Positions 1 to 64,000 of a stretch of 64,000 nucleotides of DNA are shown piece after piece. Each line of letters opens with the position of its first letter. Positions within the stretch are counted from its first letter, which is position 1. The position numbers were made by a program, and so were the translations under genes. The DNA is taken from IMG/VR virus record IMGVR_UViG_3300004463_000226, positions 124,001 to 188,000 of that record. One strand, given 5' to 3'. The notes beneath the pieces were generated by a model. That model was not told the origin of the DNA. It was given only the letters and a program-made list of their open reading frames with translations, and ran no database searches.

Positions 1-103
1 ATTAATAAAATTCAATGGCTACAGGCAACTGTCTGATAGCAATGCCTATGTTGAAGGCACTAGAGTTATCTGTCTATTATTGTCAGATAAAATGTAAAAA
101 AAT

Positions 104-146
104 GAGAGAATTAGCTATAGGAACTTTATCCTTAGCTAATTCTCTC
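104..146 (-). terminator. intrinsic terminator overlapping primase stop
   Basis: 14-bp perfect inverted repeat gagagaattagcta/tagctaattctctc next to an A-tract. Confidence 0.75.
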
Positions 147-1169
147 TTTGTAAATTTTTATGTCTTTCTTAGGAAATCCATAATCTTTTTTCTTCTCATT
201 ATAGAATAGATTAACTTTGTTAACCCATGGACTTATTTCTTTTTCAAGAGCCTTATAGAAACCAGGATGCCTATCATTATCTGAATAAATATTTACGTCC
301 ACATTATCTATAACACCCATCTTAATAAAATACTTTATAACTGTAATGTAACCAGCACCACACATAGCTGAATAAATCATGTTTTTCTTTTCTTTGTTGT
401 ACAGGTGATAGTAAACACCGAGTATATCAAAGACACCTTCTGCCATATTAATGGTTATTTTCTTATTAGTGAGTAGATCTACTTGGTTAGGAATTGTATA
501 GAACTTTCTAGTATTATCTAGGTTCTTAAAGATACTATATTTCTCATATCTTTTATACGGGGATTCATAAACTTGTCTGAAGTTTATGAATTCATTTTTT
601 GACGTCAAGAATCCTAGATAATCATCATGTAGTGCTTTAGCCTTCTTAGGATCAACTGTTAGTCTCTCAATATCATTATATTTAAGAAACTGTCCTAATT
701 GGAATATTGATTTAAGTTCTACCATTTCCTCAAATGTAGTTTTTATTCCTAATCTACTCTCAAAGTATTTCTTCTTGAATATGTTTCTTGCATCATCTGG
801 ATCTGGTGATGGTACTTTGAAATCAAATTCATTATTAATAACTCCAAGATGATATTTCATATTCTTCATAGCCACTTTATTATAACGTATAAGTCCACTA
901 TTTAAACTTAAATCATTGATATCTAATGAACGTAATACAGAAGGTGTGAGGATACCTGATGTATCGCACCTATGGCACATAAACAATACAGGTTCATCCT
1001 CACTCATATTTACCTTGATATACAAATGCGTACTCTCAGCGCTTTTACGACTATCACCACAGAATGTACAACGAATAGCAACGAGGGAATCGTTGACTTT
1101 GTGTCTTGGATGTATACCCATCAACTCTTCCCATAATGCTATCTTAAACTCTTCTGTGTTAGTTCTCAT
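132..1169 (-). CDS. DNA primase (T4 gp61-like; Zn finger + TOPRIM)
   Basis: N-terminal CTFC..H..CHRC zinc finger; TOPRIM motifs MAEGVFD and YSDND; stop of upstream AAA gene overlaps start (TAATG). Confidence 0.85.
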   Translation of the reverse strand: MRTNTEEFKIALWEELMGIHPRHKVNDSLVAIRCTFCGDSRKSAESTHLYIKVNMSEDEPVLFMCHRCDTSGILTPSVLRSLDINDLSLNSGLIRYNKVAMKNMKYHLGVINNEFDFKVPSPDPDDARNIFKKKYFESRLGIKTTFEEMVELKSIFQLGQFLKYNDIERLTVDPKKAKALHDDYLGFLTSKNEFINFRQVYESPYKRYEKYSIFKNLDNTRKFYTIPNQVDLLTNKKITINMAEGVFDILGVYYHLYNKEKKNMIYSAMCGAGYITVIKYFIKMGVIDNVDVNIYSDNDRHPGFYKALEKEISPWVNKVNLFYNEKKKDYGFPKKDIKIYKERIS

Positions 1170-2524
1170 TAAAACTCATCATCGTCATCGTAGTCATCAT
1201 CCATGACAGGTGCACTTACTTTAATACGACGACCATGTTTGTATGCTTCATGAGCTTCAGCATGTTCAGCTTTGTTGTTATTGATTGTTTCGCTGGTTTT
1301 CTCTAGTGCTTCTTCGATACTCATATCTGGATTAAGAGCTAATAGATATTGAGTACCAGTCATGATTTCTTTCAAGCTTGCCATTGGTAAATCATCGCTG
1401 AACTTAGTAAACAATTCAACTACTGCTTTATTAGAATCCTTCTTACTGTCATCTTTAAACGTTTTGTACTCAGCTAACAACTCACCAATCTTACGGCTTT
1501 CAAAGAATGCGCGACGAGTTGCTTCGGATGGATTACCGATTTTATAAGTACGGTCAAAGCGTCCAGAACGATTCATAAAGGCTGGATCAATCTGCTCAGG
1601 GTAGTTAGTAGTACCAATGAAATATACGCCTGATTTGATATCTACACCGTCCAGAATGTTAAGGAAATCAGAACGATTAGAAGATGTGATCAGGGAATCT
1701 AAGTCTTCAATGATAATAATGGCTTGCTTCCCGTCAAGAGATTTAATCAACGCCGACAAGATACGTGTTACATTATTAACGTTCGGGTTGATTACAATTT
1801 TACTGATGCCCTCTATAGAGCGAATGATTTCACGGATCATAGAACTTTTTCCGTTACCTGGAGTACCATATAAGATAATACCTCGCTTATAGGCAATCTC
1901 CATTTTGTCATACATTGTTTTTGTTTCTTTCTTGAAGAATGTGAAGATGTCTTGCATAACTTGAACGATTGTAGATTCCTCATCAAAGACGAGCTTCTCT
2001 TTATCAATCTTCTTCTTAGCTACATCAGCAGGTTTCATGCTGTCACCAGTTGCTTCAGATACTTCAATATATTCACGCTTACTGCAATCAAAGTCAATGT
2101 CACGGAATAGATTAGCACGGCTATCTTGCTGAAGAATCGGTTTAGATTTCTTAGAGAACTTCTTCAGCTTACTAGTGTCAATCAAGAATGAGCATTGAAT
2201 TACATAGCGGTCAATAGAATAAAACGCAATTGCGTTGATCTTCTTAGATATTGCAATGCGTTGGAAAATTTCATAGTTGTTTGTAATATCATAGCCATCA
2301 ACTACTTCTGGCTGTGGTAAATCTTCTGGATAGTCGTATACATTACCGATATCCTTAAATTTGAAAGCATGAAGAAGATTCTTAATAATCTCCTCGTTAT
2401 ATACACGGAAGTTAATGCGAGTATACTCGCCTTCTTCCAAATAGACATCGTAATCTAAAACATGATTAACCAGTCGTAATAATTTTAATTCCATATCTTT
2501 TGTCATTTCAGTTCCCATTGCCAT
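1169..2524 (-). CDS. AAA+ ATPase (single classical AAA domain, BCS1/FtsH-like, no protease or TM domain)
   Basis: Walker A GTPGNGKS, Walker B IIIIEDLD, SRH TTNYPEQIDPAFMNRSGRFD; acidic C-tail. Confidence 0.85.
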   Translation of the reverse strand: MAMGTEMTKDMELKLLRLVNHVLDYDVYLEEGEYTRINFRVYNEEIIKNLLHAFKFKDIGNVYDYPEDLPQPEVVDGYDITNNYEIFQRIAISKKINAIAFYSIDRYVIQCSFLIDTSKLKKFSKKSKPILQQDSRANLFRDIDFDCSKREYIEVSEATGDSMKPADVAKKKIDKEKLVFDEESTIVQVMQDIFTFFKKETKTMYDKMEIAYKRGIILYGTPGNGKSSMIREIIRSIEGISKIVINPNVNNVTRILSALIKSLDGKQAIIIIEDLDSLITSSNRSDFLNILDGVDIKSGVYFIGTTNYPEQIDPAFMNRSGRFDRTYKIGNPSEATRRAFFESRKIGELLAEYKTFKDDSKKDSNKAVVELFTKFSDDLPMASLKEIMTGTQYLLALNPDMSIEEALEKTSETINNNKAEHAEAHEAYKHGRRIKVSAPVMDDDYDDDDEF

Positions 2525-3003
2525 TATCGCAACATCCTTTCGTTTCTAAGACTATCGTAGAAAATATGTGGTCTCATTGGATCCATAACTCCAAAGTAGA
2601 TATAGTCTCCTTTAGCTATCTCATCGAGACTAAGCATTTTGTTTACTTTTTGATAAATATAATAATGATACTCAAACTGGTTCTGACTTATCTTATCTAA
2701 AATATAAGAGTCAGCATAATCAATTACTCTATAATACTCACCCCTCTCAAAGTAATAGCGATTACCATCGTATTCAAATTGATCACGTTTATAATCTTCA
2801 TCGTAATAAAAGTTTACCTCTAGATAGTTATGTAAGTCTCTGACTCCATAAAACTCTGCTATTTTTTCCTTATCTTTATATAAGTGATATTTGCTTTCGA
2901 GATACTTATAATTTAAATTCCTTTGCTTCATCATCTTATGACATTCTTTCAACATCCACTCGGACTCTATCATTAAGTCACCTCCTATGTTTATTTCATA
3001 CAT
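2524..3003 (-). CDS. hypothetical protein (two possible in-frame starts, 3003 and 2973)
   Basis: ORF; both ATGs preceded by AGGAGG. Confidence 0.75.
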   Translation of the reverse strand: MYEINIGGDLMIESEWMLKECHKMMKQRNLNYKYLESKYHLYKDKEKIAEFYGVRDLHNYLEVNFYYDEDYKRDQFEYDGNRYYFERGEYYRVIDYADSYILDKISQNQFEYHYYIYQKVNKMLSLDEIAKGDYIYFGVMDPMRPHIFYDSLRNERMLR

Positions 3004-3011
3004 ATTCCTCC

Positions 3012-3023
3012 TATAATAAAGTT
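3012..3023 (-). promoter_or_regulatory. putative variant promoter AACT-N6-TA
   Basis: AACTTTATTATA ahead of hypothetical-AAA-primase operon. Confidence 0.55.
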
Positions 3024-3072
3024 GTACCACTTATAAAAAGTAACATCACTAGCAAATGCTAGTGCCATTTTA

Positions 3073-4119
3073 TTAATAATATTCAAGATGTACTTCTCGT
3101 CTAATTCTTTGTGCGTCGTTAAAGCACATTCTACATGCATTCATAAACCACGCATCATCAAGTCCCATTTCTTTATATGGAACTTTTATTATGACTATAT
3201 CATTGGCGGAATTTATCTTAATCTGCTCTCTTAATTGATCAATAGTTAAATCAAACATCTCTGGTTTCCAGCACAATCCTTGCTCTTGCATTCTAAATCC
3301 AAATGCAGCAGATTCATTTGTTTCAGGATCTCCTAATGTAGTTGTAAATATTCTACATGGTTTTATACCTGAAGTTTTTTCATTACGCATCTTGTACATA
3401 GCAGGAGCAGATGATTCAATAATCTCACCAACAAAAGGTATGTGCTCAAAGTCGTCAAAGTACTGAATAGTACCCACCGCTTCATTACCCATTTGCTCAG
3501 CAGTTTCTCTATCCTTAGGATTCTCAATCTGTCTAATAACATTGCGCGATAAGAAGTTTTCCATAGTTGTTCTTTTATGGACTACCATATTCATAATGGT
3601 AGACAGATAGTCAGGAAGTATTGCTACTTGGCTAAGAGTCCTAGACATATTATTATAAAACCCACTAAACGAAGAAGCCATGTATCTAAACTCAGTAGTA
3701 GTGCCACCAAACATAAATAACCAGTGAAGTAAGGTATTGTAACTCGCCCTCCTATATGTTTGATATGGATATACAGAATAATGATCAATACCATTTAACG
3801 TGCAATAGATTGAAGCAAGATTTGCTAAGTGTAGTACGAATGGTGTTCCTCCTTCACCACCTTGTTCAGGTATAGCAACACATTCACGTAAATAATACCA
3901 TGGATTAATAATTATTTCTTGGATAATCTTTTGCTTTGTTTCAATGCTAAGATTATCATCAAATGGATTGACATACTGTAAGCTAGGATCATATAACTTT
4001 AGGAAAAACATATTGTTTTTAACACCCATGTCCTTAAGTTTAATGCTTAACTTAAGAAAAGATTCATTGGTAGTGTTAATTTGATAAACAAATCTTTTTG
4101 TCCTATTCAATTTCTCCAC
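3073..4119 (-). CDS. terminase large subunit ATPase-domain paralog, degenerate Walker A, no nuclease domain
   Basis: Colinear with residues ~1-355 of TerL at 36982 (identical KNNMFFLKLYD, INPWYxLRECVxIPEQGG, GIDHY, CRIFT); Walker A PRQKGKT replaced by PYQTYRR. Confidence 0.9.
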   Translation of the reverse strand: MEKLNRTKRFVYQINTTNESFLKLSIKLKDMGVKNNMFFLKLYDPSLQYVNPFDDNLSIETKQKIIQEIIINPWYYLRECVAIPEQGGEGGTPFVLHLANLASIYCTLNGIDHYSVYPYQTYRRASYNTLLHWLFMFGGTTTEFRYMASSFSGFYNNMSRTLSQVAILPDYLSTIMNMVVHKRTTMENFLSRNVIRQIENPKDRETAEQMGNEAVGTIQYFDDFEHIPFVGEIIESSAPAMYKMRNEKTSGIKPCRIFTTTLGDPETNESAAFGFRMQEQGLCWKPEMFDLTIDQLREQIKINSANDIVIIKVPYKEMGLDDAWFMNACRMCFNDAQRIRREVHLEYY

Positions 4120-4133
4120 TCCCTTTCTTTTTC

Positions 4134-4145
4134 TATGTAAAAGTT
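4134..4145 (-). promoter_or_regulatory. putative variant promoter AACT-N6-TA
   Basis: AACTTTTACATA ahead of TerL ATPase paralog. Confidence 0.5.
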
Positions 4146-4158
4146 CTTTCGTTTATAA

Positions 4159-4641
4159 TTATTCATATATTGGTATATATTTTTTAGCAGCACACTCTTT
4201 TTCATAATCATGTCTCAGGTACACAAGAATATCACGTATGTACTTATCAGATTTTCCTTTCTTTTGAAGTGCGTTATTGACATCTTCCCTATCTTTATAA
4301 CCTTGAGTGACTAGATAATCATTAAAAGTAAACTTCTCTTCTTCCTTAACAGATTCTTCTTTGGTCTCTTCTATCTCAACATCGGATTTATATCCGTTGT
4401 TTAATACTCCTACAACAATATTCATGCAAGTAATAACTTCCCACTCCTTCTCACCCCAATTAAATCTCTCAGCAAATTCTTTCTTTATACCTTCAGGAAT
4501 TTCTGGGCTATTAGAATCTTCATCAGTACCATTCCAACCAACAACTATACCATACAGGAAAGCATCTAATTCATTTTGTCCGAAATCCTTAGCTCCGAAA
4601 ACAATCTTGTCTTTAATACGATCAATCATGTTCATTCTCAT
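4159..4641 (-). CDS. hypothetical protein
   Basis: ORF with SD GAAGGAG; start could be 4635. Confidence 0.75.
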   Translation of the reverse strand: MRMNMIDRIKDKIVFGAKDFGQNELDAFLYGIVVGWNGTDEDSNSPEIPEGIKKEFAERFNWGEKEWEVITCMNIVVGVLNNGYKSDVEIEETKEESVKEEEKFTFNDYLVTQGYKDREDVNNALQKKGKSDKYIRDILVYLRHDYEKECAAKKYIPIYE

Positions 4642-4849
4642 TTTCTCCTTCAGTAATCTCTAATGTAACAGTATGAGTGTATTCACCATCATTAATAGCT
4701 ATTGTTTTACCATTGATAAATTCTTGAAGCTGCTCTTGAGTCATCTTTAGAGTATCAGCACCCCAGCCTTGCTTATGAAATTCATTAATTGCTTCATCAG
4801 TACTCTCTATCATTTCAACTGTTGATAATTCAGAAGTATCTATTCTCAT
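4622..4849 (-). CDS. hypothetical protein
   Basis: ORF with SD, in operon orientation. Confidence 0.75.
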   Translation of the reverse strand: MRIDTSELSTVEMIESTDEAINEFHKQGWGADTLKMTQEQLQEFINGKTIAINDGEYTHTVTLEITEGENENEHD

Positions 4850-4864
4850 TTTAATATCTCCTCA

Positions 4865-5308
4865 TTAATGTATTATAACTCCATCATTTGAATTGCTCAG
4901 TAAATGAATAATGTCTATTGCTTTAGAAATACTCATATTCATTTCATGTATATCTCCTCCTTTTTCAACAACTTCCTGATACATGTTTTTATTCTCAAGA
5001 ACATATTCCAGACCAGCACGAAGAACATTACTAAACGCCCAGATAAAAGTATTTTGTGCATTCAATCTAGATATATATAGACAGATTGGTTTATATAACT
5101 TATATTCTTCAGTAACACCTTTTTCATAATACCCGAACTTCATTGTAAACAGCATAGACTTTCCTTCTTTAGTTGTTATTTTAACAACCTCTTCCAATAT
5201 AGAGCCAGTGGGTATTAGATCTCTCCTAACTCGTATAAATAGTTCCCCTTTCTTATCTGAACCAACAGATATTGTAGTAAGAATCTCGCTCGAAATTCTT
5301 TCATTCAT
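4865..5308 (-). CDS. hypothetical early protein
   Basis: ORF, SD AGGAGG, early motif at 5345-5354. Confidence 0.75.
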   Translation of the reverse strand: MNERISSEILTTISVGSDKKGELFIRVRRDLIPTGSILEEVVKITTKEGKSMLFTMKFGYYEKGVTEEYKLYKPICLYISRLNAQNTFIWAFSNVLRAGLEYVLENKNMYQEVVEKGGDIHEMNMSISKAIDIIHLLSNSNDGVIIH

Positions 5309-5344
5309 ATTATAACCTCCTAATTATTAATTGATTACCTTAAT

Positions 5345-5354
5345 ATAATATATA
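5345..5354 (-). promoter_or_regulatory. putative early promoter motif TATATATTAT
   Basis: Intergenic, ahead of 4865-5308; motif recurs at operon heads. Confidence 0.65.
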
Positions 5355-5373
5355 ATAAAAAAGGTTATTAAAT

Positions 5374-5393
5374 GGGATGACTTGCGTCATCCC
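5374..5393 (-). terminator. hairpin terminator
   Basis: gggatgac-ttgc-gtcatccc. Confidence 0.6.
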
Positions 5394-5401
5394 CCACTTA
5401 T

Positions 5402-6898
5402 TTATAACTGATTTAAGAAGTTCAAAAACTCATCCGATAATATGTCTGGATTATGAACTTCTAGCTTGTCCCCGAGCTTATCATCATTATCATAATCTAC
5501 AATTGTGAAAGTTGTATTTATAATTGTAGATAGTAGATTTAAGATGAGATTAGATTTCTTTAATTCTTCTAGTGTAGAAAACTTTTCATTCACTAGAGTT
5601 TGATAGATCGCTGAGTTCTCAATTTTCATTAAGAACTTTTGATTCTGAATTGTACGTTTGTTTAACTTCTCTACATTACCAGTCAGAATTTCTGGTAAAT
5701 ATACTAAACCTTGAAGCTGTAGTCTTCTCTTAAGCAATACTAACAACTTCAGATATTGTTTTCGTGTTAATAGATTAAGGTCACGATATCCACCGAAATA
5801 TTTTGCATAATAGTAATAAACCAATTGCACTTGGAATTTATTAATCTTATGATGCTTTTTATAGAATTCAATTTCCTCTTTCGGGATATCAATATTCATA
5901 GACTTCTTAATCATTTTGATTGTGTTTTTGATATTGATGTTTGATAAGATGACAAGTGATTCATCAATCTTATACGAGTTCATCTCCAGTTTATCTAATC
6001 CTGATAAACCTTCAGAATCTTTCTTACTGTCTAGCTGAACCAACGTGTGTTCATAAGGCTCAATAATAAAATAGCCTAGCTGACGTTCGATAACTACAGC
6101 GTTGAAGTGAATGATGTTGCTATCAAATCTGTATTTAAACATAGTCTCAGAAATGATCTTCTCTTTCAACATTTCATCTGCTTTTGTCAGTGTGTCTTCA
6201 CCTAAGATTTCACGTTGCTCCCAGATTAGGCGGTTCTTTGAAAAGCTGTTTTTAACTTTAGCCTGGATAGTAATCCATAGTTTGTTATAGATATCAATAT
6301 CTTCCGAATACATATAGAAGAGTTTTTCATAGAAGTTGAATAAAGGAACATCTTTGCCAATGTTGTAAGTATTGATATAATGAAACAGTATCGGCACCAT
6401 TATTTTCATAGACACAGATATCTTCATCATAATCTTAGCATGGTCGTTAGTGAATTCTAGTTGTTCTGTATATCTCTTACCATCCTTAGATGTTAGGTCA
6501 TAGAAATGGTTATCTTCAACCATATTAGATATCTTTTCCTGCATAGAATCTGTAAACACAATACTATACATGGCTTTGATAAATGCTGTAGGCGACTTGA
6601 TCTTTGTCTTCTTATTGTCAATAAGAAACTTCATTTTCAAGTAAGCCATGACTAGCTCTTTTTCTTGGTCATAGAAATTAATGAAGTAATTAATGTAATT
6701 CGTTATATCCCCTAAACGTTTTACATAAGATTCCTTCTTGATTACAAATGTTTTAATTGCACTGATATCTTGTTGATAGATCTCCTCAAATGGAATGATG
6801 ACTAGCTTACCATCATAGTAAACGTATTTCTGGTCATCGCGTGGTTTCCAGCTATCAACTCTACATATAATTTCTTTATCCATTATCCCCAACACCAA
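5402..6898 (-). CDS. probable sigma-like promoter-specificity subunit of non-virion RNAP (AR9 gp226 / phiKZ gp68-like)
   Basis: 498 aa helical protein; early promoter directly upstream like the other nvRNAP genes; two genes downstream of the chaperonin, matching recalled AR9 order gp228-gp227-gp226; no motif-level proof. Confidence 0.55.
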   Translation of the reverse strand: MVLGIMDKEIICRVDSWKPRDDQKYVYYDGKLVIIPFEEIYQQDISAIKTFVIKKESYVKRLGDITNYINYFINFYDQEKELVMAYLKMKFLIDNKKTKIKSPTAFIKAMYSIVFTDSMQEKISNMVEDNHFYDLTSKDGKRYTEQLEFTNDHAKIMMKISVSMKIMVPILFHYINTYNIGKDVPLFNFYEKLFYMYSEDIDIYNKLWITIQAKVKNSFSKNRLIWEQREILGEDTLTKADEMLKEKIISETMFKYRFDSNIIHFNAVVIERQLGYFIIEPYEHTLVQLDSKKDSEGLSGLDKLEMNSYKIDESLVILSNINIKNTIKMIKKSMNIDIPKEEIEFYKKHHKINKFQVQLVYYYYAKYFGGYRDLNLLTRKQYLKLLVLLKRRLQLQGLVYLPEILTGNVEKLNKRTIQNQKFLMKIENSAIYQTLVNEKFSTLEELKKSNLILNLLSTIINTTFTIVDYDNDDKLGDKLEVHNPDILSDEFLNFLNQL

Positions 6899-6925
6899 CC
6901 TCTTGAATTGATTAATTGCATATCT

Positions 6926-6935
6926 ATAATATATA
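6926..6935 (-). promoter_or_regulatory. putative early promoter motif TATATATTAT
   Basis: Ahead of sigma-like gene. Confidence 0.7.
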
Positions 6936-6938
6936 TTT

Positions 6939-7814
6939 CTATCTAGGCTTTATCTTGTTGATGGAAGACTTCTTCGGTGTTATCTTTCCTTTAGGAGTTA
7001 TATGTCTAGAAGACTTAAGCTGAGCACCGAGCTTGTCTTTACTAGCAATAGTTCCTTTTCGTGAAGAAGGTTCTTCTTTTTTTGTTAAAACAGCCGCTTT
7101 GAGTTTAGATTGTTCTTCCCTCTCAGCACGAACCTTGTCCTGTTTAATCTCCACAGAGATTTTATCAGTATTACGAATGTTCTTAACAAACTCTGCTTTA
7201 TTAAATGGCTTAGCCATAGAATCAATTACTATCTTATTTAAGTATTTTCTGTCAAGCAATAAGTAGTGACAAGCAAAGTATATTGTCTTTTCATAGCTGA
7301 TAATTTCCCCTGGGTTTCTAGTTACAGGAGGGTGTGAAAAAGTTTCTTTACGAAACTTGTCTTTTAATTCCTCTACAAATAATCCATATAGATTAAATGC
7401 ATACGCAAATGTATAGGTAAAGCTTGGACTATTAGAGAAGAATTTAACATAATATCTGTTAAGATTACTATCATTAGCAATCTCTGGTTCATCTGCTACT
7501 GTAAAATGTAGAACTACGTCATATGTATTTCTACGTTCCTTTCCTTCACTTGGGACAGTAAAATGAAAATAATACTCATGCTTATCTTTATAGATATTCA
7601 GAGTTATTTTCTTATCATGAACTTTAGATTTTACATTAGGCGGTTTATAAATAGAATTACGTCTAAGACCACTCTCTTTTCCTATTTCACTAGGAAACAT
7701 TAGGTCATATCTTCTATCCAAATCATCCTTAATGAGCTGTCGAGATGGAATTGCATTACTACCTCGACCCATAGGGTTATTAATAAAATCCTGTAAGGTT
7801 TGTAGTATAAACAT
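6939..7814 (-). CDS. hypothetical protein with basic Lys/Pro-rich C-terminal tail
   Basis: ORF; tail HITPKGKITPKKSSINKIKPR. Confidence 0.8.
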   Translation of the reverse strand: MFILQTLQDFINNPMGRGSNAIPSRQLIKDDLDRRYDLMFPSEIGKESGLRRNSIYKPPNVKSKVHDKKITLNIYKDKHEYYFHFTVPSEGKERRNTYDVVLHFTVADEPEIANDSNLNRYYVKFFSNSPSFTYTFAYAFNLYGLFVEELKDKFRKETFSHPPVTRNPGEIISYEKTIYFACHYLLLDRKYLNKIVIDSMAKPFNKAEFVKNIRNTDKISVEIKQDKVRAEREEQSKLKAAVLTKKEEPSSRKGTIASKDKLGAQLKSSRHITPKGKITPKKSSINKIKPR

Positions 7815-7835
7815 AGTCTCAAGCTCCCTATAAAA

Positions 7836-7859
7836 GGAGGATAGTAAGAACTATCCTCC
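7836..7859 (-). terminator. terminator after chaperonin
   Basis: ggaggatagt-aaga-actatcctcc, A-tract on left. Confidence 0.75.
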
Positions 7860-7866
7860 AATTACT

Positions 7867-9594
7867 TTAGTTTGTACCTTGGTCAGCTTTAATTGAAATG
7901 TACTGGTTACTGCTCAATAATAATGCAACGATAGACGTAGCAGCACGTAAGATTTCAACATCTGTATGACAAGGGTTAATTACATCAGCCGAATAAGTAT
8001 CTGTGATTAAATCATAGCACAGTTCCTTTTCAATGGCTTCATCTACAATTCCATGTAGGAATGCTTCTGGCTCTGTAGTGTATTTTCTACCTAATACTTT
8101 AGTAAATACCTCACAGAAAGCTGCACGTAGAAGCATAAGAATGTTTTGCTCAACGCATACTTCTTTGTATTGTGTTTCAAGAAGATGGTCGATTGCAATA
8201 GGAATAATAAGGTTTCCACCAATATTATATCCATAGTGATAAGCTGATTCACATGCTTTAACAGCATCTTCAACTAGATCATAATTACTTGCTTTTTCAA
8301 GCCCAGATTGTCCACCAACATGAATAACACCCATGATTCCTTTTAGCTTAGATAGACGTTTCTTTACTTCATATAGCTGGGAATCAACGATATTCAACTC
8401 TTGGTGAGTTTGCTCAAGTTTGCTGAACTTAGCGCGAGCATCACGCAATGCTACTTGATACATTTCCTCATTGCGGTTATAGAAACCTCTAATAAGTGTT
8501 GTATCTGGTCCAACAGCAATACTATCTACTTGACCAAGGAATGAAGATATATCTGGTACTTTTTCAGGATCTTCAGAATTAAATGCATATACATCAGTAT
8601 CACGAATAATCATACCACCAGTCATGATAGCAAAATCATTGAACTGTTCTTGGAATAGATTACTTGATAACATAGCGCGTGTATATACAACTGCTGTAGT
8701 TCCATGTTGATGCATTTGTTGATTCGCTTGAGTGCGAATATGGTTAAGCATAAATGAATCGAAGTGTGGTGCAATTACCACTAAGCGACGACCTTCGTGA
8801 ACTGCAAGAGACATTGCTTTATAGATGATTGTATTGTAGTGCGACTCAAGGTCAACCTTATGGTCGAACATTAGAATCAGCGGCTTGTTAATGTTACAGA
8901 TTCCATCATCATTGGTTGCATAGATTGCATCTAGGTACGTAATTAAGGCTTTATAGCCTTCAACGATTTCATATGTAGTCTTTGCAGACCGAGCTTTAAT
9001 GAACTCAATAGATGGATTTTCTGTTTCTTTGTAAATAGTGCGGATGATATCTGAAACCTCAGTATCGCCGTTAGTTGAAATCATCGCTAAACGATAGATT
9101 TCATCAAGATCTGGAGACCCAGCCGCATCAATTTTAGTAGAGCGATTAAGAACTTCGCCTGTAATAGATTCTACTGCACGTTTAAGAGAATCAATTACTT
9201 CTTTAGGGCGAACCTTCTTAAGTTGCTCGCTACTTTCAAGTTTTTTAAGAATAGAGTTAGCTGCTACGATAGAAGATGTACTACCGTCACCAACTTTAAT
9301 TACAACTTGTGCGCTGATATTAACCAGCAGTTGAAGAAGGTTTTGCTCTGTTGGATCGTCAAATGAAATCTTTTTAAGGATATTCCAGCCGTCCTTTGTA
9401 ATATGCATTTCACCGAATTTTTCAATGATAGCTGTAGCACCGTAAGGTCCTAATGTATTAGTTAGCATAGTTGCAACCTGATCAAATACGTTGCGAACGC
9501 GTGCTCTAAATTGGGTCTCTTCAATAACATTCCAGTTTAATGACTTTTTATAGTTTTTTGGTAAAAAAGTTTCACTTAAAGTAGGTTCAGCCAT
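7867..9594 (-). CDS. groEL: GroEL-like phage chaperonin
   Basis: TLGPYG, ITKDGWNIL, KVGDGSTS, EDAVKA motifs; 575 aa; no GGM tail. Confidence 0.93.
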   Translation of the reverse strand: MAEPTLSETFLPKNYKKSLNWNVIEETQFRARVRNVFDQVATMLTNTLGPYGATAIIEKFGEMHITKDGWNILKKISFDDPTEQNLLQLLVNISAQVVIKVGDGSTSSIVAANSILKKLESSEQLKKVRPKEVIDSLKRAVESITGEVLNRSTKIDAAGSPDLDEIYRLAMISTNGDTEVSDIIRTIYKETENPSIEFIKARSAKTTYEIVEGYKALITYLDAIYATNDDGICNINKPLILMFDHKVDLESHYNTIIYKAMSLAVHEGRRLVVIAPHFDSFMLNHIRTQANQQMHQHGTTAVVYTRAMLSSNLFQEQFNDFAIMTGGMIIRDTDVYAFNSEDPEKVPDISSFLGQVDSIAVGPDTTLIRGFYNRNEEMYQVALRDARAKFSKLEQTHQELNIVDSQLYEVKKRLSKLKGIMGVIHVGGQSGLEKASNYDLVEDAVKACESAYHYGYNIGGNLIIPIAIDHLLETQYKEVCVEQNILMLLRAAFCEVFTKVLGRKYTTEPEAFLHGIVDEAIEKELCYDLITDTYSADVINPCHTDVEILRAATSIVALLLSSNQYISIKADQGTN

Positions 9595-9627
9595 TATAGT
9601 TTCTCCTCCGTATTATATATTTATCTA

Positions 9628-10164
9628 TTAACGGTATTTAACGAAAGTTGCAACTTGTACGCGGTCAGAGTACACTTCAAGCATACCGTCATTGTTTACT
9701 TTAACACCTACAGCGATCTGATTTTTCTCCTCATCAAACACTGCTTGTATTTCAGTAATTGCTCCAGCAGGAAAGATTGTATAAAAAAGATCAGTCATTT
9801 TTTGCTTGATATAGCCAAGGTAGTCATTAACGTTTTCAAATTTAGCCATAGCGCCAGTTTCACCAAGAACTGTTAATGTATGGTTTAATAGTACATTCAC
9901 TAACGCAGAAGTCTCTGGAGGTAAAATAACATTACCTATAAAATGTACTGGTTGTGGTTGTGGTTGATCAGTAACAGCTTCTCCAGCATCTTGCGCAGCT
10001 TCACCCTCATTAACATCGGGGCTAGATTGCTCATCAGCAACAGTTTCTGCTGGAATTTCAGATACATCATTTAAGTTAGCTTCTACTGATGGAGTCACAT
10101 ATTCCTCCACCTCTGTGAATTGACCTTCAATTACATTTGTTTCTGTTTGTTGTGTGTTTTCCAT
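9628..10164 (-). CDS. hypothetical protein, acidic low-complexity N-half
   Basis: Start moved to MENTQQ (SD GAGGAGAGG); late motif at 10198-10209. Confidence 0.75.
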   Translation of the reverse strand: MENTQQTETNVIEGQFTEVEEYVTPSVEANLNDVSEIPAETVADEQSSPDVNEGEAAQDAGEAVTDQPQPQPVHFIGNVILPPETSALVNVLLNHTLTVLGETGAMAKFENVNDYLGYIKQKMTDLFYTIFPAGAITEIQAVFDEEKNQIAVGVKVNNDGMLEVYSDRVQVATFVKYR

Positions 10165-10197
10165 GTTTTTCCTCTCCTCAAAAAAAATAATAACTAC

Positions 10198-10209
10198 TAT
10201 ATAGATGTT
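10198..10209 (-). promoter_or_regulatory. putative late promoter AACA-N6-TA
   Basis: AACATCTATATA ahead of chaperonin operon. Confidence 0.6.
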
Positions 10210-10231
10210 TATATTGTAATATTTTTTTACA

Positions 10232-10966
10232 CTATTCCTTGAGCTGACTGAAGTGTTCTCTTTTAAATTCGGCTGGAATAAATGTAGCAAATTTACAAAT
10301 TTTATCCTTAAGCATACTTTCAACATCAACACGAAGTTCTAATTCTTTAGTATCTTCATTGTAGATATAGTTATATGCATATGATGCTAACATAATATTT
10401 ACGTATTCTGTTTTACCTGATTCTACGATATCAAATAAGTAATCTAAGTCATTAATGACAAATGTGGTAATACCTTCTAGTTTATTGAGGACTTTCTGTA
10501 TATTACCACTAACATAGTTTACTCTCTGCATATCTCCAAACATAGTTTGTATATCGAGATGAACACGTATATCATATATATCTGTATAAATATAAATCTT
10601 CTCAGTAAACTTTTGGGTCAATAACATTTTTATACTATCACCCATAGATAGAAGAGGGCTGTCTTTATACACCTCATAATATCTATCCTTTAACTCTTTC
10701 AATGCACCGTCGACATCAAAATCTACTTTAGATAGATATCTGAATAAATGTTTATCAGTACGCTGTGTACAGAACCTGAGCAAGTTATTCATATCTAATC
10801 CTTTGAACTTTTCAACATCAATGAATGATTCATAGTATGGACTTAGTTCAGTATCTATCTTATTTAATAGATATGGATACGGGCTCTTGATTATTTCATC
10901 ATATGTTATAAATAAAATTTCAGCTTTTGCATCAAATTCGTTGTGCATTAGGGTCACTTGATTCAC
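10232..10966 (-). CDS. hypothetical protein
   Basis: 244 aa ORF in operon. Confidence 0.75.
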   Translation of the reverse strand: MNQVTLMHNEFDAKAEILFITYDEIIKSPYPYLLNKIDTELSPYYESFIDVEKFKGLDMNNLLRFCTQRTDKHLFRYLSKVDFDVDGALKELKDRYYEVYKDSPLLSMGDSIKMLLTQKFTEKIYIYTDIYDIRVHLDIQTMFGDMQRVNYVSGNIQKVLNKLEGITTFVINDLDYLFDIVESGKTEYVNIMLASYAYNYIYNEDTKELELRVDVESMLKDKICKFATFIPAEFKREHFSQLKE

Positions 10967-11123
10967 CTCTAATATCCATTAATGATTTTCTAAGTCCGTC
11001 AGGATCTGATGTAAGTTCATTGTTAGCCGCAATAACAACAAGCTTATCAACATCTGAAGTACTTAATTGTTTAATAGCATTGATAATTTCCATCGGTTTT
11101 GTGAAATCTACCATATTATCCAT
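10932..11123 (-). CDS. small hypothetical protein
   Basis: Start moved to MDNMVDF (SD AAGGGG). Confidence 0.65.
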   Translation of the reverse strand: MDNMVDFTKPMEIINAIKQLSTSDVDKLVVIAANNELTSDPDGLRKSLMDIRGESSDPNAQRI

Positions 11124-11180
11124 CCCCTTATAAAAAAATAAAAGAGCTATAATGAAATCAATCATTATAGCCCTCGGTTA

Positions 11181-11999
11181 TTAGAACATTCCCTGAAGCT
11201 CGTCAAGGTTATTTAATTTGCTGATAGGTGCATTGCCACCATCTAAATCAACTGGTTCGTTGCTTTTGCTACCACCATCAGAGAAAATATCTTTAGTTTT
11301 GTATCCGCCACCATTACCATTAGAGTAAGATTTAGATTTACCTTCTACTCCTAGTTTAGCAGCAATATCGCCAAGGTCATTGATTAGGCGGTCACGGAAC
11401 CATTTGTCGCTTACTTTGATAGAGTGAGCTGTTGCATATGTTAATGCTTCGATAGATGCTTCCAATGCAGACAAGAATAACATGAATTCGCTTGGAATAC
11501 CTTTTGTAATTGTATAGTTACCTGTTTCAGGATCATAGTCATCAATACTATAGCTAGATTTAAATTGATACAGCATTTGTGCTTCAGGCTTTTTAGTTTC
11601 CTCATCTAGGTTTTTAAAGATGGTAATGTATGCTATTTGCTCACCACCACGCTGCTCAGTACCAATACCTAGAATTGAGTTACCGCCTACTTTAACAAAG
11701 CGGGATTTTTTAGTACCTTCGTTATAAGCTGGAAGGATGCTTTCCTTACCAAATTTGAGTATCGCTTGTGCTTTTTCCAATGTAAGTGCTGTAGAAAGAA
11801 CCTCATCATAATTAAAGCGGCTAGATTCAGTTTGTTTATCTTCTGGTAATGCTGGATGAATTTTAATAGAAACCATGCTGTTCCAATATCCATATACCAG
11901 AGTAGAAGCCATTACTGTGCTTTCACCATTCATAAACTGAAGACCACGAGAGTTAATATTTACAGCATCACGATTATTAGATTGATTATTGAATTTCAT
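11181..11999 (-). CDS. probable single-stranded DNA-binding protein
   Basis: Beta-rich N-domain, Gly/Ser linker, acidic tail ending in Phe (LDELQGMF), the usual SSB architecture; inference only. Confidence 0.45.
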   Translation of the reverse strand: MKFNNQSNNRDAVNINSRGLQFMNGESTVMASTLVYGYWNSMVSIKIHPALPEDKQTESSRFNYDEVLSTALTLEKAQAILKFGKESILPAYNEGTKKSRFVKVGGNSILGIGTEQRGGEQIAYITIFKNLDEETKKPEAQMLYQFKSSYSIDDYDPETGNYTITKGIPSEFMLFLSALEASIEALTYATAHSIKVSDKWFRDRLINDLGDIAAKLGVEGKSKSYSNGNGGGYKTKDIFSDGGSKSNEPVDLDGGNAPISKLNNLDELQGMF

Positions 12000-12013
12000 T
12001 TGTTAGTTTCCTC

Positions 12014-12745
12014 CTAGATTTGCTTTGTTTTTATAATAGGAACAATTTTAGTAGAATAGCTTGATTTCGGACCTTGAGAAAGACTCTTCTGTATATTATC
12101 ACATAGAACCGCACCATAATGTTGTCTATCAATATATACTGTATGAATTGCTGGGTCATTTTCAATTTGAGATACTAGAAAATCAACTGCTAGATTTAAA
12201 GCCTTGAACTTTCTAATTTCTGTACTAAATTTTCTAGATACTTTATCAATAATCATAATATTAAAAGAACAATCTAGACGGTTATCACCAATAAAGAAAT
12301 CTGTTATGATATAATCCTTGAGCCTATTCTTACCTAAAATATCAAGACTCAAGTTAGTTAAATCCTTCAGTGTACATGAGCACCAGATATCTAGAACAAC
12401 CAGTTCAGCAGTCTCGTCATTTTCAATCTGAGTAATAACCGAACGATGTTCAAATCGAACTGGTTTCATATCCATTAATAGATTACCATATAACAAAAGC
12501 CCATCGTCAGCGTATGATGACAGCTTTAATACTGTATCGTCAGTAGAATTTTTCCACTGATCAGCAAGCTTAATCATAGGAGAATCTATAAATTCATAAA
12601 CAGTCATTTTTGTTTCAGTTGGTTCTCCAATTGTAGCTGAACCGTCAACAAATATGCAAGCTTTAGCCATAGTATCCATTAACTTATGTTGCTCTGGACT
12701 CATATCTTTAGGTTTCTTAATAAAGTCAAAAGTGGTTACTGCCAT
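12014..12745 (-). CDS. protein whose C-terminal ~80 aa resemble the TerL RNase H-like nuclease domain (truncated)
   Basis: IMIIDKVSRKFSTEIRK...AVDFLVSQI...VYIDRQHYGAVLCD aligns with TerL ITVIDPYTLKPVAEFKS...AVKFVRTMI...MAIERNNVGTAIID. Confidence 0.6.
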   Translation of the reverse strand: MAVTTFDFIKKPKDMSPEQHKLMDTMAKACIFVDGSATIGEPTETKMTVYEFIDSPMIKLADQWKNSTDDTVLKLSSYADDGLLLYGNLLMDMKPVRFEHRSVITQIENDETAELVVLDIWCSCTLKDLTNLSLDILGKNRLKDYIITDFFIGDNRLDCSFNIMIIDKVSRKFSTEIRKFKALNLAVDFLVSQIENDPAIHTVYIDRQHYGAVLCDNIQKSLSQGPKSSYSTKIVPIIKTKQI

Positions 12746-12766
12746 TTAGTTACCCTCCTTTTTCAT

Positions 12767-12778
12767 TACTATAAAGTT
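12767..12778 (-). promoter_or_regulatory. putative variant promoter AACT-N6-TA
   Basis: AACTTTATAGTA ahead of nuclease-like/SSB operon. Confidence 0.55.
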
Positions 12779-12805
12779 TAGAGAGTTTTAACTTATTATT
12801 TAGAC

Positions 12806-13105
12806 TTAGATATTTAGGTTCACATGCATTGGTCCTGCGTATTCTGTGCGATACTGCTCTTCTCTTTCTTTAAGGAATTTCTTAGATGACTTATCAATTT
12901 TGATCTCCTTCTTTGAAACCAGATGCCTGAATGAACGAACTATTGATTCTGCTGAAGGTGCATTATTAACTTCACTTAGTGAAGATACCCCATTAAACTG
13001 CTTCCAATACTCAACGATCAACAAATTACGATTGTGTACAACATCTGGATTCTTTTCAACCAATTTCAGTAAGTTTTTACCTATGATCTCCTTGTTTTTC
13101 CCCAC
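12806..13105 (-). CDS. hypothetical protein, possible helix-turn-helix
   Basis: GTG start with SD AAGGGAG; EYW...SAESIVRSFR pattern; late motif at 13140-13151. Confidence 0.65.
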   Translation of the reverse strand: MGKNKEIIGKNLLKLVEKNPDVVHNRNLLIVEYWKQFNGVSSLSEVNNAPSAESIVRSFRHLVSKKEIKIDKSSKKFLKEREEQYRTEYAGPMHVNLNI

Positions 13106-13139
13106 TAGTAACACTCCCTTTAAGATTTTCACTTTCGTA

Positions 13140-13151
13140 TATATTATTGTT
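13140..13151 (-). promoter_or_regulatory. putative late promoter AACA-N6-TA
   Basis: AACAATAATATA ahead of 12806-13105. Confidence 0.5.
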
Positions 13152-13174
13152 TCTAGTAGGTTTATTTGCTTCAA

Positions 13175-13978
13175 TCATAACGACTTTGTAGCAGGATGTT
13201 CGATGTTTTCTCCGCCAGGAATAACTTCTCTTTTCCATACGCTGGAAACTTCAGTCACTGGACGACTATCTATTGTTTCCATAGTAGGGAAATTTTTAGC
13301 AGCTTCTTTAACGAATTCTTTTCTCAATGTTTTCATCTCTCTTGCTTTTTCCTTAGCACGTTTACGCTGTTGTTTACGTTTCTCTGTGCGAGTTAGCGGT
13401 AACTCTTTTGGTGGAGCTGGATGCATTGAAAATGCTTGTTGAGCTTCTTTGAGAAATGGACCCGTTTTAGAACCTCTACCATAGAAACCAGCCAATGAAT
13501 CAATTATGATATGTCTATGGGCATTTTCATCGTCCTCCATTTCTTTAACAGCTTCAGACAATCTCATCTTAAAATCATCAAATTCATAATGTGTGATTAT
13601 GTCACCTTCTTCCAGAGCAGCTCTAGTAAGAATTTCTGTCATAAAAGATGTTTTACCTGTACCTTGAGGTAATGGTAGTAGCTCAATACCTTCATCAGAA
13701 TTTACAAAATGTCTAGGGACATTTTCATCAACACTAGGATCTACCATTCTTTTGAGATGAGTATTTGGACCCACAATTCTATTACAGTTATCCAATATCA
13801 TTCTTTGATATTCTTTCAATCCAGGAAAATTAGGATCTTCTCCGCTCATAAATTCATAGAACTCAAAAGGTGTCATTTTACTAAAATCCTTAACACCTTC
13901 ACCAGTATCAACAATATTGATCTCTAATTCCTTATGGTTTTCACCATATAAACTTGATGCTTGAATTTCTTCTGACAT
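13175..13978 (-). CDS. hypothetical protein with minimal P-loop-like segment
   Basis: QGTGKTS ... HIIIDSL about 40 aa apart; basic coiled C-region. Confidence 0.7.
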   Translation of the reverse strand: MSEEIQASSLYGENHKELEINIVDTGEGVKDFSKMTPFEFYEFMSGEDPNFPGLKEYQRMILDNCNRIVGPNTHLKRMVDPSVDENVPRHFVNSDEGIELLPLPQGTGKTSFMTEILTRAALEEGDIITHYEFDDFKMRLSEAVKEMEDDENAHRHIIIDSLAGFYGRGSKTGPFLKEAQQAFSMHPAPPKELPLTRTEKRKQQRKRAKEKAREMKTLRKEFVKEAAKNFPTMETIDSRPVTEVSSVWKREVIPGGENIEHPATKSL

Positions 13979-14010
13979 TAAATTGTCCTCCTAGAAAATA
14001 TATTTTTTTA
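13942..14010. repeat. duplicated leader + 5' coding cassette, copy 1
   Basis: 27-nt (13942-13968) and 25-nt (13986-14010) blocks identical to 14446-14472 and 14490-14514. Confidence 0.9.
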
Positions 14011-14011
14011 A

Positions 14012-14482
14012 TTAATAAGGTAAATTGATACTTCTGTGCCGAGGTAACCTGTATCTACCATAGAAGCTATTCCTGTTGAGCATACTATGTGCATTATGTA
14101 ACGCTTCCTCATACAGTTTAACACCTTCTCTGGACACCATAACATTTCTTGCCAGTATTTTACTTTTCTTTTCAAGCATTTTAAACATGTGGTATAATGT
14201 GTGTCGATATGAGCCACGTCCTATACCGCTAGCATAAAAGTAATCATGAAACTCAGGTTTAGATATCATAGAATCAAACTTTCTTCTCATAGCATCTCTG
14301 TCTTTCTCATTCCAATGAATACCTGCATATAGACGTAAATTTTCTTCAGGTAAAGATTTATCATATGGAAATCCATAACCAAAACCCCAGCTATTATAAA
14401 TTGCTCGTAGTGAAATTTCTGTAGCCGAAAGTCTTTTTACAGACCCACCATATAAACTTGATGCTTGAATTTTTTTCGACAT
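14012..14482 (-). CDS. hypothetical protein; N-terminus shared with 13175-13978 gene
   Basis: MSKKIQASSLYG vs MSEEIQASSLYG; duplicated leader DNA. Confidence 0.75.
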   Translation of the reverse strand: MSKKIQASSLYGGSVKRLSATEISLRAIYNSWGFGYGFPYDKSLPEENLRLYAGIHWNEKDRDAMRRKFDSMISKPEFHDYFYASGIGRGSYRHTLYHMFKMLEKKSKILARNVMVSREGVKLYEEALHNAHSMLNRNSFYGRYRLPRHRSINLPY

Positions 14483-14514
14483 TTTAATATCCTCCTAGAA
14501 AATATATTTTTTTA
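14446..14514. repeat. duplicated leader + 5' coding cassette, copy 2
   Basis: Identical blocks to copy 1. Confidence 0.9.
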
Positions 14515-14659
14515 CTATTGATGGTAAGATAAGTATAAGAACTAAGATGATGTATATTAACAAACGATGTCTAAATAGAAACTCCCATGATAGGATCACA
14601 CACTTCATGATGTAGTTAAACACGAATGGTATAGTATGATACGGATTCAACCATTTCAT
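14495..14659 (-). CDS. small membrane protein (54 aa), absent from ORF track
   Basis: Manual translation MKWLNPYHTIPFVFNYIMKCVILSWEFLFRHRLLIYIILVLILILPSIVKKYIF; ATGA overlap with upstream stop; SD GAGGT; fills the gap. Confidence 0.7.
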   Translation of the reverse strand: MKWLNPYHTIPFVFNYIMKCVILSWEFLFRHRLLIYIILVLILILPSIVKKYIF

Positions 14660-15039
14660 TTTCTTGACCTCTTATATCTTTTACTGCTCTTTCCACTATT
14701 ATAATATATATTTGATTGCTGGTATGATGCATGTTTTTGATAACTTTCTGTACCTAAGAACTTATGAATAGTATTCTTATACTTTGCTTTCTTCTCGGTA
14801 TAAGCATAATACTTCATTAACGGCTGTATTTTATTCACATAGTATGAACTAATAGGAGCGAATGCTTTTATGACAAACTCCTTTATTTTATTCCAAGCGT
14901 CCATGATAAATGCAGCAGCTTTTTTAAGATATTCTTTCATATCATCTATTTGACTAGATAATTCTGGCTGAGATGCTTTTAGTTTCTCTATAGCATCTTC
15001 AAATACTTCATTAGTTGAGGAATTAATATTTGTTTCCAT
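14656..15039 (-). CDS. hypothetical protein
   Basis: ORF with SD GGAGAG. Confidence 0.7.
   Translation of the reverse strand: METNINSSTNEVFEDAIEKLKASQPELSSQIDDMKEYLKKAAAFIMDAWNKIKEFVIKAFAPISSYYVNKIQPLMKYYAYTEKKAKYKNTIHKFLGTESYQKHASYQQSNIYYNSGKSSKRYKRSRK
14701..14710 (-). promoter_or_regulatory. possible internal early promoter motif
   Basis: Exact motif inside CDS, about 40 nt before the 54-aa ORF; could be chance. Confidence 0.35.
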
Positions 15040-15090
15040 TCTGATCTCTCCAATCCTAACATTAATATGAAGGGGATGTTAATATAGATA

Positions 15091-15118
15091 AGATACAGTA
15101 CCAAACGGTACTGTATCT
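15091..15118 (-). terminator. terminator after polymerase operon
   Basis: agatacagtacc-aaac-ggtactgtatct. Confidence 0.75.
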
Positions 15119-15126
15119 CTACATTT

Positions 15127-15414
15127 TTATTTTACTTCTTTAACTAGATGAATTGGTAATAAATTAGCGATGCGTTGCTCAAATACGAACTCCAATGCTT
15201 CAACTACCCTTCTAACATCATTTATATTATTTATATTATCTGTATTAATGGTATATAGCTTCGGTGGCTGAACAATTCCTACTTTAATACCCCTCTGTGC
15301 ATATTCATATATTATTTGCGCATTACTCTTATCTTTATACCAGGAATCCCCTGGTCTTTCTTCAGGAGACTCACCTTCAACATATGGTTTAAATGGATTG
15401 TCTTCACTCATCAT
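15127..15414 (-). CDS. hypothetical protein
   Basis: ORF with SD GGAGGA after the polymerase gene. Confidence 0.7.
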   Translation of the reverse strand: MMSEDNPFKPYVEGESPEERPGDSWYKDKSNAQIIYEYAQRGIKVGIVQPPKLYTINTDNINNINDVRRVVEALEFVFEQRIANLLPIHLVKEVK

Positions 15415-15423
15415 TATTCCTCC

Positions 15424-17361
15424 TTATACTCGTAAGATATTTGTAAAATATTTCTTATCAGAAGCTTTGATAGTTTCAACACCTAATGCCTCTAATACCG
15501 AATAGAAACGTGAAATGTTATCATTCACAATTGTATCATAGTCGATATAAGGCAATAACCATTCAGGTATTGATTCAACACTTCTTGGGATTGCAATGAT
15601 TTGAACACCTTTCTCAACAAGCTTCTTATTATTACCATTAAACACATGCTTCATCAATCTATCATACGCTTCTGGGAAAACTTTCTTTAAAGGTTCAATA
15701 TGCTCAGGCTTTGTCATCTTAACTTTGACAATATCAATCTTCTCAGGTAACTGTATAGCAAGACTTGGATAGATGATATTCCAAGCAAGTACTCCTCGAA
15801 CACCTTGCTCCTTATAAGGGTCTTTGTATGCTTCTATCTCTTTAACTGACTTAGGAATTAAGAAACTCTTTTCACCTTTATGTAGAGATTCCTGAATTAT
15901 TCCCTCAAGCTTTTCTAGTTCCCTTAATACAGATGAGATACTAATATCATCTTTATATAACAATTCCTTCTTCACTAGATTAATAAAGTAAGCTTTTGTT
16001 TCCTCCCGTGTAGATGACTTAACAAAATCCATTCCTTTGATATCAATCTTCTCAGGATAAATCTCATGACCCTCACGAAGACGCACACTACTGATATATC
16101 TCTTCTTACTACCAGAAAGTATCAATCGTGTAAATAAGAATTCGTTCTTCATGTTAATCTTAGGTCTGAATTCTTTCAAGATATTTGAATCCTTGGTATA
16201 CTTCTTAAGTACATCTGTAACCATGTTTGTCAGGAAATAACACATCATATTGATACTGATGAATCGTAACTCCATAGGATCTCTTTCTAATAGATGGTCG
16301 TTTACAGATATAACATTGCGATTGATAAACTTAACCCAAGGATCTAAATTCAACATGTTTGAGTCTGTGTCTACAGTTACTACAACTTTACGTTTATCAT
16401 TCTTCAGACGTTGAATACGTCCAAAAGGTGAATGATTATAGAATACAAACTCTTTATAATAGTCCCATAAGTCCTCTAAGTTACTTTGCACATTCTTAGG
16501 AACCTTATTTGGATCCTTAAATGACTCTGTTTTATTAACAGCTGTGACTATCTTATATCGTATCTTACGAAGATATGAGAACTTATAGATGTTATTCTTA
16601 AAGTAGATACGATTAATAATATTCTGAGGTAAACTCATCAAGTACTCAAATAAGATAAATTCATACTCAGGTTTAAACTCATAGAAAGAATCTGCCAGAT
16701 GGTCAATTAGTTTCTCAATAGAAACATTGGGCAAGAAACCATCATCTTTAATATGTTTCTCCCTACGAACATTTTCCAAAAACATCATACAATCATCAAG
16801 GTCAATAAACGGTACGTTGTTTGCTAAGAATGCTTCAAACGCTTGTTGCGTTGTACTGATAAGCGATTGACCTGTTGCTGTTACTGATGTTGCGGTATAA
16901 AGATTAAAGAAGTTAGATGTTGGTGCACCAGATGCTCCATAATATGAGTTAGCATTAATCTTTTCTGTTAATTGCATTCGGTCTAATGCCATGTAATCAT
17001 AAGAGCCTTCTTGATGATCTGGTAACTGATTCTTATAAAACTTACGTAACTTAAGGAAGTTATCTAACATGACAGCGGCAGGATTTAATACTTGGTCTTG
17101 ATTCCAGAAGAATACTCCAAAACCTGCTGCTATTGCATTGGTATTTCTAAACCAATCAATCATTGATAATAAATCTACATCTATGTCTAAGTGATTATAG
17201 TTATTATGCATAGATGCTTTTGGATTCACTAGCCGTTCTTTAATAACTTCGTCCAGGAATCCTTTTATTTCTTTCTTTTTTAATTCAGGATACATCGTTG
17301 TGAATATCCTAGTGTAGTGCTTTTTCCAATCTTCGAGAAATATATGACTCTTCTCTCCCAT
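15424..17361 (-). CDS. family B DNA polymerase, C-terminal subunit (motifs B and C)
   Basis: KINANSYYGA, VTVDTDSN, KKRY, KGMDFVKSS; lacks exonuclease and motif A. Confidence 0.92.
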   Translation of the reverse strand: MGEKSHIFLEDWKKHYTRIFTTMYPELKKKEIKGFLDEVIKERLVNPKASMHNNYNHLDIDVDLLSMIDWFRNTNAIAAGFGVFFWNQDQVLNPAAVMLDNFLKLRKFYKNQLPDHQEGSYDYMALDRMQLTEKINANSYYGASGAPTSNFFNLYTATSVTATGQSLISTTQQAFEAFLANNVPFIDLDDCMMFLENVRREKHIKDDGFLPNVSIEKLIDHLADSFYEFKPEYEFILFEYLMSLPQNIINRIYFKNNIYKFSYLRKIRYKIVTAVNKTESFKDPNKVPKNVQSNLEDLWDYYKEFVFYNHSPFGRIQRLKNDKRKVVVTVDTDSNMLNLDPWVKFINRNVISVNDHLLERDPMELRFISINMMCYFLTNMVTDVLKKYTKDSNILKEFRPKINMKNEFLFTRLILSGSKKRYISSVRLREGHEIYPEKIDIKGMDFVKSSTREETKAYFINLVKKELLYKDDISISSVLRELEKLEGIIQESLHKGEKSFLIPKSVKEIEAYKDPYKEQGVRGVLAWNIIYPSLAIQLPEKIDIVKVKMTKPEHIEPLKKVFPEAYDRLMKHVFNGNNKKLVEKGVQIIAIPRSVESIPEWLLPYIDYDTIVNDNISRFYSVLEALGVETIKASDKKYFTNILRV

Positions 17362-17373
17362 GTGTTTTCTCCT

Positions 17374-17901
17374 TTACCATCTATATCTAGGCATAATTAT
17401 CTCCTTGATTTCATTGGATATTTTCTTATCCCTCCATTCATAGTACGGCTTATCTTCCAACATTATCATTGCATATCTAAGCATATCTTTTGCCGATACA
17501 TTGACAAATACATACATCTTATTATCATCGAACTTAACTAAATCTTTTTCATCAACTATGTCGATGTAGGTATTGACATATACTTCATTATCATCAACCC
17601 AACCATCATTTACTATATCACCATATTCCTCACCCACCCTTGTGAATGAATATTCACCTTCATCATCTAACGTATCTAGGAACCTCATAAAGTTCTTTAT
17701 TTCAGGAAATCCACCATGAAAGTCATACCACTTGACATGATCAAACTTCATAAGAATATTTCCCGTTGATTTAAACATTTGTTTTTCAGTTTCTAATAAT
17801 AAATTTTCCTCATCGGGAATATTATTTTCCTTCATCCATATTAAACCTTTATGATATGATTGCTGTGTTAATACTATAGCAACCTCACTCGTATAACCCA
17901 T
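17374..17901 (-). CDS. hypothetical protein (paralog of 19449-20090)
   Basis: Start moved to MGYTSEV (SD GGAGAG); shared YxSxV...WMKxxxIP...GNIL. Confidence 0.75.
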
Positions 17902-18139
17902 CAGTCTTACTCTCCATTTCCTTTTCTTTATTAGAATCATCAATTATTTCTACACATAAATTAACACATTCATCACAAATATAAACATTAGGTCCAGCAA
18001 TCAACTTCTGAACTTGATGTTGATTTTTACCACAGAAAGAGCAGTGTAGAGTATCAAACTTACCCTGCATTTTTAATAAATTATCATAAGCCTTTGCTTT
18101 ATCAACTACTTCATGAAACTGCTGTTGTAAGTCTGACAT
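17885..18139 (-). CDS. stand-alone ClpX C4-type zinc-binding domain protein
   Basis: [34 protein letters not shown] is near-canonical ClpX ZBD; no AAA domain; start moved to MSDLQQ. Confidence 0.9.
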
Positions 18140-18140
18140 A

Positions 18141-18731
18141 TTAACCCAACTCCACTGTAATTTTATTGTCTTTCTTATATTCTTTGATAGCTTTTTCAAG
18201 GGCTAATACATTTCGTTGAGTAAGGAATGCAGTAGCGGAATTACCATGTTCAGTATCTTGAATTCTTAAACTCAGGTCACCCCATTCATCTTCTAGAGTA
18301 ATTAACTCATCACACTCACCTATTGTTTTGAGATATAGTTTAGTCTTTTGGTCATTATGAGAATTGACAAAATCATCAACGACTTCTTCCTCATCATTAT
18401 CAGGGAATTCAATTAACTTATCTAACGTGAATGTTGGATCTCTAAACTCACCTTTAATTAAAGTATCAACCACTCCCATAACTAGAACAAATTCATCTTT
18501 ATTAAGAGATGTGACTATAGTATTCAGTGTATTTAATGTTATAGCCATTGATTCAGCAGTATCTACAAATATCCTATGAAACATGAAATTACTAGCACCA
18601 GTTGTAATCTTAGCATCGCTCTTTGCGAAGATACTGTGTTTAGCATTAAATATTGCCTCGTTGTTAATTAACATTAATTTTCCAGCAGCTTCTTTCTTTA
18701 ATAATAAATTTACTTTCACAGTTTGAATCAT
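18141..18731 (-). CDS. hypothetical early protein
   Basis: ORF, SD AGGAGG, early motif 18768-18777. Confidence 0.75.
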
Positions 18732-18767
18732 CTAGATTCCTCCTAATTATTTATTTGATACCTCTCT

Positions 18768-18777
18768 ATAATATATA
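18768..18777 (-). promoter_or_regulatory. putative early promoter motif
   Basis: Heads operon containing ClpX-ZBD and polymerase C-subunit. Confidence 0.7.
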
Positions 18778-18843
18778 CACATACTTTCATTTATAATTTT
18801 GTTGAAATGGATTTGAAAGTTTACTATGATCCAAAAAAAAAGA

Positions 18844-18867
18844 AAACCATAGGAAACCCTATGGTTT
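18844..18867 (-). terminator. terminator
   Basis: aaaccatagg-aaac-cctatggttt, A-tract on left. Confidence 0.75.
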
Positions 18868-19447
18868 ATTTAATGTACACATCTACAAGATTACCATCTT
18901 CATAGACAATTGTTCTACCTGAATGTGTAGTAGATGTAATTTTGAGATAGTACTCATCTTTTGATCCTACACAATGAACAAAATTTTTCGTTATCGTAGA
19001 TACAGTAAAGCATTCTCCAGCTTCAGTTATAGTCCGTTCAAATATCAAATTATCACAACCAGTTCTATCTGTATAATCATTTGATATTAATATATTATTT
19101 TTAGCAACTACCTGATTCTCCCAGTATCTTTTTAATCCTCGTTCATGCATAGCATCAGTTAATATTAATTCTATTTTTGCTTCTGTTATCATATCTATAG
19201 ATGATTGATATACTTCTTCATGAGATTCATTTAATGTATCGGGATCACCATAATCGGAAAGGAATTGACCTAGACTACTATATAATAGTGAAGCCCCTTT
19301 AACATTGAGCTCCAACTCAAATTCAGGATGATCTGCATGAGAATCTAATTTAAAGGTTTCATCAACCTCATTAGTCCACATATACATTTTATTTCCTTTT
19401 TTATCATAAAACCCACCCATTGGTATTTCTTTACGTTTCTTACTCAT
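18866..19447 (-). CDS. hypothetical protein
   Basis: Start moved to MSKKRK (SD GAGGAGG). Confidence 0.75.
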   Translation of the reverse strand: MSKKRKEIPMGGFYDKKGNKMYMWTNEVDETFKLDSHADHPEFELELNVKGASLLYSSLGQFLSDYGDPDTLNESHEEVYQSSIDMITEAKIELILTDAMHERGLKRYWENQVVAKNNILISNDYTDRTGCDNLIFERTITEAGECFTVSTITKNFVHCVGSKDEYYLKITSTTHSGRTIVYEDGNLVDVYIK

Positions 19448-19448
19448 C

Positions 19449-20090
19449 TTATTCCTCCTCCTCTTCTTCATCGTTTTTGAATTTATCAGGATCCATGAAG
19501 CTATCTATCAAACGCCCAAGCTTTCCGACTCCACCCCAAAATTCAAATGTTAATTTCATCTCACCATTCTCATCCGCTAAAGATTCTCCAAACTTTGTAG
19601 TCTTTATTGATAATTCAAAGAATCCTTTTTTTCTATCGCCTCTTATGTGTATAGGTGTTTTATTGGCATCGTATACAACATCACTTATGTAGTCAGGATT
19701 ATCTTTATTCTGTATAAGCTCACCCGTTGTTGTAAATCTTCTTGCCTTTCCAGTTGCCTGTATAGTAGTTGAATATTGAACAGACACATCATCTAATGTA
19801 CCAAATGTAGATATACCTGTTCGATGTAATACAACTATCTTAAAATCTTCTGACTCTTCATCATCTTCGTTAACAAATCTAAGTAGAGTAAGTAATGAAT
19901 TATCATTGTCACTACCTCTTACTCTAGCACTAAATAGAATATTACCCTTCTCTGTTTGCTGGACATATCCTTCAATTCTGTTGAATATATTTCGATTCTC
20001 AGGTATTTCCTCTGATTTCATCCATTTCCAGCACTTATCAAATAATTTTGGTTTCATCATAACTGTTACATACGAAGCATATAATGCCAT
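19449..20090 (-). CDS. hypothetical early protein (paralog of 17374-17901)
   Basis: ORF, SD GGAGGT, early motif 20124-20133. Confidence 0.75.
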   Translation of the reverse strand: MALYASYVTVMMKPKLFDKCWKWMKSEEIPENRNIFNRIEGYVQQTEKGNILFSARVRGSDNDNSLLTLLRFVNEDDEESEDFKIVVLHRTGISTFGTLDDVSVQYSTTIQATGKARRFTTTGELIQNKDNPDYISDVVYDANKTPIHIRGDRKKGFFELSIKTTKFGESLADENGEMKLTFEFWGGVGKLGRLIDSFMDPDKFKNDEEEEEE

Positions 20091-20123
20091 AGTTATTACC
20101 TCCTTTTATTTTCATACCTATTA

Positions 20124-20133
20124 ATAATATATA
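20124..20133 (-). promoter_or_regulatory. putative early promoter motif
   Basis: Intergenic, ahead of 19449-20090. Confidence 0.7.
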
Positions 20134-20157
20134 AATCAAATAATTTTTACGTTAACA

Positions 20158-20182
20158 AACAACTTGATAGAACAAATATTTA
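20158..20182 (+). promoter_or_regulatory. two tandem putative late promoters AACA-N6-TA
   Basis: AACAACTTGATA (20158) and AACAAATATTTA (20171). Confidence 0.7.
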
Positions 20183-20208
20183 AAATATTAAGGAAAGGAA
20201 TGATTTAC

Positions 20209-20694
20209 ATGCTATTTGACCGCAATGGTAGAATGGAGCCTACTCAGGAATCCACATTATCTATTGAAGATCAAGCTCTTATCATGGAAGCTGCAATTCT
20301 TGATTCAGTTTCTCCTGATGAGCTACAAGCATTCTTAGAAAATCATACTGAAGTACAAGCTGCTATTCGTGACGAAGTTCTCTTAGAGAAAACTATCGTT
20401 CGCTTAGACAAAGCTGCTAAAATTACACGCGCACAAAAGGTTGCTGTATTCACAGTGGCTAAAGAGCGTAATGACCCGCTTATCAAAAAGCTTATGACTG
20501 TATGGCGCCTAGAACGCTATCTTGAAGGAACACTTCTTCGCAAATACGGTAGTGAAGGAATGCGTCGTGCTCGTGCGGCAATGAACAAGCCTTCTAAATC
20601 TAAATCTAAAACAGTTAAATCTGTGGCAAGTCGCCTTAAGGGTCAGCTAAATGCTGCTAACGGTCCAGTGCCGACTCAATTAAACAACATTTAA
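20209..20694 (+). CDS. probable virion head/internal protein (acidic propeptide, basic C-half)
   Basis: Two tandem late motifs upstream, terminator downstream; IMEA/LLEK candidate cleavage sites; K/R-rich C-terminus. Confidence 0.6.
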   Translation: MLFDRNGRMEPTQESTLSIEDQALIMEAAILDSVSPDELQAFLENHTEVQAAIRDEVLLEKTIVRLDKAAKITRAQKVAVFTVAKERNDPLIKKLMTVWRLERYLEGTLLRKYGSEGMRRARAAMNKPSKSKSKTVKSVASRLKGQLNAANGPVPTQLNNI

Positions 20695-20701
20695 TACAAA
20701 A

Positions 20702-20741
20702 AAATAATACCATATAGGAAATAACCTATATGGTATTATTT
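20702..20741. terminator. bidirectional terminator
   Basis: aaataataccatatagg-aaataa-cctatatggtattattt between convergent genes. Confidence 0.8.
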
Positions 20742-20749
20742 AATGTCTT

Positions 20750-21442
20750 TTAGATACGTGCAATGGAACGTTCAGTTTTATATTTAAGAGCAGCATATAC
20801 TAACTCTTTCTTATGTGCAGGGACTGCTTCATCCTCATTATCAGAATCTTCAGCCTCCTCAATCATGGAGATCCACGCAAATAGTTCATCATATGTTACA
20901 TCGTCAATACGCTCAAGAACTTCTTCTGTACTAAAATCATTTCTCTTCAGAGCAGAACTCAGGAACATATAGCCGATGTCATGAGTGTTATCAAGAATAA
21001 ACTGCTTAGATACTCTATCAGCATATGCATTGATCATTGTAGCAAATGTATCAACAGCCTCTTCATCAACCAATGTTGTAGATATGTAAGTAAACAAACT
21101 CTTGATTAAAGATTCTTTATATTCAACAGAGTAATCTTTAGCAAGAAGCATGTTAAGATAATCGCCTTCACGATGAAGATCAAACACTACCCGATTAAAT
21201 ACAACTTTGGAACGCTCCTCCAGGATATACTGAGGAACTTCACTGTTCTTTAATATTGCACCAAAATGCAGAATATCAAGATACTTACCAATAAATGCTT
21301 CTGATAAACTGGTTCTAGAAAGAAGCTCTAGAATATGACCTCTGGCTTTTTCCTCATCTTCAATATGAGGTATTAAACTCCTAACCAGATTAATATCAAT
21401 CTCACCATTTGCACCTGTAATTGCTTTTTCAAATACGTTCAT
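20750..21442 (-). CDS. hypothetical early protein, helical repeats
   Basis: LSEAFIGKYLDIL-type repeats; early motif 21484-21493. Confidence 0.7.
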   Translation of the reverse strand: MNVFEKAITGANGEIDINLVRSLIPHIEDEEKARGHILELLSRTSLSEAFIGKYLDILHFGAILKNSEVPQYILEERSKVVFNRVVFDLHREGDYLNMLLAKDYSVEYKESLIKSLFTYISTTLVDEEAVDTFATMINAYADRVSKQFILDNTHDIGYMFLSSALKRNDFSTEEVLERIDDVTYDELFAWISMIEEAEDSDNEDEAVPAHKKELVYAALKYKTERSIARI

Positions 21443-21483
21443 AATTAATTTCTCCTAACATAATATATTTTCATTACCTTTTT

Positions 21484-21493
21484 ATAATATATA
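21484..21493 (-). promoter_or_regulatory. putative early promoter motif
   Basis: Intergenic, ahead of 20750-21442. Confidence 0.7.
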
Positions 21494-21507
21494 ATCAAAG
21501 ACGCTTA

Positions 21508-21765
21508 CTATTCGATAATAGAAGAAACATCATCAATGATATCGAGATAAACAATAAAGACTATAGTCTGCTCATGTTCGTCGACCAGTTTAATAACTTT
21601 AGTTACTCTAAAATAATGTAGTCCTATCCTACTATTAATCCTCATATAGTTTCCAACAGATACTTCTATATCTTCATCATATATGCTAGTTTCAATTATT
21701 CCATACTCATCATGCCTATATAGATATTTAAAGGATCTAATAGTCATTTTTCTATGCTCCTTCAT
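21508..21765 (-). CDS. hypothetical protein
   Basis: ORF overlapping upstream stop. Confidence 0.7.
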   Translation of the reverse strand: MKEHRKMTIRSFKYLYRHDEYGIIETSIYDEDIEVSVGNYMRINSRIGLHYFRVTKVIKLVDEHEQTIVFIVYLDIIDDVSSIIE

Positions 21766-22010
21766 TTAGGTGTGTTCCATAATATCTTAGTTTGTATTGT
21801 TGGCGGTACTTGTTCGAAAGGAACTTGAGTTAGGTCGATGATAAATACTTTGGTTTTTCTATCTAAGTCTAGATACCAACCAATATCAGAAATAGTGTGG
21901 TATTCATTGTTAATAACTATACCCAATCCTTTGCTAAATTCTAGTTCTTCTTTAGCCTCAATAGAGTCAATTATTTTACAGCTCTCACGAATTAAATACT
22001 CTAACCTCAT
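21762..22010 (-). CDS. hypothetical protein
   Basis: Start moved to MRLEYL (SD AGGAGG). Confidence 0.7.
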   Translation of the reverse strand: MRLEYLIRESCKIIDSIEAKEELEFSKGLGIVINNEYHTISDIGWYLDLDRKTKVFIIDLTQVPFEQVPPTIQTKILWNTPK

Positions 22011-22036
22011 AGTGAATCCTCCTAGAAAATTATATT

Positions 22037-22046
22037 TATATATTAT
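22037..22046 (+). promoter_or_regulatory. putative early promoter motif
   Basis: Ahead of nvRNAP beta-prime gene. Confidence 0.65.
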
Positions 22047-22139
22047 ATTGATAGTTAACGACATTATAAAAATCTATTACGAATTAATTTTTACTAGTGT
22101 CGAAACAGTCCATTAGGACAGAAGGAGGAGAAATAGAAT

Positions 22140-24125
22140 ATGGAAAAAAATGTGGTAGACATTATTAATCTATTTAGTAACAATGTAATTAGTATTGAGG
22201 ACATGACAGAGACAAGGGAAATATATAATGGGTCAATAGAGAAATATTATGACTTCATTAAACAAGGATTTGAACATGTTGAATTAAGAGAATGTCCTGT
22301 TCATTTTAGATTCTTCGATAAAGAAGATCAAATGATCCATACGTTACAACTCAGACACTTTGTAACAAACTTAATGTTCTGGGAGCCAATTGTACGTATG
22401 GGTGTTTATGATGTGATAGATGAAAGCTATATCGTAGATTGTACTAAACTATCTAATCGTCTTATCAAGAATTATATTGACGAGAAGATCATTATACCTT
22501 TTAAGACAGAAGTAGAGAATGTCAAGCTAAATAAAGTAATTCATGATATGATTCACAATTTAGGTAGAATCTCTACCGATTTTAATATACTTCTAGGATT
22601 GTCAATGAACGTAGAAACATTCATTGATGTTGCTAATAAGAACGCTAGATTTAATGAAATCATCCGTACAACTATTGATGATTCAATGCAGCCAAATGAG
22701 ATTGAAAGTTATCTGGATAAACTTACTAAGGAACAGATGGGTATCTTAATGGTTGATGATAACATGCTTAAACCTATACTGAAATCTGGTACAGGTATTA
22801 AGGCTGGACAGTTTAAAGAGTTTGCTGTTAACGCAGGATTAAAACCAGATATTGATGGTAATACAATTCCTATTGCTGTAAACTCTAACTTTATCGTTGG
22901 TGGTTTGAATAACATTACCAACTACTATATCGACTCATTGGGTGGGCGTAAATCCATCATTATGAATAAAACAGTAATGGGTCGCTCAGGACACTTTGCT
23001 CGGATGGTTATGTTATTATCATCTACAGTAAGAATGAGAAAAGATGAGAAAGACTGTGGCACAGTACATTCTTCTAAGATTAATGTAAGAACAGAAGAGC
23101 ATTTGTATCGTCTAAAAGGCAGATATTATAGATTGATGCATGACCGACAGTATAGGTTATTAAAAGGAACCGAAAGACATTTGATTGGTAGAGATATATT
23201 GATTCGTACTCCAGCCAAATGTGCATCTAAAGAAATTTGTAAAACTTGCTACGGTCATCTATATTATACTAATCGTGACCTCGAATCTATTGGAGGCTTC
23301 GCTGGTGCAAAGATAACAGAGCCATTATCTCAGTCTATTCTATCTTCTAAACACTTACTTACAACACAGTCAGAGAAGATTGAGTTCAATGAAGAATTCT
23401 ATTCATTCTTCAAGCTTAATGCCAATGAGATTATGATTAACGGCGACAATGAGAATATCGAAAGATATAGCATTGTTCTTATCCGTGAAAATATTCAAAC
23501 TATTGATGAGTTTGATGAAGCAGAGTTCAACAGCTACGTTGATACATTCCATATCAAAGATAAAAAGACTGGTGACTTGATTGAGATCCAAGAAAAACAT
23601 ATCAAGGAGCTTTATATCGCACCAGATGTAAAAGAACTTATGGTTCGTCCAAAAGGAAATAAAGAGATTCTTGAGATTGATCTTTCTAAAGTCGGTGATG
23701 ATGATAGAATCTTCGTTGTCGAAATCTCTAATAACGAATTAACAAAACCACTATACAACATCATGTATCTACTTAATAACAAAAAGCGTCGTGAAGAAGC
23801 TGGAGTATTTACAATTGATGAAATGATTCAACGTATGCTAGACCTGCTGATTGAATCTAAGATTGATGCTGATTCAGTACACGGTGAGTTATTAATACGT
23901 CCATTGATTCGTAATTCTAATAACGTTCTGAAGATTCCTGATTTCAAACGTTACAATGCAAGTCGTGAGTATGAAGTATTGACTGTAGAAGGTGCATTAC
24001 AACGCCATCCATCAGTACTAATCAGCTTATCTTTCCAAGACATTGGAAGACAATTAACTAATCCACTGACGTTTAAGAAGAGAGAAACATCATTTATTGA
24101 TCCTTTCTTCCAAGAACGTCCATAG
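22140..24125 (+). CDS. non-virion RNA polymerase beta-prime C-terminal subunit (AR9 gp154 / phiKZ gp74-like)
   Basis: Bridge helix KTVMGRSGHFARMV, Zn site DCGT...CASKEICKTCYG, trigger loop EPLSQSILSSKH, C-terminal SVLISLSFQD; no NADFDGD. Confidence 0.9.
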   Translation: MEKNVVDIINLFSNNVISIEDMTETREIYNGSIEKYYDFIKQGFEHVELRECPVHFRFFDKEDQMIHTLQLRHFVTNLMFWEPIVRMGVYDVIDESYIVDCTKLSNRLIKNYIDEKIIIPFKTEVENVKLNKVIHDMIHNLGRISTDFNILLGLSMNVETFIDVANKNARFNEIIRTTIDDSMQPNEIESYLDKLTKEQMGILMVDDNMLKPILKSGTGIKAGQFKEFAVNAGLKPDIDGNTIPIAVNSNFIVGGLNNITNYYIDSLGGRKSIIMNKTVMGRSGHFARMVMLLSSTVRMRKDEKDCGTVHSSKINVRTEEHLYRLKGRYYRLMHDRQYRLLKGTERHLIGRDILIRTPAKCASKEICKTCYGHLYYTNRDLESIGGFAGAKITEPLSQSILSSKHLLTTQSEKIEFNEEFYSFFKLNANEIMINGDNENIERYSIVLIRENIQTIDEFDEAEFNSYVDTFHIKDKKTGDLIEIQEKHIKELYIAPDVKELMVRPKGNKEILEIDLSKVGDDDRIFVVEISNNELTKPLYNIMYLLNNKKRREEAGVFTIDEMIQRMLDLLIESKIDADSVHGELLIRPLIRNSNNVLKIPDFKRYNASREYEVLTVEGALQRHPSVLISLSFQDIGRQLTNPLTFKKRETSFIDPFFQERP

Positions 24126-24134
24126 GAGGATTAT

Positions 24135-24590
24135 ATGATACAGACAACATTTACCTATTATAATCATGAACCTGAAATTGAATTAGGTAGGGGTTTTAAA
24201 ACCCCTACCGTGTATCCAAGTGATAATGTAGGGGAATTAGTTCTATCATTGGATTATGAAGTAATTCAATACATATATCATTATAGACCATGGAATAGAA
24301 CAGAAACACCTAAACAAGAATTCATAGATAAAATAGTTTCTTTAGCGGGGACTGAACATGTAAACTATTTGGTGCTAAATGAACTCTTTAATCAAAAAGT
24401 GTATTTCGATTTAAGGTTTATGGAAGAACCCGAGACTGACATTCATATGTCATATACAGAAATAATGCCTTATGGTGACGATTTACAATGTATTATCAAA
24501 CATCCTTACACAATTAAATTAAGAGCAAAGGTCACTTCTATCAAATTACCAGAGGAGAATAAAAAATGCCAATCAACTTGGAAATTATAG
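24135..24590 (+). CDS. hypothetical protein
   Basis: ORF with SD AGGAGG. Confidence 0.7.
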   Translation: MIQTTFTYYNHEPEIELGRGFKTPTVYPSDNVGELVLSLDYEVIQYIYHYRPWNRTETPKQEFIDKIVSLAGTEHVNYLVLNELFNQKVYFDLRFMEEPETDIHMSYTEIMPYGDDLQCIIKHPYTIKLRAKVTSIKLPEENKKCQSTWKL

Positions 24591-24739
24591 CATCATCTAT
24601 TGCACTATTATGTGCTATCGGTTCACTTACATTTGGGATACTTACTGTACTGAGTGCTAGAAGATTTAAAAAACAACAAGATGAAGCAAATGCTGAATTA
24701 GATAAGAGACTTGCTGAGATCGAAAAAGGAGGAAAATAA
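24566..24739 (+). CDS. small membrane protein (57 aa; N-terminal TM + charged coiled tail), absent from ORF track
   Basis: Manual translation MPINLEIIASSIALLCAIGSLTFGILTVLSARRFKKQQDEANAELDKRLAEIEKGGK; SD AGAGGAG. Confidence 0.75.
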   Translation: MPINLEIIASSIALLCAIGSLTFGILTVLSARRFKKQQDEANAELDKRLAEIEKGGK

Positions 24740-24740
24740 A

Positions 24741-25037
24741 ATGGAAGAAGTAAAAGATCTTAAAAGTGTTGTTGGTAACCATGCGGGAATACCTTTTACG
24801 GATGAAGACAGTGATTCAATGCAGAAATCAATGAAGTTTTTAATAGATTTATTAAAGGAAGATGATGTAACAGGAGCTCTTAAGGATATTGAAGCAAAGA
24901 AACCAGTATCTATGCAAAAAATTATACGAGATGAATTAGTATTATGGATTGATTGTAATGACGCTGAGGAGGTTTCAAAGAAGATAGCTAATAACTTGAG
25001 ATCTCTATTTATAGGAGGAACTAAGTATGAAGACTGA
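24741..25037 (+). CDS. hypothetical protein
   Basis: Start moved to MEEVKD (SD AGGAGG). Confidence 0.7.
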   Translation: MEEVKDLKSVVGNHAGIPFTDEDSDSMQKSMKFLIDLLKEDDVTGALKDIEAKKPVSMQKIIRDELVLWIDCNDAEEVSKKIANNLRSLFIGGTKYED

Positions 25038-25311
25038 CACATTAATTGAGATAAATAATTCTCGATTACTAAAACATGTAGCTGATGAGATAAGAGCAAT
25101 ACCTGAAATTAAACCACTTTCTGAAGAAGACCAAGCAAGAAAATTTCTTGAAACCGTGCGTCAAAATCTGTGTATGTCTCTAAGCGTTCCTGTTGAAATA
25201 CTTAATGAATGTTTTGAAGGTAGTAAAGCTCAAGCTACATTTAAAATGGCTGCTACAAAAGAGGCTTTAGAAATGTTTCCAGATGCTGAAATAGATACAA
25301 ATAAAAAATAA
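25027..25311 (+). CDS. hypothetical protein
   Basis: ORF with SD AGGAGG. Confidence 0.7.
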   Translation: MKTDTLIEINNSRLLKHVADEIRAIPEIKPLSEEDQARKFLETVRQNLCMSLSVPVEILNECFEGSKAQATFKMAATKEALEMFPDAEIDTNKK

Positions 25312-25321
25312 TTAATGTTGT

Positions 25322-25333
25322 AACATCATATTG
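25322..25333 (+). promoter_or_regulatory. putative late promoter AACA-N6-TG
   Basis: AACATCATATTG ahead of tad1. Confidence 0.5.
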
Positions 25334-25358
25334 AAACCATTTGAGAGGGGAAACTAAG

Positions 25359-25709
25359 ATGAGAGAGAACGTAGAATCTATTAAAACATCTGAACACACA
25401 TTTATTACACATGAGGCTGAAGTTAAATTTAATGCGCCGCATCATTTTGTTGTACATGATAAAGGTGGACAGATCCTGAGTCTGGTAAATTTTCAATTAG
25501 GACCTATCAAGGAAGCTGGTGTTAACGGCGTTACAAATGAAGATTTACTTCACATGGTTAGATTGCGCCTAGAAGGATTCCAGGCTAGTGAATTTAAATG
25601 CGATGAAAATCAACAGGCATTAGATCATATCATTGCTGCTATTGCATCTTTAGAATCACGTACAAAGAAGCGTCTTGAGCGCGGCGTTGAAGGAACACAT
25701 ACTGTTTAA
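25359..25709 (+). CDS. tad1: Tad1-family anti-Thoeris signalling-molecule sponge
   Basis: HHFVV..NFQLG..GVTNEDLLHMVRLRLEGFQ..F..DEN..ALDH...R...RLERGVEGT matches recalled Tad1 pattern (HEY..FQKG..GV..DLL.IVRDRL.SFQ..F..REN..AL.H..R...R.ER.V.GT). Confidence 0.85.
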   Translation: MRENVESIKTSEHTFITHEAEVKFNAPHHFVVHDKGGQILSLVNFQLGPIKEAGVNGVTNEDLLHMVRLRLEGFQASEFKCDENQQALDHIIAAIASLESRTKKRLERGVEGTHTV

Positions 25710-25725
25710 ATAAGCTACATATGAG

Positions 25726-25747
25726 GCAAGGGTAAATTTACCCTTGC
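25726..25747 (+). terminator. terminator after tad1
   Basis: gcaagggta-aatt-tacccttgc + T-tract. Confidence 0.7.
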
Positions 25748-25784
25748 TTTATTATTAAAATATTCTATTAGGGAGAGAAACCAA

Positions 25785-26330
25785 ATGGCAAATACAATTC
25801 CAATTCATTTTACATCAGAGTCTTTCAAGCAGTTAACACATTATCTGTTTGATGAAATTAAAACTATAAATAAACAAATAAACGATTATAATATGGCATT
25901 GTCTTCTAAGGCTGTTGCTGGCGACAGACAGGCTGGATTAGATGCATTACAAAACATTTCACTTCTTGGTTTAAAGGTCGGTAAGTTATCTATATGCCTT
26001 TATTCTCTTGAGGTAGCCAATGGACGGATGAAGCCATCTAGTTTAGAAAAACCCTATAATCTACATATTGAGGTAGAGAATGCTATTCTCATCAGGGAAT
26101 GCTTGACGGAGGCATTAGTTGAAATATCCAATAATCTTAACAGCTCTATGTTCATAGTACAATCAGCAGTACAGCTAAACACAACACAAGAACAATCAAC
26201 AACTAAGTATATTGATGAAATTCGTGTGGCTAGTGCTGAGTTGAGTAAATTCAGCGATCTCCTTAGTCGAGTTGAAACTGGATTAGTAAATTATGCAAGA
26301 CAAGTTAGTGTAGGATTAATTAAGGAATAA
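25785..26330 (+). CDS. hypothetical helical protein
   Basis: ORF flanked by terminators. Confidence 0.75.
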   Translation: MANTIPIHFTSESFKQLTHYLFDEIKTINKQINDYNMALSSKAVAGDRQAGLDALQNISLLGLKVGKLSICLYSLEVANGRMKPSSLEKPYNLHIEVENAILIRECLTEALVEISNNLNSSMFIVQSAVQLNTTQEQSTTKYIDEIRVASAELSKFSDLLSRVETGLVNYARQVSVGLIKE

Positions 26331-26350
26331 GAGAGTTCACACTCTCTTAT
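26327..26350 (+). terminator. terminator
   Basis: ataagagagt-tcac-actctcttat + T-tract. Confidence 0.7.
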
Positions 26351-26386
26351 TCTTTTTTATAACGCAAAATTAGGAGGAAAAAAATA

Positions 26387-26914
26387 ATGGAGTATTCAAT
26401 CAGTATCGATAGGGGTTTAGATTATGTGTTACGTATGATTTTTAATAAAGTTAAAAGGGAGAATGAAGATACTGTTAAGATTTTAGAGTATTTCAATTAT
26501 GCCAAAGAGGAATTCACTAGGATAACAACAAATGATCCTTTTAGATCAGAGAAAAGAATCATTCTCACTATGGATGAAAAACTGATAAATATTTTAATAG
26601 AATACATTGATATGGAGATTGCTATGTGGTCTTCTTGGGAAAAAGACAACAATCAATATTTAGATGACTATATTACAGAGTATACTGAGGTATATAAACA
26701 AGCGCTTGTTGCAAAAATACCTAAAGCAGATGAATATATAAAATTAGATAAAGGTCGTATCTATGAGTTACTAGACTCTATTGATCATAATGCTGAAATA
26801 GTATTTGATTATAAGCAACTTCGTGCAGCATTAGCAGGAGATGATATGTTATTTGTACATGTAGAGTTGAGTATGGAACATCATAGGTACTATACAATAG
26901 TTGATGAGTATTGA
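26387..26914 (+). CDS. hypothetical protein (C-terminal module shared with next gene)
   Basis: IPxxxxYIKxD...LR..L.G..LFVxVExS..H. Confidence 0.75.
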   Translation: MEYSISIDRGLDYVLRMIFNKVKRENEDTVKILEYFNYAKEEFTRITTNDPFRSEKRIILTMDEKLINILIEYIDMEIAMWSSWEKDNNQYLDDYITEYTEVYKQALVAKIPKADEYIKLDKGRIYELLDSIDHNAEIVFDYKQLRAALAGDDMLFVHVELSMEHHRYYTIVDEY

Positions 26915-26928
26915 TTGGAGGAATATAG

Positions 26929-27459
26929 ATGCCTAAAAAATTTAAATTAAACTTCTCATTACTTGATGCGGTTTCAGATATAGTGGAATCATTAAATAGT
27001 TTAATCAATGATGATAGTAGTATAGTAAATAAATATCTAAAAGATCTTGATGATAAAATAAGTGCATTTTTTGATAACCCTGATAAAACAGTGTATTTTG
27101 ATAAGGATGGAATGGATGTTGAAATAGATAATGATACTATATATGGAATCCTTTGTGCTATAGAAACAGATATTGGAGAACTACAAGAAACGATTGAAGC
27201 AATAGGAGATGATTTAAAGGAATATATAAAAAGACGTGATACTATAATAACCAAATTAGAAGGACAAAATATACCTAATTACCAGGATTATATTAAAATA
27301 GATAGGGACTATGTAGTTCTGGGATTGATGGATATAGTTGATTTCCAAAGAGAAATATTCCACTTAAAAGCCCTTCGTAACACTTTAACAGAAGGCGGAT
27401 CTTTATTTGTTGATGTAGAGATATCTTGGAAAGATCATCATTTATTCACAGACATGTAG
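26929..27459 (+). CDS. hypothetical protein (C-terminal module shared with previous gene)
   Basis: Same C-terminal pattern as 26387-26914. Confidence 0.75.
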   Translation: MPKKFKLNFSLLDAVSDIVESLNSLINDDSSIVNKYLKDLDDKISAFFDNPDKTVYFDKDGMDVEIDNDTIYGILCAIETDIGELQETIEAIGDDLKEYIKRRDTIITKLEGQNIPNYQDYIKIDRDYVVLGLMDIVDFQREIFHLKALRNTLTEGGSLFVDVEISWKDHHLFTDM

Positions 27460-27477
27460 AGAACCTTCAGGTTCTCT
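27458..27477 (+). terminator. terminator
   Basis: agagaacc-ttca-ggttctct + T-tract. Confidence 0.75.
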
Positions 27478-27496
27478 ATTTTTTTATTTTGGAATC

Positions 27497-27508
27497 AACT
27501 TTATAATA
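27497..27508 (+). promoter_or_regulatory. putative variant promoter AACT-N6-TA
   Basis: AACTTTATAATA ahead of helicase operon. Confidence 0.55.
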
Positions 27509-27527
27509 ATGAAAGGGTGGAGGTCAT

Positions 27528-27992
27528 ATGACTAAAAATTTAGCAATTGGAAATAAAACAGGTATGATTAAACATCATCATTTAGATGGATTTGAGTTAT
27601 TTACTACATTTGATTTTGAGGACAATTTACTAGTTATAACGGTATCAAATAAATCAGTAAGAGAAAATGAATTGTTTGTAGAAAAAAACAGTAGACGTGG
27701 ATTCCAGCTTACTGATATTGATAGATTAAGAGATATAACATTTAAGCTCGTTAATGCTACTGATAGTAAAATGTATTTATTTTCACCAGTAGATCCTCAT
27801 GGATTTTGTGCTCGTCATGACTATATACAGTTAGATATATCAGATAAAGCCTACATGTTCCACGGACTACTAGGTCTATATGAACCAATAGAAGAAGGCT
27901 CATATGTTATGTTTAATCTAGATTCTATAACATCAAAAAGTTTATTTAATATAGCTATGCATAGATTTATTGAGGATAAGTTTGGATCATGA
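27528..27992 (+). CDS. hypothetical protein
   Basis: ORF with SD GGAGGT. Confidence 0.75.
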   Translation: MTKNLAIGNKTGMIKHHHLDGFELFTTFDFEDNLLVITVSNKSVRENELFVEKNSRRGFQLTDIDRLRDITFKLVNATDSKMYLFSPVDPHGFCARHDYIQLDISDKAYMFHGLLGLYEPIEEGSYVMFNLDSITSKSLFNIAMHRFIEDKFGS

Positions 27993-28003
27993 GGTGAGTA
28001 TAT

Positions 28004-29455
28004 ATGACAAAAGATGTAATTAATGTTAAACATTCATCAATCGTAATACCTAATTATAATCTAGGTGATTGTGAGAAACTTGAGAATATGCTGTCAGTAT
28101 GGGATGATATTTATTATAAAATGGATAATATAGGATTCCATTACAATGAAGAAAAAAGAGAATTACTTTTGCCTAGAGGATTAGAATTAGGGCATTTAGA
28201 AAGTTATTTTAGAAGACCTTTACAATTTGATCGTAATGCTGACGAATCTGATCCAGCATCATATAAGTTAAAGGTTGAACCTAGAAGCGATATACAAAGA
28301 AAATCAATCTCATTTTTATTAGGCGAGGGTGATTTCGCTTATACTAAACAACACACCCAATTGACTTTAAACCTTGATACAGGTGACGGTAAGACGTACT
28401 GTGTCATTGCTGCTTTAACCTTTATGAGAACAAAATCAATGATTATTTCCCATACAGATAATATTAAGAATCAGTGGAAAGAATCAATAATAAAGATGAC
28501 TAATATTGATGAAAAGTTTATCTTTAACATTGATGGAAGTTCCACTATAAAGAAGTTAATGAAGTTAGAGAAACTTCCATATAAGATTTATTTAGTAAAT
28601 CATGGAACGATTCGTAGCTATGGTAAGAAACATGGTTGGGATAAAGTAACTGAGTTATTCAAGAAATTAAGAATAGGTGTTAAAGTATTTGATGAAGCAC
28701 ATCTGGAATTTGAGAATCTAATGAAAACGGATCTTCATACAAATACAAAGAAAACTATTTATCTTACAGCCAACTTTGAACGTTCTGAGCATAAACAGAA
28801 TCGTGTATTTAATCTTTGCTTTAAGAATATAGCTAAATATGGCGTAGAGACAAAGAAAGAGAAACGTAAACATATTGTCTACGTTCCTGTATTCTTTGAC
28901 TCAAAACCTACATTAGAAGATAGAGCTAATATGAGGGGAAGAAAGGGTTGGTTCGATAAGAATAAGTATAGTGATTATCTAATAGGTAAACAAATATTCT
29001 TTGATGTCCTTAAGTGGTTGGTTGACTTCTTTAACGATAAAGAAGGAAGAATGTTAATCATGGTATCTAAGATAAATGCTACTGAAGCCGTCCGTGATTA
29101 CCTAACTCATGTTATAGATAATAAAACTATAGGAGTATATAATTCACAAGTAAGCGATGAAGTTAAATCCAAAGTACTACATATGGATATTATCTCATCT
29201 ACTCCTAAGTCAATGGGAACTGGTACAGATATTCCTAAACTTAGATTCTCTATTAACGCTGAACCATATACATCATCTATATCAGCTAATCAATTCTCTG
29301 GTCGCTTAAGGGAATATGGTGAAGATGAATTCACATTCTATTTAGAATTAATAGATAGAGGATTTCCTGATGTTGTCAATATGTATAAGAAACGTTTTCC
29401 TAAATTTAAAAAGAAGTGTCATAGTATTAAAGAATTGACTTATAAGGCGGAATGA
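28004..29455 (+). CDS. superfamily 2 DNA helicase (UvsW-like)
   Basis: LDTGDGKT, FDEAH, LTAN, QFSGRLRE motifs. Confidence 0.88.
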   Translation: MTKDVINVKHSSIVIPNYNLGDCEKLENMLSVWDDIYYKMDNIGFHYNEEKRELLLPRGLELGHLESYFRRPLQFDRNADESDPASYKLKVEPRSDIQRKSISFLLGEGDFAYTKQHTQLTLNLDTGDGKTYCVIAALTFMRTKSMIISHTDNIKNQWKESIIKMTNIDEKFIFNIDGSSTIKKLMKLEKLPYKIYLVNHGTIRSYGKKHGWDKVTELFKKLRIGVKVFDEAHLEFENLMKTDLHTNTKKTIYLTANFERSEHKQNRVFNLCFKNIAKYGVETKKEKRKHIVYVPVFFDSKPTLEDRANMRGRKGWFDKNKYSDYLIGKQIFFDVLKWLVDFFNDKEGRMLIMVSKINATEAVRDYLTHVIDNKTIGVYNSQVSDEVKSKVLHMDIISSTPKSMGTGTDIPKLRFSINAEPYTSSISANQFSGRLREYGEDEFTFYLELIDRGFPDVVNMYKKRFPKFKKKCHSIKELTYKAE

Positions 29456-29829
29456 TAACAATGAATATACAGTATGTTATAGATCTTATACTAGAGAAAT
29501 CTATCTTAACAAAGTATAAAACTGATTTTAAACATCTCGATGGAATCAATCAGGTAGGCATTGCCACATTGTTGAATAATAATATTTATTCATATGATTT
29601 CTTGGTCAATCTTGTCACAAAAGGAATACAATGCTTTGAATTTAGGAAGCGTTCTAGTATACCTTATCTAATAGACGGACACATTACAGTATCAGTATAC
29701 TTATATACACAAGATGATAAATTCATAATAAAACCATTGGAATTATGGGAAGGTAATAAGGGTTATGAATTTAAAACAGAAGAAGAATTAATTTCTATAT
29801 TGACAGAACTAGAATTATTAAAACTGTAA
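29452..29829 (+). CDS. hypothetical protein
   Basis: ATGA-coupled ORF. Confidence 0.7.
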   Translation: MITMNIQYVIDLILEKSILTKYKTDFKHLDGINQVGIATLLNNNIYSYDFLVNLVTKGIQCFEFRKRSSIPYLIDGHITVSVYLYTQDDKFIIKPLELWEGNKGYEFKTEEELISILTELELLKL

Positions 29830-29842
29830 ATGGAGGATTATC

Positions 29843-30196
29843 ATGGGAAAACATAAAAAGAAAAAGTTGACTAAGTTAGCTCTTTTAAAATGTGAAAAGG
29901 ATATGATTATTAGCGGCAGAAACGCAGATGGTTCTCCTGATACTTGTTTCCATAAGGATACAAGTTATTTATTTGTCGTTGATGAAAAGAAAGAAGAAAT
30001 GTTTATCGTGAATGAAACAGGAGAAGTCCATTTCATGGATGCTCCTGATAGTAATGATGAATTAGTTTCAGAATTTGAGGCTGAGTACTTTAATGTAGTT
30101 AAAGTAGGTAAACCATCAGAGTTTGATCTTGATGAATTCACTTTAATGAAGTTAGAGAAGCTTTATAAAGAAAGATATGAATATTCAGAAGATTAA
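29843..30196 (+). CDS. hypothetical protein
   Basis: ORF with SD GGAGG. Confidence 0.7.
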   Translation: MGKHKKKKLTKLALLKCEKDMIISGRNADGSPDTCFHKDTSYLFVVDEKKEEMFIVNETGEVHFMDAPDSNDELVSEFEAEYFNVVKVGKPSEFDLDEFTLMKLEKLYKERYEYSED

Positions 30197-30277
30197 TTAA
30201 ATTTAATTAAGCATATAACATATAAGTAATTGCACGGATATTATCCCCTTAATACCCAGCATCGAAATTCGAAACAT

Positions 30278-30312
30278 TATATCCATAGATACGAAAAGTA
30301 TCTATGGATATA
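30278..30312. terminator. bidirectional terminator
   Basis: tatatccatagatac-gaaaa-gtatctatggatata + T-tract. Confidence 0.8.
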
Positions 30313-30320
30313 TTTTTTTG

Positions 30321-31046
30321 TCAAATAATGATGAATTGGTCAGCTTCCATATGGTAAACATCGCGCCATTTATCTAATAGTGCTTCACGATCATCTTTAG
30401 CACTCGACCAATCATCTATATGAAGATTAATAGTTCCATGTGCTGTTTGTAAAGAATCGTAATGTTTTAACACACCATATAAAAATTGCTTAATGTCTAA
30501 TATAGCAAGCTGTTCAAAACTTTGCCATGCTGTATTAGGTATGGATGAGAAATTATCAAAATGCTCTAATGCAAATTCAATTGATAACTGATTAGCCATG
30601 GTTGTCATATTATATAAATACAGTAAATTCGGTTCAACAAATTTAAATGTGAACGAAGGAACTGCTGTAGATAATAAGTTAGCACCAGCTTGAGCCATCA
30701 TTAGTGAATCATACATATCAAGAGATTCATCCATAATAGGATTTAAGATACCATTACCTAATAGCTTGTTTTGTTGTGTTACTTTTCTAATGTAAAGGAT
30801 TTTTCTATCACCAAATACATTAGGGATTTCATAAATAGATTCATTATAATGAGACTTTAAACATTTGAACTCATTAAGATTCAAATCAAGTTTCATTACA
30901 TGAGGATAAAATTGACTATATGTTTTAAGAGTTTTTATCTTAAGAACATCCATCAACGTTTTATTTTCATCTTCAAACGGTAGAGCAATACCATAAATTC
31001 CCAAGTCCATTTTAAGAGCAGTAAGAAATTCACTAACATTATACAT
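30321..31046 (-). CDS. probable virion neck/head-completion protein
   Basis: Co-transcribed with the prohead protease under a late motif; function by position and size only. Confidence 0.4.
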   Translation of the reverse strand: MYNVSEFLTALKMDLGIYGIALPFEDENKTLMDVLKIKTLKTYSQFYPHVMKLDLNLNEFKCLKSHYNESIYEIPNVFGDRKILYIRKVTQQNKLLGNGILNPIMDESLDMYDSLMMAQAGANLLSTAVPSFTFKFVEPNLLYLYNMTTMANQLSIEFALEHFDNFSSIPNTAWQSFEQLAILDIKQFLYGVLKHYDSLQTAHGTINLHIDDWSSAKDDREALLDKWRDVYHMEADQFIII

Positions 31047-31058
31047 ACTGTCCCTCCC

Positions 31059-31895
31059 TTAGAATCTTCCCATATAACGACGAACTTCATGCTTAATAAC
31101 ATCCTCTATTTTAACAGCATATTTTTTGTTAGCACCCTCTGTCAGGATAACATGACTTAAGTCAGAAGATAAAGTCATTGTTTGAGTACTAACTTCACAA
31201 ATATTAGAAACCAACTTAACGTTAGCCGATTCCATTTTAATAAAGTCTGCTATTTGAGCCTCTGTAACTGGAACTAGAGCTGATTCGGTAACAGTATTAC
31301 CATCAGCTTTAACAGACTGCATAATCTTTTGAATTGGCTTAGATTGATCACGATATGCAGTATTGTGGCTAGGTAGAATAACCCAGTCATAGGTAACAAT
31401 ATGACATTTGGAACGCATTAATGAACTTCCATCTGCTTGTTTAATTAATGATGCTAATGCACGTAAACTAAATGCAGGCTCCATTCCTTGCAGAATATTC
31501 TTTGTCATCTTTGTTCCATATCCACCATCATCAAGGGTCTCAACTTCACCTTTTAAGAAGTTTCCTTCAACTCTAAAGTTGTTAATACGATGCGATGTTA
31601 ATTTTGGATCAATTGTTAAGATACGAGCAACATCTGTTGAATGTGGGTGTCCAGCCTCACCTTGCCAAGTATTTTTTTGGATTAATTCTTGGATATGAGG
31701 TGCCTGAAGTGACTCAGCCATTGGACCACCAGCATAGTTACGCTTATTACGGTTTTGCTTATTAAACTCTTGAAGCACTGTGTCAAATTTGACATAGAAC
31801 AGACCTTGTTTATCATAGACTTGTAAGTTCTGTGGTTTAACAGGATCTGTCGTAGCCTCCATTATTAGATAAGCAGCTACTTCATTTTTTTGCAT
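31059..31895 (-). CDS. prohead core protease (T4 gp21-like)
   Basis: NRNKRNY, GEAGHP, SHRI, G.EPAFSLR, TYDWVILPSH. Confidence 0.88.
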   Translation of the reverse strand: MQKNEVAAYLIMEATTDPVKPQNLQVYDKQGLFYVKFDTVLQEFNKQNRNKRNYAGGPMAESLQAPHIQELIQKNTWQGEAGHPHSTDVARILTIDPKLTSHRINNFRVEGNFLKGEVETLDDGGYGTKMTKNILQGMEPAFSLRALASLIKQADGSSLMRSKCHIVTYDWVILPSHNTAYRDQSKPIQKIMQSVKADGNTVTESALVPVTEAQIADFIKMESANVKLVSNICEVSTQTMTLSSDLSHVILTEGANKKYAVKIEDVIKHEVRRYMGRF

Positions 31896-31925
31896 GTTCT
31901 CAACTCCTTATGACACTAATTTATT

Positions 31926-31964
31926 TAATCTATTGTTGTTTTTTTGGTCTACAACAAATATTTA
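31926..31964. promoter_or_regulatory. divergent pair of putative late promoters
   Basis: Minus AACAATAGATTA (31926-31937), plus AACAAATATTTA (31953-31964). Confidence 0.7.
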
Positions 31965-31989
31965 AATAAATTTGCAAAGGATGTGACAT

Positions 31990-33210
31990 ATGATGATACT
32001 TGGAGGAATACATGGTCGTAAGACTATTCCAGTTCAGAAAGAGAAATCTATCCAGGAAATGTTTCAAACATTACAGGAGAATTATACTCCAGTAAATGTT
32101 ATCAAGTATGTAGATTTTCTTAAAAGTAAACCTATTGAAGAAGTTCTAGAAAATTCTAAGTTTATATTTGTCGAACCTACAATGGGAGCACAGTTCTTAT
32201 TAGAGTCTATTCAAAAGGCATCAGATGATAATATTTCTTTATTAGGAGATGTATATAATGCTCAATTAGATTATATAACTAAAGCTATTTCAGAAAATTA
32301 TTCTAATGAAGAACATTTTAAAGTTGTAAGTGAATCGTTTGATGTTCTTAAGAACAGACTAATGTCTTTTGATATTAAAGATGATACTATTCGTATACTA
32401 AAGGAACAGATAGAACAGCTTGATATTGTTATTGAACAAACCATTGTTAGTGAGCATATTGGTTCTATGGTTCCTACAGTTGGTTATGGTGAAGGATCTG
32501 CACCTACATCACTGCTAAAACAACGTACAGAATTGGAATTTGCTACGATGTTTACTGAGACATTCATGTGTGAAGGTGAAATCCGTTTAGAAAATTTCAA
32601 TGAACTACTTAGAACAGCTTATCGTTATGATAAGTTAGTTGAGCAAGAAGAAATATTGACAGAAGGTATTAGTGATGCAGTTCGTAAAGTTGCTGTAGGA
32701 GCAAATAAAGCTGCTCATAAAGCTACTAGTGGATTGCGTAGAAATATGGATAATAACCATCGTACTTCTGTCGCTGTTCAAAAGATACCTGCCCACTTTG
32801 AACGTCTTATTGATAATACATTAGGACGTATTCAACGTATGGACCAAGCAGAGCGTCGTAAACGTATTATTGAAGGTGGATTTAAACCTAAGTTATTGAG
32901 AATATTACGTGATGCTATCCTTATTGGTGTTGCATGGAAGATCAAGCCCGCAATAGCAATCGTTGGTATACTTGCTAAGATAGCTTTCGATGCTAAGGTG
33001 GATAATGATGCACGTAATGGCATAGTTGATGATCTTGAACTAGAGTTAAAGATGACTAAAGAGAAAATCAAAGATGCTGAGCATAAGAATGATAACAAAA
33101 AGAAATATCAACTTATGCGTTTACAGAATGCTCTAGAGCGTGATATTCGTCGTATTCGTCTTCGCCAAGGCGGAGAAAGATTATCCAACAAAGGAGTGAC
33201 TAAACAATGA
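31990..33210 (+). CDS. virion structural (head) protein
   Basis: Late motif, head module, multiple hydrophobic-x-E sites, basic C-half. Confidence 0.6.
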   Translation: MMILGGIHGRKTIPVQKEKSIQEMFQTLQENYTPVNVIKYVDFLKSKPIEEVLENSKFIFVEPTMGAQFLLESIQKASDDNISLLGDVYNAQLDYITKAISENYSNEEHFKVVSESFDVLKNRLMSFDIKDDTIRILKEQIEQLDIVIEQTIVSEHIGSMVPTVGYGEGSAPTSLLKQRTELEFATMFTETFMCEGEIRLENFNELLRTAYRYDKLVEQEEILTEGISDAVRKVAVGANKAAHKATSGLRRNMDNNHRTSVAVQKIPAHFERLIDNTLGRIQRMDQAERRKRIIEGGFKPKLLRILRDAILIGVAWKIKPAIAIVGILAKIAFDAKVDNDARNGIVDDLELELKMTKEKIKDAEHKNDNKKKYQLMRLQNALERDIRRIRLRQGGERLSNKGVTKQ

Positions 33211-33869
33211 GAGACTTTTTAGATATCATATTGGAAGCGCCGACTCCAGATAAGAAATCTAAAGACGACTCTTCCGATAAAACAAAAGCAACAGACTATA
33301 CATCAGATGATGGGAGTGGTAGTGACGATGAAACAACTGCCACTGATTACACTGATGATCCAGATCTACAAGATGATGATTCAGATTCTGATAGCGGAGA
33401 TGACTCGGACGATGCGGGAGATGGAGATGGTGATACATCTCCTACTGACTATACAGAGCAAGATGATGAATCCGACCCTTCTACAGATGGTTCCGATGCG
33501 GATGGTTCTACTGATGGTGACACGGACGATACAACTGATGATACTGGTACAGATGAGACTGAGCAGGACCCTACTGAAGCTGAAAATAATCGGATTCTTT
33601 TAGATGACTTTGCCAACTTCTTTCATCTGATTAAAAACACATTATCTAAGCTATCTAATATTGATAAGTCGAACATTTTAATTAATAAGATAGCAACACA
33701 AATCACAACAAATCTAAATGTATTGAAGAAACAAATATTTGACTACATTACATTTAGTTTTCCGAAAGGAAAGTATGTGGCTAATTTGTATAAATACAAT
33801 TATTTTTTAGAAGCATTCAAGATTAATGTCGAAATGTTGAAAAAAATAAGTGTTTTCATACCTAATTAG
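33207..33869 (+). CDS. acidic head/scaffold-like protein with three TDYT repeats
   Basis: D/T/S/G-rich linker plus helical C-domain, directly before capsid gene. Confidence 0.55.
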   Translation: MRDFLDIILEAPTPDKKSKDDSSDKTKATDYTSDDGSGSDDETTATDYTDDPDLQDDDSDSDSGDDSDDAGDGDGDTSPTDYTEQDDESDPSTDGSDADGSTDGDTDDTTDDTGTDETEQDPTEAENNRILLDDFANFFHLIKNTLSKLSNIDKSNILINKIATQITTNLNVLKKQIFDYITFSFPKGKYVANLYKYNYFLEAFKINVEMLKKISVFIPN

Positions 33870-33872
33870 CAA

Positions 33873-33884
33873 AACAATTAATTA
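33873..33884 (+). promoter_or_regulatory. putative late promoter
   Basis: AACAATTAATTA ahead of capsid gene. Confidence 0.7.
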
Positions 33885-33913
33885 AAAAAATTATAGGAAG
33901 GGTGTGTACTCGA

Positions 33914-35620
33914 ATGTACGATTACCTAGAAGAACAGCAACAATCCAACGTTGTAGGTTCGTTCATTACTGACAGAAACGTTGACTTTAAAGACAATGTT
34001 AAAGCTATGCTTGAGAGTTTCCGTGGAGCTTATTCTATGGATGCTGTTGATGATTTAGTTAAGGTCTTAAAAGTTGACACTTTAAAAGAAGATTACAAAG
34101 AGCGCCTGATGGGTGATGTATTACAAGAGAGCATGGAAGATCCATACCTTGCATTAATGCCTGGCAAATTAGAGCAGCTTTTTGAAAATACTTCTTTAGA
34201 GATTGTTAAAGAGTCCTCTGTAGGGCAGCTTGCTCCTATCGTTGGTTTATCTTTACCAATCTTGAAAAAGAACTACTTGGAGTGTCACTCTAAGGATATC
34301 GTTATGACTGAGGTTCCTTCTAAGCCTATCGTTAAGATTGCGTTTGAGCGTAAATTCTTGAAAGATAAAGCTGGAAATAAACATTATATTCCAGAAATCT
34401 TCTACAATGATGACTATCGCCAAATTCTTGACATGGCTAAAGGAAAACCTATTAGTAACGCTTGGTATCCAACATCTGGCACATTACCAATGCAAGATCT
34501 AAACATTCTTCAATTATCTGGCGGCACAATGGAAACTCGCGACAGTCTTGCTTATGACTTCGTTATCCAAGCTGTTAAAATTGAAGTAACTGGTGCAGGC
34601 GGTCCTGAAATCAAAACAATTTCTGGATTATCTATTGCTCCTGATATGGCTGCTAACGGTGCATTTACTTACCGTGTTAAAGCTGAAAATAATGATGGTA
34701 GCGGCACTTTCGTAGAGGAAGTTTTAACTGGACAAGTTGACTTCTACTATGGTAAAGTTAGCGTTGCATCTACAGGCACAAAAATTAAACAAGTTCAATT
34801 CGGCGGACATCTATCCAACGAAAACAACTTGGAAACGATCGAACTAGATCGTGAACGCGAACAACGCGAGTGGAAAATTCCAGATGGTCACAGAATCAAT
34901 ACAGGTTTGACTATCGAAAAAATCAAGGACTATAAAGCTCTATTCAATCTTGATGTTACTACTGAAGTTATCGCTGATATCTCTCAAGTATTAACTCATA
35001 CTGAAGACGGCGACATTATGGCATTCCTTGACAAATCTTTCAACACTTGGAAAGGTCGCAAAGATCTTCCATTCGGCTACAGCGATGGATTCGTAGAAAG
35101 CTACCAATTCTCTGCACAGCCGCCAATCAATACTTATGTTACTACATCTGCATGGATCCAAACTGAGTTAAAGTTCAACTTAAACCGTGAGCTTGATACT
35201 TTGAAAGAGAAGTTAAAAACTCAGGATATCATGTTCGTAGTATATGGCAACCCTGCCAACATCACATTGATCCAAGAAGATGTAAAATGGATCATTGACG
35301 AGGATACAAAAATCGGCGGCATCCAACTTGACTACAAGTTTGGTGTAATGACTGCCAATAAAAACCGCGTACACGTAGTATCTTCTATGAAGGTAGCTCG
35401 TGACAAAGGTATTCGTATCGTAGCGTTCCCTCTTTCTAAAGAGGTAATCACATTCAAGCATCTTAAATACAGCTTGAACATTGAGAACGTTTACCGTAAC
35501 CCAATGACTCCGCTTATCCCGAACGTAATGGGTACATCCCGTTACTTAACAACTGAAGTGTTGCCAGTACAAGGTGAGTTCATCATCACTAACAACACAT
35601 TCGGTCGTCAAACACTTTAA
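33914..35620 (+). CDS. major capsid protein precursor
   Basis: 568 aa, own late motif, high-expression codon bias (cgt/gct/ttc/aac), acidic propeptide, triple 3' hairpins, position near protease and terminase. Confidence 0.8.
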   Translation: MYDYLEEQQQSNVVGSFITDRNVDFKDNVKAMLESFRGAYSMDAVDDLVKVLKVDTLKEDYKERLMGDVLQESMEDPYLALMPGKLEQLFENTSLEIVKESSVGQLAPIVGLSLPILKKNYLECHSKDIVMTEVPSKPIVKIAFERKFLKDKAGNKHYIPEIFYNDDYRQILDMAKGKPISNAWYPTSGTLPMQDLNILQLSGGTMETRDSLAYDFVIQAVKIEVTGAGGPEIKTISGLSIAPDMAANGAFTYRVKAENNDGSGTFVEEVLTGQVDFYYGKVSVASTGTKIKQVQFGGHLSNENNLETIELDREREQREWKIPDGHRINTGLTIEKIKDYKALFNLDVTTEVIADISQVLTHTEDGDIMAFLDKSFNTWKGRKDLPFGYSDGFVESYQFSAQPPINTYVTTSAWIQTELKFNLNRELDTLKEKLKTQDIMFVVYGNPANITLIQEDVKWIIDEDTKIGGIQLDYKFGVMTANKNRVHVVSSMKVARDKGIRIVAFPLSKEVITFKHLKYSLNIENVYRNPMTPLIPNVMGTSRYLTTEVLPVQGEFIITNNTFGRQTL

Positions 35621-35670
35621 TAGGATAGCGGCAGCCGCATAACCGATCTAAGATTGGTATAAACAACTAC

Positions 35671-35705
35671 AAACGACAACTCTTAGATAATAAGAGTTGT
35701 CGTTT
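35671..35705 (+). terminator. terminator after capsid gene
   Basis: aaacgacaactctta-gataa-taagagttgtcgttt. Confidence 0.8.
35678..35689 (+). promoter_or_regulatory. putative variant promoter inside a hairpin
   Basis: AACTCTTAGATA ahead of zincin-terL operon. Confidence 0.45.
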
Positions 35706-35735
35706 TAATATTTCTTATAGAAAGGAAGACTATGG

Positions 35736-36971
35736 ATGACTGTAATTACTAAAAGTCCAGATATGATATTAATGGAACAAATGTTCACCAACATTAAGTC
35801 TGGTAAAGATGTTGACATTAGCTTAAGAACTATTGAACGGGTTCTAGCACGTAACTTTGGTTTAGAGTTCAATATAACTTTGATTGATAACAAGACGAAG
35901 AATTTCTTTGGTATGAGTGTATATCCTAGTAGAAATTTAATTGATACTATGGTAGATCAAATCATTAATAAGAAAGCTCATTCTGATGTTATTGAGAAGT
36001 TATGGTCTGAAAATAAGAAATGGTATCTTGAAATTGATAGTATACTTGTTAACGACCCTTCATTAAATGCAAATCCAGCTGAAATGGTTGCTGTGTTATT
36101 GCATGAGGTTGGTCATGTAACTCAATCTAATAGAATCCCTTCTCGGATTCATAAAGTATTGAGATATGAAATAATGCAGTTATCATTATCTATGAAGAAA
36201 TTAATTAAATGGAAAAAGTGTCAAATTCTTTTTGACTTAATCTTCGCTGAGGCATGTGGATCTAAAAACTTCAGTTTACATCGTGAAATTGAAGCTGATA
36301 AATTCGCTGCTAAATTTGGCTATGGTGAGAATCTTCGTCAGTTTATTGAGAAGCTATTAACTACTCAAGGTAACTCGATGATTGATCGTAGTGAGACAGA
36401 TATGGAAAAAGATGTTAAAGCAATTGTTACATGGACATTTGTTAATATCAGTGAGCTTGAATATCGTAAGACTAAATTACGTGAAATGCTTCAGACTGAA
36501 ATTTTACAGAGTCCTAGTAAATATATCCGTAATCTTGTATTCAATATTAAAACTGTATTCTTCGGTGGCAGTGACGAAAACAGTTATAAGGAAATTATCA
36601 ATGAACAGTATCTTGTTCAACAGCACCAATCTATTGTCAAAGAGGGTCTACTCGACTTATTTGATAAATACGGTAAATTGAAAAAGATCACTCAGAGTGA
36701 TATTGATATCATTCAAATAGAGAAAGACCGTATCTCAAATGAAGATGATAAAATCTATGTATTAGATCTTATCTATGACAAACTGGATCAAATCAATGCA
36801 GGCTTACAACTCATTGATCAAAATAAAAAGGACAAAGTCGTAGTATCTAAAGATAGACTCAATGGATACAAAACACAACTAGAGAAACTTCGTAAAGAAG
36901 TGTTGGCAACTAAGATTAAGGAAAAACAGTACGGCTTATTCGTCCAATATCCTGTAGGATATGAAGGGTAG
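35736..36971 (+). CDS. late protein with zincin (HExxH) metallopeptidase-like motif
   Basis: VLLHEVGHV and EIEADKFAAKFGYG. Confidence 0.65.
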   Translation: MTVITKSPDMILMEQMFTNIKSGKDVDISLRTIERVLARNFGLEFNITLIDNKTKNFFGMSVYPSRNLIDTMVDQIINKKAHSDVIEKLWSENKKWYLEIDSILVNDPSLNANPAEMVAVLLHEVGHVTQSNRIPSRIHKVLRYEIMQLSLSMKKLIKWKKCQILFDLIFAEACGSKNFSLHREIEADKFAAKFGYGENLRQFIEKLLTTQGNSMIDRSETDMEKDVKAIVTWTFVNISELEYRKTKLREMLQTEILQSPSKYIRNLVFNIKTVFFGGSDENSYKEIINEQYLVQQHQSIVKEGLLDLFDKYGKLKKITQSDIDIIQIEKDRISNEDDKIYVLDLIYDKLDQINAGLQLIDQNKKDKVVVSKDRLNGYKTQLEKLRKEVLATKIKEKQYGLFVQYPVGYEG

Positions 36972-36981
36972 GTAATCGAAT

Positions 36982-39051
36982 ATGGTGGAGACTCCTAAAC
37001 AAAAGCGACGACCGTTTATTTATCACATTAAAACAAGAAATATTTCTTTCTTACAAACAGCTCGTGACTTAAAAGCTTTAGGTATTAAGAACAACATGTT
37101 CTTCTTAAAGCTTTATGATACGTCATTAGAATTTGTAGATCCTCATTCACCACATCTAACACACGAACAAACACTAAGAGTTATCAATGAATGTATTATC
37201 AATCCTTGGTATTTCTTACGTGAATGTGTTCGTATACCTGAGCAAGGCGGTAATGGTATCCCGTATCAATTACACCGTGCTAACTTAGCAGCAACTTTTT
37301 GTTTCTTGATGGGTATTGACCATTATTTGGTAATTCCTCGTCAGAAAGGTAAGACACAATCAACTGTTTCTTCTTTAAATTGGGCATTCCTATTCGGTAC
37401 TACAAGTTCCGAGTTCATGTTTATCAATAAACGTCAAGAGGATGCTAATAACAACCTTGACCGTCTAAAACAACAACGGGAATTACTCCCTTCATATATG
37501 CGTATGAAGGAGATTATTAACGATGACGGTAAACGTGAAGTAGGTCAAGATAACGTTAAGTCTATCACGAACCCTACAACAGGTAACAAAATTGTTACTA
37601 AACCTTCTGCCCGTTCTGTAGAAGCTGCTGAGGGATTAGGACGTGGTTGCACTCAACCAATTCAGTATTATGATGAGACCGAATTTACTCCGTTCATCAA
37701 AACAATTATTGAGGCTGCTGGTCCAGCATACAATACTGCATCGGCTAACGCTAGACGAAACAATGCGGCATATTGCCGTATCTTCACATCAACTCCTGGT
37801 GACTTAGATACACAGCCAGGGCAAGACTGTGCTCTTATCATTAATGAAACTTGTAAATGGACCGAGCAATTCTATGACTGGTCTAGAGATGATATTGAAG
37901 ATTACATTGCTAAAAACTCTGGTAATGGTATTGTCTATATCGAATACCAATACCAACAACTAGGTGATGATGAAGAATGGTTCAAACGTACTTGTCAAAC
38001 CCTATTAAATAACCCTGCTAAAATTAAGCGTGAAATTTTCTTACAACGTATGCGTGGTTCTTCTGAATCTCCATTTGAAACTGAAGATCTAAATGCTGTA
38101 CAGGAGTTAAAAGGTAAAGTATTAGAAGAAATCTTTATTAATAAATTATTCAAGTTAGATATTTATGAAAAACTTGATAGAAATAAAGTATACCTAGCTG
38201 GTATGGACTGTGCTGGAGGTCTTGGTGAGGATAATACTGCTATTACAGTAATTGATCCTTATACATTGAAACCTGTAGCTGAATTTAAATCTCCATACAT
38301 TGGTATACCTGATGCTGTTAAATTTGTACGTACAATGATTAGAAAATACATCCCTAGATGTATTATGGCTATAGAGCGAAATAACGTTGGTACAGCTATT
38401 ATTGACGGTCTTCGTGAAACAGATGTACGTGCTAATATTTACTTTGATGATTCTAAAGATTTCATTGAAGTTGATGATAAATTAGATCCGCAAGGATTCT
38501 TAGCTAGACAAGCGGCTAGACGTAAACTATACGGTGTATGGACTGGTCCTAAATCCCGTGATATCATGTTTACTATTCTAGAAGCTCATATGGCTGAATA
38601 CAAAGATAAGTTCGTTACTGAGAATATTATCAATGACTTAGTGAGTCTTATCCGTAAAAAGAATGGACGTATTGAACATGCACCAGGATTCCATGATGAC
38701 TCATTATTCTCATATCTAATTGGTCTCTATGTTTACTATCATGGTAAGAATCTACATAGATTCGGATTCGTTAGAGGTCAATTACCTGATGAAGAGCAAC
38801 AAAATAAGGGATTAACTTATGAAGAAATCTTTAATGAAATGCCTGAAGAAATGAAACAAGCTTTTGCTAACTTTAGTGTTAAAACTGAAGATGATTACAG
38901 TGCTAAGATACGGGCTGAGATAGATGCTGCTAGAAGAGAAGTTCAGTATGTAAATTCTATTCTTAAACCTACGAATCTGGCTGAAAACTTTGATGAGCTT
39001 GAATATGAAGCAGATATACCATTAAGTTTCTTCGATGATTTAAATAATTAG
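36982..39051 (+). CDS. terL: terminase large subunit
   Basis: Walker A PRQKGKT, Walker B YYDETE, IFTST, nuclease AGMDCAGGLGED, AIERNNVG, HDDS. Confidence 0.92.
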   Translation: MVETPKQKRRPFIYHIKTRNISFLQTARDLKALGIKNNMFFLKLYDTSLEFVDPHSPHLTHEQTLRVINECIINPWYFLRECVRIPEQGGNGIPYQLHRANLAATFCFLMGIDHYLVIPRQKGKTQSTVSSLNWAFLFGTTSSEFMFINKRQEDANNNLDRLKQQRELLPSYMRMKEIINDDGKREVGQDNVKSITNPTTGNKIVTKPSARSVEAAEGLGRGCTQPIQYYDETEFTPFIKTIIEAAGPAYNTASANARRNNAAYCRIFTSTPGDLDTQPGQDCALIINETCKWTEQFYDWSRDDIEDYIAKNSGNGIVYIEYQYQQLGDDEEWFKRTCQTLLNNPAKIKREIFLQRMRGSSESPFETEDLNAVQELKGKVLEEIFINKLFKLDIYEKLDRNKVYLAGMDCAGGLGEDNTAITVIDPYTLKPVAEFKSPYIGIPDAVKFVRTMIRKYIPRCIMAIERNNVGTAIIDGLRETDVRANIYFDDSKDFIEVDDKLDPQGFLARQAARRKLYGVWTGPKSRDIMFTILEAHMAEYKDKFVTENIINDLVSLIRKKNGRIEHAPGFHDDSLFSYLIGLYVYYHGKNLHRFGFVRGQLPDEEQQNKGLTYEEIFNEMPEEMKQAFANFSVKTEDDYSAKIRAEIDAARREVQYVNSILKPTNLAENFDELEYEADIPLSFFDDLNN

Positions 39052-39078
39052 TATAGGGAGACTTATGTCTCCTTATAC
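39051..39078 (+). terminator. terminator after terL
   Basis: gtatagggagac-ttat-gtctccttatac + T-tract. Confidence 0.75.
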
Positions 39079-39095
39079 TTTTTTACTTTGTCAGT

Positions 39096-39107
39096 AACAG
39101 ATTGTTA
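39096..39107 (+). promoter_or_regulatory. putative late promoter
   Basis: AACAGATTGTTA. Confidence 0.65.
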
Positions 39108-39127
39108 ATTATAAATAAAAATGTGGG

Positions 39128-39877
39128 GTGTCAAAAATGTTATTTGATGAAGAGCAATACGATCTTTGTTCTGATACAGAAATAGATATGCTTCTGGCAG
39201 ATTTGCCTTTTGACTTACTCAAGGAAAATTTACGTTATCAGATTAAAGATCCATTAGCAACTAATGTTAACTATATTGAAAACGCTATAGATAAGTTTAG
39301 AGTACTGCGTGAAACATATAGTGAGAATGCTGACGCTATCAGGAATATCAATAGTCTTACAGTAAATTTCTTTGCATTTATTATCAAGCAAATTGATGAG
39401 CAGTTTGATCTAGATATTGATGTTGACTTCTCAGATGTACAAGAGACTGTTGAAGTCGGTGAAGCTTTGTATAACTTCTTAATTCTTAGATATAAAAAGA
39501 ATATAACGAAGTTCATATATAGATTTATTAAAAAGAATAAAAAGAGATTAGTGGAAGAATTTGAAGGGCAGTATAAGAAAAAGGACGTTACTTCCATATC
39601 TCTTAAGAAGAAAATTAAAAATAAAGATGACGTCCTAATAATTTCTAATCTACCGAGCATTATAAAATACATCATGAACTTAGAGATAGAGCCGTTGGAT
39701 TTTATTGAGTATGCTACCAAATCAGAACTATATGAAGGTAACTACTTGTCCAATATGATTCTTCAAGGAAAGTTGATTGGTAATTTTGTCCATGAGTATG
39801 TAAATCTAATCAATGAAGATTACGACTATATACTGGACGAGATTCAAACTGATGTAAAAATGAAGTTAATGAACTAA
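39128..39877 (+). CDS. late hypothetical protein
   Basis: ORF after late motif; start may be 39137. Confidence 0.75.
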   Translation: MSKMLFDEEQYDLCSDTEIDMLLADLPFDLLKENLRYQIKDPLATNVNYIENAIDKFRVLRETYSENADAIRNINSLTVNFFAFIIKQIDEQFDLDIDVDFSDVQETVEVGEALYNFLILRYKKNITKFIYRFIKKNKKRLVEEFEGQYKKKDVTSISLKKKIKNKDDVLIISNLPSIIKYIMNLEIEPLDFIEYATKSELYEGNYLSNMILQGKLIGNFVHEYVNLINEDYDYILDEIQTDVKMKLMN

Positions 39878-39900
39878 TTTTAATTTTTAAATATCTCAAT

Positions 39901-39912
39901 AACATATAGATA
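39901..39912 (+). promoter_or_regulatory. putative late promoter
   Basis: AACATATAGATA. Confidence 0.65.
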
Positions 39913-39940
39913 TTAATATTAGGAGAGAGGGTAATTAAAG

Positions 39941-41032
39941 ATGGAAGAAACTAACGTAATTGGAGTAGATTTTGGAAAAGGTGAAGATTCTACAGGAGTA
40001 AAAGTATATCCGAATTTAAATACTGATTATGTAGATGGAGCACATGCAACTGATTTTGTTACACCTCAGGTATTAAACGCTGAATCTATGGCTGAACAAG
40101 GAATGACTGTAGCAATCGCTGGTAGAGGATCCGCTGTAACTGTTGAGCAAGCTAGAAATATCCTTGGAGCACATGAGCAAATTAATTTAATTAATACAAT
40201 GCGTGATGAAATGAAAAAAAATAAACTGCAAGTACTCGGCAATGATGACCTTGCACAAAAAATCAGTGATAAAATTTCACACTTGAACCCAGCTGCAATT
40301 GCTGCTCTTACTGATGAGCAAGTTAGAGAGTTTTATACTGATGAAAACGGCGAAATGGAATTTGATCTTGAAATGACTAAAGGTCATAGTGAGATTGAGT
40401 TCAAGCGTGATTTCTTAGTATATCTTCGTGAAACTGATATTGCTGACAAATCTTTTGACGAGCAAATGGATACTCTACAAGCCAGCATTAAAGAGTATCA
40501 AGATGAATTAAATACATTGCTTTCTGACTATGGTGATTTAAGTGCATTTATGCGCAGCAAATTACAGGAAGAGTATGATGCGGCTGCTCCTGAACGTAAG
40601 GAGAAATTACTCCTAATCATGGATGCTTATGATGATTCATATACATTGGACCGTGTGTTAGAACACTTCCAAAAGTTCGGTCGTAATGTTCTTAACGATT
40701 ATAAACATCGCCCTGATGCTTTGTATAAAAAATTTGTCAAAGCTACAAAAGAGTTAAAACTTAAAGCTGACTTCTCAGCATTCAACAATGTTGAGAAAAA
40801 CTTCTTAGAAGAGAAGTACCAGCAGTATCCTAATCTATTTATGTTCTTAGTAATTAAGATGTATGCACAAAAGAAGGATCTTACAAACAATGTTGACGGT
40901 GTATTCTTGTCTCAAGTGGCTGTTAACTTGAAATCTTTATATGCTAATTCTTTCGGATCTGAAGAAAAGAAACAAGGATTCTTAAATGCAATCCGCAAAG
41001 TATTGGATCTTTTCGTTGAGGATGCTGAATAA
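39941..41032 (+). CDS. late hypothetical helical protein
   Basis: ORF after late motif; N-terminal VIGVDFGKGEDSTG. Confidence 0.8.
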   Translation: MEETNVIGVDFGKGEDSTGVKVYPNLNTDYVDGAHATDFVTPQVLNAESMAEQGMTVAIAGRGSAVTVEQARNILGAHEQINLINTMRDEMKKNKLQVLGNDDLAQKISDKISHLNPAAIAALTDEQVREFYTDENGEMEFDLEMTKGHSEIEFKRDFLVYLRETDIADKSFDEQMDTLQASIKEYQDELNTLLSDYGDLSAFMRSKLQEEYDAAAPERKEKLLLIMDAYDDSYTLDRVLEHFQKFGRNVLNDYKHRPDALYKKFVKATKELKLKADFSAFNNVEKNFLEEKYQQYPNLFMFLVIKMYAQKKDLTNNVDGVFLSQVAVNLKSLYANSFGSEEKKQGFLNAIRKVLDLFVEDAE

Positions 41033-41034
41033 TA

Positions 41035-41853
41035 ATGGACAAATCTGTGGCTGCAACTATACCAGAGTCGTCGTTCCAGAATCCAATTGAGCACTATGTT
41101 AATTGCACTAAGTGTGATCATGGTGGTATACCATTATGGTACGTGCCTGAAAAACAAGCTGCAATGGGTTCTTGTTTTATGTGCGGTAATCAAGTTGCAA
41201 TTAAATTACTTCCTTATGAATATTCTATAGGTAGTGAAGGGATAACAAAGAAGGTTAAATTTGTTTTAGAAAGTTTAAAAAATGTACCTGATGTTGTAGC
41301 ACAGCAAGGTTTTGAATATCATGCTATATTAAAATATCCTGCTGAGGAACAACGGTTTGGAAGTCAGGTTGTTAATCTGAGAATAGCACACAACAGGTCA
41401 TTTATAGCATGGGCTAATGAAAGAAATGTTAGTGATTTGATAACAAACGAAGAAGTTGATGCTGTATATGATTCATTAAAAAAATCTACTTCTACAAGCC
41501 TTAATAAAGAATTTGAAGTTCGGGTTAAGTATCCAACAACAAATGATAGAGTGGATAAAGTATGTAAATTCACTATAAGAAAATACTCATTCTATCCAGG
41601 TGCTGAGGGAAAAGAAATTATGTCAACCTTTACTCTGGAGTATGACGATATTGATAGATTTGGTGAGAATAAAATTGTTGTCACTGTATACGCGGACAGT
41701 ACATTTATTGCTCTCACATATGAAAGATCTGTTAATGTTACATCAAAGCTTTATAAAGAAGAGGTTGATGCTGTAATATATCAAATTCTTCAACCTGGAC
41801 CTTCAGTAGATAAGGAAATGGTTGTCACATTTAGACATTCGATTTCAAAATAA
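41035..41853 (+). CDS. zinc-ribbon protein with duplicated C-terminal domain
   Basis: CTKC...CFMC; two RFG...FIA...ER.V...EEVDAV repeats. Confidence 0.75.
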   Translation: MDKSVAATIPESSFQNPIEHYVNCTKCDHGGIPLWYVPEKQAAMGSCFMCGNQVAIKLLPYEYSIGSEGITKKVKFVLESLKNVPDVVAQQGFEYHAILKYPAEEQRFGSQVVNLRIAHNRSFIAWANERNVSDLITNEEVDAVYDSLKKSTSTSLNKEFEVRVKYPTTNDRVDKVCKFTIRKYSFYPGAEGKEIMSTFTLEYDDIDRFGENKIVVTVYADSTFIALTYERSVNVTSKLYKEEVDAVIYQILQPGPSVDKEMVVTFRHSISK

Positions 41854-41854
41854 T

Positions 41855-41866
41855 AACAATAGAGTA
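41855..41866 (+). promoter_or_regulatory. putative late promoter overlapping a hairpin
   Basis: AACAATAGAGTA. Confidence 0.55.
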
Positions 41867-41894
41867 AGAGTAGGCTATATGCCGCTCTTACTCT
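41861..41894 (+). terminator. terminator
   Basis: agagtaagag...ctcttactct + T-tract. Confidence 0.7.
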
Positions 41895-41926
41895 ATTTTT
41901 TAACGTCTTCAAAGGAAGGTGATGTT

Positions 41927-42664
41927 ATGTTAAGTAAAATGGTTAAAGATGACGGTGAACATATTGTCTTTAATGGTCACTATATGGAGGCATATATTCC
42001 TGAGTTCTACTTTAAAGGTAAACTGGGAGAAGACTATGGTTCATCTATTCGAGTATTTGGTTTATTTAATATCAGAACTTTTGATGATAAAAATAAGCCA
42101 TTAAAACTAGAGACATTTAATGTCCCTACAATGATTTACATGTTTCCATCTGAGATGGAAAAGAAAGAACTTCAATTAATTCCTGGTGATGAAGATGGAG
42201 TTGAAGCTTACTATGTAGCTAAGTTCTATAGGGGTAATATTATTATGTCCAATAGCATTCCACAGGATGCTGGTAACGTGGAATTATTCCTAGATGTATT
42301 AACTCGTGGTAAAGTTCCTAAGACTATTCCTTATAGTCAGGTATTACAAGTATGGCAGAAGAACCTTGAGTTAAATGGAGTTAAATTAGGGGTTACGTCC
42401 ACAGTATTAGAGATTATTATCTCTGAAATTTATCGTAACAAGAAAAAACCTGAGGAAACTTTTGCTAAGCTTATTGGCAGAGAGCCATCTACATCTGAGT
42501 TTGCATATCGTACAGCAAATATTCGTGAGATATGTGCACGTAACTCTACATTCGCAGCATTGACGTTTGAGGACATGGATCAAATGATTACATCTTCATT
42601 AAATATCAATAATTATAACAAACAAGAATCAAGCTCTCCAATAGAAAAAATAATAAAGATGTGA
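41927..42664 (+). CDS. probable virion RNAP beta-prime extreme C-terminal subunit
   Basis: VLEIIISEIYR...STFAALTFEDMDQMI...SPIEKII parallels beta-prime HIEVIVRQM...SFISAASFQE and the C-terminus of the 22140 subunit; late motif. Confidence 0.7.
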   Translation: MLSKMVKDDGEHIVFNGHYMEAYIPEFYFKGKLGEDYGSSIRVFGLFNIRTFDDKNKPLKLETFNVPTMIYMFPSEMEKKELQLIPGDEDGVEAYYVAKFYRGNIIMSNSIPQDAGNVELFLDVLTRGKVPKTIPYSQVLQVWQKNLELNGVKLGVTSTVLEIIISEIYRNKKKPEETFAKLIGREPSTSEFAYRTANIREICARNSTFAALTFEDMDQMITSSLNINNYNKQESSSPIEKIIKM

Positions 42665-42675
42665 TCTGTTAAACG

Positions 42676-42687
42676 AACATTAAATTA
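42676..42687 (+). promoter_or_regulatory. putative late promoter
   Basis: AACATTAAATTA ahead of sheath gene. Confidence 0.7.
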
Positions 42688-42714
42688 AAAATATATGTAT
42701 AGGAGGTAGAAATT

Positions 42715-44580
42715 ATGCCGCAAGTAGGACAAATCATTCCTAGCTACCTACAACCGCATACGATGACTGTCATCAATGATAACACTGTGTTTCAAGAAGA
42801 TCAGTTACCATCGGTAGTTGTAGAAGAACTAGTCCGTTCAGCGTTTGTTTTTGTATCCGCTAAAGGACGTGATGGCGTAGTTTTAGAAAAAACGAATGAA
42901 CCAGACTTCCTTGAAGAGTATGGTATTCCAAACTTTAAACTTCATGGACAGCCTATCTATAATGCCCATGCATTCGTATCCCAGGATCAAACTAAGGGAT
43001 GGTGCATGCGTGTTATGCCGCCAGATGCAACATATTCAAACCTTTGTATCGTGGCTAAGGTAAAAGTTGATACAACTATTCCTGCTACTCCACGTTTAAT
43101 CATTCGGTTTGAAGCATTGCAGCACAATGGCATCGATTCTATTGAAGATTTCTCAGCAGTAACTGACCTTTTAACATCTACAACTCCTGACGTTGATGGA
43201 TTCCGCACATATCCTTTAATGACGTTCTATAGCTTAGGACGCGGTGTATATGGTGATGGATTCCGTATGCGTATTACTGGAGCTACACAAGAGGATATTG
43301 CAACAGGTTTCAGAAACTATCGTTTCGAAGTTCTTGAACTTGAAAATACTATCTCTCAAAAAGAATCTTTCACAGGTGCTGTTTATCCAGCTGCTATCAA
43401 AGATAAACTTTCAATCTACATTTCTGACTTGATCCTTGATCCTGAAGCAGGAAGTTCTAAGATTGGTGTATATCTTGTTGAAGATAGCTTCTCAGCAATC
43501 TATGATATCTATAAAGAACAAGTGCGCACTAACACAACAATCACTGAAGATCAATTCAGCATTCTTACAGGTCTTAATTCAGACCTTACTACAATTGATG
43601 GTGTTGTTTTCGATACATCAAACAGTGCACACGTACCATTAGATGCTCCTGAAGGCATTCCTCTTTCTGGAGGTAATGATGGAGCTTTCACTTACGATGT
43701 AGCTAACTTGGCTGCTCGTGAAACAGCGATTGACACAGCTTACTCTGCTGCATTCCGTGGAACATCGAATCGTACTCTTTTGAGTAAACATCGTACACCA
43801 TGTGATTTCATTCTTGATGCAGGATATTCTGATGAAGTTAAACGCGACCTTGTAGCATTACTAACTCGTCGTTATGATGCATTAGGTCACATTGATGGTG
43901 GAATTTTGAATACTGCTACTGATGCTATTACATGGGGTACTTCCATAGCTTCATTATCTGACAGAGTATTCACTAAACAATTCCAACATTACAAAGTCCG
44001 CGATCCATTTAGCGGCAGACCAATTCCAGTTACTATTACTTATTACTTTGCGCAAAATCTTGCTCGTCATATCTTGGATAATGGAATTCATACTCCATTC
44101 ATCGGCGAAGCATTTGCACCGTTAACTGGAGCAATTAAAAACTCTCTTCGTCCTGTTATTGACGCTGATGATTTGGACCTTAAAGAACAGTTCTACAAGC
44201 TTCGCTTGAATTATTTCCAAGCTATTGCTGAGAACACATTTGTTCGTGGTACTCAAACAACATCTCAGGATGTATGGTCAGATCTTTCTGAAGAAAATAA
44301 TATGGGAACTCTACTTGAAATGAAACGTATGGTTGAAGGCTTAGTTGATGGTTTAACATATAACTTTGCTGATGCTGACGATCGTTCAGAGTTCACTGCT
44401 GATGCAAACCGTTTATTCGCAGATGGTTATGTTGGTACTAAAGTAGAAACTGCTTCTGTTACATTCAGCATGACTAAATGGGAAGAAGAACGCAGTATCA
44501 TTCACTGCTACCTAAATGTAGTATTCCGTACATTAGGTAAACGCTCTATTGTTGAGATCGACATCAACAAACGAGTATAA
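42715..44580 (+). CDS. tail sheath protein
   Basis: N-terminal PHTMTVINDN, LSGGNDG, DFILDAGY, C-terminal domain with SIVEIDIN. Confidence 0.88.
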   Translation: MPQVGQIIPSYLQPHTMTVINDNTVFQEDQLPSVVVEELVRSAFVFVSAKGRDGVVLEKTNEPDFLEEYGIPNFKLHGQPIYNAHAFVSQDQTKGWCMRVMPPDATYSNLCIVAKVKVDTTIPATPRLIIRFEALQHNGIDSIEDFSAVTDLLTSTTPDVDGFRTYPLMTFYSLGRGVYGDGFRMRITGATQEDIATGFRNYRFEVLELENTISQKESFTGAVYPAAIKDKLSIYISDLILDPEAGSSKIGVYLVEDSFSAIYDIYKEQVRTNTTITEDQFSILTGLNSDLTTIDGVVFDTSNSAHVPLDAPEGIPLSGGNDGAFTYDVANLAARETAIDTAYSAAFRGTSNRTLLSKHRTPCDFILDAGYSDEVKRDLVALLTRRYDALGHIDGGILNTATDAITWGTSIASLSDRVFTKQFQHYKVRDPFSGRPIPVTITYYFAQNLARHILDNGIHTPFIGEAFAPLTGAIKNSLRPVIDADDLDLKEQFYKLRLNYFQAIAENTFVRGTQTTSQDVWSDLSEENNMGTLLEMKRMVEGLVDGLTYNFADADDRSEFTADANRLFADGYVGTKVETASVTFSMTKWEEERSIIHCYLNVVFRTLGKRSIVEIDINKRV

Positions 44581-44613
44581 AACGGAAAATAAATAAAAAA
44601 GGAGTGAAAAAGA

Positions 44614-45471
44614 ATGGCTACTACTACAGTTAAAGATAAATCTACGTTACAATCCAATATTAAGCAGGCTGCTACTAATATGCAAGCATATTCACTGTTT
44701 CTTGGCGGATTAAACGTACGTAGTGAAGTGTTGGCACAATTCACGCCATTGAAAACTGGTTATGCTCGTATCTTCCTAGTTAAGATGCCAGTGTTCATGC
44801 AAAAACAGTTTCCTAATAAAACAAAAACATTCAAACACTTAGTTGAGTATGGATTCGTTGGTGTAGACGGTATCCAAAACTTGACAATGGACTTTGAACA
44901 AGTTACAGGTGGTTATGCAGCTCGTCAGTTTGATGTTGCTACTGTAGCTAAAGATGAAACAAATGAAATCACTGTCAAAATGTATGAATTCTCTGGTTCT
45001 CCAACTCGTGAATACATTGACATGTGGATGACTGGTGTTTCTGACCCAATGACAGGTATTGCTCACTATCATGGTGCAATGGACCTTGACAAAGCACCCG
45101 TTAAATTAAACCAAGCAAACCATACAATGGAAGCAATCTACGTACAGACTGATGCGTCTGGACGCCATGATGCTGTTGAGTATGCTTGTATGATTGCTAA
45201 CATGATGCCTAAACAGTCTAAAAAGGATCACTTCAACTATGAGGCTGGTACTCACTCTCTAGTTCAAACTGATGTTCCTTTTACAGCTGTTAAATATGAA
45301 TCTCGTCAAATCAATGACATCGCTGAGGCATTGGTTAAACGTTTCGCTCTTCGTCGTAACTTCTTATCGTTCCAATCTGGATACATTGATACGACTGAGC
45401 AAAAAACGCCACCAGAAAAGAAACTCGTTACGGATGTTCGCTACATGCCACGTCCATCTCTTGTCTGGTAA
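44614..45471 (+). CDS. tail tube protein
   Basis: Directly after sheath; EITVKMYE..GSPTREYIDMWMTG pattern. Confidence 0.75.
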   Translation: MATTTVKDKSTLQSNIKQAATNMQAYSLFLGGLNVRSEVLAQFTPLKTGYARIFLVKMPVFMQKQFPNKTKTFKHLVEYGFVGVDGIQNLTMDFEQVTGGYAARQFDVATVAKDETNEITVKMYEFSGSPTREYIDMWMTGVSDPMTGIAHYHGAMDLDKAPVKLNQANHTMEAIYVQTDASGRHDAVEYACMIANMMPKQSKKDHFNYEAGTHSLVQTDVPFTAVKYESRQINDIAEALVKRFALRRNFLSFQSGYIDTTEQKTPPEKKLVTDVRYMPRPSLVW

Positions 45472-45477
45472 TAAAAC

Positions 45478-45514
45478 AAATAGTCTATACTGGGATAACC
45501 AGTATAGACTATTT
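45478..45514. terminator. bidirectional terminator between tube and portal
   Basis: aaatagtctatactgg-gataa-ccagtatagactattt. Confidence 0.8.
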
Positions 45515-45522
45515 TTAATGTC

Positions 45523-47736
45523 TTATGATGCATCATCACCAGCAGCCTTTTTCGCCTCTAGAGTCTTCTGTAATTCCACTTTAGCATCCTCAAATACTTT
45601 ATCAGCATTATTCCAAGGAAGCATAGGAAGAATTTCCTTAGCAAGTTTCTTATATAAGATGTCCTTAAATATATTGTCACTATCTGACGGTGAAGCATTT
45701 TCTCCAGTCAATGTCTTAATCATAAATGCAATTACTTGGTCAGCATTACTGATTAGATCAGACATATTAGTTGTATCCAATGCTTTAGGTGCAGCTAATG
45801 AGAAATCAAACTCAGCAATTATTTCAGGAGTTAGAGTTGAAGAATACATTAGAATCTTCTGATACAACTCTGTTATAGATGGATTTAAATCCAACTGATG
45901 GTTTACTATACGGCTGAGGAATTTAGCATTTGCCATTACTAATGTCTTAGCATAATCAGCCTCGTTAATGTAGTTCATGATAACTGATGGTACGCCAGTA
46001 GCATTAATAAATGATGTACGTAACATTTCCATCAAGTCAGTATTCAGCTGAACATCTTGACCCGCTAACACATCAAATTCAATACCACGTTCTCCTGAAC
46101 GACCAATAGGCATGAATACATCTTTAGCCGCACCAACCTTAGTTACCATTGAGTTATAGTTCATTAAATCCATGAAGTTGATATTTTTCTCTTTAATAGA
46201 ACGAGCAACGTCTTGAATTTTATTTGATACGTTATTGTCTAGACCAGATTGTTTTACATAATAAATCTTCTGGTCATTTGATTTAGTGATAATAGTAATC
46301 ATCTTAAAGATTAATAATGCTAGATATAGCTTAGCATAGAATAATGAAGGTAAGATGATAGATGTTCCGTTACCATTTTCATCAGGATTTACTTTAAACT
46401 CAGTAATGTGGTCAACAGGGATAAATTGGAACTTCAACTGCTTGTTATACACATCATTATAGATTAATGAGTTCAGAATAAGATCCTTAAACTTAGCATT
46501 AGTTTCTAAGAACTTTCTATTGAAACTCTTAACAATTTTGTCTGTGATCTTAGATAAGAATGCATTTTCAGCATCTCTAATATCTGTAGACCCAGGGGTT
46601 AATTTGATATTCATACTGAAAGGAGATTTTCTAACCTTTAAATCAGTTTCATGAATATAGTAGTACCCGATAGTTTCATCCAGAACCTTAATAGGAATAA
46701 TCTTTCTAGGGTCAATCAACTTAATATAACACTCTTTAATAGAACTAAAATCATTATCCTTAGAGTTTAAGTCGACAGTTCCGTCAGCAGCCATTAATTT
46801 GGTTTTGGAATTAGATTGTTTGTCCGCAGCAGATACCTTTTTCTGGAACTTAGGAGTATCTAATAGTTCATTTAATTCAGCACCTTCTAATACTGGAATA
46901 CCCATATCTTCATTATATATCTCAATATTTTCAAGTACACCATTAAAAGAACTTGCTACTTCCTTATCAGATATCTTGATATCTACTGGAGTAGATGCTT
47001 TGAAATTTTTAGCAAAATCTACATCAACACTCTCCATAGTAGCTTTGTACTTCATTGCGTCTTTTGCTCTCTTTTCATTATGACGCTGGAATAACTTTGA
47101 GTATGGTACGGTATATACATAGTATCGACCATATTCTAATGTTTTTGGAATGATATGGCTCTGGAGCTTAGTCAATAGATTAAACTGCTTCTCCATGCTT
47201 TCAACCATACCAATGTAACTTTGTTTATCAGCATCTTCCTCTGAGGAATTTTTAAATCTAAGTGTACGAGATACGGCACTTGATAAATCATCTGAAGAAA
47301 TGATAGCATCCCTTGTTGCCATGATAGCTTCATTCAATTCAAATAACTGTGCAGATACTACACTTAAATCCTCAAATAAGATATTCTGATTACGATACCG
47401 CTCTTGAAAGAATGAGAACATATTTCCATTATCGCTTTCAAATATATCCTCAATCGTTTTAATAGGACTTCCTGCATGTTGTTCATTTTCTTGCTGATTA
47501 AAAAGCTTTACGAGGAACGTAGAAACATCATCACCAGTGAACTTAGTTAAACCCTGTATTTCCTGAAAAATTACATCATCTATGTCTTTAGCCATCTGTT
47601 GCAATTCTCTATCTCGTTTATTCGAGTTAGAACCCGATGCACCGTCCAAGAACTTAGTAACTAAATCATTTAATTTTACAAGGGGCTTTTCTACTTTCTT
47701 CACCGATGCTTTTAAATCATTATCCTTTTTAGCCAC
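45523..47736 (-). CDS. portal protein
   Basis: 737 aa; KIYYV, DVFMPIGRSG..IEFDVLAG, ATGVPS patterns as in T4 gp20-like portals; late motif upstream. Confidence 0.8.
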   Translation of the reverse strand: MAKKDNDLKASVKKVEKPLVKLNDLVTKFLDGASGSNSNKRDRELQQMAKDIDDVIFQEIQGLTKFTGDDVSTFLVKLFNQQENEQHAGSPIKTIEDIFESDNGNMFSFFQERYRNQNILFEDLSVVSAQLFELNEAIMATRDAIISSDDLSSAVSRTLRFKNSSEEDADKQSYIGMVESMEKQFNLLTKLQSHIIPKTLEYGRYYVYTVPYSKLFQRHNEKRAKDAMKYKATMESVDVDFAKNFKASTPVDIKISDKEVASSFNGVLENIEIYNEDMGIPVLEGAELNELLDTPKFQKKVSAADKQSNSKTKLMAADGTVDLNSKDNDFSSIKECYIKLIDPRKIIPIKVLDETIGYYYIHETDLKVRKSPFSMNIKLTPGSTDIRDAENAFLSKITDKIVKSFNRKFLETNAKFKDLILNSLIYNDVYNKQLKFQFIPVDHITEFKVNPDENGNGTSIILPSLFYAKLYLALLIFKMITIITKSNDQKIYYVKQSGLDNNVSNKIQDVARSIKEKNINFMDLMNYNSMVTKVGAAKDVFMPIGRSGERGIEFDVLAGQDVQLNTDLMEMLRTSFINATGVPSVIMNYINEADYAKTLVMANAKFLSRIVNHQLDLNPSITELYQKILMYSSTLTPEIIAEFDFSLAAPKALDTTNMSDLISNADQVIAFMIKTLTGENASPSDSDNIFKDILYKKLAKEILPMLPWNNADKVFEDAKVELQKTLEAKKAAGDDAS

Positions 47737-47767
47737 TTTCCTTCACCTGCCCTAGTATATATGTTTT

Positions 47768-47779
47768 TATACAATTGTT
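47768..47779 (-). promoter_or_regulatory. putative late promoter
   Basis: AACAATTGTATA ahead of portal gene. Confidence 0.65.
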
Positions 47780-47803
47780 CAGGTAGCGGAAAACTACAAA
47801 AAA

Positions 47804-47828
47804 AATAGAGAGCTATCAGCTCTCTATT
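47804..47828 (-). terminator. terminator
   Basis: aatagagagct-atc-agctctctatt, A-tract on left. Confidence 0.7.
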
Positions 47829-47835
47829 CACTTTG

Positions 47836-48168
47836 TCAAATGTATATAGTTTCTTCAACAACTAGATCATCGTCATCATCACGCAAGTATTGTGATGGAT
47901 TTTCAAAGAACTTCTTCTTGAACTCTTTAACTTCAGCATAGTTCTTAAAGAATAATTCCTTAACAGGTTTAAAGAAATGATGATGATAGTTAAACCTATG
48001 ACGACATATCTTAAATGTAACTGCTCCGTATACATGAAATCCATGGTCTGGGTGATTATAAGCATTGAATCCACCATTTTTACCTGGAACCAATGGGTAG
48101 AATTCTCCTATTTTAAACTTACCCTCTATAGGTAAATCAATACATTGACCAATCTCAACTTTAATCAT
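47836..48168 (-). CDS. hypothetical protein
   Basis: ORF with SD GGAGGG. Confidence 0.7.
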   Translation of the reverse strand: MIKVEIGQCIDLPIEGKFKIGEFYPLVPGKNGGFNAYNHPDHGFHVYGAVTFKICRHRFNYHHHFFKPVKELFFKNYAEVKEFKKKFFENPSQYLRDDDDDLVVEETIYI

Positions 48169-48186
48169 TTATATCCCTCCTTTTAA

Positions 48187-48606
48187 TTACATGAATCTTC
48201 TATCGAATTCAAATCTTAGCTTTTGTCCTGTGTTATTCTCAGGATGAACTTCTACATTCTCAAAGAATCTACTAGCGAACCGAGAATATTTCTTTCCATC
48301 TTTTAAACTTTCATATGATATGCGTGTCATCTGGGTCTCTTCATCAGTTTGTTTATCATAAACCAGATATTCATCACCTTCTTTATAGTGACGGTATATA
48401 CCATATCTAACCTCAGGTTCTGGAAGTTCATATGTTTCACCAATGAACTCACTAAGTTTACGATGTAAGTTCAATACATCGTGTCTTTCATTTAGCATTA
48501 AAGCATAAACCATGTTACCACTAATAGGATCTCTATCAAGAATATTGGCTCCACATTCAGAATCCTTACTATTTCTCATAATTTTAATCTCTTTCATTGT
48601 CATCAT
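48187..48606 (-). CDS. DUF1653 (SH3-like) domain protein
   Basis: GIYRHYKEGDEYLV...EET...Y.SL...SRF...F...RF. Confidence 0.7.
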   Translation of the reverse strand: MMTMKEIKIMRNSKDSECGANILDRDPISGNMVYALMLNERHDVLNLHRKLSEFIGETYELPEPEVRYGIYRHYKEGDEYLVYDKQTDEETQMTRISYESLKDGKKYSRFASRFFENVEVHPENNTGQKLRFEFDRRFM

Positions 48607-48896
48607 TCTCCTTTAAAATAATTATCAATTAATGTTTTAACCTCTGGGAATAACTCACAAAACTCATCAACAGTAAGTCTATCTTTTAATAATGAAATAC
48701 TTGCATTCAACTCTACTTCTACTGAAACACCTTCTACACCAGATATCTTTAACTCATCTTTCTTAAATTTCTCACTCTGAAAATGTTTAGCCTCTTCCAT
48801 AGAAGTGACAACATGTCTTTCAGTACTTTCCCAATCATCACCATACGTTGTCACGTATATAACATGAACTTCTTTCATTTTAGTCATAATTATCAA
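48603..48896 (-). CDS. hypothetical protein
   Basis: ATGA-coupled ORF. Confidence 0.7.
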   Translation of the reverse strand: MIIMTKMKEVHVIYVTTYGDDWESTERHVVTSMEEAKHFQSEKFKKDELKISGVEGVSVEVELNASISLLKDRLTVDEFCELFPEVKTLIDNYFKGE

Positions 48897-49279
48897 TCCC
48901 TTAATGTTATTGGATAAAACTTATCTGGAACTACTTGTGGTTTAGGTAAAGGAGACAGATAAACTCTATAAGCTGTCTCTTCACCAACTGAAAAAACATC
49001 CCTTCCCATAGAACCTAAACATTGAAAGTGTTTATCAAAAGCAGTATCCCCAGATATATAAAATACTGGTTTATTGTATATAACTCTTCTTTCATGAAGA
49101 ATATACTCAGCTGTACAGTTTTCTCTAGGAATTTCAACATTAAATTTCTCTCTAATATTAGAAATAGCCCTCAAGACAACTTCAGCTTCTCTAATCTTTA
49201 TATGAGGATCTTGTCTGTTAAGATATTCTTGATAACCGTACATATTATCCTCCTTAGAATTTAATACATGTATATACAT
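48893..49279 (-). CDS. hypothetical protein
   Basis: ORF in operon; start may be downstream (MYGYQE). Confidence 0.65.
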   Translation of the reverse strand: MYIHVLNSKEDNMYGYQEYLNRQDPHIKIREAEVVLRAISNIREKFNVEIPRENCTAEYILHERRVIYNKPVFYISGDTAFDKHFQCLGSMGRDVFSVGEETAYRVYLSPLPKPQVVPDKFYPITLRD

Positions 49280-49904
49280 GAAAATTTGTTACGTCATCCT
49301 TAGTAATAGATATCATGGTTTCAAATAGATTAGGGTCATCTATATCCAAGATTGTTACACTCATAGGTAAACCAACTTTAATATGTGGAAATAATGCCTT
49401 TGTTAATCTAACACGTTTATCGCCTTCACCAAATGTAAGTATTTCGTTGTTGATCAACTTCTGGATATCTTCGTCAGTCAATAATTTTTCCGACTTCTTA
49501 GTGATACGGTCTACGATAACTCTATATGTATCTTTAAACGCATCAGTCATTTTAACATATCTACCAATAGGAAAATCTATCATATCTCCTGAGATAAATA
49601 TACCATTATCATTAAATTTTAGATACTTGATAATCTTCTTGTTATCTCTAATGGTAACAAATACATCTTGAGAATTTAGCATCAGAGCATAACCTTCTGG
49701 TATACTAAATAATTTGAGAAGGTCATCTATCTGATTAGTATATGAGAAATGTAATCCCATCTCCATAGCTAAACCATTATCATCTGTGAATATAACACCA
49801 TTACGAACAACAAAGTAGCGAAGAAAAGACTTCTTCACTACTTGATTGATTGTATTTAGAACTTTAAGTTGTTTACTAACAACAGGTATTAATTGTTGCT
49901 CCAT
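49254..49904 (-). CDS. hypothetical protein coupled to the DNA polymerase gene; possible sliding-clamp fold
   Basis: TAATG overlap; alternating helix/strand pattern reminiscent of T4 gp45. Confidence 0.7.
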   Translation of the reverse strand: MEQQLIPVVSKQLKVLNTINQVVKKSFLRYFVVRNGVIFTDDNGLAMEMGLHFSYTNQIDDLLKLFSIPEGYALMLNSQDVFVTIRDNKKIIKYLKFNDNGIFISGDMIDFPIGRYVKMTDAFKDTYRVIVDRITKKSEKLLTDEDIQKLINNEILTFGEGDKRVRLTKALFPHIKVGLPMSVTILDIDDPNLFETMISITKDDVTNFHVYTCIKF

Positions 49905-51730
49905 TACATTACCTCCCCAAGGTCAATAATAAGTGGTTCGGCAAACCATTTATTAACATCTTCTTTACTTAATACTACACGCTTACGTTTGTTCATCTTG
50001 AACTTATTACGAAGCATATCGTTAAGTTCAACAACATTTGGCATTCCAAACCACTTAGTTGCCATGTTAGCTACATTGCCTGTAAGTAGGTTATCAACGA
50101 AGTCTTTACCAGCGTCTTCAACTTTACCTTTCTTATCAGCCACAGCATTTTTCATAGCTTCTTGGATATTTCCACCAATGATTAGTTTCCCTACCATACA
50201 GTTTGGAGCAATGTTGAATGCAATAATGATATGAGGATACATTGCTGAGAAGTCCATGTCAACGACATTATCAAAGATATACATACTTGGATTACCGAAT
50301 ACAGGTATACCCATGAAGTCGTTTAACTTTGGATCTGCTACTAATGCACCATCAAACTTTTCATCTTCATCATCTTCCTCATTATCCGCTTGATAATCTA
50401 GTCCATAGTCTAGATTGATGTTGTTACCAATGATTAAACCTTGCTTATAATACTCAATATAAGCTCGGTTCTTTAAGAAGACAGTCTGCTTAAATATTTT
50501 GTGATACACTGTTGCATTTGAATAAGCACGTTGATATACGTTATCAATATCAGATGTCTTTCTTTCAATTCCTAACTGTAGAAGAACGTCTTTTATATTG
50601 TACATGACGAACTTCTTATAGTCTTTATAAGGCAATGTCTGGATATTAGCATCTTCACTATAGTCCAGCTTTTCATCACCAATCTCTTTCTTTGCTACTG
50701 CATTTAAGGCATAGGAACGTAGTTCTCCGCCACCTTTACGTAAACCCGCATAGAGTAACATTTGGTCTAGATATGCTGTATAAGAAGAAATCATAAAGTA
50801 ATCTGATTTATTCTCAACTTTAAAGTTCCTAGAGTCTTTTTTATAAAATAAGGACTTAACTTTAAAATCCTTATGGCACATGATGTTAACAGGATCTAAT
50901 CCTAAAGCTTTAATCCGTGCAATAATGTACGGAATATCGAACGCCATGTTCCAGATCATTATAAAGTCACGTTTCAGAGTATTGATCAATTTGAACATGT
51001 CTCTTATTAAATCGGGTTCATCATCATACATATAGAATCTATATTCGAGTGTACCATATGTTTCATCAAAGGCTTCATGTAATTCTTCAATGAACTCATC
51101 TATAGTATCTTCAAATTCTTGAATCTGTGGATTATTAGGATTACGTAATAAGAACGTATAAGATACCATATCCTCTTCATCCACAATTGTAACTGCATTA
51201 ATAGGACATTCACCATCTTTAGGGAAACCTTCAATACCTATAGAATCGACCTCTATATCTAGGTACTGCTTAGTTATAGGTTTCTCCTTATCATTATGAT
51301 TGTGTAAGAACCATTGTATTCGATACCAGTTATCGATATCATAATCTGAGCCGAAGACATTCTTATACTTATGAATGTTACTTATAGCTCTAAAGTTTTT
51401 ACTCTGTTTCATCTTATTGATGAATTGCACATAGTTAGGTCCTGCTTGATCTGCTATATAGTACGGTAAATTTCTAAATGTGTACTTATGCATCTCAGCA
51501 TTTTCAATTTCGATAAATGTGCGGTTATACTTATTATTGATTGCATTTTCTTTTGCAAAATAGAATTCCATCTCAGGTGATTCGATTGTTTCTAAGTGCT
51601 TTTCCCCTGTCCTGAGATCTTTATATATAATATCTAGGAAATCTTTATAACCTGTGCCCTTGTTAGGTCTATGATAAATTGTATTCACAAGCATCAGATT
51701 TTCCTTATCTAAGTGTGGTAAGATTCTCAC
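49904..51730 (-). CDS. family B DNA polymerase, N-terminal subunit (3'-5' exonuclease + motif A)
   Basis: ExoI YLDIEVD, ExoII WNMAFD, ExoIII YNIKD, motif A DMDFSAMYP. Confidence 0.92.
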   Translation of the reverse strand: MRILPHLDKENLMLVNTIYHRPNKGTGYKDFLDIIYKDLRTGEKHLETIESPEMEFYFAKENAINNKYNRTFIEIENAEMHKYTFRNLPYYIADQAGPNYVQFINKMKQSKNFRAISNIHKYKNVFGSDYDIDNWYRIQWFLHNHNDKEKPITKQYLDIEVDSIGIEGFPKDGECPINAVTIVDEEDMVSYTFLLRNPNNPQIQEFEDTIDEFIEELHEAFDETYGTLEYRFYMYDDEPDLIRDMFKLINTLKRDFIMIWNMAFDIPYIIARIKALGLDPVNIMCHKDFKVKSLFYKKDSRNFKVENKSDYFMISSYTAYLDQMLLYAGLRKGGGELRSYALNAVAKKEIGDEKLDYSEDANIQTLPYKDYKKFVMYNIKDVLLQLGIERKTSDIDNVYQRAYSNATVYHKIFKQTVFLKNRAYIEYYKQGLIIGNNINLDYGLDYQADNEEDDEDEKFDGALVADPKLNDFMGIPVFGNPSMYIFDNVVDMDFSAMYPHIIIAFNIAPNCMVGKLIIGGNIQEAMKNAVADKKGKVEDAGKDFVDNLLTGNVANMATKWFGMPNVVELNDMLRNKFKMNKRKRVVLSKEDVNKWFAEPLIIDLGEVM

Positions 51731-51802
51731 ATTTTCACTCCCTTTCTTCTTATATTTGTGTTGATTGATTTATAAAAAACCAATTTGATCGATTCCATAC
51801 TA

Positions 51803-51812
51803 ATAATATATA
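51803..51812 (-). promoter_or_regulatory. putative early promoter motif
   Basis: Ahead of polymerase N-subunit. Confidence 0.7.
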
Positions 51813-51844
51813 TTTTTAATTAAGGTATAATTTAGTATATAAAA

Positions 51845-51856
51845 AACACATACTTA
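51845..51856 (+). promoter_or_regulatory. putative late promoter
   Basis: AACACATACTTA. Confidence 0.65.
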
Positions 51857-51885
51857 AGATAAGTTAAAGAGAGGAGTTGGGTAGA

Positions 51886-53022
51886 ATGACTATGTATGTA
51901 AACATTGATCTTCCTATCGAACGAGGGAGTTTGATTAGTGAGATCAAATCTCTTCCTAAGATTACTGCTCCACCTAAAAAGAAGAAAGAAATATTCGATG
52001 AAGGTGAACCGTTGTTATTAACAGCGGTTGGTAAGAAAGGGAAGAAAGATAAAGGTAAGAAGAAGAAAAAAAATCAAATGGGTGAAGGTCTCAGCTTCAT
52101 GGGTCTTAATGATGCTGATGTTACTACTGAGGATACGTATGAAGAATATGATGAATCAGATGACAAACTCATTGATATTGAAGCTCTTCTGAATCGTGAT
52201 GACGAAGAGGATGAGGTCGGAGGAATCATTGATGAACAGAAGCGTAGTTACGAGAAACGTAAAAAGGATGAGAATCCTTTTAAGAAAGAATTCGCTGAAG
52301 AACTAACTCTCTTATATGATTTACTTGATGATTTAAATAAGTTTAATAAGGAACTTGACAAGAAGTATAAGACTATGGAAAGTAGTAAAGTTCGTGGAGT
52401 TAGTAAGTATACTAATGACATGATTATCAATATACTTAATGCTAAGACTAGCAAACTTCAAGTTATCAAGGAGATTAACAGCCTTAAGAAAGTTATTGCT
52501 GACCTTAAGATTAAGATGGATGGTAAGAAAGGTGGGGCTGAAGGTGGTGTTGAAAGCACTGATGCATTGGCTACTAAGTATTTCCAAAACATCCTTAAGT
52601 TCGGTCGTAACAATTTCGTTAAGGAGTTTGGTAATGATGACAATGATGGTGATGCTATCACTGATTTAGTTGCTCGAATTGAGCAGAATAAAATGGGATA
52701 TAGTCCAGATGAAGATGAAAGTTTTCATGATCTAATCCAAGAAAGATTAGAGAGCGAAGATAACCCGTTCCGTTCAGAAGCAGGATCTAAATATATCCAG
52801 TATGAAAACCTCGGTGTAAAGATTCAAATAAAAAAATGTATTGATAATGGTGAATGGGAGTTTGTTGCTGTTGACCGTGACAATATGGAAGTACATGGAT
52901 ATCCTTTACCTCGCAAACGTGATGTTGGTAAAGTAAAATTCAATGATGGCTATGCTACTGATGAAAGGGGACGTAGTTATAAAGTAATTGAGTTTTATCT
53001 ACCAGATGATTACGAAGATTAA
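51886..53022 (+). CDS. late hypothetical protein (K-rich and D/E-rich tracts, coiled coil)
   Basis: ORF after late motif, SD GAGGAG, terminator downstream. Confidence 0.8.
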   Translation: MTMYVNIDLPIERGSLISEIKSLPKITAPPKKKKEIFDEGEPLLLTAVGKKGKKDKGKKKKKNQMGEGLSFMGLNDADVTTEDTYEEYDESDDKLIDIEALLNRDDEEDEVGGIIDEQKRSYEKRKKDENPFKKEFAEELTLLYDLLDDLNKFNKELDKKYKTMESSKVRGVSKYTNDMIINILNAKTSKLQVIKEINSLKKVIADLKIKMDGKKGGAEGGVESTDALATKYFQNILKFGRNNFVKEFGNDDNDGDAITDLVARIEQNKMGYSPDEDESFHDLIQERLESEDNPFRSEAGSKYIQYENLGVKIQIKKCIDNGEWEFVAVDRDNMEVHGYPLPRKRDVGKVKFNDGYATDERGRSYKVIEFYLPDDYED

Positions 53023-53030
53023 TATAAAAA

Positions 53031-53062
53031 AATAGATACCTGCGATTTAGCAGGTATCTATT
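53031..53062. terminator. bidirectional terminator
   Basis: aatagatacctgc-gattta-gcaggtatctatt. Confidence 0.8.
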
Positions 53063-53064
53063 TC

Positions 53065-53478
53065 TTATTTCGTTGCAAACTCATTAGATATCTTTTGAAA
53101 AGGTTCTGTAAATTCTTCACGCATCTTTTTTCTAGATGCTTCTTTTATAGTAAGGATATTTTCCTTACTATATTTTTCAATCTTCTCATAATACATTATA
53201 TTTAACTCTACAATTTCATTACTTAATTCATTAAGTAATTGAAGTATCTGCGCTGATGTTTCTGCTTCTTCTAATAGCTGTATAATACTGAGTATCGAAC
53301 TTGTAAAAGTTGAGTCACCGATCGGGTCGTCACTACCAATAAATTCCCTTAGACGTGCACTCATTTCTAAGAATCTAGGGAATCTTTCTTTAATTTCATT
53401 GGGTGAATATTTCAGAATAATAATACCCTTTTCAGCTAAATGTGGTTCTAATACCTCTATCAATTCATCCATATTCAT
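53065..53478 (-). CDS. hypothetical helical protein
   Basis: ORF with SD GGGAG. Confidence 0.7.
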   Translation of the reverse strand: MNMDELIEVLEPHLAEKGIIILKYSPNEIKERFPRFLEMSARLREFIGSDDPIGDSTFTSSILSIIQLLEEAETSAQILQLLNELSNEIVELNIMYYEKIEKYSKENILTIKEASRKKMREEFTEPFQKISNEFATK

Positions 53479-53501
53479 ATTAACAGCTCCCTTAAATATA
53501 T

Positions 53502-53948
53502 TTATCTTTTAAAACTTTTAAATACGCTTTCAGCAATGATATCAATAGCAGCATGACATTTTAAAAACTCACCATGTATTTCAACCTTTGTTTTATCCGT
53601 AGCCTCAGACGATAATCCTTCTGCTTTAGACATGTATTCACCAATAGCATCAATATATGTTGATTGTAGGCATTTATATATTTTGCTAAGCTCACGATGA
53701 TTTCTTACGTTCTGACAAGCTCGCATTGTATTTACTACCACCAAAGGAATATTAAAGTTATAATCATCAGGAACAAGTTCTTCCCTAGGATCAAGTATAT
53801 TCTGTATAGCCATAAATCTATCATTCAATGCAGCAAACATTGGAAACATCTGTCTGATATGAATATTTGTTAAAGGTATAATAGCCTTTCCATATTTCAC
53901 TCTCATTTGCTCAAACAGTAATTCCATCGCATAAGTCTCTTTATTCAT
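53502..53948 (-). CDS. hypothetical early helical protein
   Basis: ORF, early motif 53995-54004. Confidence 0.7.
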   Translation of the reverse strand: MNKETYAMELLFEQMRVKYGKAIIPLTNIHIRQMFPMFAALNDRFMAIQNILDPREELVPDDYNFNIPLVVVNTMRACQNVRNHRELSKIYKCLQSTYIDAIGEYMSKAEGLSSEATDKTKVEIHGEFLKCHAAIDIIAESVFKSFKR

Positions 53949-53994
53949 TTTTTTACCTCTCCCTTATTATTGATTATTTATATTACTCGATATT

Positions 53995-54004
53995 ATAATA
54001 TATA
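53995..54004 (-). promoter_or_regulatory. putative early promoter motif
   Basis: Intergenic, ahead of 53502-53948. Confidence 0.7.
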
Positions 54005-54033
54005 ATTTTTGATATTAAAAATACGAAAAAAAT

Positions 54034-54055
54034 AACTAGGACCGAAGTCCTAGTT
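54034..54055 (-). terminator. terminator after dCMP deaminase
   Basis: aactaggac-cgaa-gtcctagtt. Confidence 0.75.
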
Positions 54056-54057
54056 TA

Positions 54058-54606
54058 TTAATAATCTAACGTACGTAATGAAGAACTCTTTGGTCTCTTA
54101 GGAGGTTTATTATTGATAATTTTATGCGCCCTAAGAGAGTCTGCATTAGAAACACTACCCCATTCAATTCTTATATGTCTTCCGAAGAATTGTCTTAAAT
54201 GCATTCCAATATGGAAGTCATTTTCATATCTGTGCGGGTAGAAATTATCATATACAACTTCTTTAACTCCAGCCTGATTCAACTCTTTCATACAATCAGG
54301 ACAAGGATAGTGAGTAACATATGCCATAGCCCCTTCTACTGATATACCGAGTTTTGCACACATAAGCAGTGCATTCTTTTCAGCATGGATAGTTCTTTTA
54401 CATCCAATACGTCCATTTTCTTCAACTTCTAAATGTCCTATCTCATCACAGTGTGCAGCTCCCGATATACTTCCATTATAACCTTCAGCGATAATTCTGT
54501 TATTCTTTACAAATACACATCCGACATGTAGCCTGTCACAGGTCGATCTTTCTGATAGCAGATGAGCATTAGCCATATAATACTCATCAAATGTAGGTCT
54601 AGTCAT
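54058..54606 (-). CDS. dCMP deaminase (ComEB-like)
   Basis: HAEKNA and PCPDC zinc motifs; STCDRLHVG. Confidence 0.92.
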   Translation of the reverse strand: MTRPTFDEYYMANAHLLSERSTCDRLHVGCVFVKNNRIIAEGYNGSISGAAHCDEIGHLEVEENGRIGCKRTIHAEKNALLMCAKLGISVEGAMAYVTHYPCPDCMKELNQAGVKEVVYDNFYPHRYENDFHIGMHLRQFFGRHIRIEWGSVSNADSLRAHKIINNKPPKRPKSSSLRTLDY

Positions 54607-54617
54607 TTATTCTCCTC

Positions 54618-57278
54618 CTATGCAGCAAATATAATATTTGTATTTCTGTAGTTATCGATATTCTTATCAGATGTCATAATGATATCTACAGGATAGTTAT
54701 CAAACATGTTATTGTGTGTAATCAAGAATACTTGCTCAGCTCCAATAGCTTCAAGCTGTTCTTCTAAAATATTCAAGAATTGCTCACGTTTCTTAGTATC
54801 TAATGTAGCATCAATTTCATCTAGTAGCATGATATTATAATCCTTAATGGATTGCTCTATTAATGCAAATGACAGTGCCATAGATAAGAAGCTTTCTTCT
54901 CCTTGGGAACAGAATGAAACGTCTTCAATAATAATACCGTTTTTAGTATATGGTATTCTAAACTCCTTCTCATTGATGATAAACTCACCGACTTCTAACT
55001 CTCCACTATATACAGTGTCTAATAGTTGATTTACCATCATTCTTGAATTACGTAAATATAGCTGCATGAATAGTAATGGAATACCTTTATTAGAAGAAAG
55101 TGCTTCTTTAATGATATTAATATCTTCGAACTTATCTTCTAAGTCAATACGTTCTTCATTTAGAGAATTAAATTCTCTCAACCTAAACTTAATATTATTA
55201 ATATCAGTTTCCATACGTTCAATATCTCTGTCAACTTCAGTTAGTCTATTTTGTTTTTCACGACGTATAGTTACTAACTCGGATACATGGTCTTCAGTCC
55301 GTTTCATCTTGTCTAATTCAGTATATATGACTTGGGACTCATCTAGTTGATTTTGGATTTCTTCACTATAATCCTTAAATGATTTTAATCGTTCTAATAG
55401 ATCTTCCAATCCCTCGTTACGATTAGTTAGTAACTTATTGTCTTCTCTAAGCTTATCTAGGTCAGTTGATACTTTATAGATTTCAACATCTAAGGATTCC
55501 AATTCTTTCTGAATACCTGCAAAAGAGTTACTATTTTTCTCAATGAATATCTTCTCATGTAGAACTTCTTTAATCTTAGAATCTAACTCTTTATATTCTT
55601 CATAATCTTCTAGAAGAGAAATATAGTTAGTTATATACTCTTCATCAAAGAATGGTGTAAACGATTTAATGCTAGTTAGAATATGCTTAACATCAAAGAA
55701 GTTCTCAGGCATTTTCTCAGCAAGACTCTTATAAGACTTAATGAGTAATAAGATATACTCTACCTTCTTAGCAATATTAGGGAATGATAAGAAGAAGTCT
55801 CTTTTTGTCTCTAAACTCTTTAATTCTGACTGAATGTCAACCTTATCATCAATAGTTCTTCCAGTAGCATCTTCATAATACTCCTGAAAAGGACAATTGC
55901 AGTTACATGTATCTGGTTTAAATAAGATATATAGTTTATTGGGGTCAATATTAGAAGTTTGTGCCTGGATAGATAGTGAACGGTTTAATCTAGATATCTT
56001 ATCCTCAATCTTAGATAATTCCTTTCTAGCAACCCATTCTACACTTTGACCATTTATGAAATGTCCCAACACATTATCTACAGCATTGGTATCAAACTCA
56101 TAGATATCACTAACAAACTTTTCTATTTCCTGTAATACTCCTAAAGCTGTTAACATTTCATCTCTTGTACACTTAGGAGTAAATGATTTGAAGCGTTTCT
56201 CAAATTTCTCTCTATCCCTATGTAATTGTAGATAGAGGTCATTCAATCTACTATATTCTAAATCCGATGCAATATACTTTAAACTATCTTCTTTCTCTTT
56301 CTTTTGCTCATGTAAACTATTTAACTGATTAAAATAAAACTCCATCATGTTTTTATTCACAATAATTTGGTTTGAGTTAGAAGATATTTGTTGCTCTGTT
56401 TCTTTAATAGACTTATCAACATTTCCCATGATGATAACATCGAACTTCTTAAGTTTAGACTTCTTACCCTCTATCTCGCTAGTAATTCTCTTATACTCAG
56501 AGTGCTTTAATCTGATTTCAGCAATAAAACAATCTAAACCATCATGAACTAATATATTGATAGATCCATCAATTCTTCCGATTTCACTATTAATAGTGTC
56601 ACGTATCTCTTTGTTTAACTTAAGCTGTGCTTCTAGTTCAGATAGATGTTTAAGCTCTTCTTTTTCATCGTATATTCGTAACTTGTCAATCTTGTCAGTT
56701 ACGGACTTCATTAATGATTTAAGTAAACGACTATCTTCATTTATCTTCTTATAAAACTTAGAATAAATATCAATATCACTTAATAATTTAGAAGCAAAAG
56801 TTTTACGTTCAGTTGCTTTAGATCTGATGAAGGTACTTACATTAGAACCTAAGCGTAGAAGCTTAAGATATTCAGGAGCAACACCTAATTCCATATTAAC
56901 AACTTCTAGGAATGAGTTGACATTTCCATTAGGATTCATCTCAGCACCATTCTTAGATATATAACTCTTCATACCTTTATTTGCTTTAAATAGATAGAAG
57001 TGCTTTATTATATATACATCTTCACCGTTCTGTATATGAAGTTCTTTATATCCATCTTGTTCTTCTATTATTAAGCCAGATGTATTTCGTACATCCATAT
57101 TACCTGGAGCAGCAAAAGGATGTAATAAACTTAATATGGCTGTTTTACCTGTACCATTATCACCTACAAATAGAACAACTCTATTCTTACATTTACGGAA
57201 ATCAATTTCTATTTCTCTACGTTTCATTCCAGTGAATATCGTAGCAAAATTCTTTGCTTTTAAGTATAGAAACTTCAT
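54618..57278 (-). CDS. SbcC/Rad50-like SMC ATPase
   Basis: Walker A GDNGTGKT, long coiled coils, central CNCNCP, signature CSQGE, Walker B LLDEIDATLD. Confidence 0.9.
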   Translation of the reverse strand: MKFLYLKAKNFATIFTGMKRREIEIDFRKCKNRVVLFVGDNGTGKTAILSLLHPFAAPGNMDVRNTSGLIIEEQDGYKELHIQNGEDVYIIKHFYLFKANKGMKSYISKNGAEMNPNGNVNSFLEVVNMELGVAPEYLKLLRLGSNVSTFIRSKATERKTFASKLLSDIDIYSKFYKKINEDSRLLKSLMKSVTDKIDKLRIYDEKEELKHLSELEAQLKLNKEIRDTINSEIGRIDGSINILVHDGLDCFIAEIRLKHSEYKRITSEIEGKKSKLKKFDVIIMGNVDKSIKETEQQISSNSNQIIVNKNMMEFYFNQLNSLHEQKKEKEDSLKYIASDLEYSRLNDLYLQLHRDREKFEKRFKSFTPKCTRDEMLTALGVLQEIEKFVSDIYEFDTNAVDNVLGHFINGQSVEWVARKELSKIEDKISRLNRSLSIQAQTSNIDPNKLYILFKPDTCNCNCPFQEYYEDATGRTIDDKVDIQSELKSLETKRDFFLSFPNIAKKVEYILLLIKSYKSLAEKMPENFFDVKHILTSIKSFTPFFDEEYITNYISLLEDYEEYKELDSKIKEVLHEKIFIEKNSNSFAGIQKELESLDVEIYKVSTDLDKLREDNKLLTNRNEGLEDLLERLKSFKDYSEEIQNQLDESQVIYTELDKMKRTEDHVSELVTIRREKQNRLTEVDRDIERMETDINNIKFRLREFNSLNEERIDLEDKFEDINIIKEALSSNKGIPLLFMQLYLRNSRMMVNQLLDTVYSGELEVGEFIINEKEFRIPYTKNGIIIEDVSFCSQGEESFLSMALSFALIEQSIKDYNIMLLDEIDATLDTKKREQFLNILEEQLEAIGAEQVFLITHNNMFDNYPVDIIMTSDKNIDNYRNTNIIFAA

Positions 57279-57305
57279 CTCTTATCTCCCTTATAAAAAA
57301 ATTTA

Positions 57306-57336
57306 AATACCCTTACAAGAATGTTGTAAGGGTATT
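57306..57336 (-). terminator. terminator containing late promoter
   Basis: aatacccttacaa-gaatg-ttgtaagggtatt. Confidence 0.75.
57314..57325 (-). promoter_or_regulatory. putative late promoter inside a hairpin
   Basis: AACATTCTTGTA ahead of SbcC-like gene. Confidence 0.6.
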
Positions 57337-57346
57337 CACAAAGTAA

Positions 57347-58015
57347 TCAGCCACGAGAACCGTACTTGTCGTTCATGTCTTTCATGATTTGCTCACGCAT
57401 ATTATTTTGTCCAGCTTCATAAGATCTTTCCATAAGCTTAAGAGCGAGATCAAATGTCATGGTAAATTCTTTTATCTTCAGCTTTTGTAAATCGCTATAT
57501 GTGTAACCGAGTTTAGATATGAGGAAGTACATCATTTCATTTATAGTTTGCTCTTTAGATTTTTGATTTTGTTTTTCAAGCTCGGCAATATTTTCAACCG
57601 CTTCTCCAACAACTTTATTCATATCTAACTCAGCAACTTTCTTCAACTCTTCCCATTTGATATTATCAGGGAAATCATGTTTTATTTTTTCGTCTACAAT
57701 ATCCTTGACAGTCTTGTATGTAGGTTTAAATACAATTTCACTTGGAATCTTAATACCTAACTTATGTGGATAAAATGCCTTGTTAAGTGTTACTGCAACA
57801 AGGTGCTGTAAACCTTCTTTAGAACTATATGGATTAAACTGAATGCTGGATAAAGTCCCAATAAAATCAATATATAACATTTGCTTATCTGTTTCAGATA
57901 CACACTCAATCTTGTCCCACAATTCTTTAATTTCAATATATACCATATTTGGAATCTCTTGATCTTTCACTAAGTTAATATCGCTATCTCTAAACTCTCT
58001 GAATGTTTTATACAT
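57347..58015 (-). CDS. hypothetical protein
   Basis: ORF with SD GGGAGAG. Confidence 0.75.
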   Translation of the reverse strand: MYKTFREFRDSDINLVKDQEIPNMVYIEIKELWDKIECVSETDKQMLYIDFIGTLSSIQFNPYSSKEGLQHLVAVTLNKAFYPHKLGIKIPSEIVFKPTYKTVKDIVDEKIKHDFPDNIKWEELKKVAELDMNKVVGEAVENIAELEKQNQKSKEQTINEMMYFLISKLGYTYSDLQKLKIKEFTMTFDLALKLMERSYEAGQNNMREQIMKDMNDKYGSRG

Positions 58016-58038
58016 ATTATTCTCTCCCTTTTATTAAA

Positions 58039-58057
58039 GGAGGAGTTTAACTCCTCC
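58039..58057 (-). terminator. hairpin terminator
   Basis: ggaggagt-tta-actcctcc. Confidence 0.6.
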
Positions 58058-58065
58058 ATATTTTT

Positions 58066-58728
58066 TTAAAAATCGTCGCTTGTAATGTCAATACGTTCTG
58101 GTAATGGACTTATCTTATCAGTACCAGCATCTTCAATGACCATCTTCCACTTTAGTCCTAGAATCTCGCACCAGCTATCAAAGTTAGTTACAGTCATCTT
58201 AGTTTCTTTATTCAATCCACTCTTCATATTATTGAGAGCGTATTGATTAGGAAACTTACTTTTATAATTCTTAAGATTAACCTGTTTGTCTAAGATAGCT
58301 TTCTTTACAGCATACTTAAGGAAATCATCTTCTTCCTTAAAGGTAGGCTTGAATATCTCTTGGTTATTATTAATAACCTCGATATCTTCAGGATCTAAGA
58401 AATCCTCCTTCTGTTCAAGGATATCATTGATTATCTTCTGAGTATCTAACTCAATGATGTTATGAATGCTATAATCAACTTTATCTGTAACAGTATTTGG
58501 TGGGACGAATTCATGCTCCCCGTGTATATTTAGATATATGCCTGGAAGCATTTCACTCGGTCTAAATTTCTCTTTCTTTCCTCGATAGATATATACATAA
58601 TCATTTAATATATACCCAAATCCCTTTCTTAATTTTTTACTTGCATGGTATCTCTCAACCTCATGAAAGCCTTCTTCTGTTGTTATGAATAGTCTACCAA
58701 TAAATACTCTAAAGGTATTTAATTCCAT
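58066..58728 (-). CDS. hypothetical protein, possible C-terminal HTH
   Basis: ORF with SD GAGGTG; C-terminal helical pattern. Confidence 0.75.
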   Translation of the reverse strand: MELNTFRVFIGRLFITTEEGFHEVERYHASKKLRKGFGYILNDYVYIYRGKKEKFRPSEMLPGIYLNIHGEHEFVPPNTVTDKVDYSIHNIIELDTQKIINDILEQKEDFLDPEDIEVINNNQEIFKPTFKEEDDFLKYAVKKAILDKQVNLKNYKSKFPNQYALNNMKSGLNKETKMTVTNFDSWCEILGLKWKMVIEDAGTDKISPLPERIDITSDDF

Positions 58729-58742
58729 TTTAAATTCACCTC

Positions 58743-59501
58743 TCAGGTAGTTGCCTTATCTTCTTTATTAGGCATATTGAAGAATTCTTCCTTCGTTACC
58801 GTTTTAGATAACGTTGACTTTGTTGTTCCTTTGTTTTCAAAATCAATATTCTTGAAGTTTTTACTAGGTTTATTGCCGACTACCGTTTGATTTATCTCTA
58901 CCTTCTTATTCACTAAGTTCAAGTATATATTTAGTAACTGACTAGAGTATACAAATAAGTTAACTTGACTAAGTGTATAATATATAGATTCAAATGCGTC
59001 TATTGGTAACTCAACATAATTATCTGTCTTATTTAGGTATAAAACCACCCCCTCATATTCATTATCTTCAGCATCATCATAAATAACAGCAGGTTGCATT
59101 ATCATTCTCTGATGTGTACCTATATTATATATCTTCTGAGTATATTTATCTCTTTCCTCAGAATACATAATAATCTTCTTATCTTTATTAATAGCAAATA
59201 TACCACCATCATATATTCCTTCTAGAATCTTCTTACATGATGCTATAACTTGGTATATATTCTTCTGATCAAGTATTACTGTTTTATCTTTTGACCAGTT
59301 ACCGTCTTTTAATTCTATGGTTATGAATGATTGTAAGTCTAGTTGAAATATACTCTCTCCATTATCCATAGTAAATATCTTATGAAAGTTCTCCTTTCTA
59401 CCATCACCTAACTCATTAAATAATTTAACATGAATTTTTAGATGTAAATTCTTTGTTGGTTGTAATAACATTGCTGTTATCTTCTTCATGTTCTCAACCA
59501 T
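58743..59501 (-). CDS. hypothetical protein
   Basis: ORF with SD GAGGTG. Confidence 0.75.
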   Translation of the reverse strand: MVENMKKITAMLLQPTKNLHLKIHVKLFNELGDGRKENFHKIFTMDNGESIFQLDLQSFITIELKDGNWSKDKTVILDQKNIYQVIASCKKILEGIYDGGIFAINKDKKIIMYSEERDKYTQKIYNIGTHQRMIMQPAVIYDDAEDNEYEGVVLYLNKTDNYVELPIDAFESIYYTLSQVNLFVYSSQLLNIYLNLVNKKVEINQTVVGNKPSKNFKNIDFENKGTTKSTLSKTVTKEEFFNMPNKEDKATT

Positions 59502-59592
59502 TGATTCACCTCGATCCCATCATAAAAATAAGAGCACTGGTTCATAAACCCCAATGTTCTTATTTTATAGTTGACGCCTAAATTATAATTTA

Positions 59593-60294
59593 CTAGATAG
59601 CTTTTTTCTTACGAGAAACCTTATTAATAATTTTAATTAATTCTTTCTTTGACCTGACATCAATCAACATACCCGAATCTTTTTTAATGGTAATGCGTAA
59701 GAACTGTCCTATTAATACAGCCAATTCATCACCAAGTTTATCAAAATATCTCATCGCTAATTCTAGACAATCGGATTCAGTTTCATAATCACCCATTATC
59801 AATTTACCATTAACATACCTAGCATATGTATGGAAGTTTCCTTCATTGTAAAGATCAATATGATATAACTTCTGAACACATAACACTTCAATGGTTTTTG
59901 AAAGTATCGGTCTAGTTACATCTATAAAACCATTGTTTTCATACATTTTTATTATTTGTGAAATGTATATGTGAAGGCTTTCTGCCTCTAAATATTCTAT
60001 TACAGTCGATCCTCTCTTAGCGGCTGCCTGATAAGTTATAAAGGTACAATTAGTTGGTCTTGGCGATGATGCTGTTTTTAATACCTCTATAGGAATCCGT
60101 GTATCAATAAGTTCTGTACTTAATGTTCTACAATGGTCATTTATCTTCATAGCTACAACCTCTATGAAAGTTCTATAATCTTCTTTAATTTGCTTGTATT
60201 GTGATACCATGAAATGGTTTCTCCCCTCACATACATGATTATTATTGATTAAAAAGATATAATAGGGAAAGTCCCTATTATATCCAGTCGTCAT
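59593..60294 (-). CDS. hypothetical protein
   Basis: ORF overlapping end of RNAP beta gene. Confidence 0.75.
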   Translation of the reverse strand: MTTGYNRDFPYYIFLINNNHVCEGRNHFMVSQYKQIKEDYRTFIEVVAMKINDHCRTLSTELIDTRIPIEVLKTASSPRPTNCTFITYQAAAKRGSTVIEYLEAESLHIYISQIIKMYENNGFIDVTRPILSKTIEVLCVQKLYHIDLYNEGNFHTYARYVNGKLIMGDYETESDCLELAMRYFDKLGDELAVLIGQFLRITIKKDSGMLIDVRSKKELIKIINKVSRKKKAI

Positions 60295-61957
60295 CTCCGT
60301 TCATATTTAGCCTCACATACATCTTACTTGTGTCTTCAATCTCCCTTTGATGTAATGTCATGCCTGTCATGACATTTCTCATCTTAGCTTCCATGTTAAA
60401 CATATCCGAGATATTATTACATCCCGCATATACATCAACAATCATTTTATCTTTATTATCATTCTTATAATACTCCATAGCCTCACGTTGCATTTCAAAG
60501 ACACTATCCTCTGGTTCAAATGAATTATCGAAGTATAGACCGTCTGTTTTAGCAAATGGAGTTATTACCCCAGATGAACCTGGGTCTGATGTACCACAAA
60601 CGTTTATATCAATTAGTCCGATATAAGATGGGTGTATTCCCCGATACTTTACCGAAATATTGTTATCATTCTTCCCGCCTAGCGCGTTTGGTCCTTTAAG
60701 AGTAAATCTATACTTACTGTAGAAGTCCATATCATTGATTTTGTCATCAAATCTTAATAATCCAGATTTGTATAGCTGTTCCATGAGAACCATTCCTGGA
60801 AACTTAAAGATTTCTTTGACTTTATCAATTGTGACTTTATTACCTAAAGCAATAATACGATTTACCCTCTGACTAAACTCTTTTGTCAGAAGAGAAGCAA
60901 TGTATTCGTTACATCTTAGACGCTTATTAGTAAGGTCTAGATTATCTTTCTTTCTCAACTCATTGTAGTTCTGAATCATCCAACGGACAACTGAGTACAT
61001 GTTCTTTTTATTAGGTTCATGTAACTTCAGAATCTTCTTAGTTGTTTCATCCAGCATTCTATCAAAGAATGTTAATGTGTTGAGACCTTTCTCATAATAG
61101 TTATATGCATTGGTAGCATTCAAACTCCCGATTCGTTCTATCCAATACGTTCTATCTTCCAATAAGTCAAAAGATAAACGATTGGTAACGATGCTCAGGA
61201 TCATAAAAGCTAACGACTGCACATACGAGTATTTACTAAAGAAATACTTGTTAACCTCTAACATGATTTTACTGCTAATAGGGAAGTAGATATTGTTATC
61301 TTTATCCCTTTCCTCAGAAACAAATCTCATTGTTGTGTTAACTTCGAAATATTCAAGAGTCTTCTTAACTCCAATCTTAGCAAAGTAGAATAGGAGAATA
61401 TCTACAGGCTTCTTGAATATCATAATCATATATGCTGGAGCTGTATGTAACACTCCAGTTGTATCTTTAAATTCCTTAACATTTCTCTTGATAGAAACTG
61501 GCATTAAGGATTTAAGAGTTAAGTTCTGTCTTGTTGTATAAGTGGAAGCATCAACTAGCTGATATAACAAGAAATACTTCTTACCTTTGATTGTATAATA
61601 ACCGTTTTCATCTGGTACAGGTATAAGTAATTTCTTTTCAATATTGGCTTTCTCACCTTTACAGTTTAGTCGGAACTTTAATCTCAGTTCTGCATACCGA
61701 CTATCTTGCAGATACATGTACTTAATATCACTTTTCTTTTTAGTTTTACGTCGAGTTGTTATATAGTGATTGAGATCTATTTCTTTCTCATCATCAATAT
61801 AATCATATCCAGTGAACTCAACGTACTTTAGAACCTCTAAAGATTTACAACTTGCGACGATATGTTCAATCAAATCATCGTCATAGTCTCGATTCATGAG
61901 ACCAAAGTTCAAACGGTTTTCGTTGGGATTTAAATAGTCACCCAGAAACTCTCGCAT
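60278..61957 (-). CDS. non-virion RNA polymerase beta N-terminal subunit (AR9 gp105 / phiKZ gp123-like)
   Basis: GYYTIKGKKYFLLYQL, RFTLKGPNALG, HPSYIGLID...DPGSSG correspond to beta regions B and D. Confidence 0.88.
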   Translation of the reverse strand: MREFLGDYLNPNENRLNFGLMNRDYDDDLIEHIVASCKSLEVLKYVEFTGYDYIDDEKEIDLNHYITTRRKTKKKSDIKYMYLQDSRYAELRLKFRLNCKGEKANIEKKLLIPVPDENGYYTIKGKKYFLLYQLVDASTYTTRQNLTLKSLMPVSIKRNVKEFKDTTGVLHTAPAYMIMIFKKPVDILLFYFAKIGVKKTLEYFEVNTTMRFVSEERDKDNNIYFPISSKIMLEVNKYFFSKYSYVQSLAFMILSIVTNRLSFDLLEDRTYWIERIGSLNATNAYNYYEKGLNTLTFFDRMLDETTKKILKLHEPNKKNMYSVVRWMIQNYNELRKKDNLDLTNKRLRCNEYIASLLTKEFSQRVNRIIALGNKVTIDKVKEIFKFPGMVLMEQLYKSGLLRFDDKINDMDFYSKYRFTLKGPNALGGKNDNNISVKYRGIHPSYIGLIDINVCGTSDPGSSGVITPFAKTDGLYFDNSFEPEDSVFEMQREAMEYYKNDNKDKMIVDVYAGCNNISDMFNMEAKMRNVMTGMTLHQREIEDTSKMYVRLNMNGDDDWI

Positions 61958-62019
61958 CGGTCATCCCCCTAAATAGAAATTATATCTATCATTGGAAAAC
62001 ATATCGCTTCGTTTTCCTC

Positions 62020-62031
62020 TAAAAAGATGTT
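62020..62031 (-). promoter_or_regulatory. putative late promoter
   Basis: AACATCTTTTTA ahead of RNAP beta gene. Confidence 0.5.
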
Positions 62032-62064
62032 GGTAGACGAATAATAATCTATTCGTCTACCTAT

Positions 62065-62074
62065 ATAATATATC
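62065..62074 (-). promoter_or_regulatory. putative early promoter motif
   Basis: Ahead of nvRNAP beta gene. Confidence 0.7.
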
Positions 62075-62081
62075 ATCCAAT

Positions 62082-62270
62082 TTATTTTCTTTTTTCTATT
62101 TCATCGTAGAGGATATTAGCACATGAGGTTAAGTAGCTGTCTACATCCCCTCCATGACCACCGAGCAAACCTTCCATTTGAACTAATTGTCTAGCATGAT
62201 CTAATGCTCCTTGTAATTTGATTAGATTTACTAATTCATCATCAAATATATTCTTCATAGATTTTTCCAT
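62082..62270 (-). CDS. small hypothetical protein
   Basis: Start moved to MEKSMK (SD GGAGGG). Confidence 0.65.
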   Translation of the reverse strand: MEKSMKNIFDDELVNLIKLQGALDHARQLVQMEGLLGGHGGDVDSYLTSCANILYDEIEKRK

Positions 62271-62599
62271 TGTTTTTTCTTCCCTCCAAAGTGTTTTACT
62301 AACGCAACAGCCATTTCTTTCTTTCGGGTCATAGAAGATCTGCCCTCTATCTTTACATGAGTACATACAGCTGTAAGAACTTTATGAGAATAATATGCAA
62401 TATCTCCTGCGCTCTCACCACGTTGTACACGGTTCATAATAACATTAGACATACGTTCAGGATCAACAAACTCTTCCTCATCTAATAAACCTTTAATTGA
62501 TTTAGGTTCATCATCTCCATGTATTAGTAAACTTATTAAAGATTTTGTTTCACTATCTACCTTACGAATAAGTCCTGATTTCTTTTTCTTCTTTCCCAT
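62255..62599 (-). CDS. hypothetical protein
   Basis: ORF with SD GGGAG. Confidence 0.7.
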   Translation of the reverse strand: MGKKKKKSGLIRKVDSETKSLISLLIHGDDEPKSIKGLLDEEEFVDPERMSNVIMNRVQRGESAGDIAYYSHKVLTAVCTHVKIEGRSSMTRKKEMAVALVKHFGGKKKQWKNL

Positions 62600-62653
62600 A
62601 ACAATCTCCCTTAAACAAAAAAATTTAGTATTTGTAATTACAATATTTAAAAC

Positions 62654-62682
62654 CCGATGATACCCACAAAGGATATCATCGG
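62654..62682 (-). terminator. hairpin terminator
   Basis: ccgatgat...atcatcgg. Confidence 0.55.
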
Positions 62683-62689
62683 ATATGTA

Positions 62690-63133
62690 TTATTCCTGCT
62701 CTTTTGATTCAGCAATTGCTTCAGTGATTTCACCGACAGCACCTAAGTTATTTACTGGCTCTTCTACTTCACGTACATTAGATTCATTCATTTCTGGTTC
62801 CTCCATATCTACTTTAGTTTTAAGATTAAATACGATTGGTTCAATTGCTTTTAACTCTTGGCTTCTAATTTGCTGCCACATTTTTTCTGTAATACGAACA
62901 GCTGTTATAACATCTTCACCTTTACCTTTAGTGCGTTTAAACTCAATTGAATCACCAGTGTTTTTGATAGCTGTCTGAATAAATGCTAGTGCTATAGTCG
63001 CAATTGCTTCTGGGTGACTGATTAGAATATTATGCTTTTCTTCTAGAAACTTAGTAGCCTCTACACTGATATCGTAGATTAATTTTTCTCCCTGTAGAAC
63101 CTCATTAAGTTTAGCTGCATATTGATTTGACAT
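62690..63133 (-). CDS. hypothetical protein (tandem paralog A)
   Basis: Shares DSIEF, PIVF.L and NLGAVGEITEAI..KEQE with the neighbour. Confidence 0.8.
   Translation of the reverse strand: MSNQYAAKLNEVLQGEKLIYDISVEATKFLEEKHNILISHPEAIATIALAFIQTAIKNTGDSIEFKRTKGKGEDVITAVRITEKMWQQIRSQELKAIEPIVFNLKTKVDMEEPEMNESNVREVEEPVNNLGAVGEITEAIAESKEQE
62715..62746. repeat. 32-nt exact direct repeat, copy 1
   Basis: attgcttcagtgatttcaccgacagcacctaa also at 63210-63241. Confidence 0.9.
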
Positions 63134-63184
63134 TTTAATTTCCTCCGAATATAAGTAGAATTTTATTTTTTTGATTTGTATTAA

Positions 63185-63601
63185 TTACTCTTGCTCTTTT
63201 GCGTTAGAGATTGCTTCAGTGATTTCACCGACAGCACCTAAATTAGATACTTCTTCTTCAGCCTTAGGTTGATTACCTAATAGATCGAATACGATTGGAT
63301 CAAGCATTGTTGGTTCTTTCTTAATGAGCTGCTCACGAATTTCTTTGGACATGAATACTGCTGAAATTGTATCTTCAGGATTACTTCCATCAAGATCAGA
63401 ATCCTGTTCGCGGCGGAACTCAATTGAATCATCATCATTCTTAAGAACAGCTTCCATAAAACCTATAATCAATGTAGGTAATGCCTGATGTTGACTAACG
63501 GTTATACCGTATTTTTCTTCTAATATCTTAACAGCATCTTTGCTGTATTTTTCAAGCTCCTCAATTCCTTGAGTAACGTTTACTAATTTAACTTCTGTCA
63601 T
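63185..63601 (-). CDS. hypothetical protein (tandem paralog B)
   Basis: Start moved to MTEVKL (SD GGAGG); same motifs as paralog A. Confidence 0.8.
   Translation of the reverse strand: MTEVKLVNVTQGIEELEKYSKDAVKILEEKYGITVSQHQALPTLIIGFMEAVLKNDDDSIEFRREQDSDLDGSNPEDTISAVFMSKEIREQLIKKEPTMLDPIVFDLLGNQPKAEEEVSNLGAVGEITEAISNAKEQE
63210..63241. repeat. 32-nt exact direct repeat, copy 2
   Basis: Identical to 62715-62746. Confidence 0.9.
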
Positions 63602-63630
63602 TTTAATTTCCTCCAATAGATATAATTTTT

Positions 63631-64000
63631 TTATTTTGATAGTGAATCCAAGATATCCCAATTTTTATAGTACTCAAAGAATTTATTAGTCGTAGCAGCT
63701 TTAAGTGAAAGAGTTTGTAACTCACTCTCATCAATGATGTTTGACGGGATAATCCATTGTCCCCATCTATCATTGTCAATACCTACGAAGATTATAACGT
63801 CACAAATATTATTGTATATAGGTCTATATCTTCCATTTTCTAATCTAATTCTATTTTCTGATACTTTATTAAAACTTCTAGCTGGATTTGTAAGGATAAA
63901 TTTAAATGTACCATCTCTACCTTTTGTTGCGGTCATAACTTTTACTTTAACTGTATCATTTAACAATATATCTATAGGCGAAAGCTTGTTTTCATTTTTA
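63631..64000 (-). CDS. 5'-truncated gene; C-terminal PD-(D/E)XK-like domain, apparently degenerate
   Basis: Frame stays open to window edge (..KNENKLSPIDILLNDTVKVKVMTA..CDVIIFVG..WIIP). Confidence 0.5.
   Translation of the reverse strand, partial: KNENKLSPIDILLNDTVKVKVMTATKGRDGTFKFILTNPARSFNKVSENRIRLENGRYRPIYNNICDVIIFVGIDNDRWGQWIIPSNIIDESELQTLSLKAATTNKFFEYYKNWDILDSLSK

What the first reader, a model, noticed from the sequence alone, without database searches (positions are those of the whole stretch)
3073..4119. Second, catalytically dead terminase ATPase domain 33 kb from the real terL
Seen: the 348-aa protein is colinear with the N-half of TerL (36982-39051), with an identical 11-mer (KNNMFFLKLYD) and shared INPWYxLRECVxIPEQGG, GIDHY and CRIFT. 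It ends (RREVHLEYY vs KREIFLQRM) exactly at the ATPase/nuclease hinge. Walker A PRQKGKT became PYQTYRR, GRG became GNE and Walker B DETE became DDFE, yet the frame is intact with its own SD and promoter-like motif. Known: TerL Walker A Lys/Thr and Arg are needed for ATP hydrolysis, and Avs-type STAND immune receptors sense the terminase ATPase domain. Inference: a retained pseudo-ATPase acting as an immune decoy, a packaging-motor regulator or poison for competing phages, or a repurposed replication factor.
Basis: partly seen in the sequence, partly recalled or inferred. Interest (0 to 1): 0.85.

Follow-up and report, generated by a model that had tools for sequence, protein, structure and literature searches.

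The report
Dead stand-alone copy of terminase motor
This giant phage carries, besides its real DNA-packaging enzyme, a separately encoded copy of that enzyme's motor domain that keeps its shape but has lost the residues needed to burn ATP; similar unannotated dead copies have arisen several times in other giant phages, which suggests a useful but still unknown binding role.

Summary
ORF 3073-4119 (-) is 38% identical (E 2e-80) to residues 8-355 of the real TerL (36982-39051, +). It stops at the ATPase/nuclease hinge and folds with high confidence (pLDDT 94.8) as a complete T4 gp17-type ATPase domain. Walker A Lys/Thr, the GRG arginine and the Walker B catalytic Glu are all replaced.

It is not a lone oddity. 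A search of 1.84 billion protein representatives found at least 31 other short (310-400 aa) TerL-N proteins with degenerate catalytic motifs, while all 27 full-length TerLs aligned with them keep every catalytic residue. A careful tree needs at least 4 independent origins. These copies evolve about twice as fast as TerL, are patchily distributed, and occur as tandem or truncated copies. In one lineage the copy abuts terL. A cultured Vibrio phage carries one annotated as "hypothetical protein". The N-terminal motifs and the hinge-proximal helix-loop-helix stay as conserved as in real TerLs.

In the window the gene ends a four-gene unit headed by an exact AR9-type early promoter core.

Best reading: a binding-only TerL mimic acting on the packaging machinery. 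The immune-decoy idea is neither supported nor excluded. Function is untested. No paper describing such proteins was found.

The parts
3073..4119 (-). PAR: stand-alone, catalytically disabled TerL ATPase-domain paralogue (348 aa from GTG 4119; more likely 345 aa from TTG 4110; stop 3075-3073)
   Evidence: ORF. 38% identity and E 2e-80 to TerL residues 8-355. PHROG 'terminase large subunit' hits at 3e-39 and 2e-14. AF2 model pLDDT 94.8; best PDB match is the T4 gp17 ATPase domain over 356 columns. The database gene product P0001 is 345 aa, i.e. it starts at the TTG.
4119..4126 (-). Shine-Dalgarno-like AAAGGGAG, 8 nt upstream of TTG 4110
   Evidence: Read directly from the sequence.
4134..4145 (-). 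AACT-TTTACA-TA, one mismatch from the AR9 late-promoter consensus AACA-(6N)-TA/G; significance uncertain
   Evidence: Sequence; consensus from PMC5312081. No exact AACA-N6-T[AG] match lies between PAR and the early motif; the only minus-strand match in 3000-5500 is at 3866, inside PAR.
5345..5354 (-). TATATATTAT followed by 6 nt and G: matches the AR9 early (virion RNA polymerase) promoter core; predicted start of the transcription unit that ends with PAR
   Evidence: 11 exact copies in the window against 1.5 expected, and 0 of 100 shuffles reach 11. AR9 early consensus AAATATATATTAT-(6N)-G was defined experimentally (PMC5312081). No minus-strand terminator-like site lies between here and PAR.
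4159..5308 (-). Three small genes of unknown function (147 aa 4865-5308, 75 aa 4622-4849, 160 aa 4159-4641), predicted to be co-transcribed upstream of PAR
   Evidence: ORFs. No PHROG or Pfam hit for the 147-aa and 160-aa ORFs; the 75-aa ORF was not scanned. No homologues next to PAR relatives in L002, L003, L006, L007, L008.
3047..3064 (-). Terminator-like hairpin (7-bp stem, 4 GC pairs) with a T-rich tail, 9 nt after the PAR stop
36982..39051 (+). The real, full-length TerL (689 aa) with intact Walker A PRQKGKT, GRG, Walker B YDE, C-motif TST and a C-terminal nuclease half
   Evidence: (84-98% coverage matches to jumbo-phage TerLs). It sits in a tight TerL clade (100/97) that does not include PAR.

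Best explanation
Shown: the gene encodes a complete TerL ATPase domain (the equivalent of T4 gp17 residues 1-360) without the nuclease domain. The Walker A Lys/Thr, the conserved GRG arginine and the Walker B catalytic Glu are replaced. It belongs to a set of short TerL-N paralogues that arose several times in jumbo phages. These evolve about twice as fast as TerL, are patchily distributed, and keep the N-terminal motifs and the C-terminal helix-loop-helix next to the hinge as strictly as real TerLs do.

Inferred: it cannot hydrolyse ATP and works by binding. It is transcribed early, from an AR9-type virion-RNA-polymerase promoter, as the last gene of a four-gene unit.

Proposed mechanism (inference): it mimics the TerL ATPase domain at a TerL docking site, either the portal clip (contacted in T4 by the hinge helix-loop-helix) or the TerL ring itself. 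It would therefore occupy or enter packaging motors without driving them. That would make it a dominant-negative or timing regulator of motor assembly, aimed at co-infecting relatives or at premature assembly of its own motor.

Confidence that it is a retained non-catalytic TerL-N paralogue is about 0.9. Confidence in the packaging-interference mechanism is about 0.4; the figure given below is for the mechanism.
For: Homology and fold.

Loss of catalytic residues. All 27 live TerLs keep R119, Q120, K123, R212, G213, D222, E223 and T261. Of 31 short proteins, 8 keep the Lys and 5 keep the Glu.

Why these changes kill hydrolysis: every change of the lambda catalytic Glu is lethal (PMC6379665 abstract), and the T4 DE-to-ED mutant binds ATP but does not hydrolyse it (PMC9958956).

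Selection on non-catalytic parts: 11 invariant and 13 near-invariant columns among 21 sequences that are about 30% identical. N18, E68, N72, W74, Y75, R78, E79, W284, D290, W324, R341, E342 and L345 are conserved equally in dead and live proteins. The 275-aa L006 copy has lost the Walker B/C-motif core yet keeps both ends.

Recurrence: at least 4 origins are forced by well-supported branches, and 0 of 200 bootstrap trees show a single origin.

Fast evolution: median terminal branch 1.54 against 0.73. Copies at the same locus in L006 and L007 are 33-38% identical to PAR, while their neighbours are 53-73% identical.

Patchiness and copy-number change.

Early promoter.

Precedents in T4: the portal contact lies in a helix-loop-helix by the hinge, and a peptide of it inhibits packaging (PMC9958956); motors doped with ATPase-dead subunits engage DNA less and fail more often (PMC8589836).

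Link to terL: in L018-L020 a dead copy abuts the terL start.
Against: No binding, expression or phenotype data exist. A blocker of portal or ring would also threaten the phage's own packaging, and nothing here shows how that is avoided. Many of the conserved residues are hydrophobic and may only hold the fold together. PAR and P0002 have lost the GRG arginine that 22 of 31 family members keep, so entry into a ring is less obvious for this member. Timing is predicted from a motif borrowed from AR9, not measured. Equating the C-terminal helices with the T4 portal-binding helix-loop-helix rests on a whole-domain structural alignment, not on a complex. The main group of 24 dead proteins has weak support (63/77) and long branches, so the number of origins is uncertain in either direction.
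Confidence: 0.4

Rival explanations
1. Immune decoy or shield: an early-made TerL look-alike that engages host sensors of the terminase ATPase domain (Avs-type STAND proteins or others) without triggering them, or soaks them up before the real TerL appears.
For: Predicted early expression. Fast evolution, patchy distribution and copy-number change are typical of conflict genes. Avs1-3 sense TerL by direct binding (PMC13581612). KpAvs2 is predicted to contact the TerL ATPase domain and co-purifies with TerL (PMC11564622).
Against: In the cited work, binding of TerL activates Avs rather than blocking it, so a faithful mimic made early would more likely trigger the alarm sooner. From memory, not checked here: the published Avs3-terminase structure involves both the ATPase and the nuclease active sites. 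PAR has lost the first and lacks the second, which reads better as escaping recognition than as a decoy. No host, no defence system and no interaction are known for this phage.
Confidence: 0.2
2. A positive, non-catalytic partner of the phage's own TerL: a TerS-like regulatory or assembly subunit, comparable to the non-catalytic paralogous subunits of other ring ATPases.
For: In L018-L020 the dead copy lies directly upstream of terL, the classic terS position. 22 of 31 short paralogues keep the GRG arginine, which could still act on a neighbouring subunit.
Against: It is absent at the syntenic site in the closest relative, and tblastn finds only TerL in the cultured AR9/PBS1- and S6-like phages, so it is not a core component. 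It evolves twice as fast as TerL. In the window it lies 33 kb from terL in a predicted early unit. PAR itself lacks the arginine.
Confidence: 0.15
3. A scaffold repurposed for replication or transcription, for example as a partner of the neighbouring AAA+ ATPase, primase or RNA polymerase subunit.
For: The neighbours are a primase, an AAA+ ATPase, an RNA polymerase subunit and a chaperonin. The link to the AAA+ ATPase recurs in L007, to the RNA polymerase subunit and primase in L006, and to an RNA polymerase beta-like gene in L008.
Against: Seven relatives have the AAA+ ATPase with no TerL-N-like gene within 10 kb, and in L096 the RNA polymerase subunit and primase genes are adjacent without it. 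Other family members sit next to terL (L018) or next to a giant protein (Vibrio phage). The immediate small neighbours are not conserved.
Confidence: 0.1
4. A functionless duplicate on its way to decay, for example a by-product of the intron and homing-endonuclease traffic that splits terL genes in this group.
For: Truncated and internally deleted copies exist (L006, Vibrio phage). An HNH endonuclease lies next to P0002. terL is split in many relatives, sometimes exactly at the hinge. Distribution is patchy.
Against: The frame is intact across dozens of clusters that are less than 50% identical. Non-catalytic columns are invariant. The predicted fold is very confident. The same kind of protein has arisen repeatedly. 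P0002 shares the same lesions at only 44% identity, so the dead state has persisted for a long time.
Confidence: 0.05

Closest known systems
T4 gp17 N-terminal ATPase domain (PDB 2O0H, 2O0J, 3CPE) and TerL ATPase domains in general
   Same: Same fold over the whole domain: 356 aligned columns, Foldseek E 2e-11, probability 1.0. Profile-level sequence homology at E 2e-6. The protein ends at the same hinge.
   Different: No Walker A Lys/Thr, no catalytic Glu, no GRG arginine, no nuclease domain. It is encoded in addition to a complete TerL.
N-terminal pieces of split (intron- or endonuclease-interrupted) terL genes in AR9/PBS1-like and related jumbo phages
   Same: Similar length. Some end at the same hinge (P0003, P0005, L029, L090). 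This suggests a way that stand-alone TerL-N genes can arise.
   Different: Those pieces keep PRQxGKT, GRG and DE, and the remaining terL pieces follow within a few kb. PAR has none of these features and lies 33 kb from an uninterrupted terL.
Vibrio phage vB_pir03 QNI21149.1 (MT811961.1 188001-188966), annotated 'hypothetical protein'; a second place is also reported in Vibrio phage C-ZP2022
   Same: A second, short TerL-N-like gene beside a normal terL in a cultured jumbo phage. Walker A Lys is replaced by Arg (PRQRGRS). The N-terminal motifs are conserved.
   Different: It is more eroded: the Walker B region is deleted and the C-terminal part is unrelated. Only about 32% identical to PAR over 118 aa.
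Non-catalytic paralogous subunits of ring or filament ATPases (F1 alpha beside beta, clamp-loader delta/delta-prime, Rad51 paralogues). An analogy from general knowledge, not tested here.
   Same: A duplicated ATPase fold that has lost hydrolysis yet is retained, in those cases as a partner of the catalytic paralogue.
   Different: No evidence yet that PAR assembles with TerL. It is not universally present alongside TerL.
Experimental inhibitors of the T4 motor: the hinge helix-loop-helix peptide and ATPase-dead gp17 subunits
   Same: They show that a non-hydrolysing TerL part can compete at the portal or in the ring and impair packaging (PMC9958956; PMC8589836).
   Different: Those are laboratory constructs. 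PAR would be a natural, separately encoded version, and its binding has not been shown.
Ksap2, a small phage protein that triggers KpAvs2
   Same: An accessory phage protein reported to have weak structural resemblance to a TerL ATPase domain and to be seen by a terminase-sensing receptor (PMC11564622).
   Different: No sequence relationship was tested or is expected. Ksap2 is small and comes from unrelated phages.

Membership tests
Large terminase (TerL), T4 gp17 type | ATPase-domain fold (Rossmann subdomain plus small subdomain) and sequence homology | tested here: met
   BLASTP E 2e-80 to the window's TerL. PHROG terminase families. AF2 pLDDT 94.8 with T4 gp17 as best PDB match. TM 0.9 to jumbo-phage TerL models.
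Large terminase (TerL), T4 gp17 type | Walker A with the invariant Lys-Thr/Ser (PRQxxKT in this clade; SRQLGKT in gp17) | tested here: not met
   PAR has PYQTYRR. K and T/S are present in all 27 aligned live TerLs.
Large terminase (TerL), T4 gp17 type | Walker B Asp followed by the catalytic Glu | tested here: not met
   PAR has FDD-FE where TerL has YDE-TE. The Glu is present in 27 of 27 live TerLs and 5 of 31 short paralogues.
Large terminase (TerL), T4 gp17 type | C-terminal RNase-H-like nuclease domain | tested here: not met
   The ORF stops at the hinge. No TerL-C-like sequence lies nearby; tblastn of the TerL C-half finds only terL itself.
Large terminase (TerL), T4 gp17 type | ATP hydrolysis and DNA translocation | not testable with these tools
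   Needs a biochemical assay. Loss is inferred from the motif changes.
N-terminal piece of a split terL gene | Intact catalytic motifs, with the remaining terL pieces following within a few kb | tested here: not met
   The motifs are degenerate. The window's terL is uninterrupted and lies 33 kb away.
Pseudogene | Frame disruptions or loss of constraint | tested here: not met
   The 348-codon frame is intact. Non-catalytic columns are invariant across the family. The fold prediction is confident. dN/dS was not computed because the only available pair is saturated.
Small terminase (TerS) | Gene directly upstream of terL | tested here: not met
   In the window the gene is 33 kb from terL. The gene upstream of terL is a 411-aa HExxH-motif ORF. 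A family member does occupy that position in L018-L020.
Small terminase (TerS) | TerS fold (N-terminal DNA-binding helix-turn-helix plus oligomerisation core) | tested here: not met
   The fold is a TerL ATPase domain.
Phage anti-defence or conflict gene (working category, not a sequence family) | Early expression, rapid evolution, patchy distribution | tested here: inconclusive
   An early promoter core lies upstream, a prediction only. Branches are about twice as long. Presence is patchy. Copy number varies.
Phage anti-defence or conflict gene (working category, not a sequence family) | Binds or inhibits a defined host defence protein | not testable with these tools
   The host and its defence systems are unknown, and no complex-prediction tool was available.

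The most novel reading that the evidence does not exclude
Jumbo phages have repeatedly evolved a new class of packaging-related protein: a stand-alone TerL ATPase-domain pseudoenzyme. It would either be a true extra component of the motor (a heteromeric ring, or a replacement for the missing TerS), or a natural dominant-negative weapon or immune mimic that exploits the most conserved protein of tailed phages.
Probability: 0.3. Interest if true: 0.85.

Novelty: new variant of a known kind. Interest (0 to 1): 0.68.

Why it matters
TerL is the most conserved protein of tailed phages. It is the engine of genome packaging and a prime target of bacterial pattern-recognition immunity. A recurrent, separately encoded, non-catalytic copy of its motor domain would be one of three things: a new regulator of a well-studied molecular motor, a weapon in competition between phages, or a new form of molecular mimicry against immunity.

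The family is currently annotated as hypothetical proteins or mislabelled as terminase. That can mislead terminase-based phage classification and genome-end prediction. At least one cultured Vibrio phage carries a related copy, so the question can be tested at the bench.

Tried and rejected
- Pfam finds nothing for PAR, and nothing significant for the real TerL either (only sub-threshold chance hits), because this TerL clade is too divergent. PHROGs and structure were needed instead.
- No nucleotide match of the window to cultured phages.
- Synteny of the genes downstream of P0002 in L002 with the window: none.
- A single-protein locus search with the AAA+ ATPase found only the window's own contig. 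An alignment query was needed.
It cannot be used to count carriers or to prove absence in a genome.
- The C-terminal extensions of the two longer dead proteins (P0032, P0123) have no Pfam hit and no similarity to the nuclease domain, so they give no functional clue.
- The ESM Atlas added only generic terminase neighbours.
- dN/dS was not attempted: the only pair with DNA in hand (PAR and P0002) is 44% identical in protein, so synonymous sites are saturated.
- Literature searches for a stand-alone or inactive TerL paralogue found nothing.
- A single origin of all dead copies was considered and rejected by the careful tree.
- A recent duplication of the window's own terL was rejected: TerL groups with other TerLs at 100/97 without PAR.
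Full report
**1. The observation**

The window is part of a 234,335-bp metagenomic contig (JGI 3300004463, Ga0063356_100000001). Its GC content is 32-36%. It has no nucleotide match among cultured phages. Its TerL is at most 38% identical to those of Bacillus AR9/PBS1/BpSp-type and Staphylococcus S6-type jumbo phages.

ORF 3073..4119 on the minus strand, here called PAR, is intact. It aligns colinearly with residues 8-355 of the 689-aa TerL at 36982..39051, with 135/355 identities and E 2e-80. PHROGs assigns both proteins to 'terminase large subunit' families; Pfam gives PAR no hit and TerL only sub-threshold chance hits. No further TerL-like fragment lies in the window.

The likelier start is TTG 4110 (345 aa). 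That is the start of the database gene product P0001, and AGGGAG lies 8 nt upstream of it, whereas it abuts the GTG at 4119.

**2. Fold and motifs**

An AlphaFold2 model built on a 58-sequence alignment is very confident (pLDDT 94.8, pTM 0.93).

- Its best solved match is the T4 gp17 ATPase domain over the whole length (2O0J/2O0H, 356 columns, E 2e-11).
- The next matches are the TerL ATPase domains of P74-26, D6E, Sf6 and HK97.
- Among viral models it matches full-length jumbo-phage TerLs at TM about 0.9.

A profile of the family finds gp17 at E 2e-6. It aligns the family's PRQxGKT with gp17 SRQLGKT (Walker A), GRG with gp17 VRG, and FDE with gp17 IDE (Walker B).

PAR has PYQTYRR, GNE and FDD at these places. 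It stops at the hinge where gp17's ATPase domain ends, which is also where some relatives' terL genes are naturally split.

On published genetics these changes should abolish hydrolysis. Every change of the lambda catalytic Glu is lethal (PMC6379665). The T4 DE-to-ED mutant binds ATP but does not hydrolyse it (PMC9958956). 'Catalytically dead' is therefore a strong inference, not a measurement.

**3. PAR is one of many**

A word-indexed search restricted to similar lengths found P0002 (351 aa, 44% identical). It has the same lesions (PRQQYRS, no GRG, FDDFEHIP) and the same end.

An exhaustive HMMER search of 1.84 billion representatives gave 993 hits. Sorting the top 150 by length and motifs showed a clean split:

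- Every protein of about 600-1000 aa keeps PRQxxK[TS] and DE.
- About 30 proteins of 310-400 aa have degenerate motifs. The Walker Lys is often Arg (TYRT, TYRS, YRR), and DE is replaced by DD, DN or NN.

On the 58-row alignment:

| Position(s) | 27 full-length TerLs | 31 short proteins |
|---|---|---|
| R119, Q120, K123, R212, G213, D222, E223, T261 | all kept in 27/27 | variable |
| Walker A Lys (K123) | 27 | 8 |
| Walker B catalytic Glu (E223) | 27 | 5 |
| GRG arginine (R212) | 27 | 22 |

The N-terminal motifs and the C-terminal segment before the hinge behave in the opposite way. T16, N18, S20, F21, E68, N72, W74, Y75, R78 and E79, and W284, D290, I311, W324, R341, E342 and L345, are as conserved in the dead proteins as in real TerLs. 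Selection has therefore kept the scaffold and its non-catalytic parts while the active site was released.

**4. Evolution**

A careful IQ-TREE analysis of 79 N-domains gave these results:

- PAR groups with P0002 and P0027 (support 96/97).
- The window's TerL sits in a tight clade of seven TerLs (100/97) without PAR. PAR is therefore not a recent copy of the resident terL.
- The 'dead' state needs 5 changes on the tree. At least 4 are forced by well-supported branches, and none of 200 bootstrap trees shows a single origin.
- Three small groups of dead proteins nest inside different TerL clades (99/99, 98/86, 100/97).
- The main group of 24 is weakly supported (63/77) and has long branches, so the true number of origins could be higher or lower.

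Dead proteins have a median terminal branch of 1.54 against 0.73 for TerLs.

At the same locus in relatives:

- L006: the RNA polymerase subunit is 73% and the primase 54% identical to the window's, but the dead paralogue is only 38% identical.
- L007: the AAA+ ATPase is 62% identical, the paralogue 33%.
- L006 holds three tandem TerL-N-like ORFs: a full one; a 275-aa copy that has lost the Walker B/C-motif core but keeps both ends; and a 96-aa N-terminal stub.
- In L018-L020 a 327-aa dead copy abuts the start of terL.
- Seven relatives found through the AAA+ ATPase have no TerL-N-like ORF within 10 kb.
- In L096 (TerL 75% identical to the window's) the RNA polymerase subunit and primase genes are adjacent with a 57-nt gap, so the paralogue is absent from that site.

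Among cultured phages, tblastn with three different family members finds only TerL itself. The exception is Vibrio phages vB_pir03 and C-ZP2022, which show a second place. For vB_pir03 I fetched the genome and located it: QNI21149.1, 321 aa, 'hypothetical protein', with Walker A PRQRGRS and the Walker B region deleted.

**5. Expression signals**

Sigma-70-like sites are not enriched (33 found, 36.8 expected).

TATATATTAT occurs 11 times against 1.5 expected, mostly just upstream of co-oriented genes. It is the core of the experimentally defined AR9 early promoter AAATATATATTAT-(6N)-G, which is read by the injected virion RNA polymerase (PMC5312081).

One copy at 5345-5354 (-), followed by 6 nt and G, heads a unit of three small unknown genes and then PAR. 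No terminator-like site intervenes on that strand, and a hairpin with a T-rich tail follows the PAR stop at 3064-3047.

AACA-(6N)-TA motifs of the AR9 late type precede the genes downstream of terL (39128, 39941, 42715) and the large minus-strand gene ending at 47736. These genes were not scanned against any family library. PAR has only a one-mismatch version at 4145-4134.

PAR is thus predicted to be early, possibly continuous. This is inference from a related phage's promoters.

**6. What it most likely does**

Shown: a retained, recurrently evolved, fast-evolving, patchily distributed, non-catalytic TerL ATPase-domain paralogue.

Inferred: it acts by binding. In T4 the ATPase ring sits on the portal, and the contact is placed in a helix-loop-helix beside the hinge. 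A peptide of that element inhibits packaging (PMC9958956). Motors doped with ATPase-dead subunits engage DNA less, fail more often and pause (PMC8589836). PAR ends in two conserved helices (322-331 and 336-343) at the corresponding place.

I therefore favour a TerL mimic that occupies TerL's docking site on the portal or in the ring, delaying or blocking motor assembly. Early expression, patchiness, speed of evolution and copy-number change fit a conflict role, for example against co-infecting relatives, better than a core role. My confidence in this mechanism is about 0.4.

Rivals:

- **Immune decoy (0.2).** Conflict-type evolution fits. However, TerL binding activates the known Avs sensors. 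Losing the active-site residues looks more like avoiding recognition than attracting it.
- **Positive TerS-like partner (0.15).** The terS-like position in L018 and the retained arginine in most members speak for it. Patchiness and the loss of that arginine in PAR speak against it.
- **Replication or transcription factor (0.1).** This rests on neighbourhood only, and the neighbourhood is not conserved.
- **Decaying duplicate (0.05).** Eroded copies exist, but long-term retention and recurrence argue against it.

**7. Comparison with what is known, and novelty**

PAR is homologous to TerL but fails three defining features of a terminase: Walker A Lys/Thr, the catalytic Glu and the nuclease domain. 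It is not a piece of a split terL, not a TerS by fold, and not a pseudogene by frame or constraint.

Six full-text searches and the jumbo-phage comparative-genomics review (PMC7824862) gave no description of stand-alone inactive TerL-N paralogues. Database copies carry no names. I rate it a new variant of a known kind: a pseudoenzyme family derived from TerL.

**8. Limits**

- There are no expression, binding or phenotype data.
- The host is unknown.
- Phylogeny of such fast-evolving sequences is prone to long-branch effects (warnings).

Noticed in passing
window 5345-5354, 6926-6935, 18768-18777, 20124-20133, 21484-21493, 51803-51812, 53995-54004 (all minus strand) and 4 more: TATATATTAT occurs 11 times (1.5 expected), mostly just upstream of co-oriented genes including the RNA polymerase subunit gene. 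It equals the core of the AR9 early promoter consensus, so this uncultured phage probably uses an AR9-like virion RNA polymerase promoter.
   Followed up: partly
window upstream of 39128, 39941, 42715 (+) and of 47736 (-): AACA-(6N)-TA motifs of the AR9 late-promoter type precede the genes downstream of terL and the large minus-strand gene ending at 47736. Seen by eye in the upstream sequences; enrichment was not tested and these genes were not scanned against any family library.
   Followed up: no
L006:1121-3401: A relative (RNA polymerase subunit 73% identical) has three tandem TerL-N-like ORFs between the RNA polymerase subunit and primase genes: a 275-aa copy with the Rossmann core deleted, a full 346-aa dead copy (P0016) and a 96-aa N-terminal stub.
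   Followed up: partly
L018:8990-9970 (also L019, L020): A 327-aa dead TerL-N paralogue (Walker A PRFTYNM, no DE) ends about 20 nt before the start of the real 736-aa terL, i.e. in the position usually held by terS.
   Followed up: partly
L012:41001-41966 (Vibrio phage vB_pir03 MT811961.1 188001-188966, QNI21149.1): A cultured jumbo phage carries a second, eroded TerL-N-like gene annotated 'hypothetical protein', directly after a 6,417-aa giant gene. Vibrio phage C-ZP2022 also shows a second tblastn place, which was not inspected.
   Followed up: partly
L029, L031-L039, L044, L046, L049, L051, L066-L068, L082, L084, L086, L088, L090-L093: terL is split into two or three ORFs in many related viral contigs. 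The break points vary and include one exactly at the ATPase/nuclease hinge (L029; L090, L091, L093). This is consistent with intron or endonuclease insertions, as annotated for PBS1/AR9.
   Followed up: no
L002:313-1287: An HNH_3 homing-endonuclease gene lies directly upstream of the closest PAR orthologue, P0002.
   Followed up: no
window 35736-36971 (+): The 411-aa ORF that ends 10 nt before terL contains an HEVGH (HExxH) motif, suggesting a zinc metalloprotease-like protein in the place where a terS might be expected. It was not searched against any library.
   Followed up: no
window 1169-2524 (-); L096-L102, L007: The AAA+ ATPase (PF00004) two genes downstream of PAR has orthologues at 51-62% identity in eight other viral contigs. 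L099 carries two copies 8 kb apart.
   Followed up: partly
window 7867-9594 (-) and 5402-6898 (-): A phage-encoded GroEL-like chaperonin (PHROG 4e-89, Pfam Cpn60_TCP1) and a split multisubunit RNA polymerase subunit lie in the same minus-strand block as PAR.
   Followed up: no
P0032 (528 aa) and P0123 (580 aa): Two dead TerL-N proteins carry extra segments: a C-terminal tail of about 150-200 aa in both, and about 70 aa at the N-terminus of P0123. These have no Pfam hit and the tails have no similarity to the nuclease domain. They could be fusions or gene-calling artefacts.
   Followed up: partly

What the first reader, a model, noticed from the sequence alone, without database searches (positions are those of the whole stretch)
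12014..12745. Stand-alone, truncated terminase nuclease-like domain
Seen: residues ~162-218 align with one gap to the TerL RNase H-like core of this same genome (IMIIDKVSRKFSTEIRK-FKALNLAVDFLVSQIENDPAIHTVYIDRQHYGAVLCDNI vs ITVIDPYTLKPVAEFKSPYIGIPDAVKFVRTMIRKYIPRCIMAIERNNVGTAIIDGL). A preceding YIITD..G..D parallels YLAGMD..G..ED. The protein stops before the C-terminal HDD catalytic Asp and has an unrelated ~140-aa N-domain. It is the first gene of the operon with the probable SSB. Inference: a duplicated TerL nuclease domain, probably inactive.
Basis: partly seen in the sequence, partly recalled or inferred. Interest (0 to 1): 0.72.

Follow-up and report, generated by a model that had tools for sequence, protein, structure and literature searches.

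The report
Orphan tail-tube/terminase-nuclease chimera protein
A one-of-a-kind accessory gene of a phiKZ-like jumbo phage seems to encode a fusion of two badly eroded, truncated copies of late-gene folds (a tail tube core and a terminase-type RNase H-like nuclease core lacking its last catalytic element); this is a curious case of domain reuse, and its function is still unknown.

Summary
The ORF (window 12014-12745, minus strand, 243 aa) is real. It has a strong Shine-Dalgarno site and phage-typical codon usage, and identical copies occur in several rhizosphere metagenomes. It has no detectable homologue among 1.84 billion protein representatives.

The fold-level idea does hold. Two independent predictors give residues ~140-243 an RNase H-like b1-b2-b3-a1-b4-a2-b5 core. 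Its nearest shapes in phage-containing libraries are terminase nuclease domains. Motifs YxxxD..GDN and IDRQxxG parallel invariant TerL motifs at the same spacing. The protein ends before the final catalytic His-Asp.

The N-domain is not "unrelated". It resembles the phage's own tail tube protein family (Phage_TTP_14) in predicted fold and in a weak but above-chance sequence signal (p~3e-4; best non-self hit of 685 ORFs).

The gene lies in a hypervariable island between PolB and the conserved SSB-like gene. It is absent from all relatives and is not the first gene of a unit.

Most likely it is a non-catalytic binding or mimic protein. Nuclease activity is not excluded.

The parts
12014..12745 (-). 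ORFan gene, 243 codons plus TAG stop
   Evidence: ORF listing and translation. Codon-usage log-likelihood is 0.25 bit/codon against 0.29+-0.08 for long genes, and all five other frames are negative. Identical copies occur on 4 contigs. No homologue was found in 1.84e9 representatives.
12753..12760 (-). Shine-Dalgarno site AAGGAGGG, about 8 nt before the ATG
   Evidence: Read directly from the sequence.
12332..12745 (-). N-domain, residues 1-138: truncated tail-tube-protein-like core
   Evidence: ESM Atlas structure search returns tail tube, Hcp and TssD families at TM by query 0.59-0.75, the best being Phage_TTP_14. Against a TTP-family HMM, 1 of 3000 shuffles scores as high. It is the best non-self hit of 685 genome ORFs.
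12509..12625 (-). Residues 41-79: ungapped match to the conserved YEFxGSPx5DxW...D...Y segment of the tail tube family
   Evidence: phmmer, hmmsearch and hhalign alignments. Residues Y50 E51 F52 S55 P56 D62 W64 D70 Y78 match columns conserved in 95-120 of 120 homologues.
12017..12331 (-). C-domain, residues 139-243: RNase H-like core (b1-b2-b3-a1-b4-a2-b5), terminase-nuclease-like, with no element after b5
   Evidence: AF2 model mf437c5f21ca0 and fold searches. ESM Atlas part search.
12281..12313 (-). Y145-IIT-D149-FFI-G153-D154-N155: parallels TerL Y404..D409..G413..D417-N418; D149 lies in predicted b1
   Evidence: TerL family invariants and AF2 secondary structure. Motif level only, and post hoc.
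12113..12133 (-). I205-D206-R207-Q208-H-Y-G211 at the end of predicted b4: parallels the invariant TerL I464-E465-R466-N467-x-x-G470
   Evidence: The combined pattern D...G.{45,60}[DE]R[NQ]..G occurs only in TerL and in this ORF among 686 ORFs (post hoc).
11181..11999 (-).
   Evidence: Orthologues in 11 related loci at E 1e-42 to 1e-68. The 14-nt spacer has its SD overlapping the target's stop. No family assignment.
12000..15423 (-). Hypervariable accessory island between PolB and the SSB-like gene; holds the target and five other small genes
   Evidence: The gap is 0.5-4.3 kb and carries different cargo in each relative. An internal 82-nt repeat is present.
15090..15119 (-). Terminator-like hairpin upstream of the island genes, followed by a weak variant of the promoter-like motif (about 15086)
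11142..11175 (-). Terminator-like hairpin just after the SSB-like gene
36982..39051 (+). The phage's TerL (comparator; possible source of the C-domain)
   Evidence: phrog_32359 at 3e-58 and phrog_2 at 6e-30. 120 homologues.
44614..45471 (+). The phage's tail tube protein (comparator; possible source of the N-domain)
   Evidence: PF23806 Phage_TTP_14 at E=1.1e-14, above cut-off. It follows the sheath gene 42715-44580.

Best explanation
P0001 is a lineage-specific accessory protein of a phiKZ-like jumbo phage. It appears to be built from two strongly diverged, truncated domains of late-gene type. The N-terminal part is the core of a tail tube protein of the phage's own Phage_TTP_14 family; it corresponds roughly to TTP residues 75-212 and lacks both terminal arms. 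The C-terminal part is a terminase-type RNase H-like nuclease core. It keeps the b1 Asp (D149), the loop Asp-Asn (D154-N155) and the b4 carboxylate (D206), but it stops before the helix that carries the last catalytic His-Asp.

The gene sits in a hypervariable island and is transcribed together with replication genes. Its stop codon overlaps the SD of the conserved SSB-like gene.

Inferred mechanism: neither domain is complete enough for its original job of tube polymerisation or two-metal DNA cleavage. The protein therefore most likely acts by binding. It may be a mimic or competitor of the tail tube and TerL surfaces, or a DNA-binding module, rather than a packaging nuclease.

What is shown: gene reality, orphan status, genomic context, the predicted folds and the motif retention. 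What is inferred: origin by duplication of the phage's own genes, loss of catalysis, and the binding or mimic role. For that last step alone I give about 0.4.
For: Gene reality: strong SD, phage-typical codon usage in one frame only, identical copies in several samples.

Motifs sit at the right structural places and with matching spacing: D149 to D206 is 57 residues, against 56 for TerL D409 to E465.

N-domain: structural look-alikes are tail tube, Hcp and TssD families, the best being Phage_TTP_14 at TM 0.75. The phage's own tube protein belongs to that family. The family HMM ranks the target first of 685 non-self ORFs. The shuffle test gives p about 3e-4 and hhalign P=0.0044. Nine conserved family residues are kept without a gap. 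The best hit of P0001 among 1215 ORFs of related loci is also their tube protein.

Context: the island is variable and the gene is absent from relatives whose PolB is 50-68% identical.
Confidence: 0.5

Rival explanations
1. It is an active structure-specific nuclease (RuvC- or RNase H-like) that works with the polymerase and the SSB-like protein in replication or recombination. The missing carboxylate would be dispensable or supplied elsewhere.
For: RNase H-like fold. Acidic residues D149, D154 and D206 lie at canonical positions. The gene is coupled to a conserved replication-cluster gene. A relative (L007 13255-13725) carries a canonical-looking RNase HI in the same island.
Against: The protein ends 8 residues after b5, with no acidic residue there. 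All close relatives lack it, so it is not a core replication function. It has no significant similarity to any nuclease family. The island's cargo is functionally heterogeneous, so position says little.
Confidence: 0.18
2. It is an early-made mimic (decoy) of two conserved late proteins. It would occupy or blunt host pattern-recognition defences that sense the tail tube protein or TerL, or interfere with assembly of a competing phage.
For: Both domains resemble proteins that defence sensors are reported to recognise: TerL by Avs1-3 (PDB 8dgc appears), tail tube protein by Avs16 (PMC13581612) and by DSR2 (PMC10981675). Both domains are truncated cores unlikely to do their original jobs. The gene has ORFan status, sits in a hypervariable island and lies in a non-late gene array.
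Against: This is purely circumstantial. The host and its defences are unknown (rhizosphere metagenome). I found no phage-encoded protein decoy of this kind in the papers searched. Truncated targets can still activate Avs sensors (PMC13581612), which would harm the phage.
Confidence: 0.12
3. The resemblances are generic or artefactual. On this view the C-domain is some other RNase H-like or merely a/b domain, the N-domain similarity is chance, and the protein is an unrelated ORFan or a decaying relic without function.
For: Sequence statistics against TerL are at chance. The models are single-sequence and of moderate confidence. Full-length AF2 failed and produced meaningless hits. Language-model predictors may favour common phage folds.
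Against: Two different predictors agree on the C-domain fold. The N-domain has an independent sequence signal to the same family that the structure search named. A 243-codon open frame in 33% G+C DNA, with a strong SD and native codon usage, argues for a maintained gene.
Confidence: 0.15
4. It is a tail-associated protein: a tube-like domain that joins or caps the tail tube and carries a nuclease-like passenger, by analogy with T6SS Hcp-toxin fusions.
For: The architecture, a tube-fold N-domain plus a nuclease-fold C-domain, parallels Hcp proteins with C-terminal toxin extensions (PMC8262886).
Against: It is encoded far from the structural module, in a replication-gene array. Relatives with the same tail genes lack it. 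The tube-like part lacks the family's N- and C-terminal thirds.
Confidence: 0.05

Closest known systems
Large terminase nuclease domain (RNase H-like; Pfam Terminase_6C PF17289 and Terminase-T7_RNaseH-like PF22530; solved examples PhiV-1 TerL 8dgc and E217 TerL nuclease 8dkr)
   Same: Predicted b1b2b3-a1-b4-a2-b5 core. These are the nearest shapes in the ESM Atlas and BFVD. It has an Asp in b1, a G-D-N loop and a [DE]-R-[NQ]-x-x-G motif after b4, with the same spacing as in the phage's TerL.
   Different: No significant sequence similarity. No ATPase domain. It lacks everything after b5, including the last catalytic His-Asp and the C-terminal arm. It is encoded in a replication-gene array, not the packaging module.
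Tail tube protein family Phage_TTP_14 (PF23806), the phage's own tube protein (window 44614-45471)
   Same: Predicted tube, Hcp-like fold. It retains the Y-E-F-x-x-S-P...D-x-W...D...Y segment.
   Different: Only about 138 of about 285 residues. Many family invariants are lost (T116, G128, R132, G141, G148, H151). It scores below the Pfam cut-off, is not next to the sheath gene, and is fused to a second domain.
Other RNase H-like nucleases (RuvC/YqgF, RNase HI, retroviral integrase core, Cas12 RuvC)
   Same: They share the core fold and have similar VIA-align Z (6.5-7.9) and Foldseek E-values.
   Different: No family motif (DEDD or DDE) is complete. The Atlas and BFVD searches rank terminases first.
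T6SS Hcp proteins with C-terminal toxin extensions
   Same: Tube-fold N-domain followed by a nuclease-type C-domain.
   Different: The system, the nuclease folds and the genomic context all differ. This is an architectural analogy only.

Membership tests
TerL nuclease domain | RNase H-like core fold | tested here: met
   AF2 C-domain model and five library searches. ESM Atlas model. These are predicted structures, not solved ones.
TerL nuclease domain | Significant sequence or profile similarity to terminase nuclease families | tested here: not met
   No Pfam, PHROG or NCBIfam hit. BLASTP E=1.4. Shuffle tests give p=0.14-0.67. hhalign P=0.2.
TerL nuclease domain | First catalytic Asp in b1 and carboxylate at the end of b4 | tested here: inconclusive
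   D149 and D206 lie at those positions in the model and match TerL D409 and E465 in spacing. The alignment is not statistically supported, and 3D clustering could not be checked.
TerL nuclease domain | Third catalytic Asp after b5 (H571-D572 in this phage's TerL) | tested here: not met
   The protein ends at residue 243, 8 residues after predicted b5, with no acidic residue there.
TerL nuclease domain | Fused to an N-terminal packaging ATPase | tested here: not met
   The N-domain is tube-like and carries no Walker A motif (sequence).
Phage_TTP_14 tail tube protein | Pfam PF23806 match above the curated cut-off | tested here: not met
   No hit for P0001:1-138 at E<=10. The phage's own tube protein scores 55 bits.
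Phage_TTP_14 tail tube protein | Above-chance similarity to a family profile | tested here: met
   HMM of 120 homologues: 8.7 bits, with 1 of 3000 shuffles as high. Rank 1 of 685 non-self ORFs. hhalign P=0.0044. The signal is weak and rests on one segment.
Phage_TTP_14 tail tube protein | Tube (Hcp/gp19-like) fold | tested here: inconclusive
   Only the ESM Atlas model supports it (TM by query up to 0.75). AF2 on the full length was uninformative for this part.
Phage_TTP_14 tail tube protein | Full-length subunit (about 265-300 aa) encoded beside the sheath gene | tested here: not met
   The domain is 138 aa, aligning to about TTP 75-212. It is encoded about 32 kb from the sheath and tube genes.
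RNase HI / RuvC / integrase | Complete DEDD or DDE catalytic set and a family profile match | tested here: not met
   No profile hit. The C-terminal catalytic helix is absent.

The most novel reading that the evidence does not exclude
A phage makes, from a non-late operon, a chimeric mimic of two of its own conserved late proteins (the tail tube core and the terminase nuclease core). The mimic acts as a decoy against bacterial pattern-recognition defences that sense those folds (Avs1-3, Avs16 or DSR2-type), or as a dominant-negative weapon against competing phages. It would have arisen by duplication and fusion of fragments of structural genes.
Probability: 0.1. Interest if true: 0.85.

Novelty: new variant of a known kind. 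Interest (0 to 1): 0.45.

Why it matters
If the two-domain reading is right, this is a concrete example of a phage recycling fragments of its own virion and packaging genes into a new accessory protein. It would show gene birth by duplication, truncation and fusion inside a hypervariable island. It also gives a directly testable candidate for a protein that mimics the folds bacterial immune sensors are reported to recognise. If it is wrong, this is simply one more jumbo-phage ORFan.

Tried and rejected
- Word-indexed search of 5.8e9 proteins, exhaustive HMMER over 1.84e9 representatives, tblastn of phage records and PDB sequences returned only the protein itself.
- A search for a syntenic orthologue in 16 related loci found none.
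- Related loci via the SSB-like neighbour: none found.
- Full-length single-sequence AF2 gave pLDDT 41, and its Foldseek hits (PheRS and ACT domains) are meaningless.
- Pfam Terminase_6C does not recognise even the phage's own TerL, so its silence on the target is uninformative.
- The TerL-nuclease HMM does not find the target among genome ORFs.
- Complex prediction of the tube protein with the N-domain gave no verdict. This is not evidence either way.
- RNA runs: none was listed, so there are no expression or transcript-boundary data.
- The four contigs carrying the gene are 100% identical, so there is no polymorphism to test selection.
- A profile of SSB-like neighbour orthologues against PDB sequences gave nothing usable.
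- Sigma-70-type promoter scan: at shuffle level (26 sites found, against a mean of 23 in shuffles).
- Rejected idea: that the ORF is a non-coding artefact. Codon usage and the SD argue against it.

Full report
**The object.** Window 12014-12745 (minus strand) is an open frame of 243 codons. AAGGAGGG lies about 8 nt before the ATG. The TAG stop sits inside the AGGAGG of the next gene, which starts 14 nt downstream.

A codon-usage log-likelihood trained on the phage's long genes gives 0.25 bit/codon in this frame, against 0.29+-0.08 for the training genes. All five other frames are negative. The same sequence, 100% identical, occurs on four contigs, and at least eight rhizosphere metagenome runs hold most of the sampled words of the surrounding 4.2-kb stretch, window 11000-15200. 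I take it to be a real gene.

**The genome.** The window is part of a 234,335-bp viral contig with direct terminal repeats. It encodes:
- a tubulin and two RNA polymerase beta-like genes;
- a divergent, split family B DNA polymerase and a GroEL-like chaperonin;
- a tail sheath, and a tail tube protein of family PF23806.

This is a phiKZ-like jumbo phage.

**Orphan status.** Nothing but the protein itself was found by any of these searches:
- Pfam, PHROGs and NCBIfam;
- PDB sequences and phage records;
- a word-indexed search of 5.8 billion proteins;
- an exhaustive HMMER pass over 1.84 billion cluster representatives.

TerL is window 36982-39051, confirmed by phrog_32359 at 3e-58. The HSP scores 16.5 bits, E=1.4 for that single comparison.

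Every further test puts the similarity at chance:
- 67% of whole-protein shuffles, and 18.5% of C-domain shuffles against the nuclease half, score at least as well.
- A profile HMM of the nuclease region of 120 TerL homologues scores the C-domain at -0.6 bits, and 14% of shuffles do as well.

**The C-domain fold.** AF2 on the whole protein without an alignment was useless (pLDDT 41). AF2 on residues 136-243 alone gave pLDDT 64.6 and pTM 0.53, with this topology:

| element | residues |
|---|---|
| b1 | 143-152 |
| b2 | 159-167 |
| b3 | 172-180 |
| a1 | 183-196 |
| b4 | 200-206 |
| a2 | 207-224 |
| b5 | 231-235 |

This is the RNase H-like core. The library searches with this model gave:
- Foldseek against PDB: integrase cores, endonuclease V and RT RNase H, at E about 1e-3.
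- BFVD: 15 of the top 50 hits are named terminases, beside integrases, RNase H and RuvC.
- ESM Atlas library: the top four sets are terminase families (TM by query 0.64-0.69, rmsd about 3 A over 100-104 of 108 residues).
- AFDB clusters, which hold no viral proteins: hAT and integrase RNase H-like domains rank first, and a terminase is at rank 21.

Independently, the ESM Atlas's own model of this protein (pLDDT 0.70), cut to residues 135-243, has only terminase sets among its top ten (TM by query 0.62-0.71).

I conclude two things:
- An RNase H-like fold is well supported for a prediction.
- 'Terminase-like' is the best but not an exclusive reading.

**Motifs.** In 120 TerL homologues, Y404, D409, G413, D417, N418, E465, R466, N467, G470 and H571 are invariant or nearly so. 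The target compares as follows:

| TerL | target | place in the model |
|---|---|---|
| Y404, D409 | Y145, D149 | D149 in b1 |
| G413, D417-N418 | G153-D154-N155 | loop after b1 |
| I464-E465-R466-N467-x-x-G470 | I205-D206-R207-Q208-x-x-G211 | end of b4 |

The D-to-carboxylate spacing is 57 residues in the target against 56 in TerL. The pattern D...G.{45,60}[DE]R[NQ]..G occurs in only two of 686 ORFs of the genome, TerL and this one, and in 3e-5 of C-domain shuffles. I defined that pattern after seeing both sequences, so it is suggestive only.

The protein ends 8 residues after b5. It therefore has no counterpart of the H571-D572 element.

**The N-domain.** The ESM Atlas structure search with residues 1-138 returns tail tube, Hcp and TssD families throughout (TM by query 0.59-0.75). 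The best is a Phage_TTP_14 cluster with 129 aligned residues. The phage's own tube protein (window 44614-45471) belongs to that family (PF23806, E=1.1e-14).

The sequence evidence agrees:
- phmmer of the N-domain against all 686 genome ORFs ranks the tube protein second (E=0.046).
- An HMM of 120 tube homologues ranks the target first among 685 non-self ORFs (E=0.12).
- Only 1 of 3000 shuffles reaches its score.
- hhalign gives P=0.0044.
- The best hit of P0001 among 1215 ORFs of related loci was their tube protein too.

The ungapped match (residues 41-79 against TTP 115-152) keeps Y50, E51, F52, S55, P56, D62, W64, D70 and Y78. These columns are conserved in 95-120 of 120 homologues. Other invariants are lost. 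By this register the N-domain corresponds to about TTP 75-212, the core without either terminal third. The fold evidence here is from one predictor only.

**Context.** Sixteen related loci were fetched through PolB; eleven of them have PolB 50-68% identical, the other five 23-32%. In the 50-68% relatives whose sequence reaches that far (10 loci; L002 ends before it), the order PolB, gap, SSB-like gene, a 244-aa gene, chaperonin is conserved. The gap ranges from 0.5 to 4.3 kb and holds different cargo in each lineage:
- an HNH-type endonuclease and a radical-SAM protein (L006);
- an RNase HI and a SPOR-type protein (L007);
- an AAA ATPase (L008).

These cargo names come from my reading of the translations; only the synteny was tested. 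No relative has a homologue of the target. An 82-nt direct repeat inside the island covers the upstream region and the first 12 codons of two genes. This points to cassette shuffling.

**Operon claim.** A motif TATATATTATA, often followed by AGGTAATCAAT, lies 25-130 nt upstream of about 45 genes genome-wide. On the minus strand near the target it occurs at 18775 and 6933, with a weak variant at 15086 just after a terminator-like hairpin (15119-15090). None lies in the 60-nt spacer before the target. The next terminator-like hairpin follows the SSB-like gene (11175-11142). The target is therefore an internal gene of a longer array, not shown to be the first gene of an operon. No RNA run was listed. 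The 'SSB' label could not be verified by sequence.

**Interpretation.** The simplest account is a chimeric accessory protein made of a truncated tube-protein core and a truncated terminase-type nuclease core. Both have diverged almost beyond recognition. The native codon usage suggests long residence in this genome. Absence from relatives means either rapid divergence after an internal duplication or acquisition of an already old gene. I cannot tell which.

Neither domain retains what its parent needs: the terminal arms of tube subunits, and the last catalytic element plus the ATPase of TerL. A binding or mimic role is therefore more likely than catalysis or assembly, at about 0.4. An active nuclease stands at about 0.18, since three carboxylates remain.

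The most novel reading is a decoy for defence sensors. Such sensors are reported to recognise TerL and tail tube proteins (PMC13581612; PMC10981675). It is compatible with the data but has no direct support. A co-folding test of the N-domain with the tube protein gave no verdict.

**Verdict.** I rate this a new variant of known domain kinds. It rests on a single orphan sequence and on predictions of moderate confidence. Interest is moderate.

Noticed in passing
genome-wide; minus-strand copies in the window at 21491, 21467, 20131, 18775, 6933 and 5352; weak variant at 15086: The motif TATATATTATA, often followed by ..AGGTAATCAAT, is strongly over-represented. The 8-mer core occurs in 37 of 143 upstream regions, against 2.6 expected. 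It lies 25-130 nt before start codons of about 45 genes and is probably a phage-specific promoter class.
   Followed up: partly
window 13942-14023 and 14446-14527: An 82-nt direct repeat (84% identical) covers the upstream region, the SD and the first 12 codons of two neighbouring island genes. Both genes begin MS[EK][EK]IQASSLYG. It looks like a recombination or cassette-shuffling module.
   Followed up: no
window 12000-15423; relatives L003-L012 downstream of PolB: The interval between PolB and the conserved SSB-like gene is a hypervariable island of 0.5-4.3 kb. Its cargo is unrelated between relatives: an HNH endonuclease, a radical-SAM protein, an RNase HI (L007 13255-13725), an AAA ATPase and a SPOR-type protein.
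   Followed up: partly
window 15424-17361 and 49904-51730: The family B DNA polymerase is split into two genes about 32 kb apart, both on the minus strand: the divDNApol/polymerase part and an N-terminal part (phrog_3011).
   Followed up: no
G000 203402-203875; 197028-198314; 59015-59722 (outside the window): A tubulin (PhuZ-like) gene and two RNA polymerase beta-like genes. The phage is phiKZ-like and possibly nucleus-forming.
   Followed up: partly
window 7867-9594: A phage-encoded GroEL/Cpn60-like chaperonin (PF00118 at 1.4e-26; phrog_5725 at 4e-89), conserved in all close relatives.
   Followed up: no
window 39941-41032: A 363-aa protein between TerL and the tail genes has a weak match to the 2'-5'-oligoadenylate synthetase C-terminal domain (PF10421, E=1.3e-4, just above cut-off).
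   Followed up: no
window 35736-36971: An M48-type peptidase-like protein (PF01435, 1.2e-7) lies between the major head protein and TerL. It is a possible head-maturation protease of an unusual type.
   Followed up: no
window 36982-39051: No Pfam terminase model recognises the phage's TerL (none at E<=0.01; Terminase_6C none at E<=10). Only PHROGs recognise it, and its nuclease half matches them only weakly (phrog_24361, 5e-6). This is a very divergent TerL lineage with about 200 metagenomic homologues.
   Followed up: partly
window 11181-11999: The conserved 272-aa 'SSB' candidate has a Gly/Ser/Asn-rich linker and a hydrophobic-acidic C-terminal tip, but no detectable family or PDB relative. 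Its identity remains open.
   Followed up: partly

What the first reader, a model, noticed from the sequence alone, without database searches (positions are those of the whole stretch)
17885..18139. Stand-alone ClpX zinc-binding domain in an early operon
Seen: an 84-aa protein made of a short helix plus a near-canonical ClpX ZBD, upstream of the DNA polymerase C-subunit. Known: the ClpX ZBD dimerises and docks adaptors/substrates (needed for Spx turnover in Bacillus). Inference: it could heterodimerise with host ClpX or titrate adaptors to rewire ClpXP proteolysis, for example stress response, sporulation or antitoxin turnover.
Basis: partly seen in the sequence, partly recalled or inferred. 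Interest (0 to 1): 0.6.

Follow-up and report, generated by a model that had tools for sequence, protein, structure and literature searches.

The report
Phage copy of ClpX docking domain
A giant soil phage related to Bacillus phage AR9 carries, behind an early promoter, a small gene that copies only the zinc-binding docking domain of the host protein-unfolding machine ClpX. It belongs to an unstudied family found in phages and prophages of Bacillus-like bacteria, and it probably acts as a decoy that blunts part of host ClpXP protein degradation.

Summary
Window 17885-18139 (-) encodes an 84-aa protein with three parts: an N-terminal helix, a near-canonical ClpX zinc-binding domain (ZBD; Pfam PF06689, E=1e-20) and an acidic tail.

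- **Stand-alone gene.** The complete 234-kb phage genome has no ClpX AAA+ module and no ClpP.
- **The phage.** It is a distant AR9/PBS1-like jumbo phage.
- **Early expression (inferred).** The gene is second in a tight unit (196-aa gene, ZBD, 175-aa gene, DNA polymerase catalytic subunit, 95-aa gene). The unit follows TATATATTAT-N6-G, the AR9 virion-RNAP early promoter consensus.
- **New here: the helix is not incidental.** It carries a conserved KAxKYDxL motif. This defines a family of 67-118-aa proteins in prophages of Bacillus, Paenibacillus, Brevibacillus, Virgibacillus and Siminovitchia, and in several unrelated phage types. Members usually sit among early or accessory genes and share no conserved neighbour.
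- **Mimicry.** The family keeps the ClpX ZBD residues that form the adaptor/substrate docking patch (F35, I65 and others).
- **Precedent.** Published work shows that isolated ZBD added in trans inhibits adaptor-mediated ClpXP degradation.

The best reading is a dimeric decoy of the ClpX N-domain. This is inferred, not shown. I found no paper describing such phage proteins. Interest is moderate.

The parts
17885..18139 (-). Gene for the 84-aa stand-alone ClpX-ZBD protein (P0001), stop codon included
   Evidence: ORF and translation; Pfam PF06689 at E=1e-20; the only ZBD in the 234-kb genome
18065..18136 (-). N-terminal amphipathic helix (residues 2-25) with the family motif KAxKYDxL. K14, A15 and Y18 are invariant; K17, D19 and L21 are nearly so. 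The hydrophobic residues follow a 3-4 repeat.
   Evidence: AF2 secondary structure; 39-sequence family alignment A2
17936..18049 (-). ClpX-type zinc-binding domain (residues 31-68). C33, C36, C55 and C58 are the zinc ligands. F35, I65, L31, A48 and Y53 correspond to the hydrophobic docking patch of E. coli ClpX.
   Evidence: PMC7804408 for the F16/I46 patch
17888..17935 (-). Acidic C-terminal tail (residues 69-84), comparable to the acidic ZBD-AAA+ linker of ClpX. Its last codons overlap the RBS and start of the next gene.
   Evidence: sequence
18150..18153 (-). GGAG ribosome-binding site, 10 nt before the ATG and inside the end of the upstream gene
   Evidence: sequence read
18761..18777 (-). 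Early-promoter-like element TATATATTAT-N6-G; the predicted transcription start is the G at 18761. It lies 30 nt before the ATG (18731) of the first gene of the unit.
   Evidence: AR9 early consensus AAATATATATTAT-(6N)-G in PMC5312081
18844..18867 (-). Terminator-like hairpin followed by a T-run; it closes the preceding unit, upstream of the promoter
18141..18731 (-). First gene of the unit: 196 aa, no family match. Its stop lies 1 nt before the ZBD start.
17374..17901 (-). Third gene: 175 aa from ATG 17901, no family match. It overlaps the ZBD gene by 17 nt. It is a weak paralogue of the 213-aa gene at 19449-20090.
15424..17361 (-). Family-B DNA polymerase catalytic subunit (645 aa); AR9 gp152 homologue at 33% identity
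15090..15119 (-). Terminator-like hairpin after the 95-aa gene (15127-15414); probable end of the unit

Best explanation

Shown:
- The ZBD is near-canonical, about 74% identical to the E. coli ZBD and 68% to the Bacilli ZBD consensus over 38 residues.
- It belongs to a conserved family of small proteins built as a KAxKYDxL helix, a ZBD and an acidic tail. The family occurs in phages and prophages of Bacillales.
- The family keeps the ClpX residues of the hydrophobic docking patch.

Inferred:
- The gene is transcribed early by the injected virion RNA polymerase, together with the DNA polymerase gene.
- The protein dimerises as the ClpX ZBD does, with the heptad-patterned N-helix adding a coiled-coil clamp that favours homodimers.
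- The free dimer competes with the three ZBD dimers on each ClpX hexamer for proteins that must dock there (adaptors and N-domain-dependent substrates). This would selectively slow ZBD-dependent ClpXP degradation while leaving pore-recognised substrates such as ssrA-tagged proteins untouched.
- The beneficiary would be phage proteins otherwise degraded, or a host regulator such as Spx whose stabilisation helps the phage.
For: - Domain identity and fold.
- Truly stand-alone: no AAA_2 and no ClpP in the complete genome. NCBIfam ClpX models match only the first ~50 positions, at 54-56 bits against cut-offs of 359-371.
- Family: 39 aligned members with invariant K14, A15, Y18, C33, F35, C36, G49, I54, C55 and C62. 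Named members come from Bacillus, Siminovitchia, Brevibacillus, Virgibacillus and Paenibacillus. The nearest ESM Atlas cluster is 60% viral.
- Docking surface kept: ClpX consensus residues are held at 85% or more in the family at L31, F35, K38, Q40, K45, L46, A48, Y53, I54, E57, E64 and I65. Some ClpX-invariant positions (K32, Q42, R44, G51, E67) are free to vary.
- Literature: the F16/I46 region binds lambda O, trigger factor, SspB and RssB (PMC7804408). ZBD alone inhibits RssB-mediated sigma-S turnover (PMC7226468).
- Host-directed: the ZBD gene is the only gene shared by 11 family loci. Contexts are early or accessory regions, once overlapping a Tad2-like anti-defence gene.
- Retained in the closest relatives, which share 68% polymerase identity.
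- Early promoter: 44 motif sites against about 6 expected. Of these, 39 lie just upstream of an RBS, start codon and ORF, and 36 have the N6-G. The motif matches the AR9 consensus (PMC5312081), and AR9 g152 has an annotated early promoter.
- Precedent for a Bacillus phage retuning a Clp ATPase: SPO1 Gp53 with ClpC (PMC6873191).
Against: - No binding or activity data exist. The homodimer prediction did not reach its mark, so it counts neither way.
- No ZBD-docking adaptor is established for Bacillales. To my knowledge YjbH acts on Spx rather than docking on ClpX, so what would be titrated is unknown.
- The closest orthologue (G001/G010) has Ser in place of the fourth zinc cysteine. It is not preceded by the early motif, and it lies about 6 kb from the polymerase on the other strand.
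- AR9/PBS1 and the 30%-identity jumbo relatives lack the gene, so it is dispensable for this phage type.
- The N-helix word also occurs in unrelated coiled-coil phage proteins, so it may be a generic structural element.
- The host is not identified.
Confidence: 0.45

Rival explanations
1. Poison subunit. The phage ZBD forms mixed dimers with the ZBD of newly made host ClpX. Each mixed dimer leaves a ClpX N-domain unable to pair, which distorts the hexamer's N-domain layer and changes or blocks ClpX function.
For: The ZBD core, including residues conserved in all ClpX ZBDs, is kept. ZBDs dimerise (PMC7226468 section 3.2; 1OVX is a dimer).
Against: By established knowledge, ClpX ZBD dimers are stable and pre-formed, so exchange would need co-translational capture. 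Jumbo phages of this type reduce host mRNA early (PMC5312081 abstract), leaving little new ClpX. The conserved heptad helix is absent from ClpX and would favour homodimers (inference). No test was possible.
Confidence: 0.15
2. Adaptor or degrader. The conserved N-helix grips a specific host or phage protein, and the ZBD part brings it to ClpX, or to a ZBD-binding partner such as trigger factor. The result would be to promote degradation or remodelling of that target rather than inhibit it.
For: The helix is as conserved as the ZBD (K14, A15 and Y18 invariant), as expected of a second binding surface. SPO1 Gp53 is an adaptor-like phage protein for ClpC (PMC6873191).
Against: No known adaptor docks through a ZBD-ZBD contact. 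The helix word recurs in generic coiled coils. No conserved neighbour suggests a cargo.
Confidence: 0.12
3. The ZBD fold is used as a general zinc-ribbon interaction module on a target unrelated to ClpXP, for example a transcription or replication factor. Other ZBD-containing proteins, such as cyanobacterial sigma factors, use the fold this way.
For: PF06689 occurs fused to other domains (EAL, sigma factors and others). The more distant relatives G002/G003 carry a much more diverged ZBD with a different N-terminus next to radical-SAM genes.
Against: This family's ZBD stays 68-74% identical to authentic ClpX ZBDs at surface positions, far more than the fold requires. The protein has a net charge of about -6, which makes nucleic-acid binding unlikely (counted).
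Confidence: 0.2
4. A decaying remnant of a captured clpX gene, or part of a split phage ClpX, with no function of its own.
For: Many database 'stand-alone ZBDs' are truncated ClpX fragments at contig ends or frameshifts. Some jumbo phages encode a full ClpX (PMC7824862; Atu_ph07 and Phosso).
Against: The frame is intact and has its own RBS. The family is conserved across unrelated phages with a specific added helix. There is no AAA+ or ClpP part anywhere in the complete genome. The sequence is identical in contigs of four metagenome runs.
Confidence: 0.02

Closest known systems
[quoted passage not shown]
   Same: Same fold, the same four cysteines and the same hydrophobic docking-patch residues. 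Identity is 70-74% to the E. coli domain in structural alignment. An acidic stretch follows the domain, as in ClpX.
   Different: There is no AAA+ ATPase and no ClpP-binding part. A conserved 25-residue N-terminal helix is added. Several ClpX-invariant surface positions (K32, Q42, R44, G51, E67 in Bacilli) are not conserved.
Isolated recombinant ClpX ZBD used as a competitor in vitro (PMC7226468; Wojtyra et al. 2003 as cited in PMC7804408)
   Same: A free ZBD dimer that competes with ClpX for adaptor docking and inhibits adaptor-mediated degradation. This is exactly the mechanism proposed here.
   Different: That is a laboratory fragment of E. coli ClpX. This is a natural phage gene, with an extra helix, in a Gram-positive setting where the ZBD ligands are poorly known.
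Phage-encoded modulators of host AAA+ proteases: SPO1 Gp53 on ClpC (PMC6873191); from my own knowledge, T4 PinA and T7 Gp4.5 on Lon
   Same: Small early phage proteins that retune host regulated proteolysis. Gp53 is from a Bacillus phage host-takeover module.
   Different: Those proteins are not copies of a domain of their target. Gp53 binds ClpC and behaves like an adaptor. Here the proposed action is mimicry of the protease's own docking domain.
Anti-adaptors of ClpXP pathways (IraD/IraM/IraP for RssB, PMC6546054; YirB for YjbH, PMC6057675)
   Same: Small proteins that stabilise a ClpXP substrate by interfering with delivery rather than with the protease core.
   Different: Anti-adaptors bind one adaptor through unrelated folds. 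A ZBD decoy would compete for every ZBD-docking ligand at once.
Other stand-alone ZBD ORFs of phages: PHROG 6797, 12435, 5259 and 20296; P88 (110 aa), Pseudomonas phage BUCT566 (65 aa), Caulobacter phage Cr30
   Same: Small phage proteins consisting essentially of a ClpX-type ZBD, in early or accessory regions. All are uncharacterised and often mis-named.
   Different: They have different or no N-terminal extensions and come from proteobacterial hosts. The KAxKYDxL helix is specific to the family described here. That family was not found in any cultured Bacillales phage among 50,697 records.

Membership tests
ClpX-type zinc-binding domain (Pfam PF06689 zf-C4_ClpX) | Profile score above the curated gathering threshold | tested here: met
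   73.8 bits against a cut-off of 27, E=1e-20; 74.6 bits in the genome scan
ClpX-type zinc-binding domain (Pfam PF06689 zf-C4_ClpX) | C4 zinc site: CxxC, 18 residues, CxxC | tested here: met
   C33, C36, C55 and C58 align with E. coli C14, C17, C36 and C39. The closest orthologue has Ser at the fourth position.
ClpX-type zinc-binding domain (Pfam PF06689 zf-C4_ClpX) | Fold: beta-hairpin plus C-terminal helix, superposable on solved ZBD structures | tested here: met
   AF2 model pLDDT about 90 over the domain. Foldseek to 2DS5-2DS8 and 1OVX gives rmsd 0.5-1.8 A at probability 1.00.
ClpX-type zinc-binding domain (Pfam PF06689 zf-C4_ClpX) | Constitutive dimerisation and zinc binding | tested here: inconclusive
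   The homodimer prediction scored 0.36, below the mark of 0.42, so there is no verdict. Zinc binding is not testable with these tools.
ClpX-type zinc-binding domain (Pfam PF06689 zf-C4_ClpX) | Hydrophobic ligand-docking patch (E. coli F16, I46 and neighbours) | tested here: met
   F35 is invariant and I65 is at 90% in the family. L31, A48 and Y53 are at 87-90%. The patch is defined in PMC7804408.
ClpX unfoldase (NCBIfam TIGR00382 / NF003745) | AAA+ ATPase module with pore loops and ClpP-binding IGF loop; full-length model score | tested here: not met
   Only model positions 4-54 match, at 54-56 bits against cut-offs of 359-371. No AAA_2 match anywhere in the genome. It is not a ClpX.
Helix-ZBD family of Bacillales phages and prophages (defined here, alignment A2; ESM Atlas cluster 'ClpX C4-type zinc finger protein family') | Size 67-118 aa; N-terminal helix with KAxKYDxL; short linker; ZBD; acidic tail | tested here: met
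   P0001 aligns end to end and carries K14, A15, Y18, D19 and L21, with A17 in place of K. Atlas structural match covers residues 3-77 at TM 0.67/0.74.
Phage-encoded modulators of host AAA+ proteases (functional class) | Physical binding to, or competition with, a host protease component and a change in substrate stability | not testable with these tools
   This needs pull-down and degradation assays. Only indirect support is available (PMC7226468).
AR9-type early (virion-RNAP) genes | Promoter AAATATATATTAT-(6N)-G upstream; transcript present minutes after infection without protein synthesis | tested here: inconclusive
   The motif is present at 18777-18761 and is genome-wide enriched and positioned like a promoter. 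No RNA data exist for this phage.

The most novel reading that the evidence does not exclude
Phages and prophages of Bacillales carry a dedicated, widespread 'anti-ClpX N-domain' protein. It would be a natural dimeric decoy that copies the protease's own docking domain and adds a coiled-coil clamp. Its effect would be to shut off N-domain-dependent ClpXP proteolysis early in infection or induction. That would protect phage replication or recombination proteins, or disarm ClpXP-dependent host responses, possibly including defence systems, given its place beside a Tad2-like gene in one phage. This would be the first viral inhibitor of ClpXP to act by domain mimicry.
Probability: 0.35. Interest if true: 0.7.

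Novelty: new variant of a known kind. Interest (0 to 1): 0.55.

Why it matters
ClpXP controls stress responses, development, toxin-antitoxin balance and the fate of several phage proteins. Phage tools are known that act on Lon, FtsH and ClpC. In the library searched I found none for ClpX.

A natural free ZBD would be a selective inhibitor of N-domain-dependent ClpXP proteolysis. It could serve as a probe to find which Gram-positive substrates and adaptors need the ZBD, which is still an open list.

The family is small, easy to express and present in cultivable Bacillales as prophage genes. The hypothesis can therefore be tested directly even though this phage itself is known only from rhizosphere metagenomes.

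Tried and rejected
- **Homodimer prediction** (complex prediction, two copies with alignment A2): score 0.36 against a mark of 0.42, controls 0.00-0.01. The tool's verdict is 'no answer', so it is not used as evidence either way.
- **Megablast** of the 7-kb neighbourhood against 50,697 phage records: no match.
- **Scan of species genomes** with peptide words of P0001: it returned only N-termini of ordinary ClpX in tig-clpP-clpX context and gave no taxonomic signal for a donor. The apparent alignment of the helix there was read-through of the spacer upstream of clpX.
- **Link to radical-SAM enzymes**, seen next to the ZBD gene in three relatives: the own genome has no homologue, so it is not part of this gene's function here.
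- **Split phage ClpX or a phage ClpP partner**: none in the genome.
- **Conserved neighbour analysis** over 11 family loci: nothing is shared except the ZBD gene.
- **Survey of 301 Bacilli genomes**: it mostly re-found ClpX. Only 10 genomes had a second match, so it gives a rough rarity (about 3%) and nothing more.
- **RNA evidence**: no RNA run holds the stretch. Contigs of four rhizosphere runs are identical to the window, so there is no variation from which to judge selection.
- **Literature**: five searches found no study of phage stand-alone ZBD proteins. The Zhang & Zuber 2007 paper on the ZBD requirement for Spx proteolysis is not held and is cited only by its title in PMC5506225.
- **The helix as a ZBD-binding (XB-like) peptide**: it does not resemble the LKxh / SspB-tail consensus reported in PMC7226468, so I dropped this idea.

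Full report
**1. The observation**

Window 17885-18139 on the minus strand is an open frame of 84 codons plus a stop, starting at an ATG.
- A longer reading from a TTG at 18199 would overlap the upstream gene by 59 nt and add residues that no relative has, so the ATG is the start.
- GGAG lies 10 nt upstream of the ATG.
- The upstream 196-aa gene stops 1 nt before the ATG.
- The downstream 175-aa gene starts 17 nt before the stop (sequence). The three genes are packed as one translational block.

Evidence that the domain is a ClpX ZBD:
- Pfam gives zf-C4_ClpX at E=1e-20, 73.8 bits against a threshold of 27.
- The best solved relatives are the E. coli ClpX ZBD structures 1OVX and 2DS5-8.
- An AlphaFold2 model built on 39 family sequences (mean pLDDT 81.9) shows helix 2-25, a short linker, a beta-hairpin and helix 56-79.
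- The domain part superposes on the ZBD crystal structures at 0.5-0.9 A with 70-74% identity.

One small correction: one gene separates this gene from the polymerase.

**2. The genome**

The window is bases 124001-188000 of a complete 234,335-bp virus record with terminal repeats. It has about 33% G+C.
- The neighbouring 645-aa protein is a divergent family-B DNA polymerase, and a 661-aa protein at 22140-24125 is a split multisubunit RNA polymerase piece.
- The nearest named relatives of the polymerase are Bacillus phages PBS1, AR9 and Goe21 (33% identity). Next come Bacillus pumilus and Staphylococcus jumbo phages.
- The local order (polymerase, small virion protein, non-virion RNAP beta' piece) is that of AR9 g152-g154.
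- The same DNA occurs in at least a dozen rhizosphere metagenome runs. It is identical in the four runs that I laid.

This is a distant AR9-like jumbo phage, most likely of a soil member of the Bacillales. The host itself is not identified.

**3. Timing**

The decamer TATATATTAT occurs 44 times in the genome, against about 6 expected from a first-order Markov model.
- 39 of the 44 sites are followed within 110 nt, on the same strand, by an RBS, a start codon and an ORF of 40 aa or more. Random positions give 6.6 +/- 2.2.
- 36 of the 44 have G after six further bases.
- This matches the experimentally mapped early promoter of AR9, AAATATATATTAT-(6N)-G(+1), which is read by the injected virion RNA polymerase without new protein synthesis (PMC5312081). 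AR9's own polymerase gene g152 has such a promoter (PMC5312081).

One site sits at 18777-18761. It lies just after a terminator-like hairpin (18867-18844) and 30 nt before the first gene of the block. Another hairpin follows the 95-aa gene at 15119-15090.

The predicted unit is therefore: promoter, 196-aa gene, ZBD gene, 175-aa gene, DNA polymerase, 95-aa gene, terminator. 'Early operon' is supported by analogy. There are no RNA data.

**4. It is truly stand-alone**

The genome has one ZBD. It has no AAA_2 module and no ClpP. The controls for those searches ring in 13-14 of 14 reference genomes. NCBIfam ClpX models match only their first ~50 positions and fall far below threshold. The gene is neither a ClpX nor half of a split one.

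**5. A family, and the helix matters**

Word searches returned many truncated ClpX fragments. They also returned a coherent set of 67-118-aa proteins that align with P0001 from end to end.
- In the 39-sequence alignment A2, the N-terminal helix carries invariant K14, A15 and Y18, and nearly invariant K17, D19 and L21. I write this motif as KAxKYDxL.
- The hydrophobic residues of the helix are spaced 3-4-3-4.
- About eight variable residues follow, then the ZBD, then an acidic tail.

Named members come from Bacillus sp. RO3, Siminovitchia fordii, Brevibacillus porteri, Virgibacillus kapii and Paenibacillus barcinonensis.

Contexts differ from locus to locus:
- In Virgibacillus the gene lies in a prophage early region, between a Sak recombinase and DnaB/primase genes.
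- In Paenibacillus, and in a 134-kb contig, it lies among long runs of small genes.
- In a 150-kb phage it overlaps the start of a Tad2-like (anti-Thoeris family) gene.
- In another phage it follows nucleotide-metabolism genes and a sigma factor.
- Four more members came from a DNA pattern scan of viral contigs.

Across 11 loci nothing but the ZBD gene is shared.

Distribution:
- The ESM Atlas places P0001 in a 56-member, mostly viral cluster, with a structural match over residues 3-77.
- In a sample of 301 Bacilli genomes only 10 had a second ZBD match besides ClpX.
- In 50,697 phage records no cultured Bacillales phage has the family.

Among relatives of this phage:
- The two closest (68% polymerase identity) have an orthologue at 51% identity, elsewhere in the genome.
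- Two at 56-57% identity have a much more diverged ZBD protein with a different N-terminus.
- Three complete genomes at about 30% identity, and AR9/PBS1, have none.

**6. What is conserved**

I compared the family with 20 Bacilli ClpX ZBDs taken from genomes.
- The family keeps the ClpX consensus at 85-100% at L31, C33, S34, F35, C36, G37, K38, Q40, K45, L46, A48, G49, Y53, I54, C55, E57, C58, C62, E64 and I65.
- Positions that are invariant in ClpX vary in the family or take another residue: K32 (H in the family), Q42, R44, G51 and E67.
- In E. coli numbering (subtract 19), F35 and I65 are F16 and I46. These mark the hydrophobic region that binds lambda O, trigger factor and the adaptors SspB and RssB (PMC7804408).

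The fold needs little more than the four cysteines. Keeping this surface across unrelated phages argues that the protein must still meet ClpX-ZBD partners: either the ligands of the patch, or another ZBD.

**7. Mechanism**

Published experiments show that the isolated ZBD dimerises. Added in trans, it inhibits RssB-mediated sigma-S degradation by ClpXP (PMC7226468, sections 3.1-3.2). [quoted passage not shown] In B. subtilis it is needed for Spx proteolysis (Zhang and Zuber 2007, cited by title in PMC5506225).

The simplest reading is that the phage makes, early, a free ZBD dimer that competes with ClpX for whatever docks on its N-domain.

I infer that the heptad helix adds a coiled-coil contact. 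The same nine-residue word is found in scaffold-like coiled-coil proteins and in small all-helical phage proteins. ClpX lacks this helix, so it would bias the protein towards homodimers. That makes a decoy more likely than a poison subunit.

The steps from 'mimic' to 'decoy' are inference. The only interaction prediction run gave no verdict.

The rivals are heterodimerisation with nascent ClpX, an adaptor role for the helix, a ClpX-unrelated use of the fold, and a dead remnant. They are listed with their tests. The remnant is effectively excluded.

**8. Points against over-reading**

- The closest orthologue has Ser for the fourth cysteine in two independent assemblies.
- That orthologue lacks the early motif and lies about 6 kb from the polymerase on the opposite strand, so neither early timing nor a tie to replication is conserved.
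- The gene is absent from AR9/PBS1.
- No ZBD-docking adaptor is established in Bacillales.

**9. Comparison and novelty**

The domain is known. Stand-alone ZBD ORFs are visible in databases:
- four PHROG families, all 'unknown' or loosely labelled 'protease';
- P88, BUCT566 and Cr30;
- UniRef names such as 'ClpX-type ZB domain-containing protein'.

One virome study even discarded a contig for carrying this domain (10.1101/608950). A jumbo-phage survey mentions only full-length ClpX, ClpA, ClpP and ClpS (PMC7824862). I found no functional study.

The closest functional precedents are SPO1 Gp53 on ClpC (PMC6873191) and cellular anti-adaptors. I therefore rate this as a new variant of a known kind (phage modulators of host AAA+ proteases), acting by copying the target's docking domain. 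The conserved helix is a feature not previously noted.

**Verdict**
- Observation: confirmed.
- Interpretation: partly supported.
- Mechanism confidence: about 0.45.
- Interest: 0.55.

Noticed in passing
window 5354(-), 6935(-), 13138(+), 14710(-), 18777(-), 20133(-), 21493(-), 22037(+), 51812(-), 54004(-), 58986(-); 44 sites in the whole genome: TATATATTAT-N6-G, identical to the AR9 virion-RNAP early promoter core, marks about 40 gene starts. It is often followed by a second conserved 5'-UTR word, AATCAATAATAA. This gives a ready map of the phage's early regulon.
   Followed up: partly
L026:606-1728 (G001); L027:848-2860 (G003); L028:238-2268 (G002): In three related jumbo phages the ZBD gene is adjacent to a radical-SAM gene: a 238-aa one in G001 and a 347-aa rSAM-SPASM one in G002/G003. 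In G002/G003 an Rv2179c-like 3'-5' exonuclease follows. The order differs between genomes, and the phage of this window has no radical-SAM homologue.
   Followed up: partly
L026:1438-1728(-) = P0132, also L029 (G010): The closest orthologue (51% identity) has Ser in place of the fourth zinc-binding cysteine, in two independent assemblies. The neighbouring conserved Cys (C62 equivalent) and a His follow. Zinc coordination may differ or be dispensable.
   Followed up: no
L113:8001-8638: In a 150-kb phage contig, the family member most similar to P0001 over the ZBD (70% identity) overlaps the start of a Tad2-like (PF11195, anti-Thoeris family) gene. Two YosH_C-domain genes lie nearby, so this may be an anti-defence or accessory island.
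   Followed up: no
proteins P0002, P0003, P0005, P0124, P0130, P0131 (metagenomic): Small proteins (101-137 aa) made of two ClpX-type ZBDs in tandem. They could be single-chain versions of the ZBD dimer. Many are named 'Clp ATPase subunit' by their sources although they have no ATPase.
   Followed up: no
L136, L138, L139, L141, L147, L148 (scaffold-like proteins); L140, L142, L143, L152, L153, L156 (52-64-aa proteins): The exact nine-residue word EKAKKYDEL of the family helix also occurs in coiled-coil scaffold-like proteins and at the N-terminus of small all-helical proteins of unrelated viral contigs. It is either a favoured coiled-coil word or a shared short motif.
   Followed up: partly
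window 17374-17901 with 19449-20090; 18141-18731 with 18866-19471: The four unknown genes flanking the ZBD gene form two weak paralogue pairs: 26% identity over 137 aa (E=3e-5) and 27% over 83 aa (E=2e-6). This suggests a local duplication into which the ZBD gene is inserted. None has a Pfam or PHROG match.
   Followed up: partly
window 15090-15119, 18844-18867, 20702-20741: Perfect hairpins that look like terminators on both strands (10-17 bp stems) sit at unit boundaries: 7 found against 2.5 expected in the 9-kb stretch.
   Followed up: no
L158:1480-1719 (Caulobacter phage Cr30, KF301602.1 81470-81709): The Cr30 ZBD ORF reads as one frame of about 70-79 aa. The record annotates only a 41-aa CDS for its 3' part and an overlapping upstream CDS in another frame. 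P88's 110-aa ZBD protein is named 'carboxylate-amine ligase'. Both look like annotation errors.
   Followed up: partly
L031:2594-3904 (Oscillospiraceae ClpX): The acidic linker after the ZBD of this ClpX ends in a TDGL word, like the tail of P0001. This may be chance or a trace of the domain's origin. Overall the ZBD shows no closer affinity to any one bacterial group.
   Followed up: no
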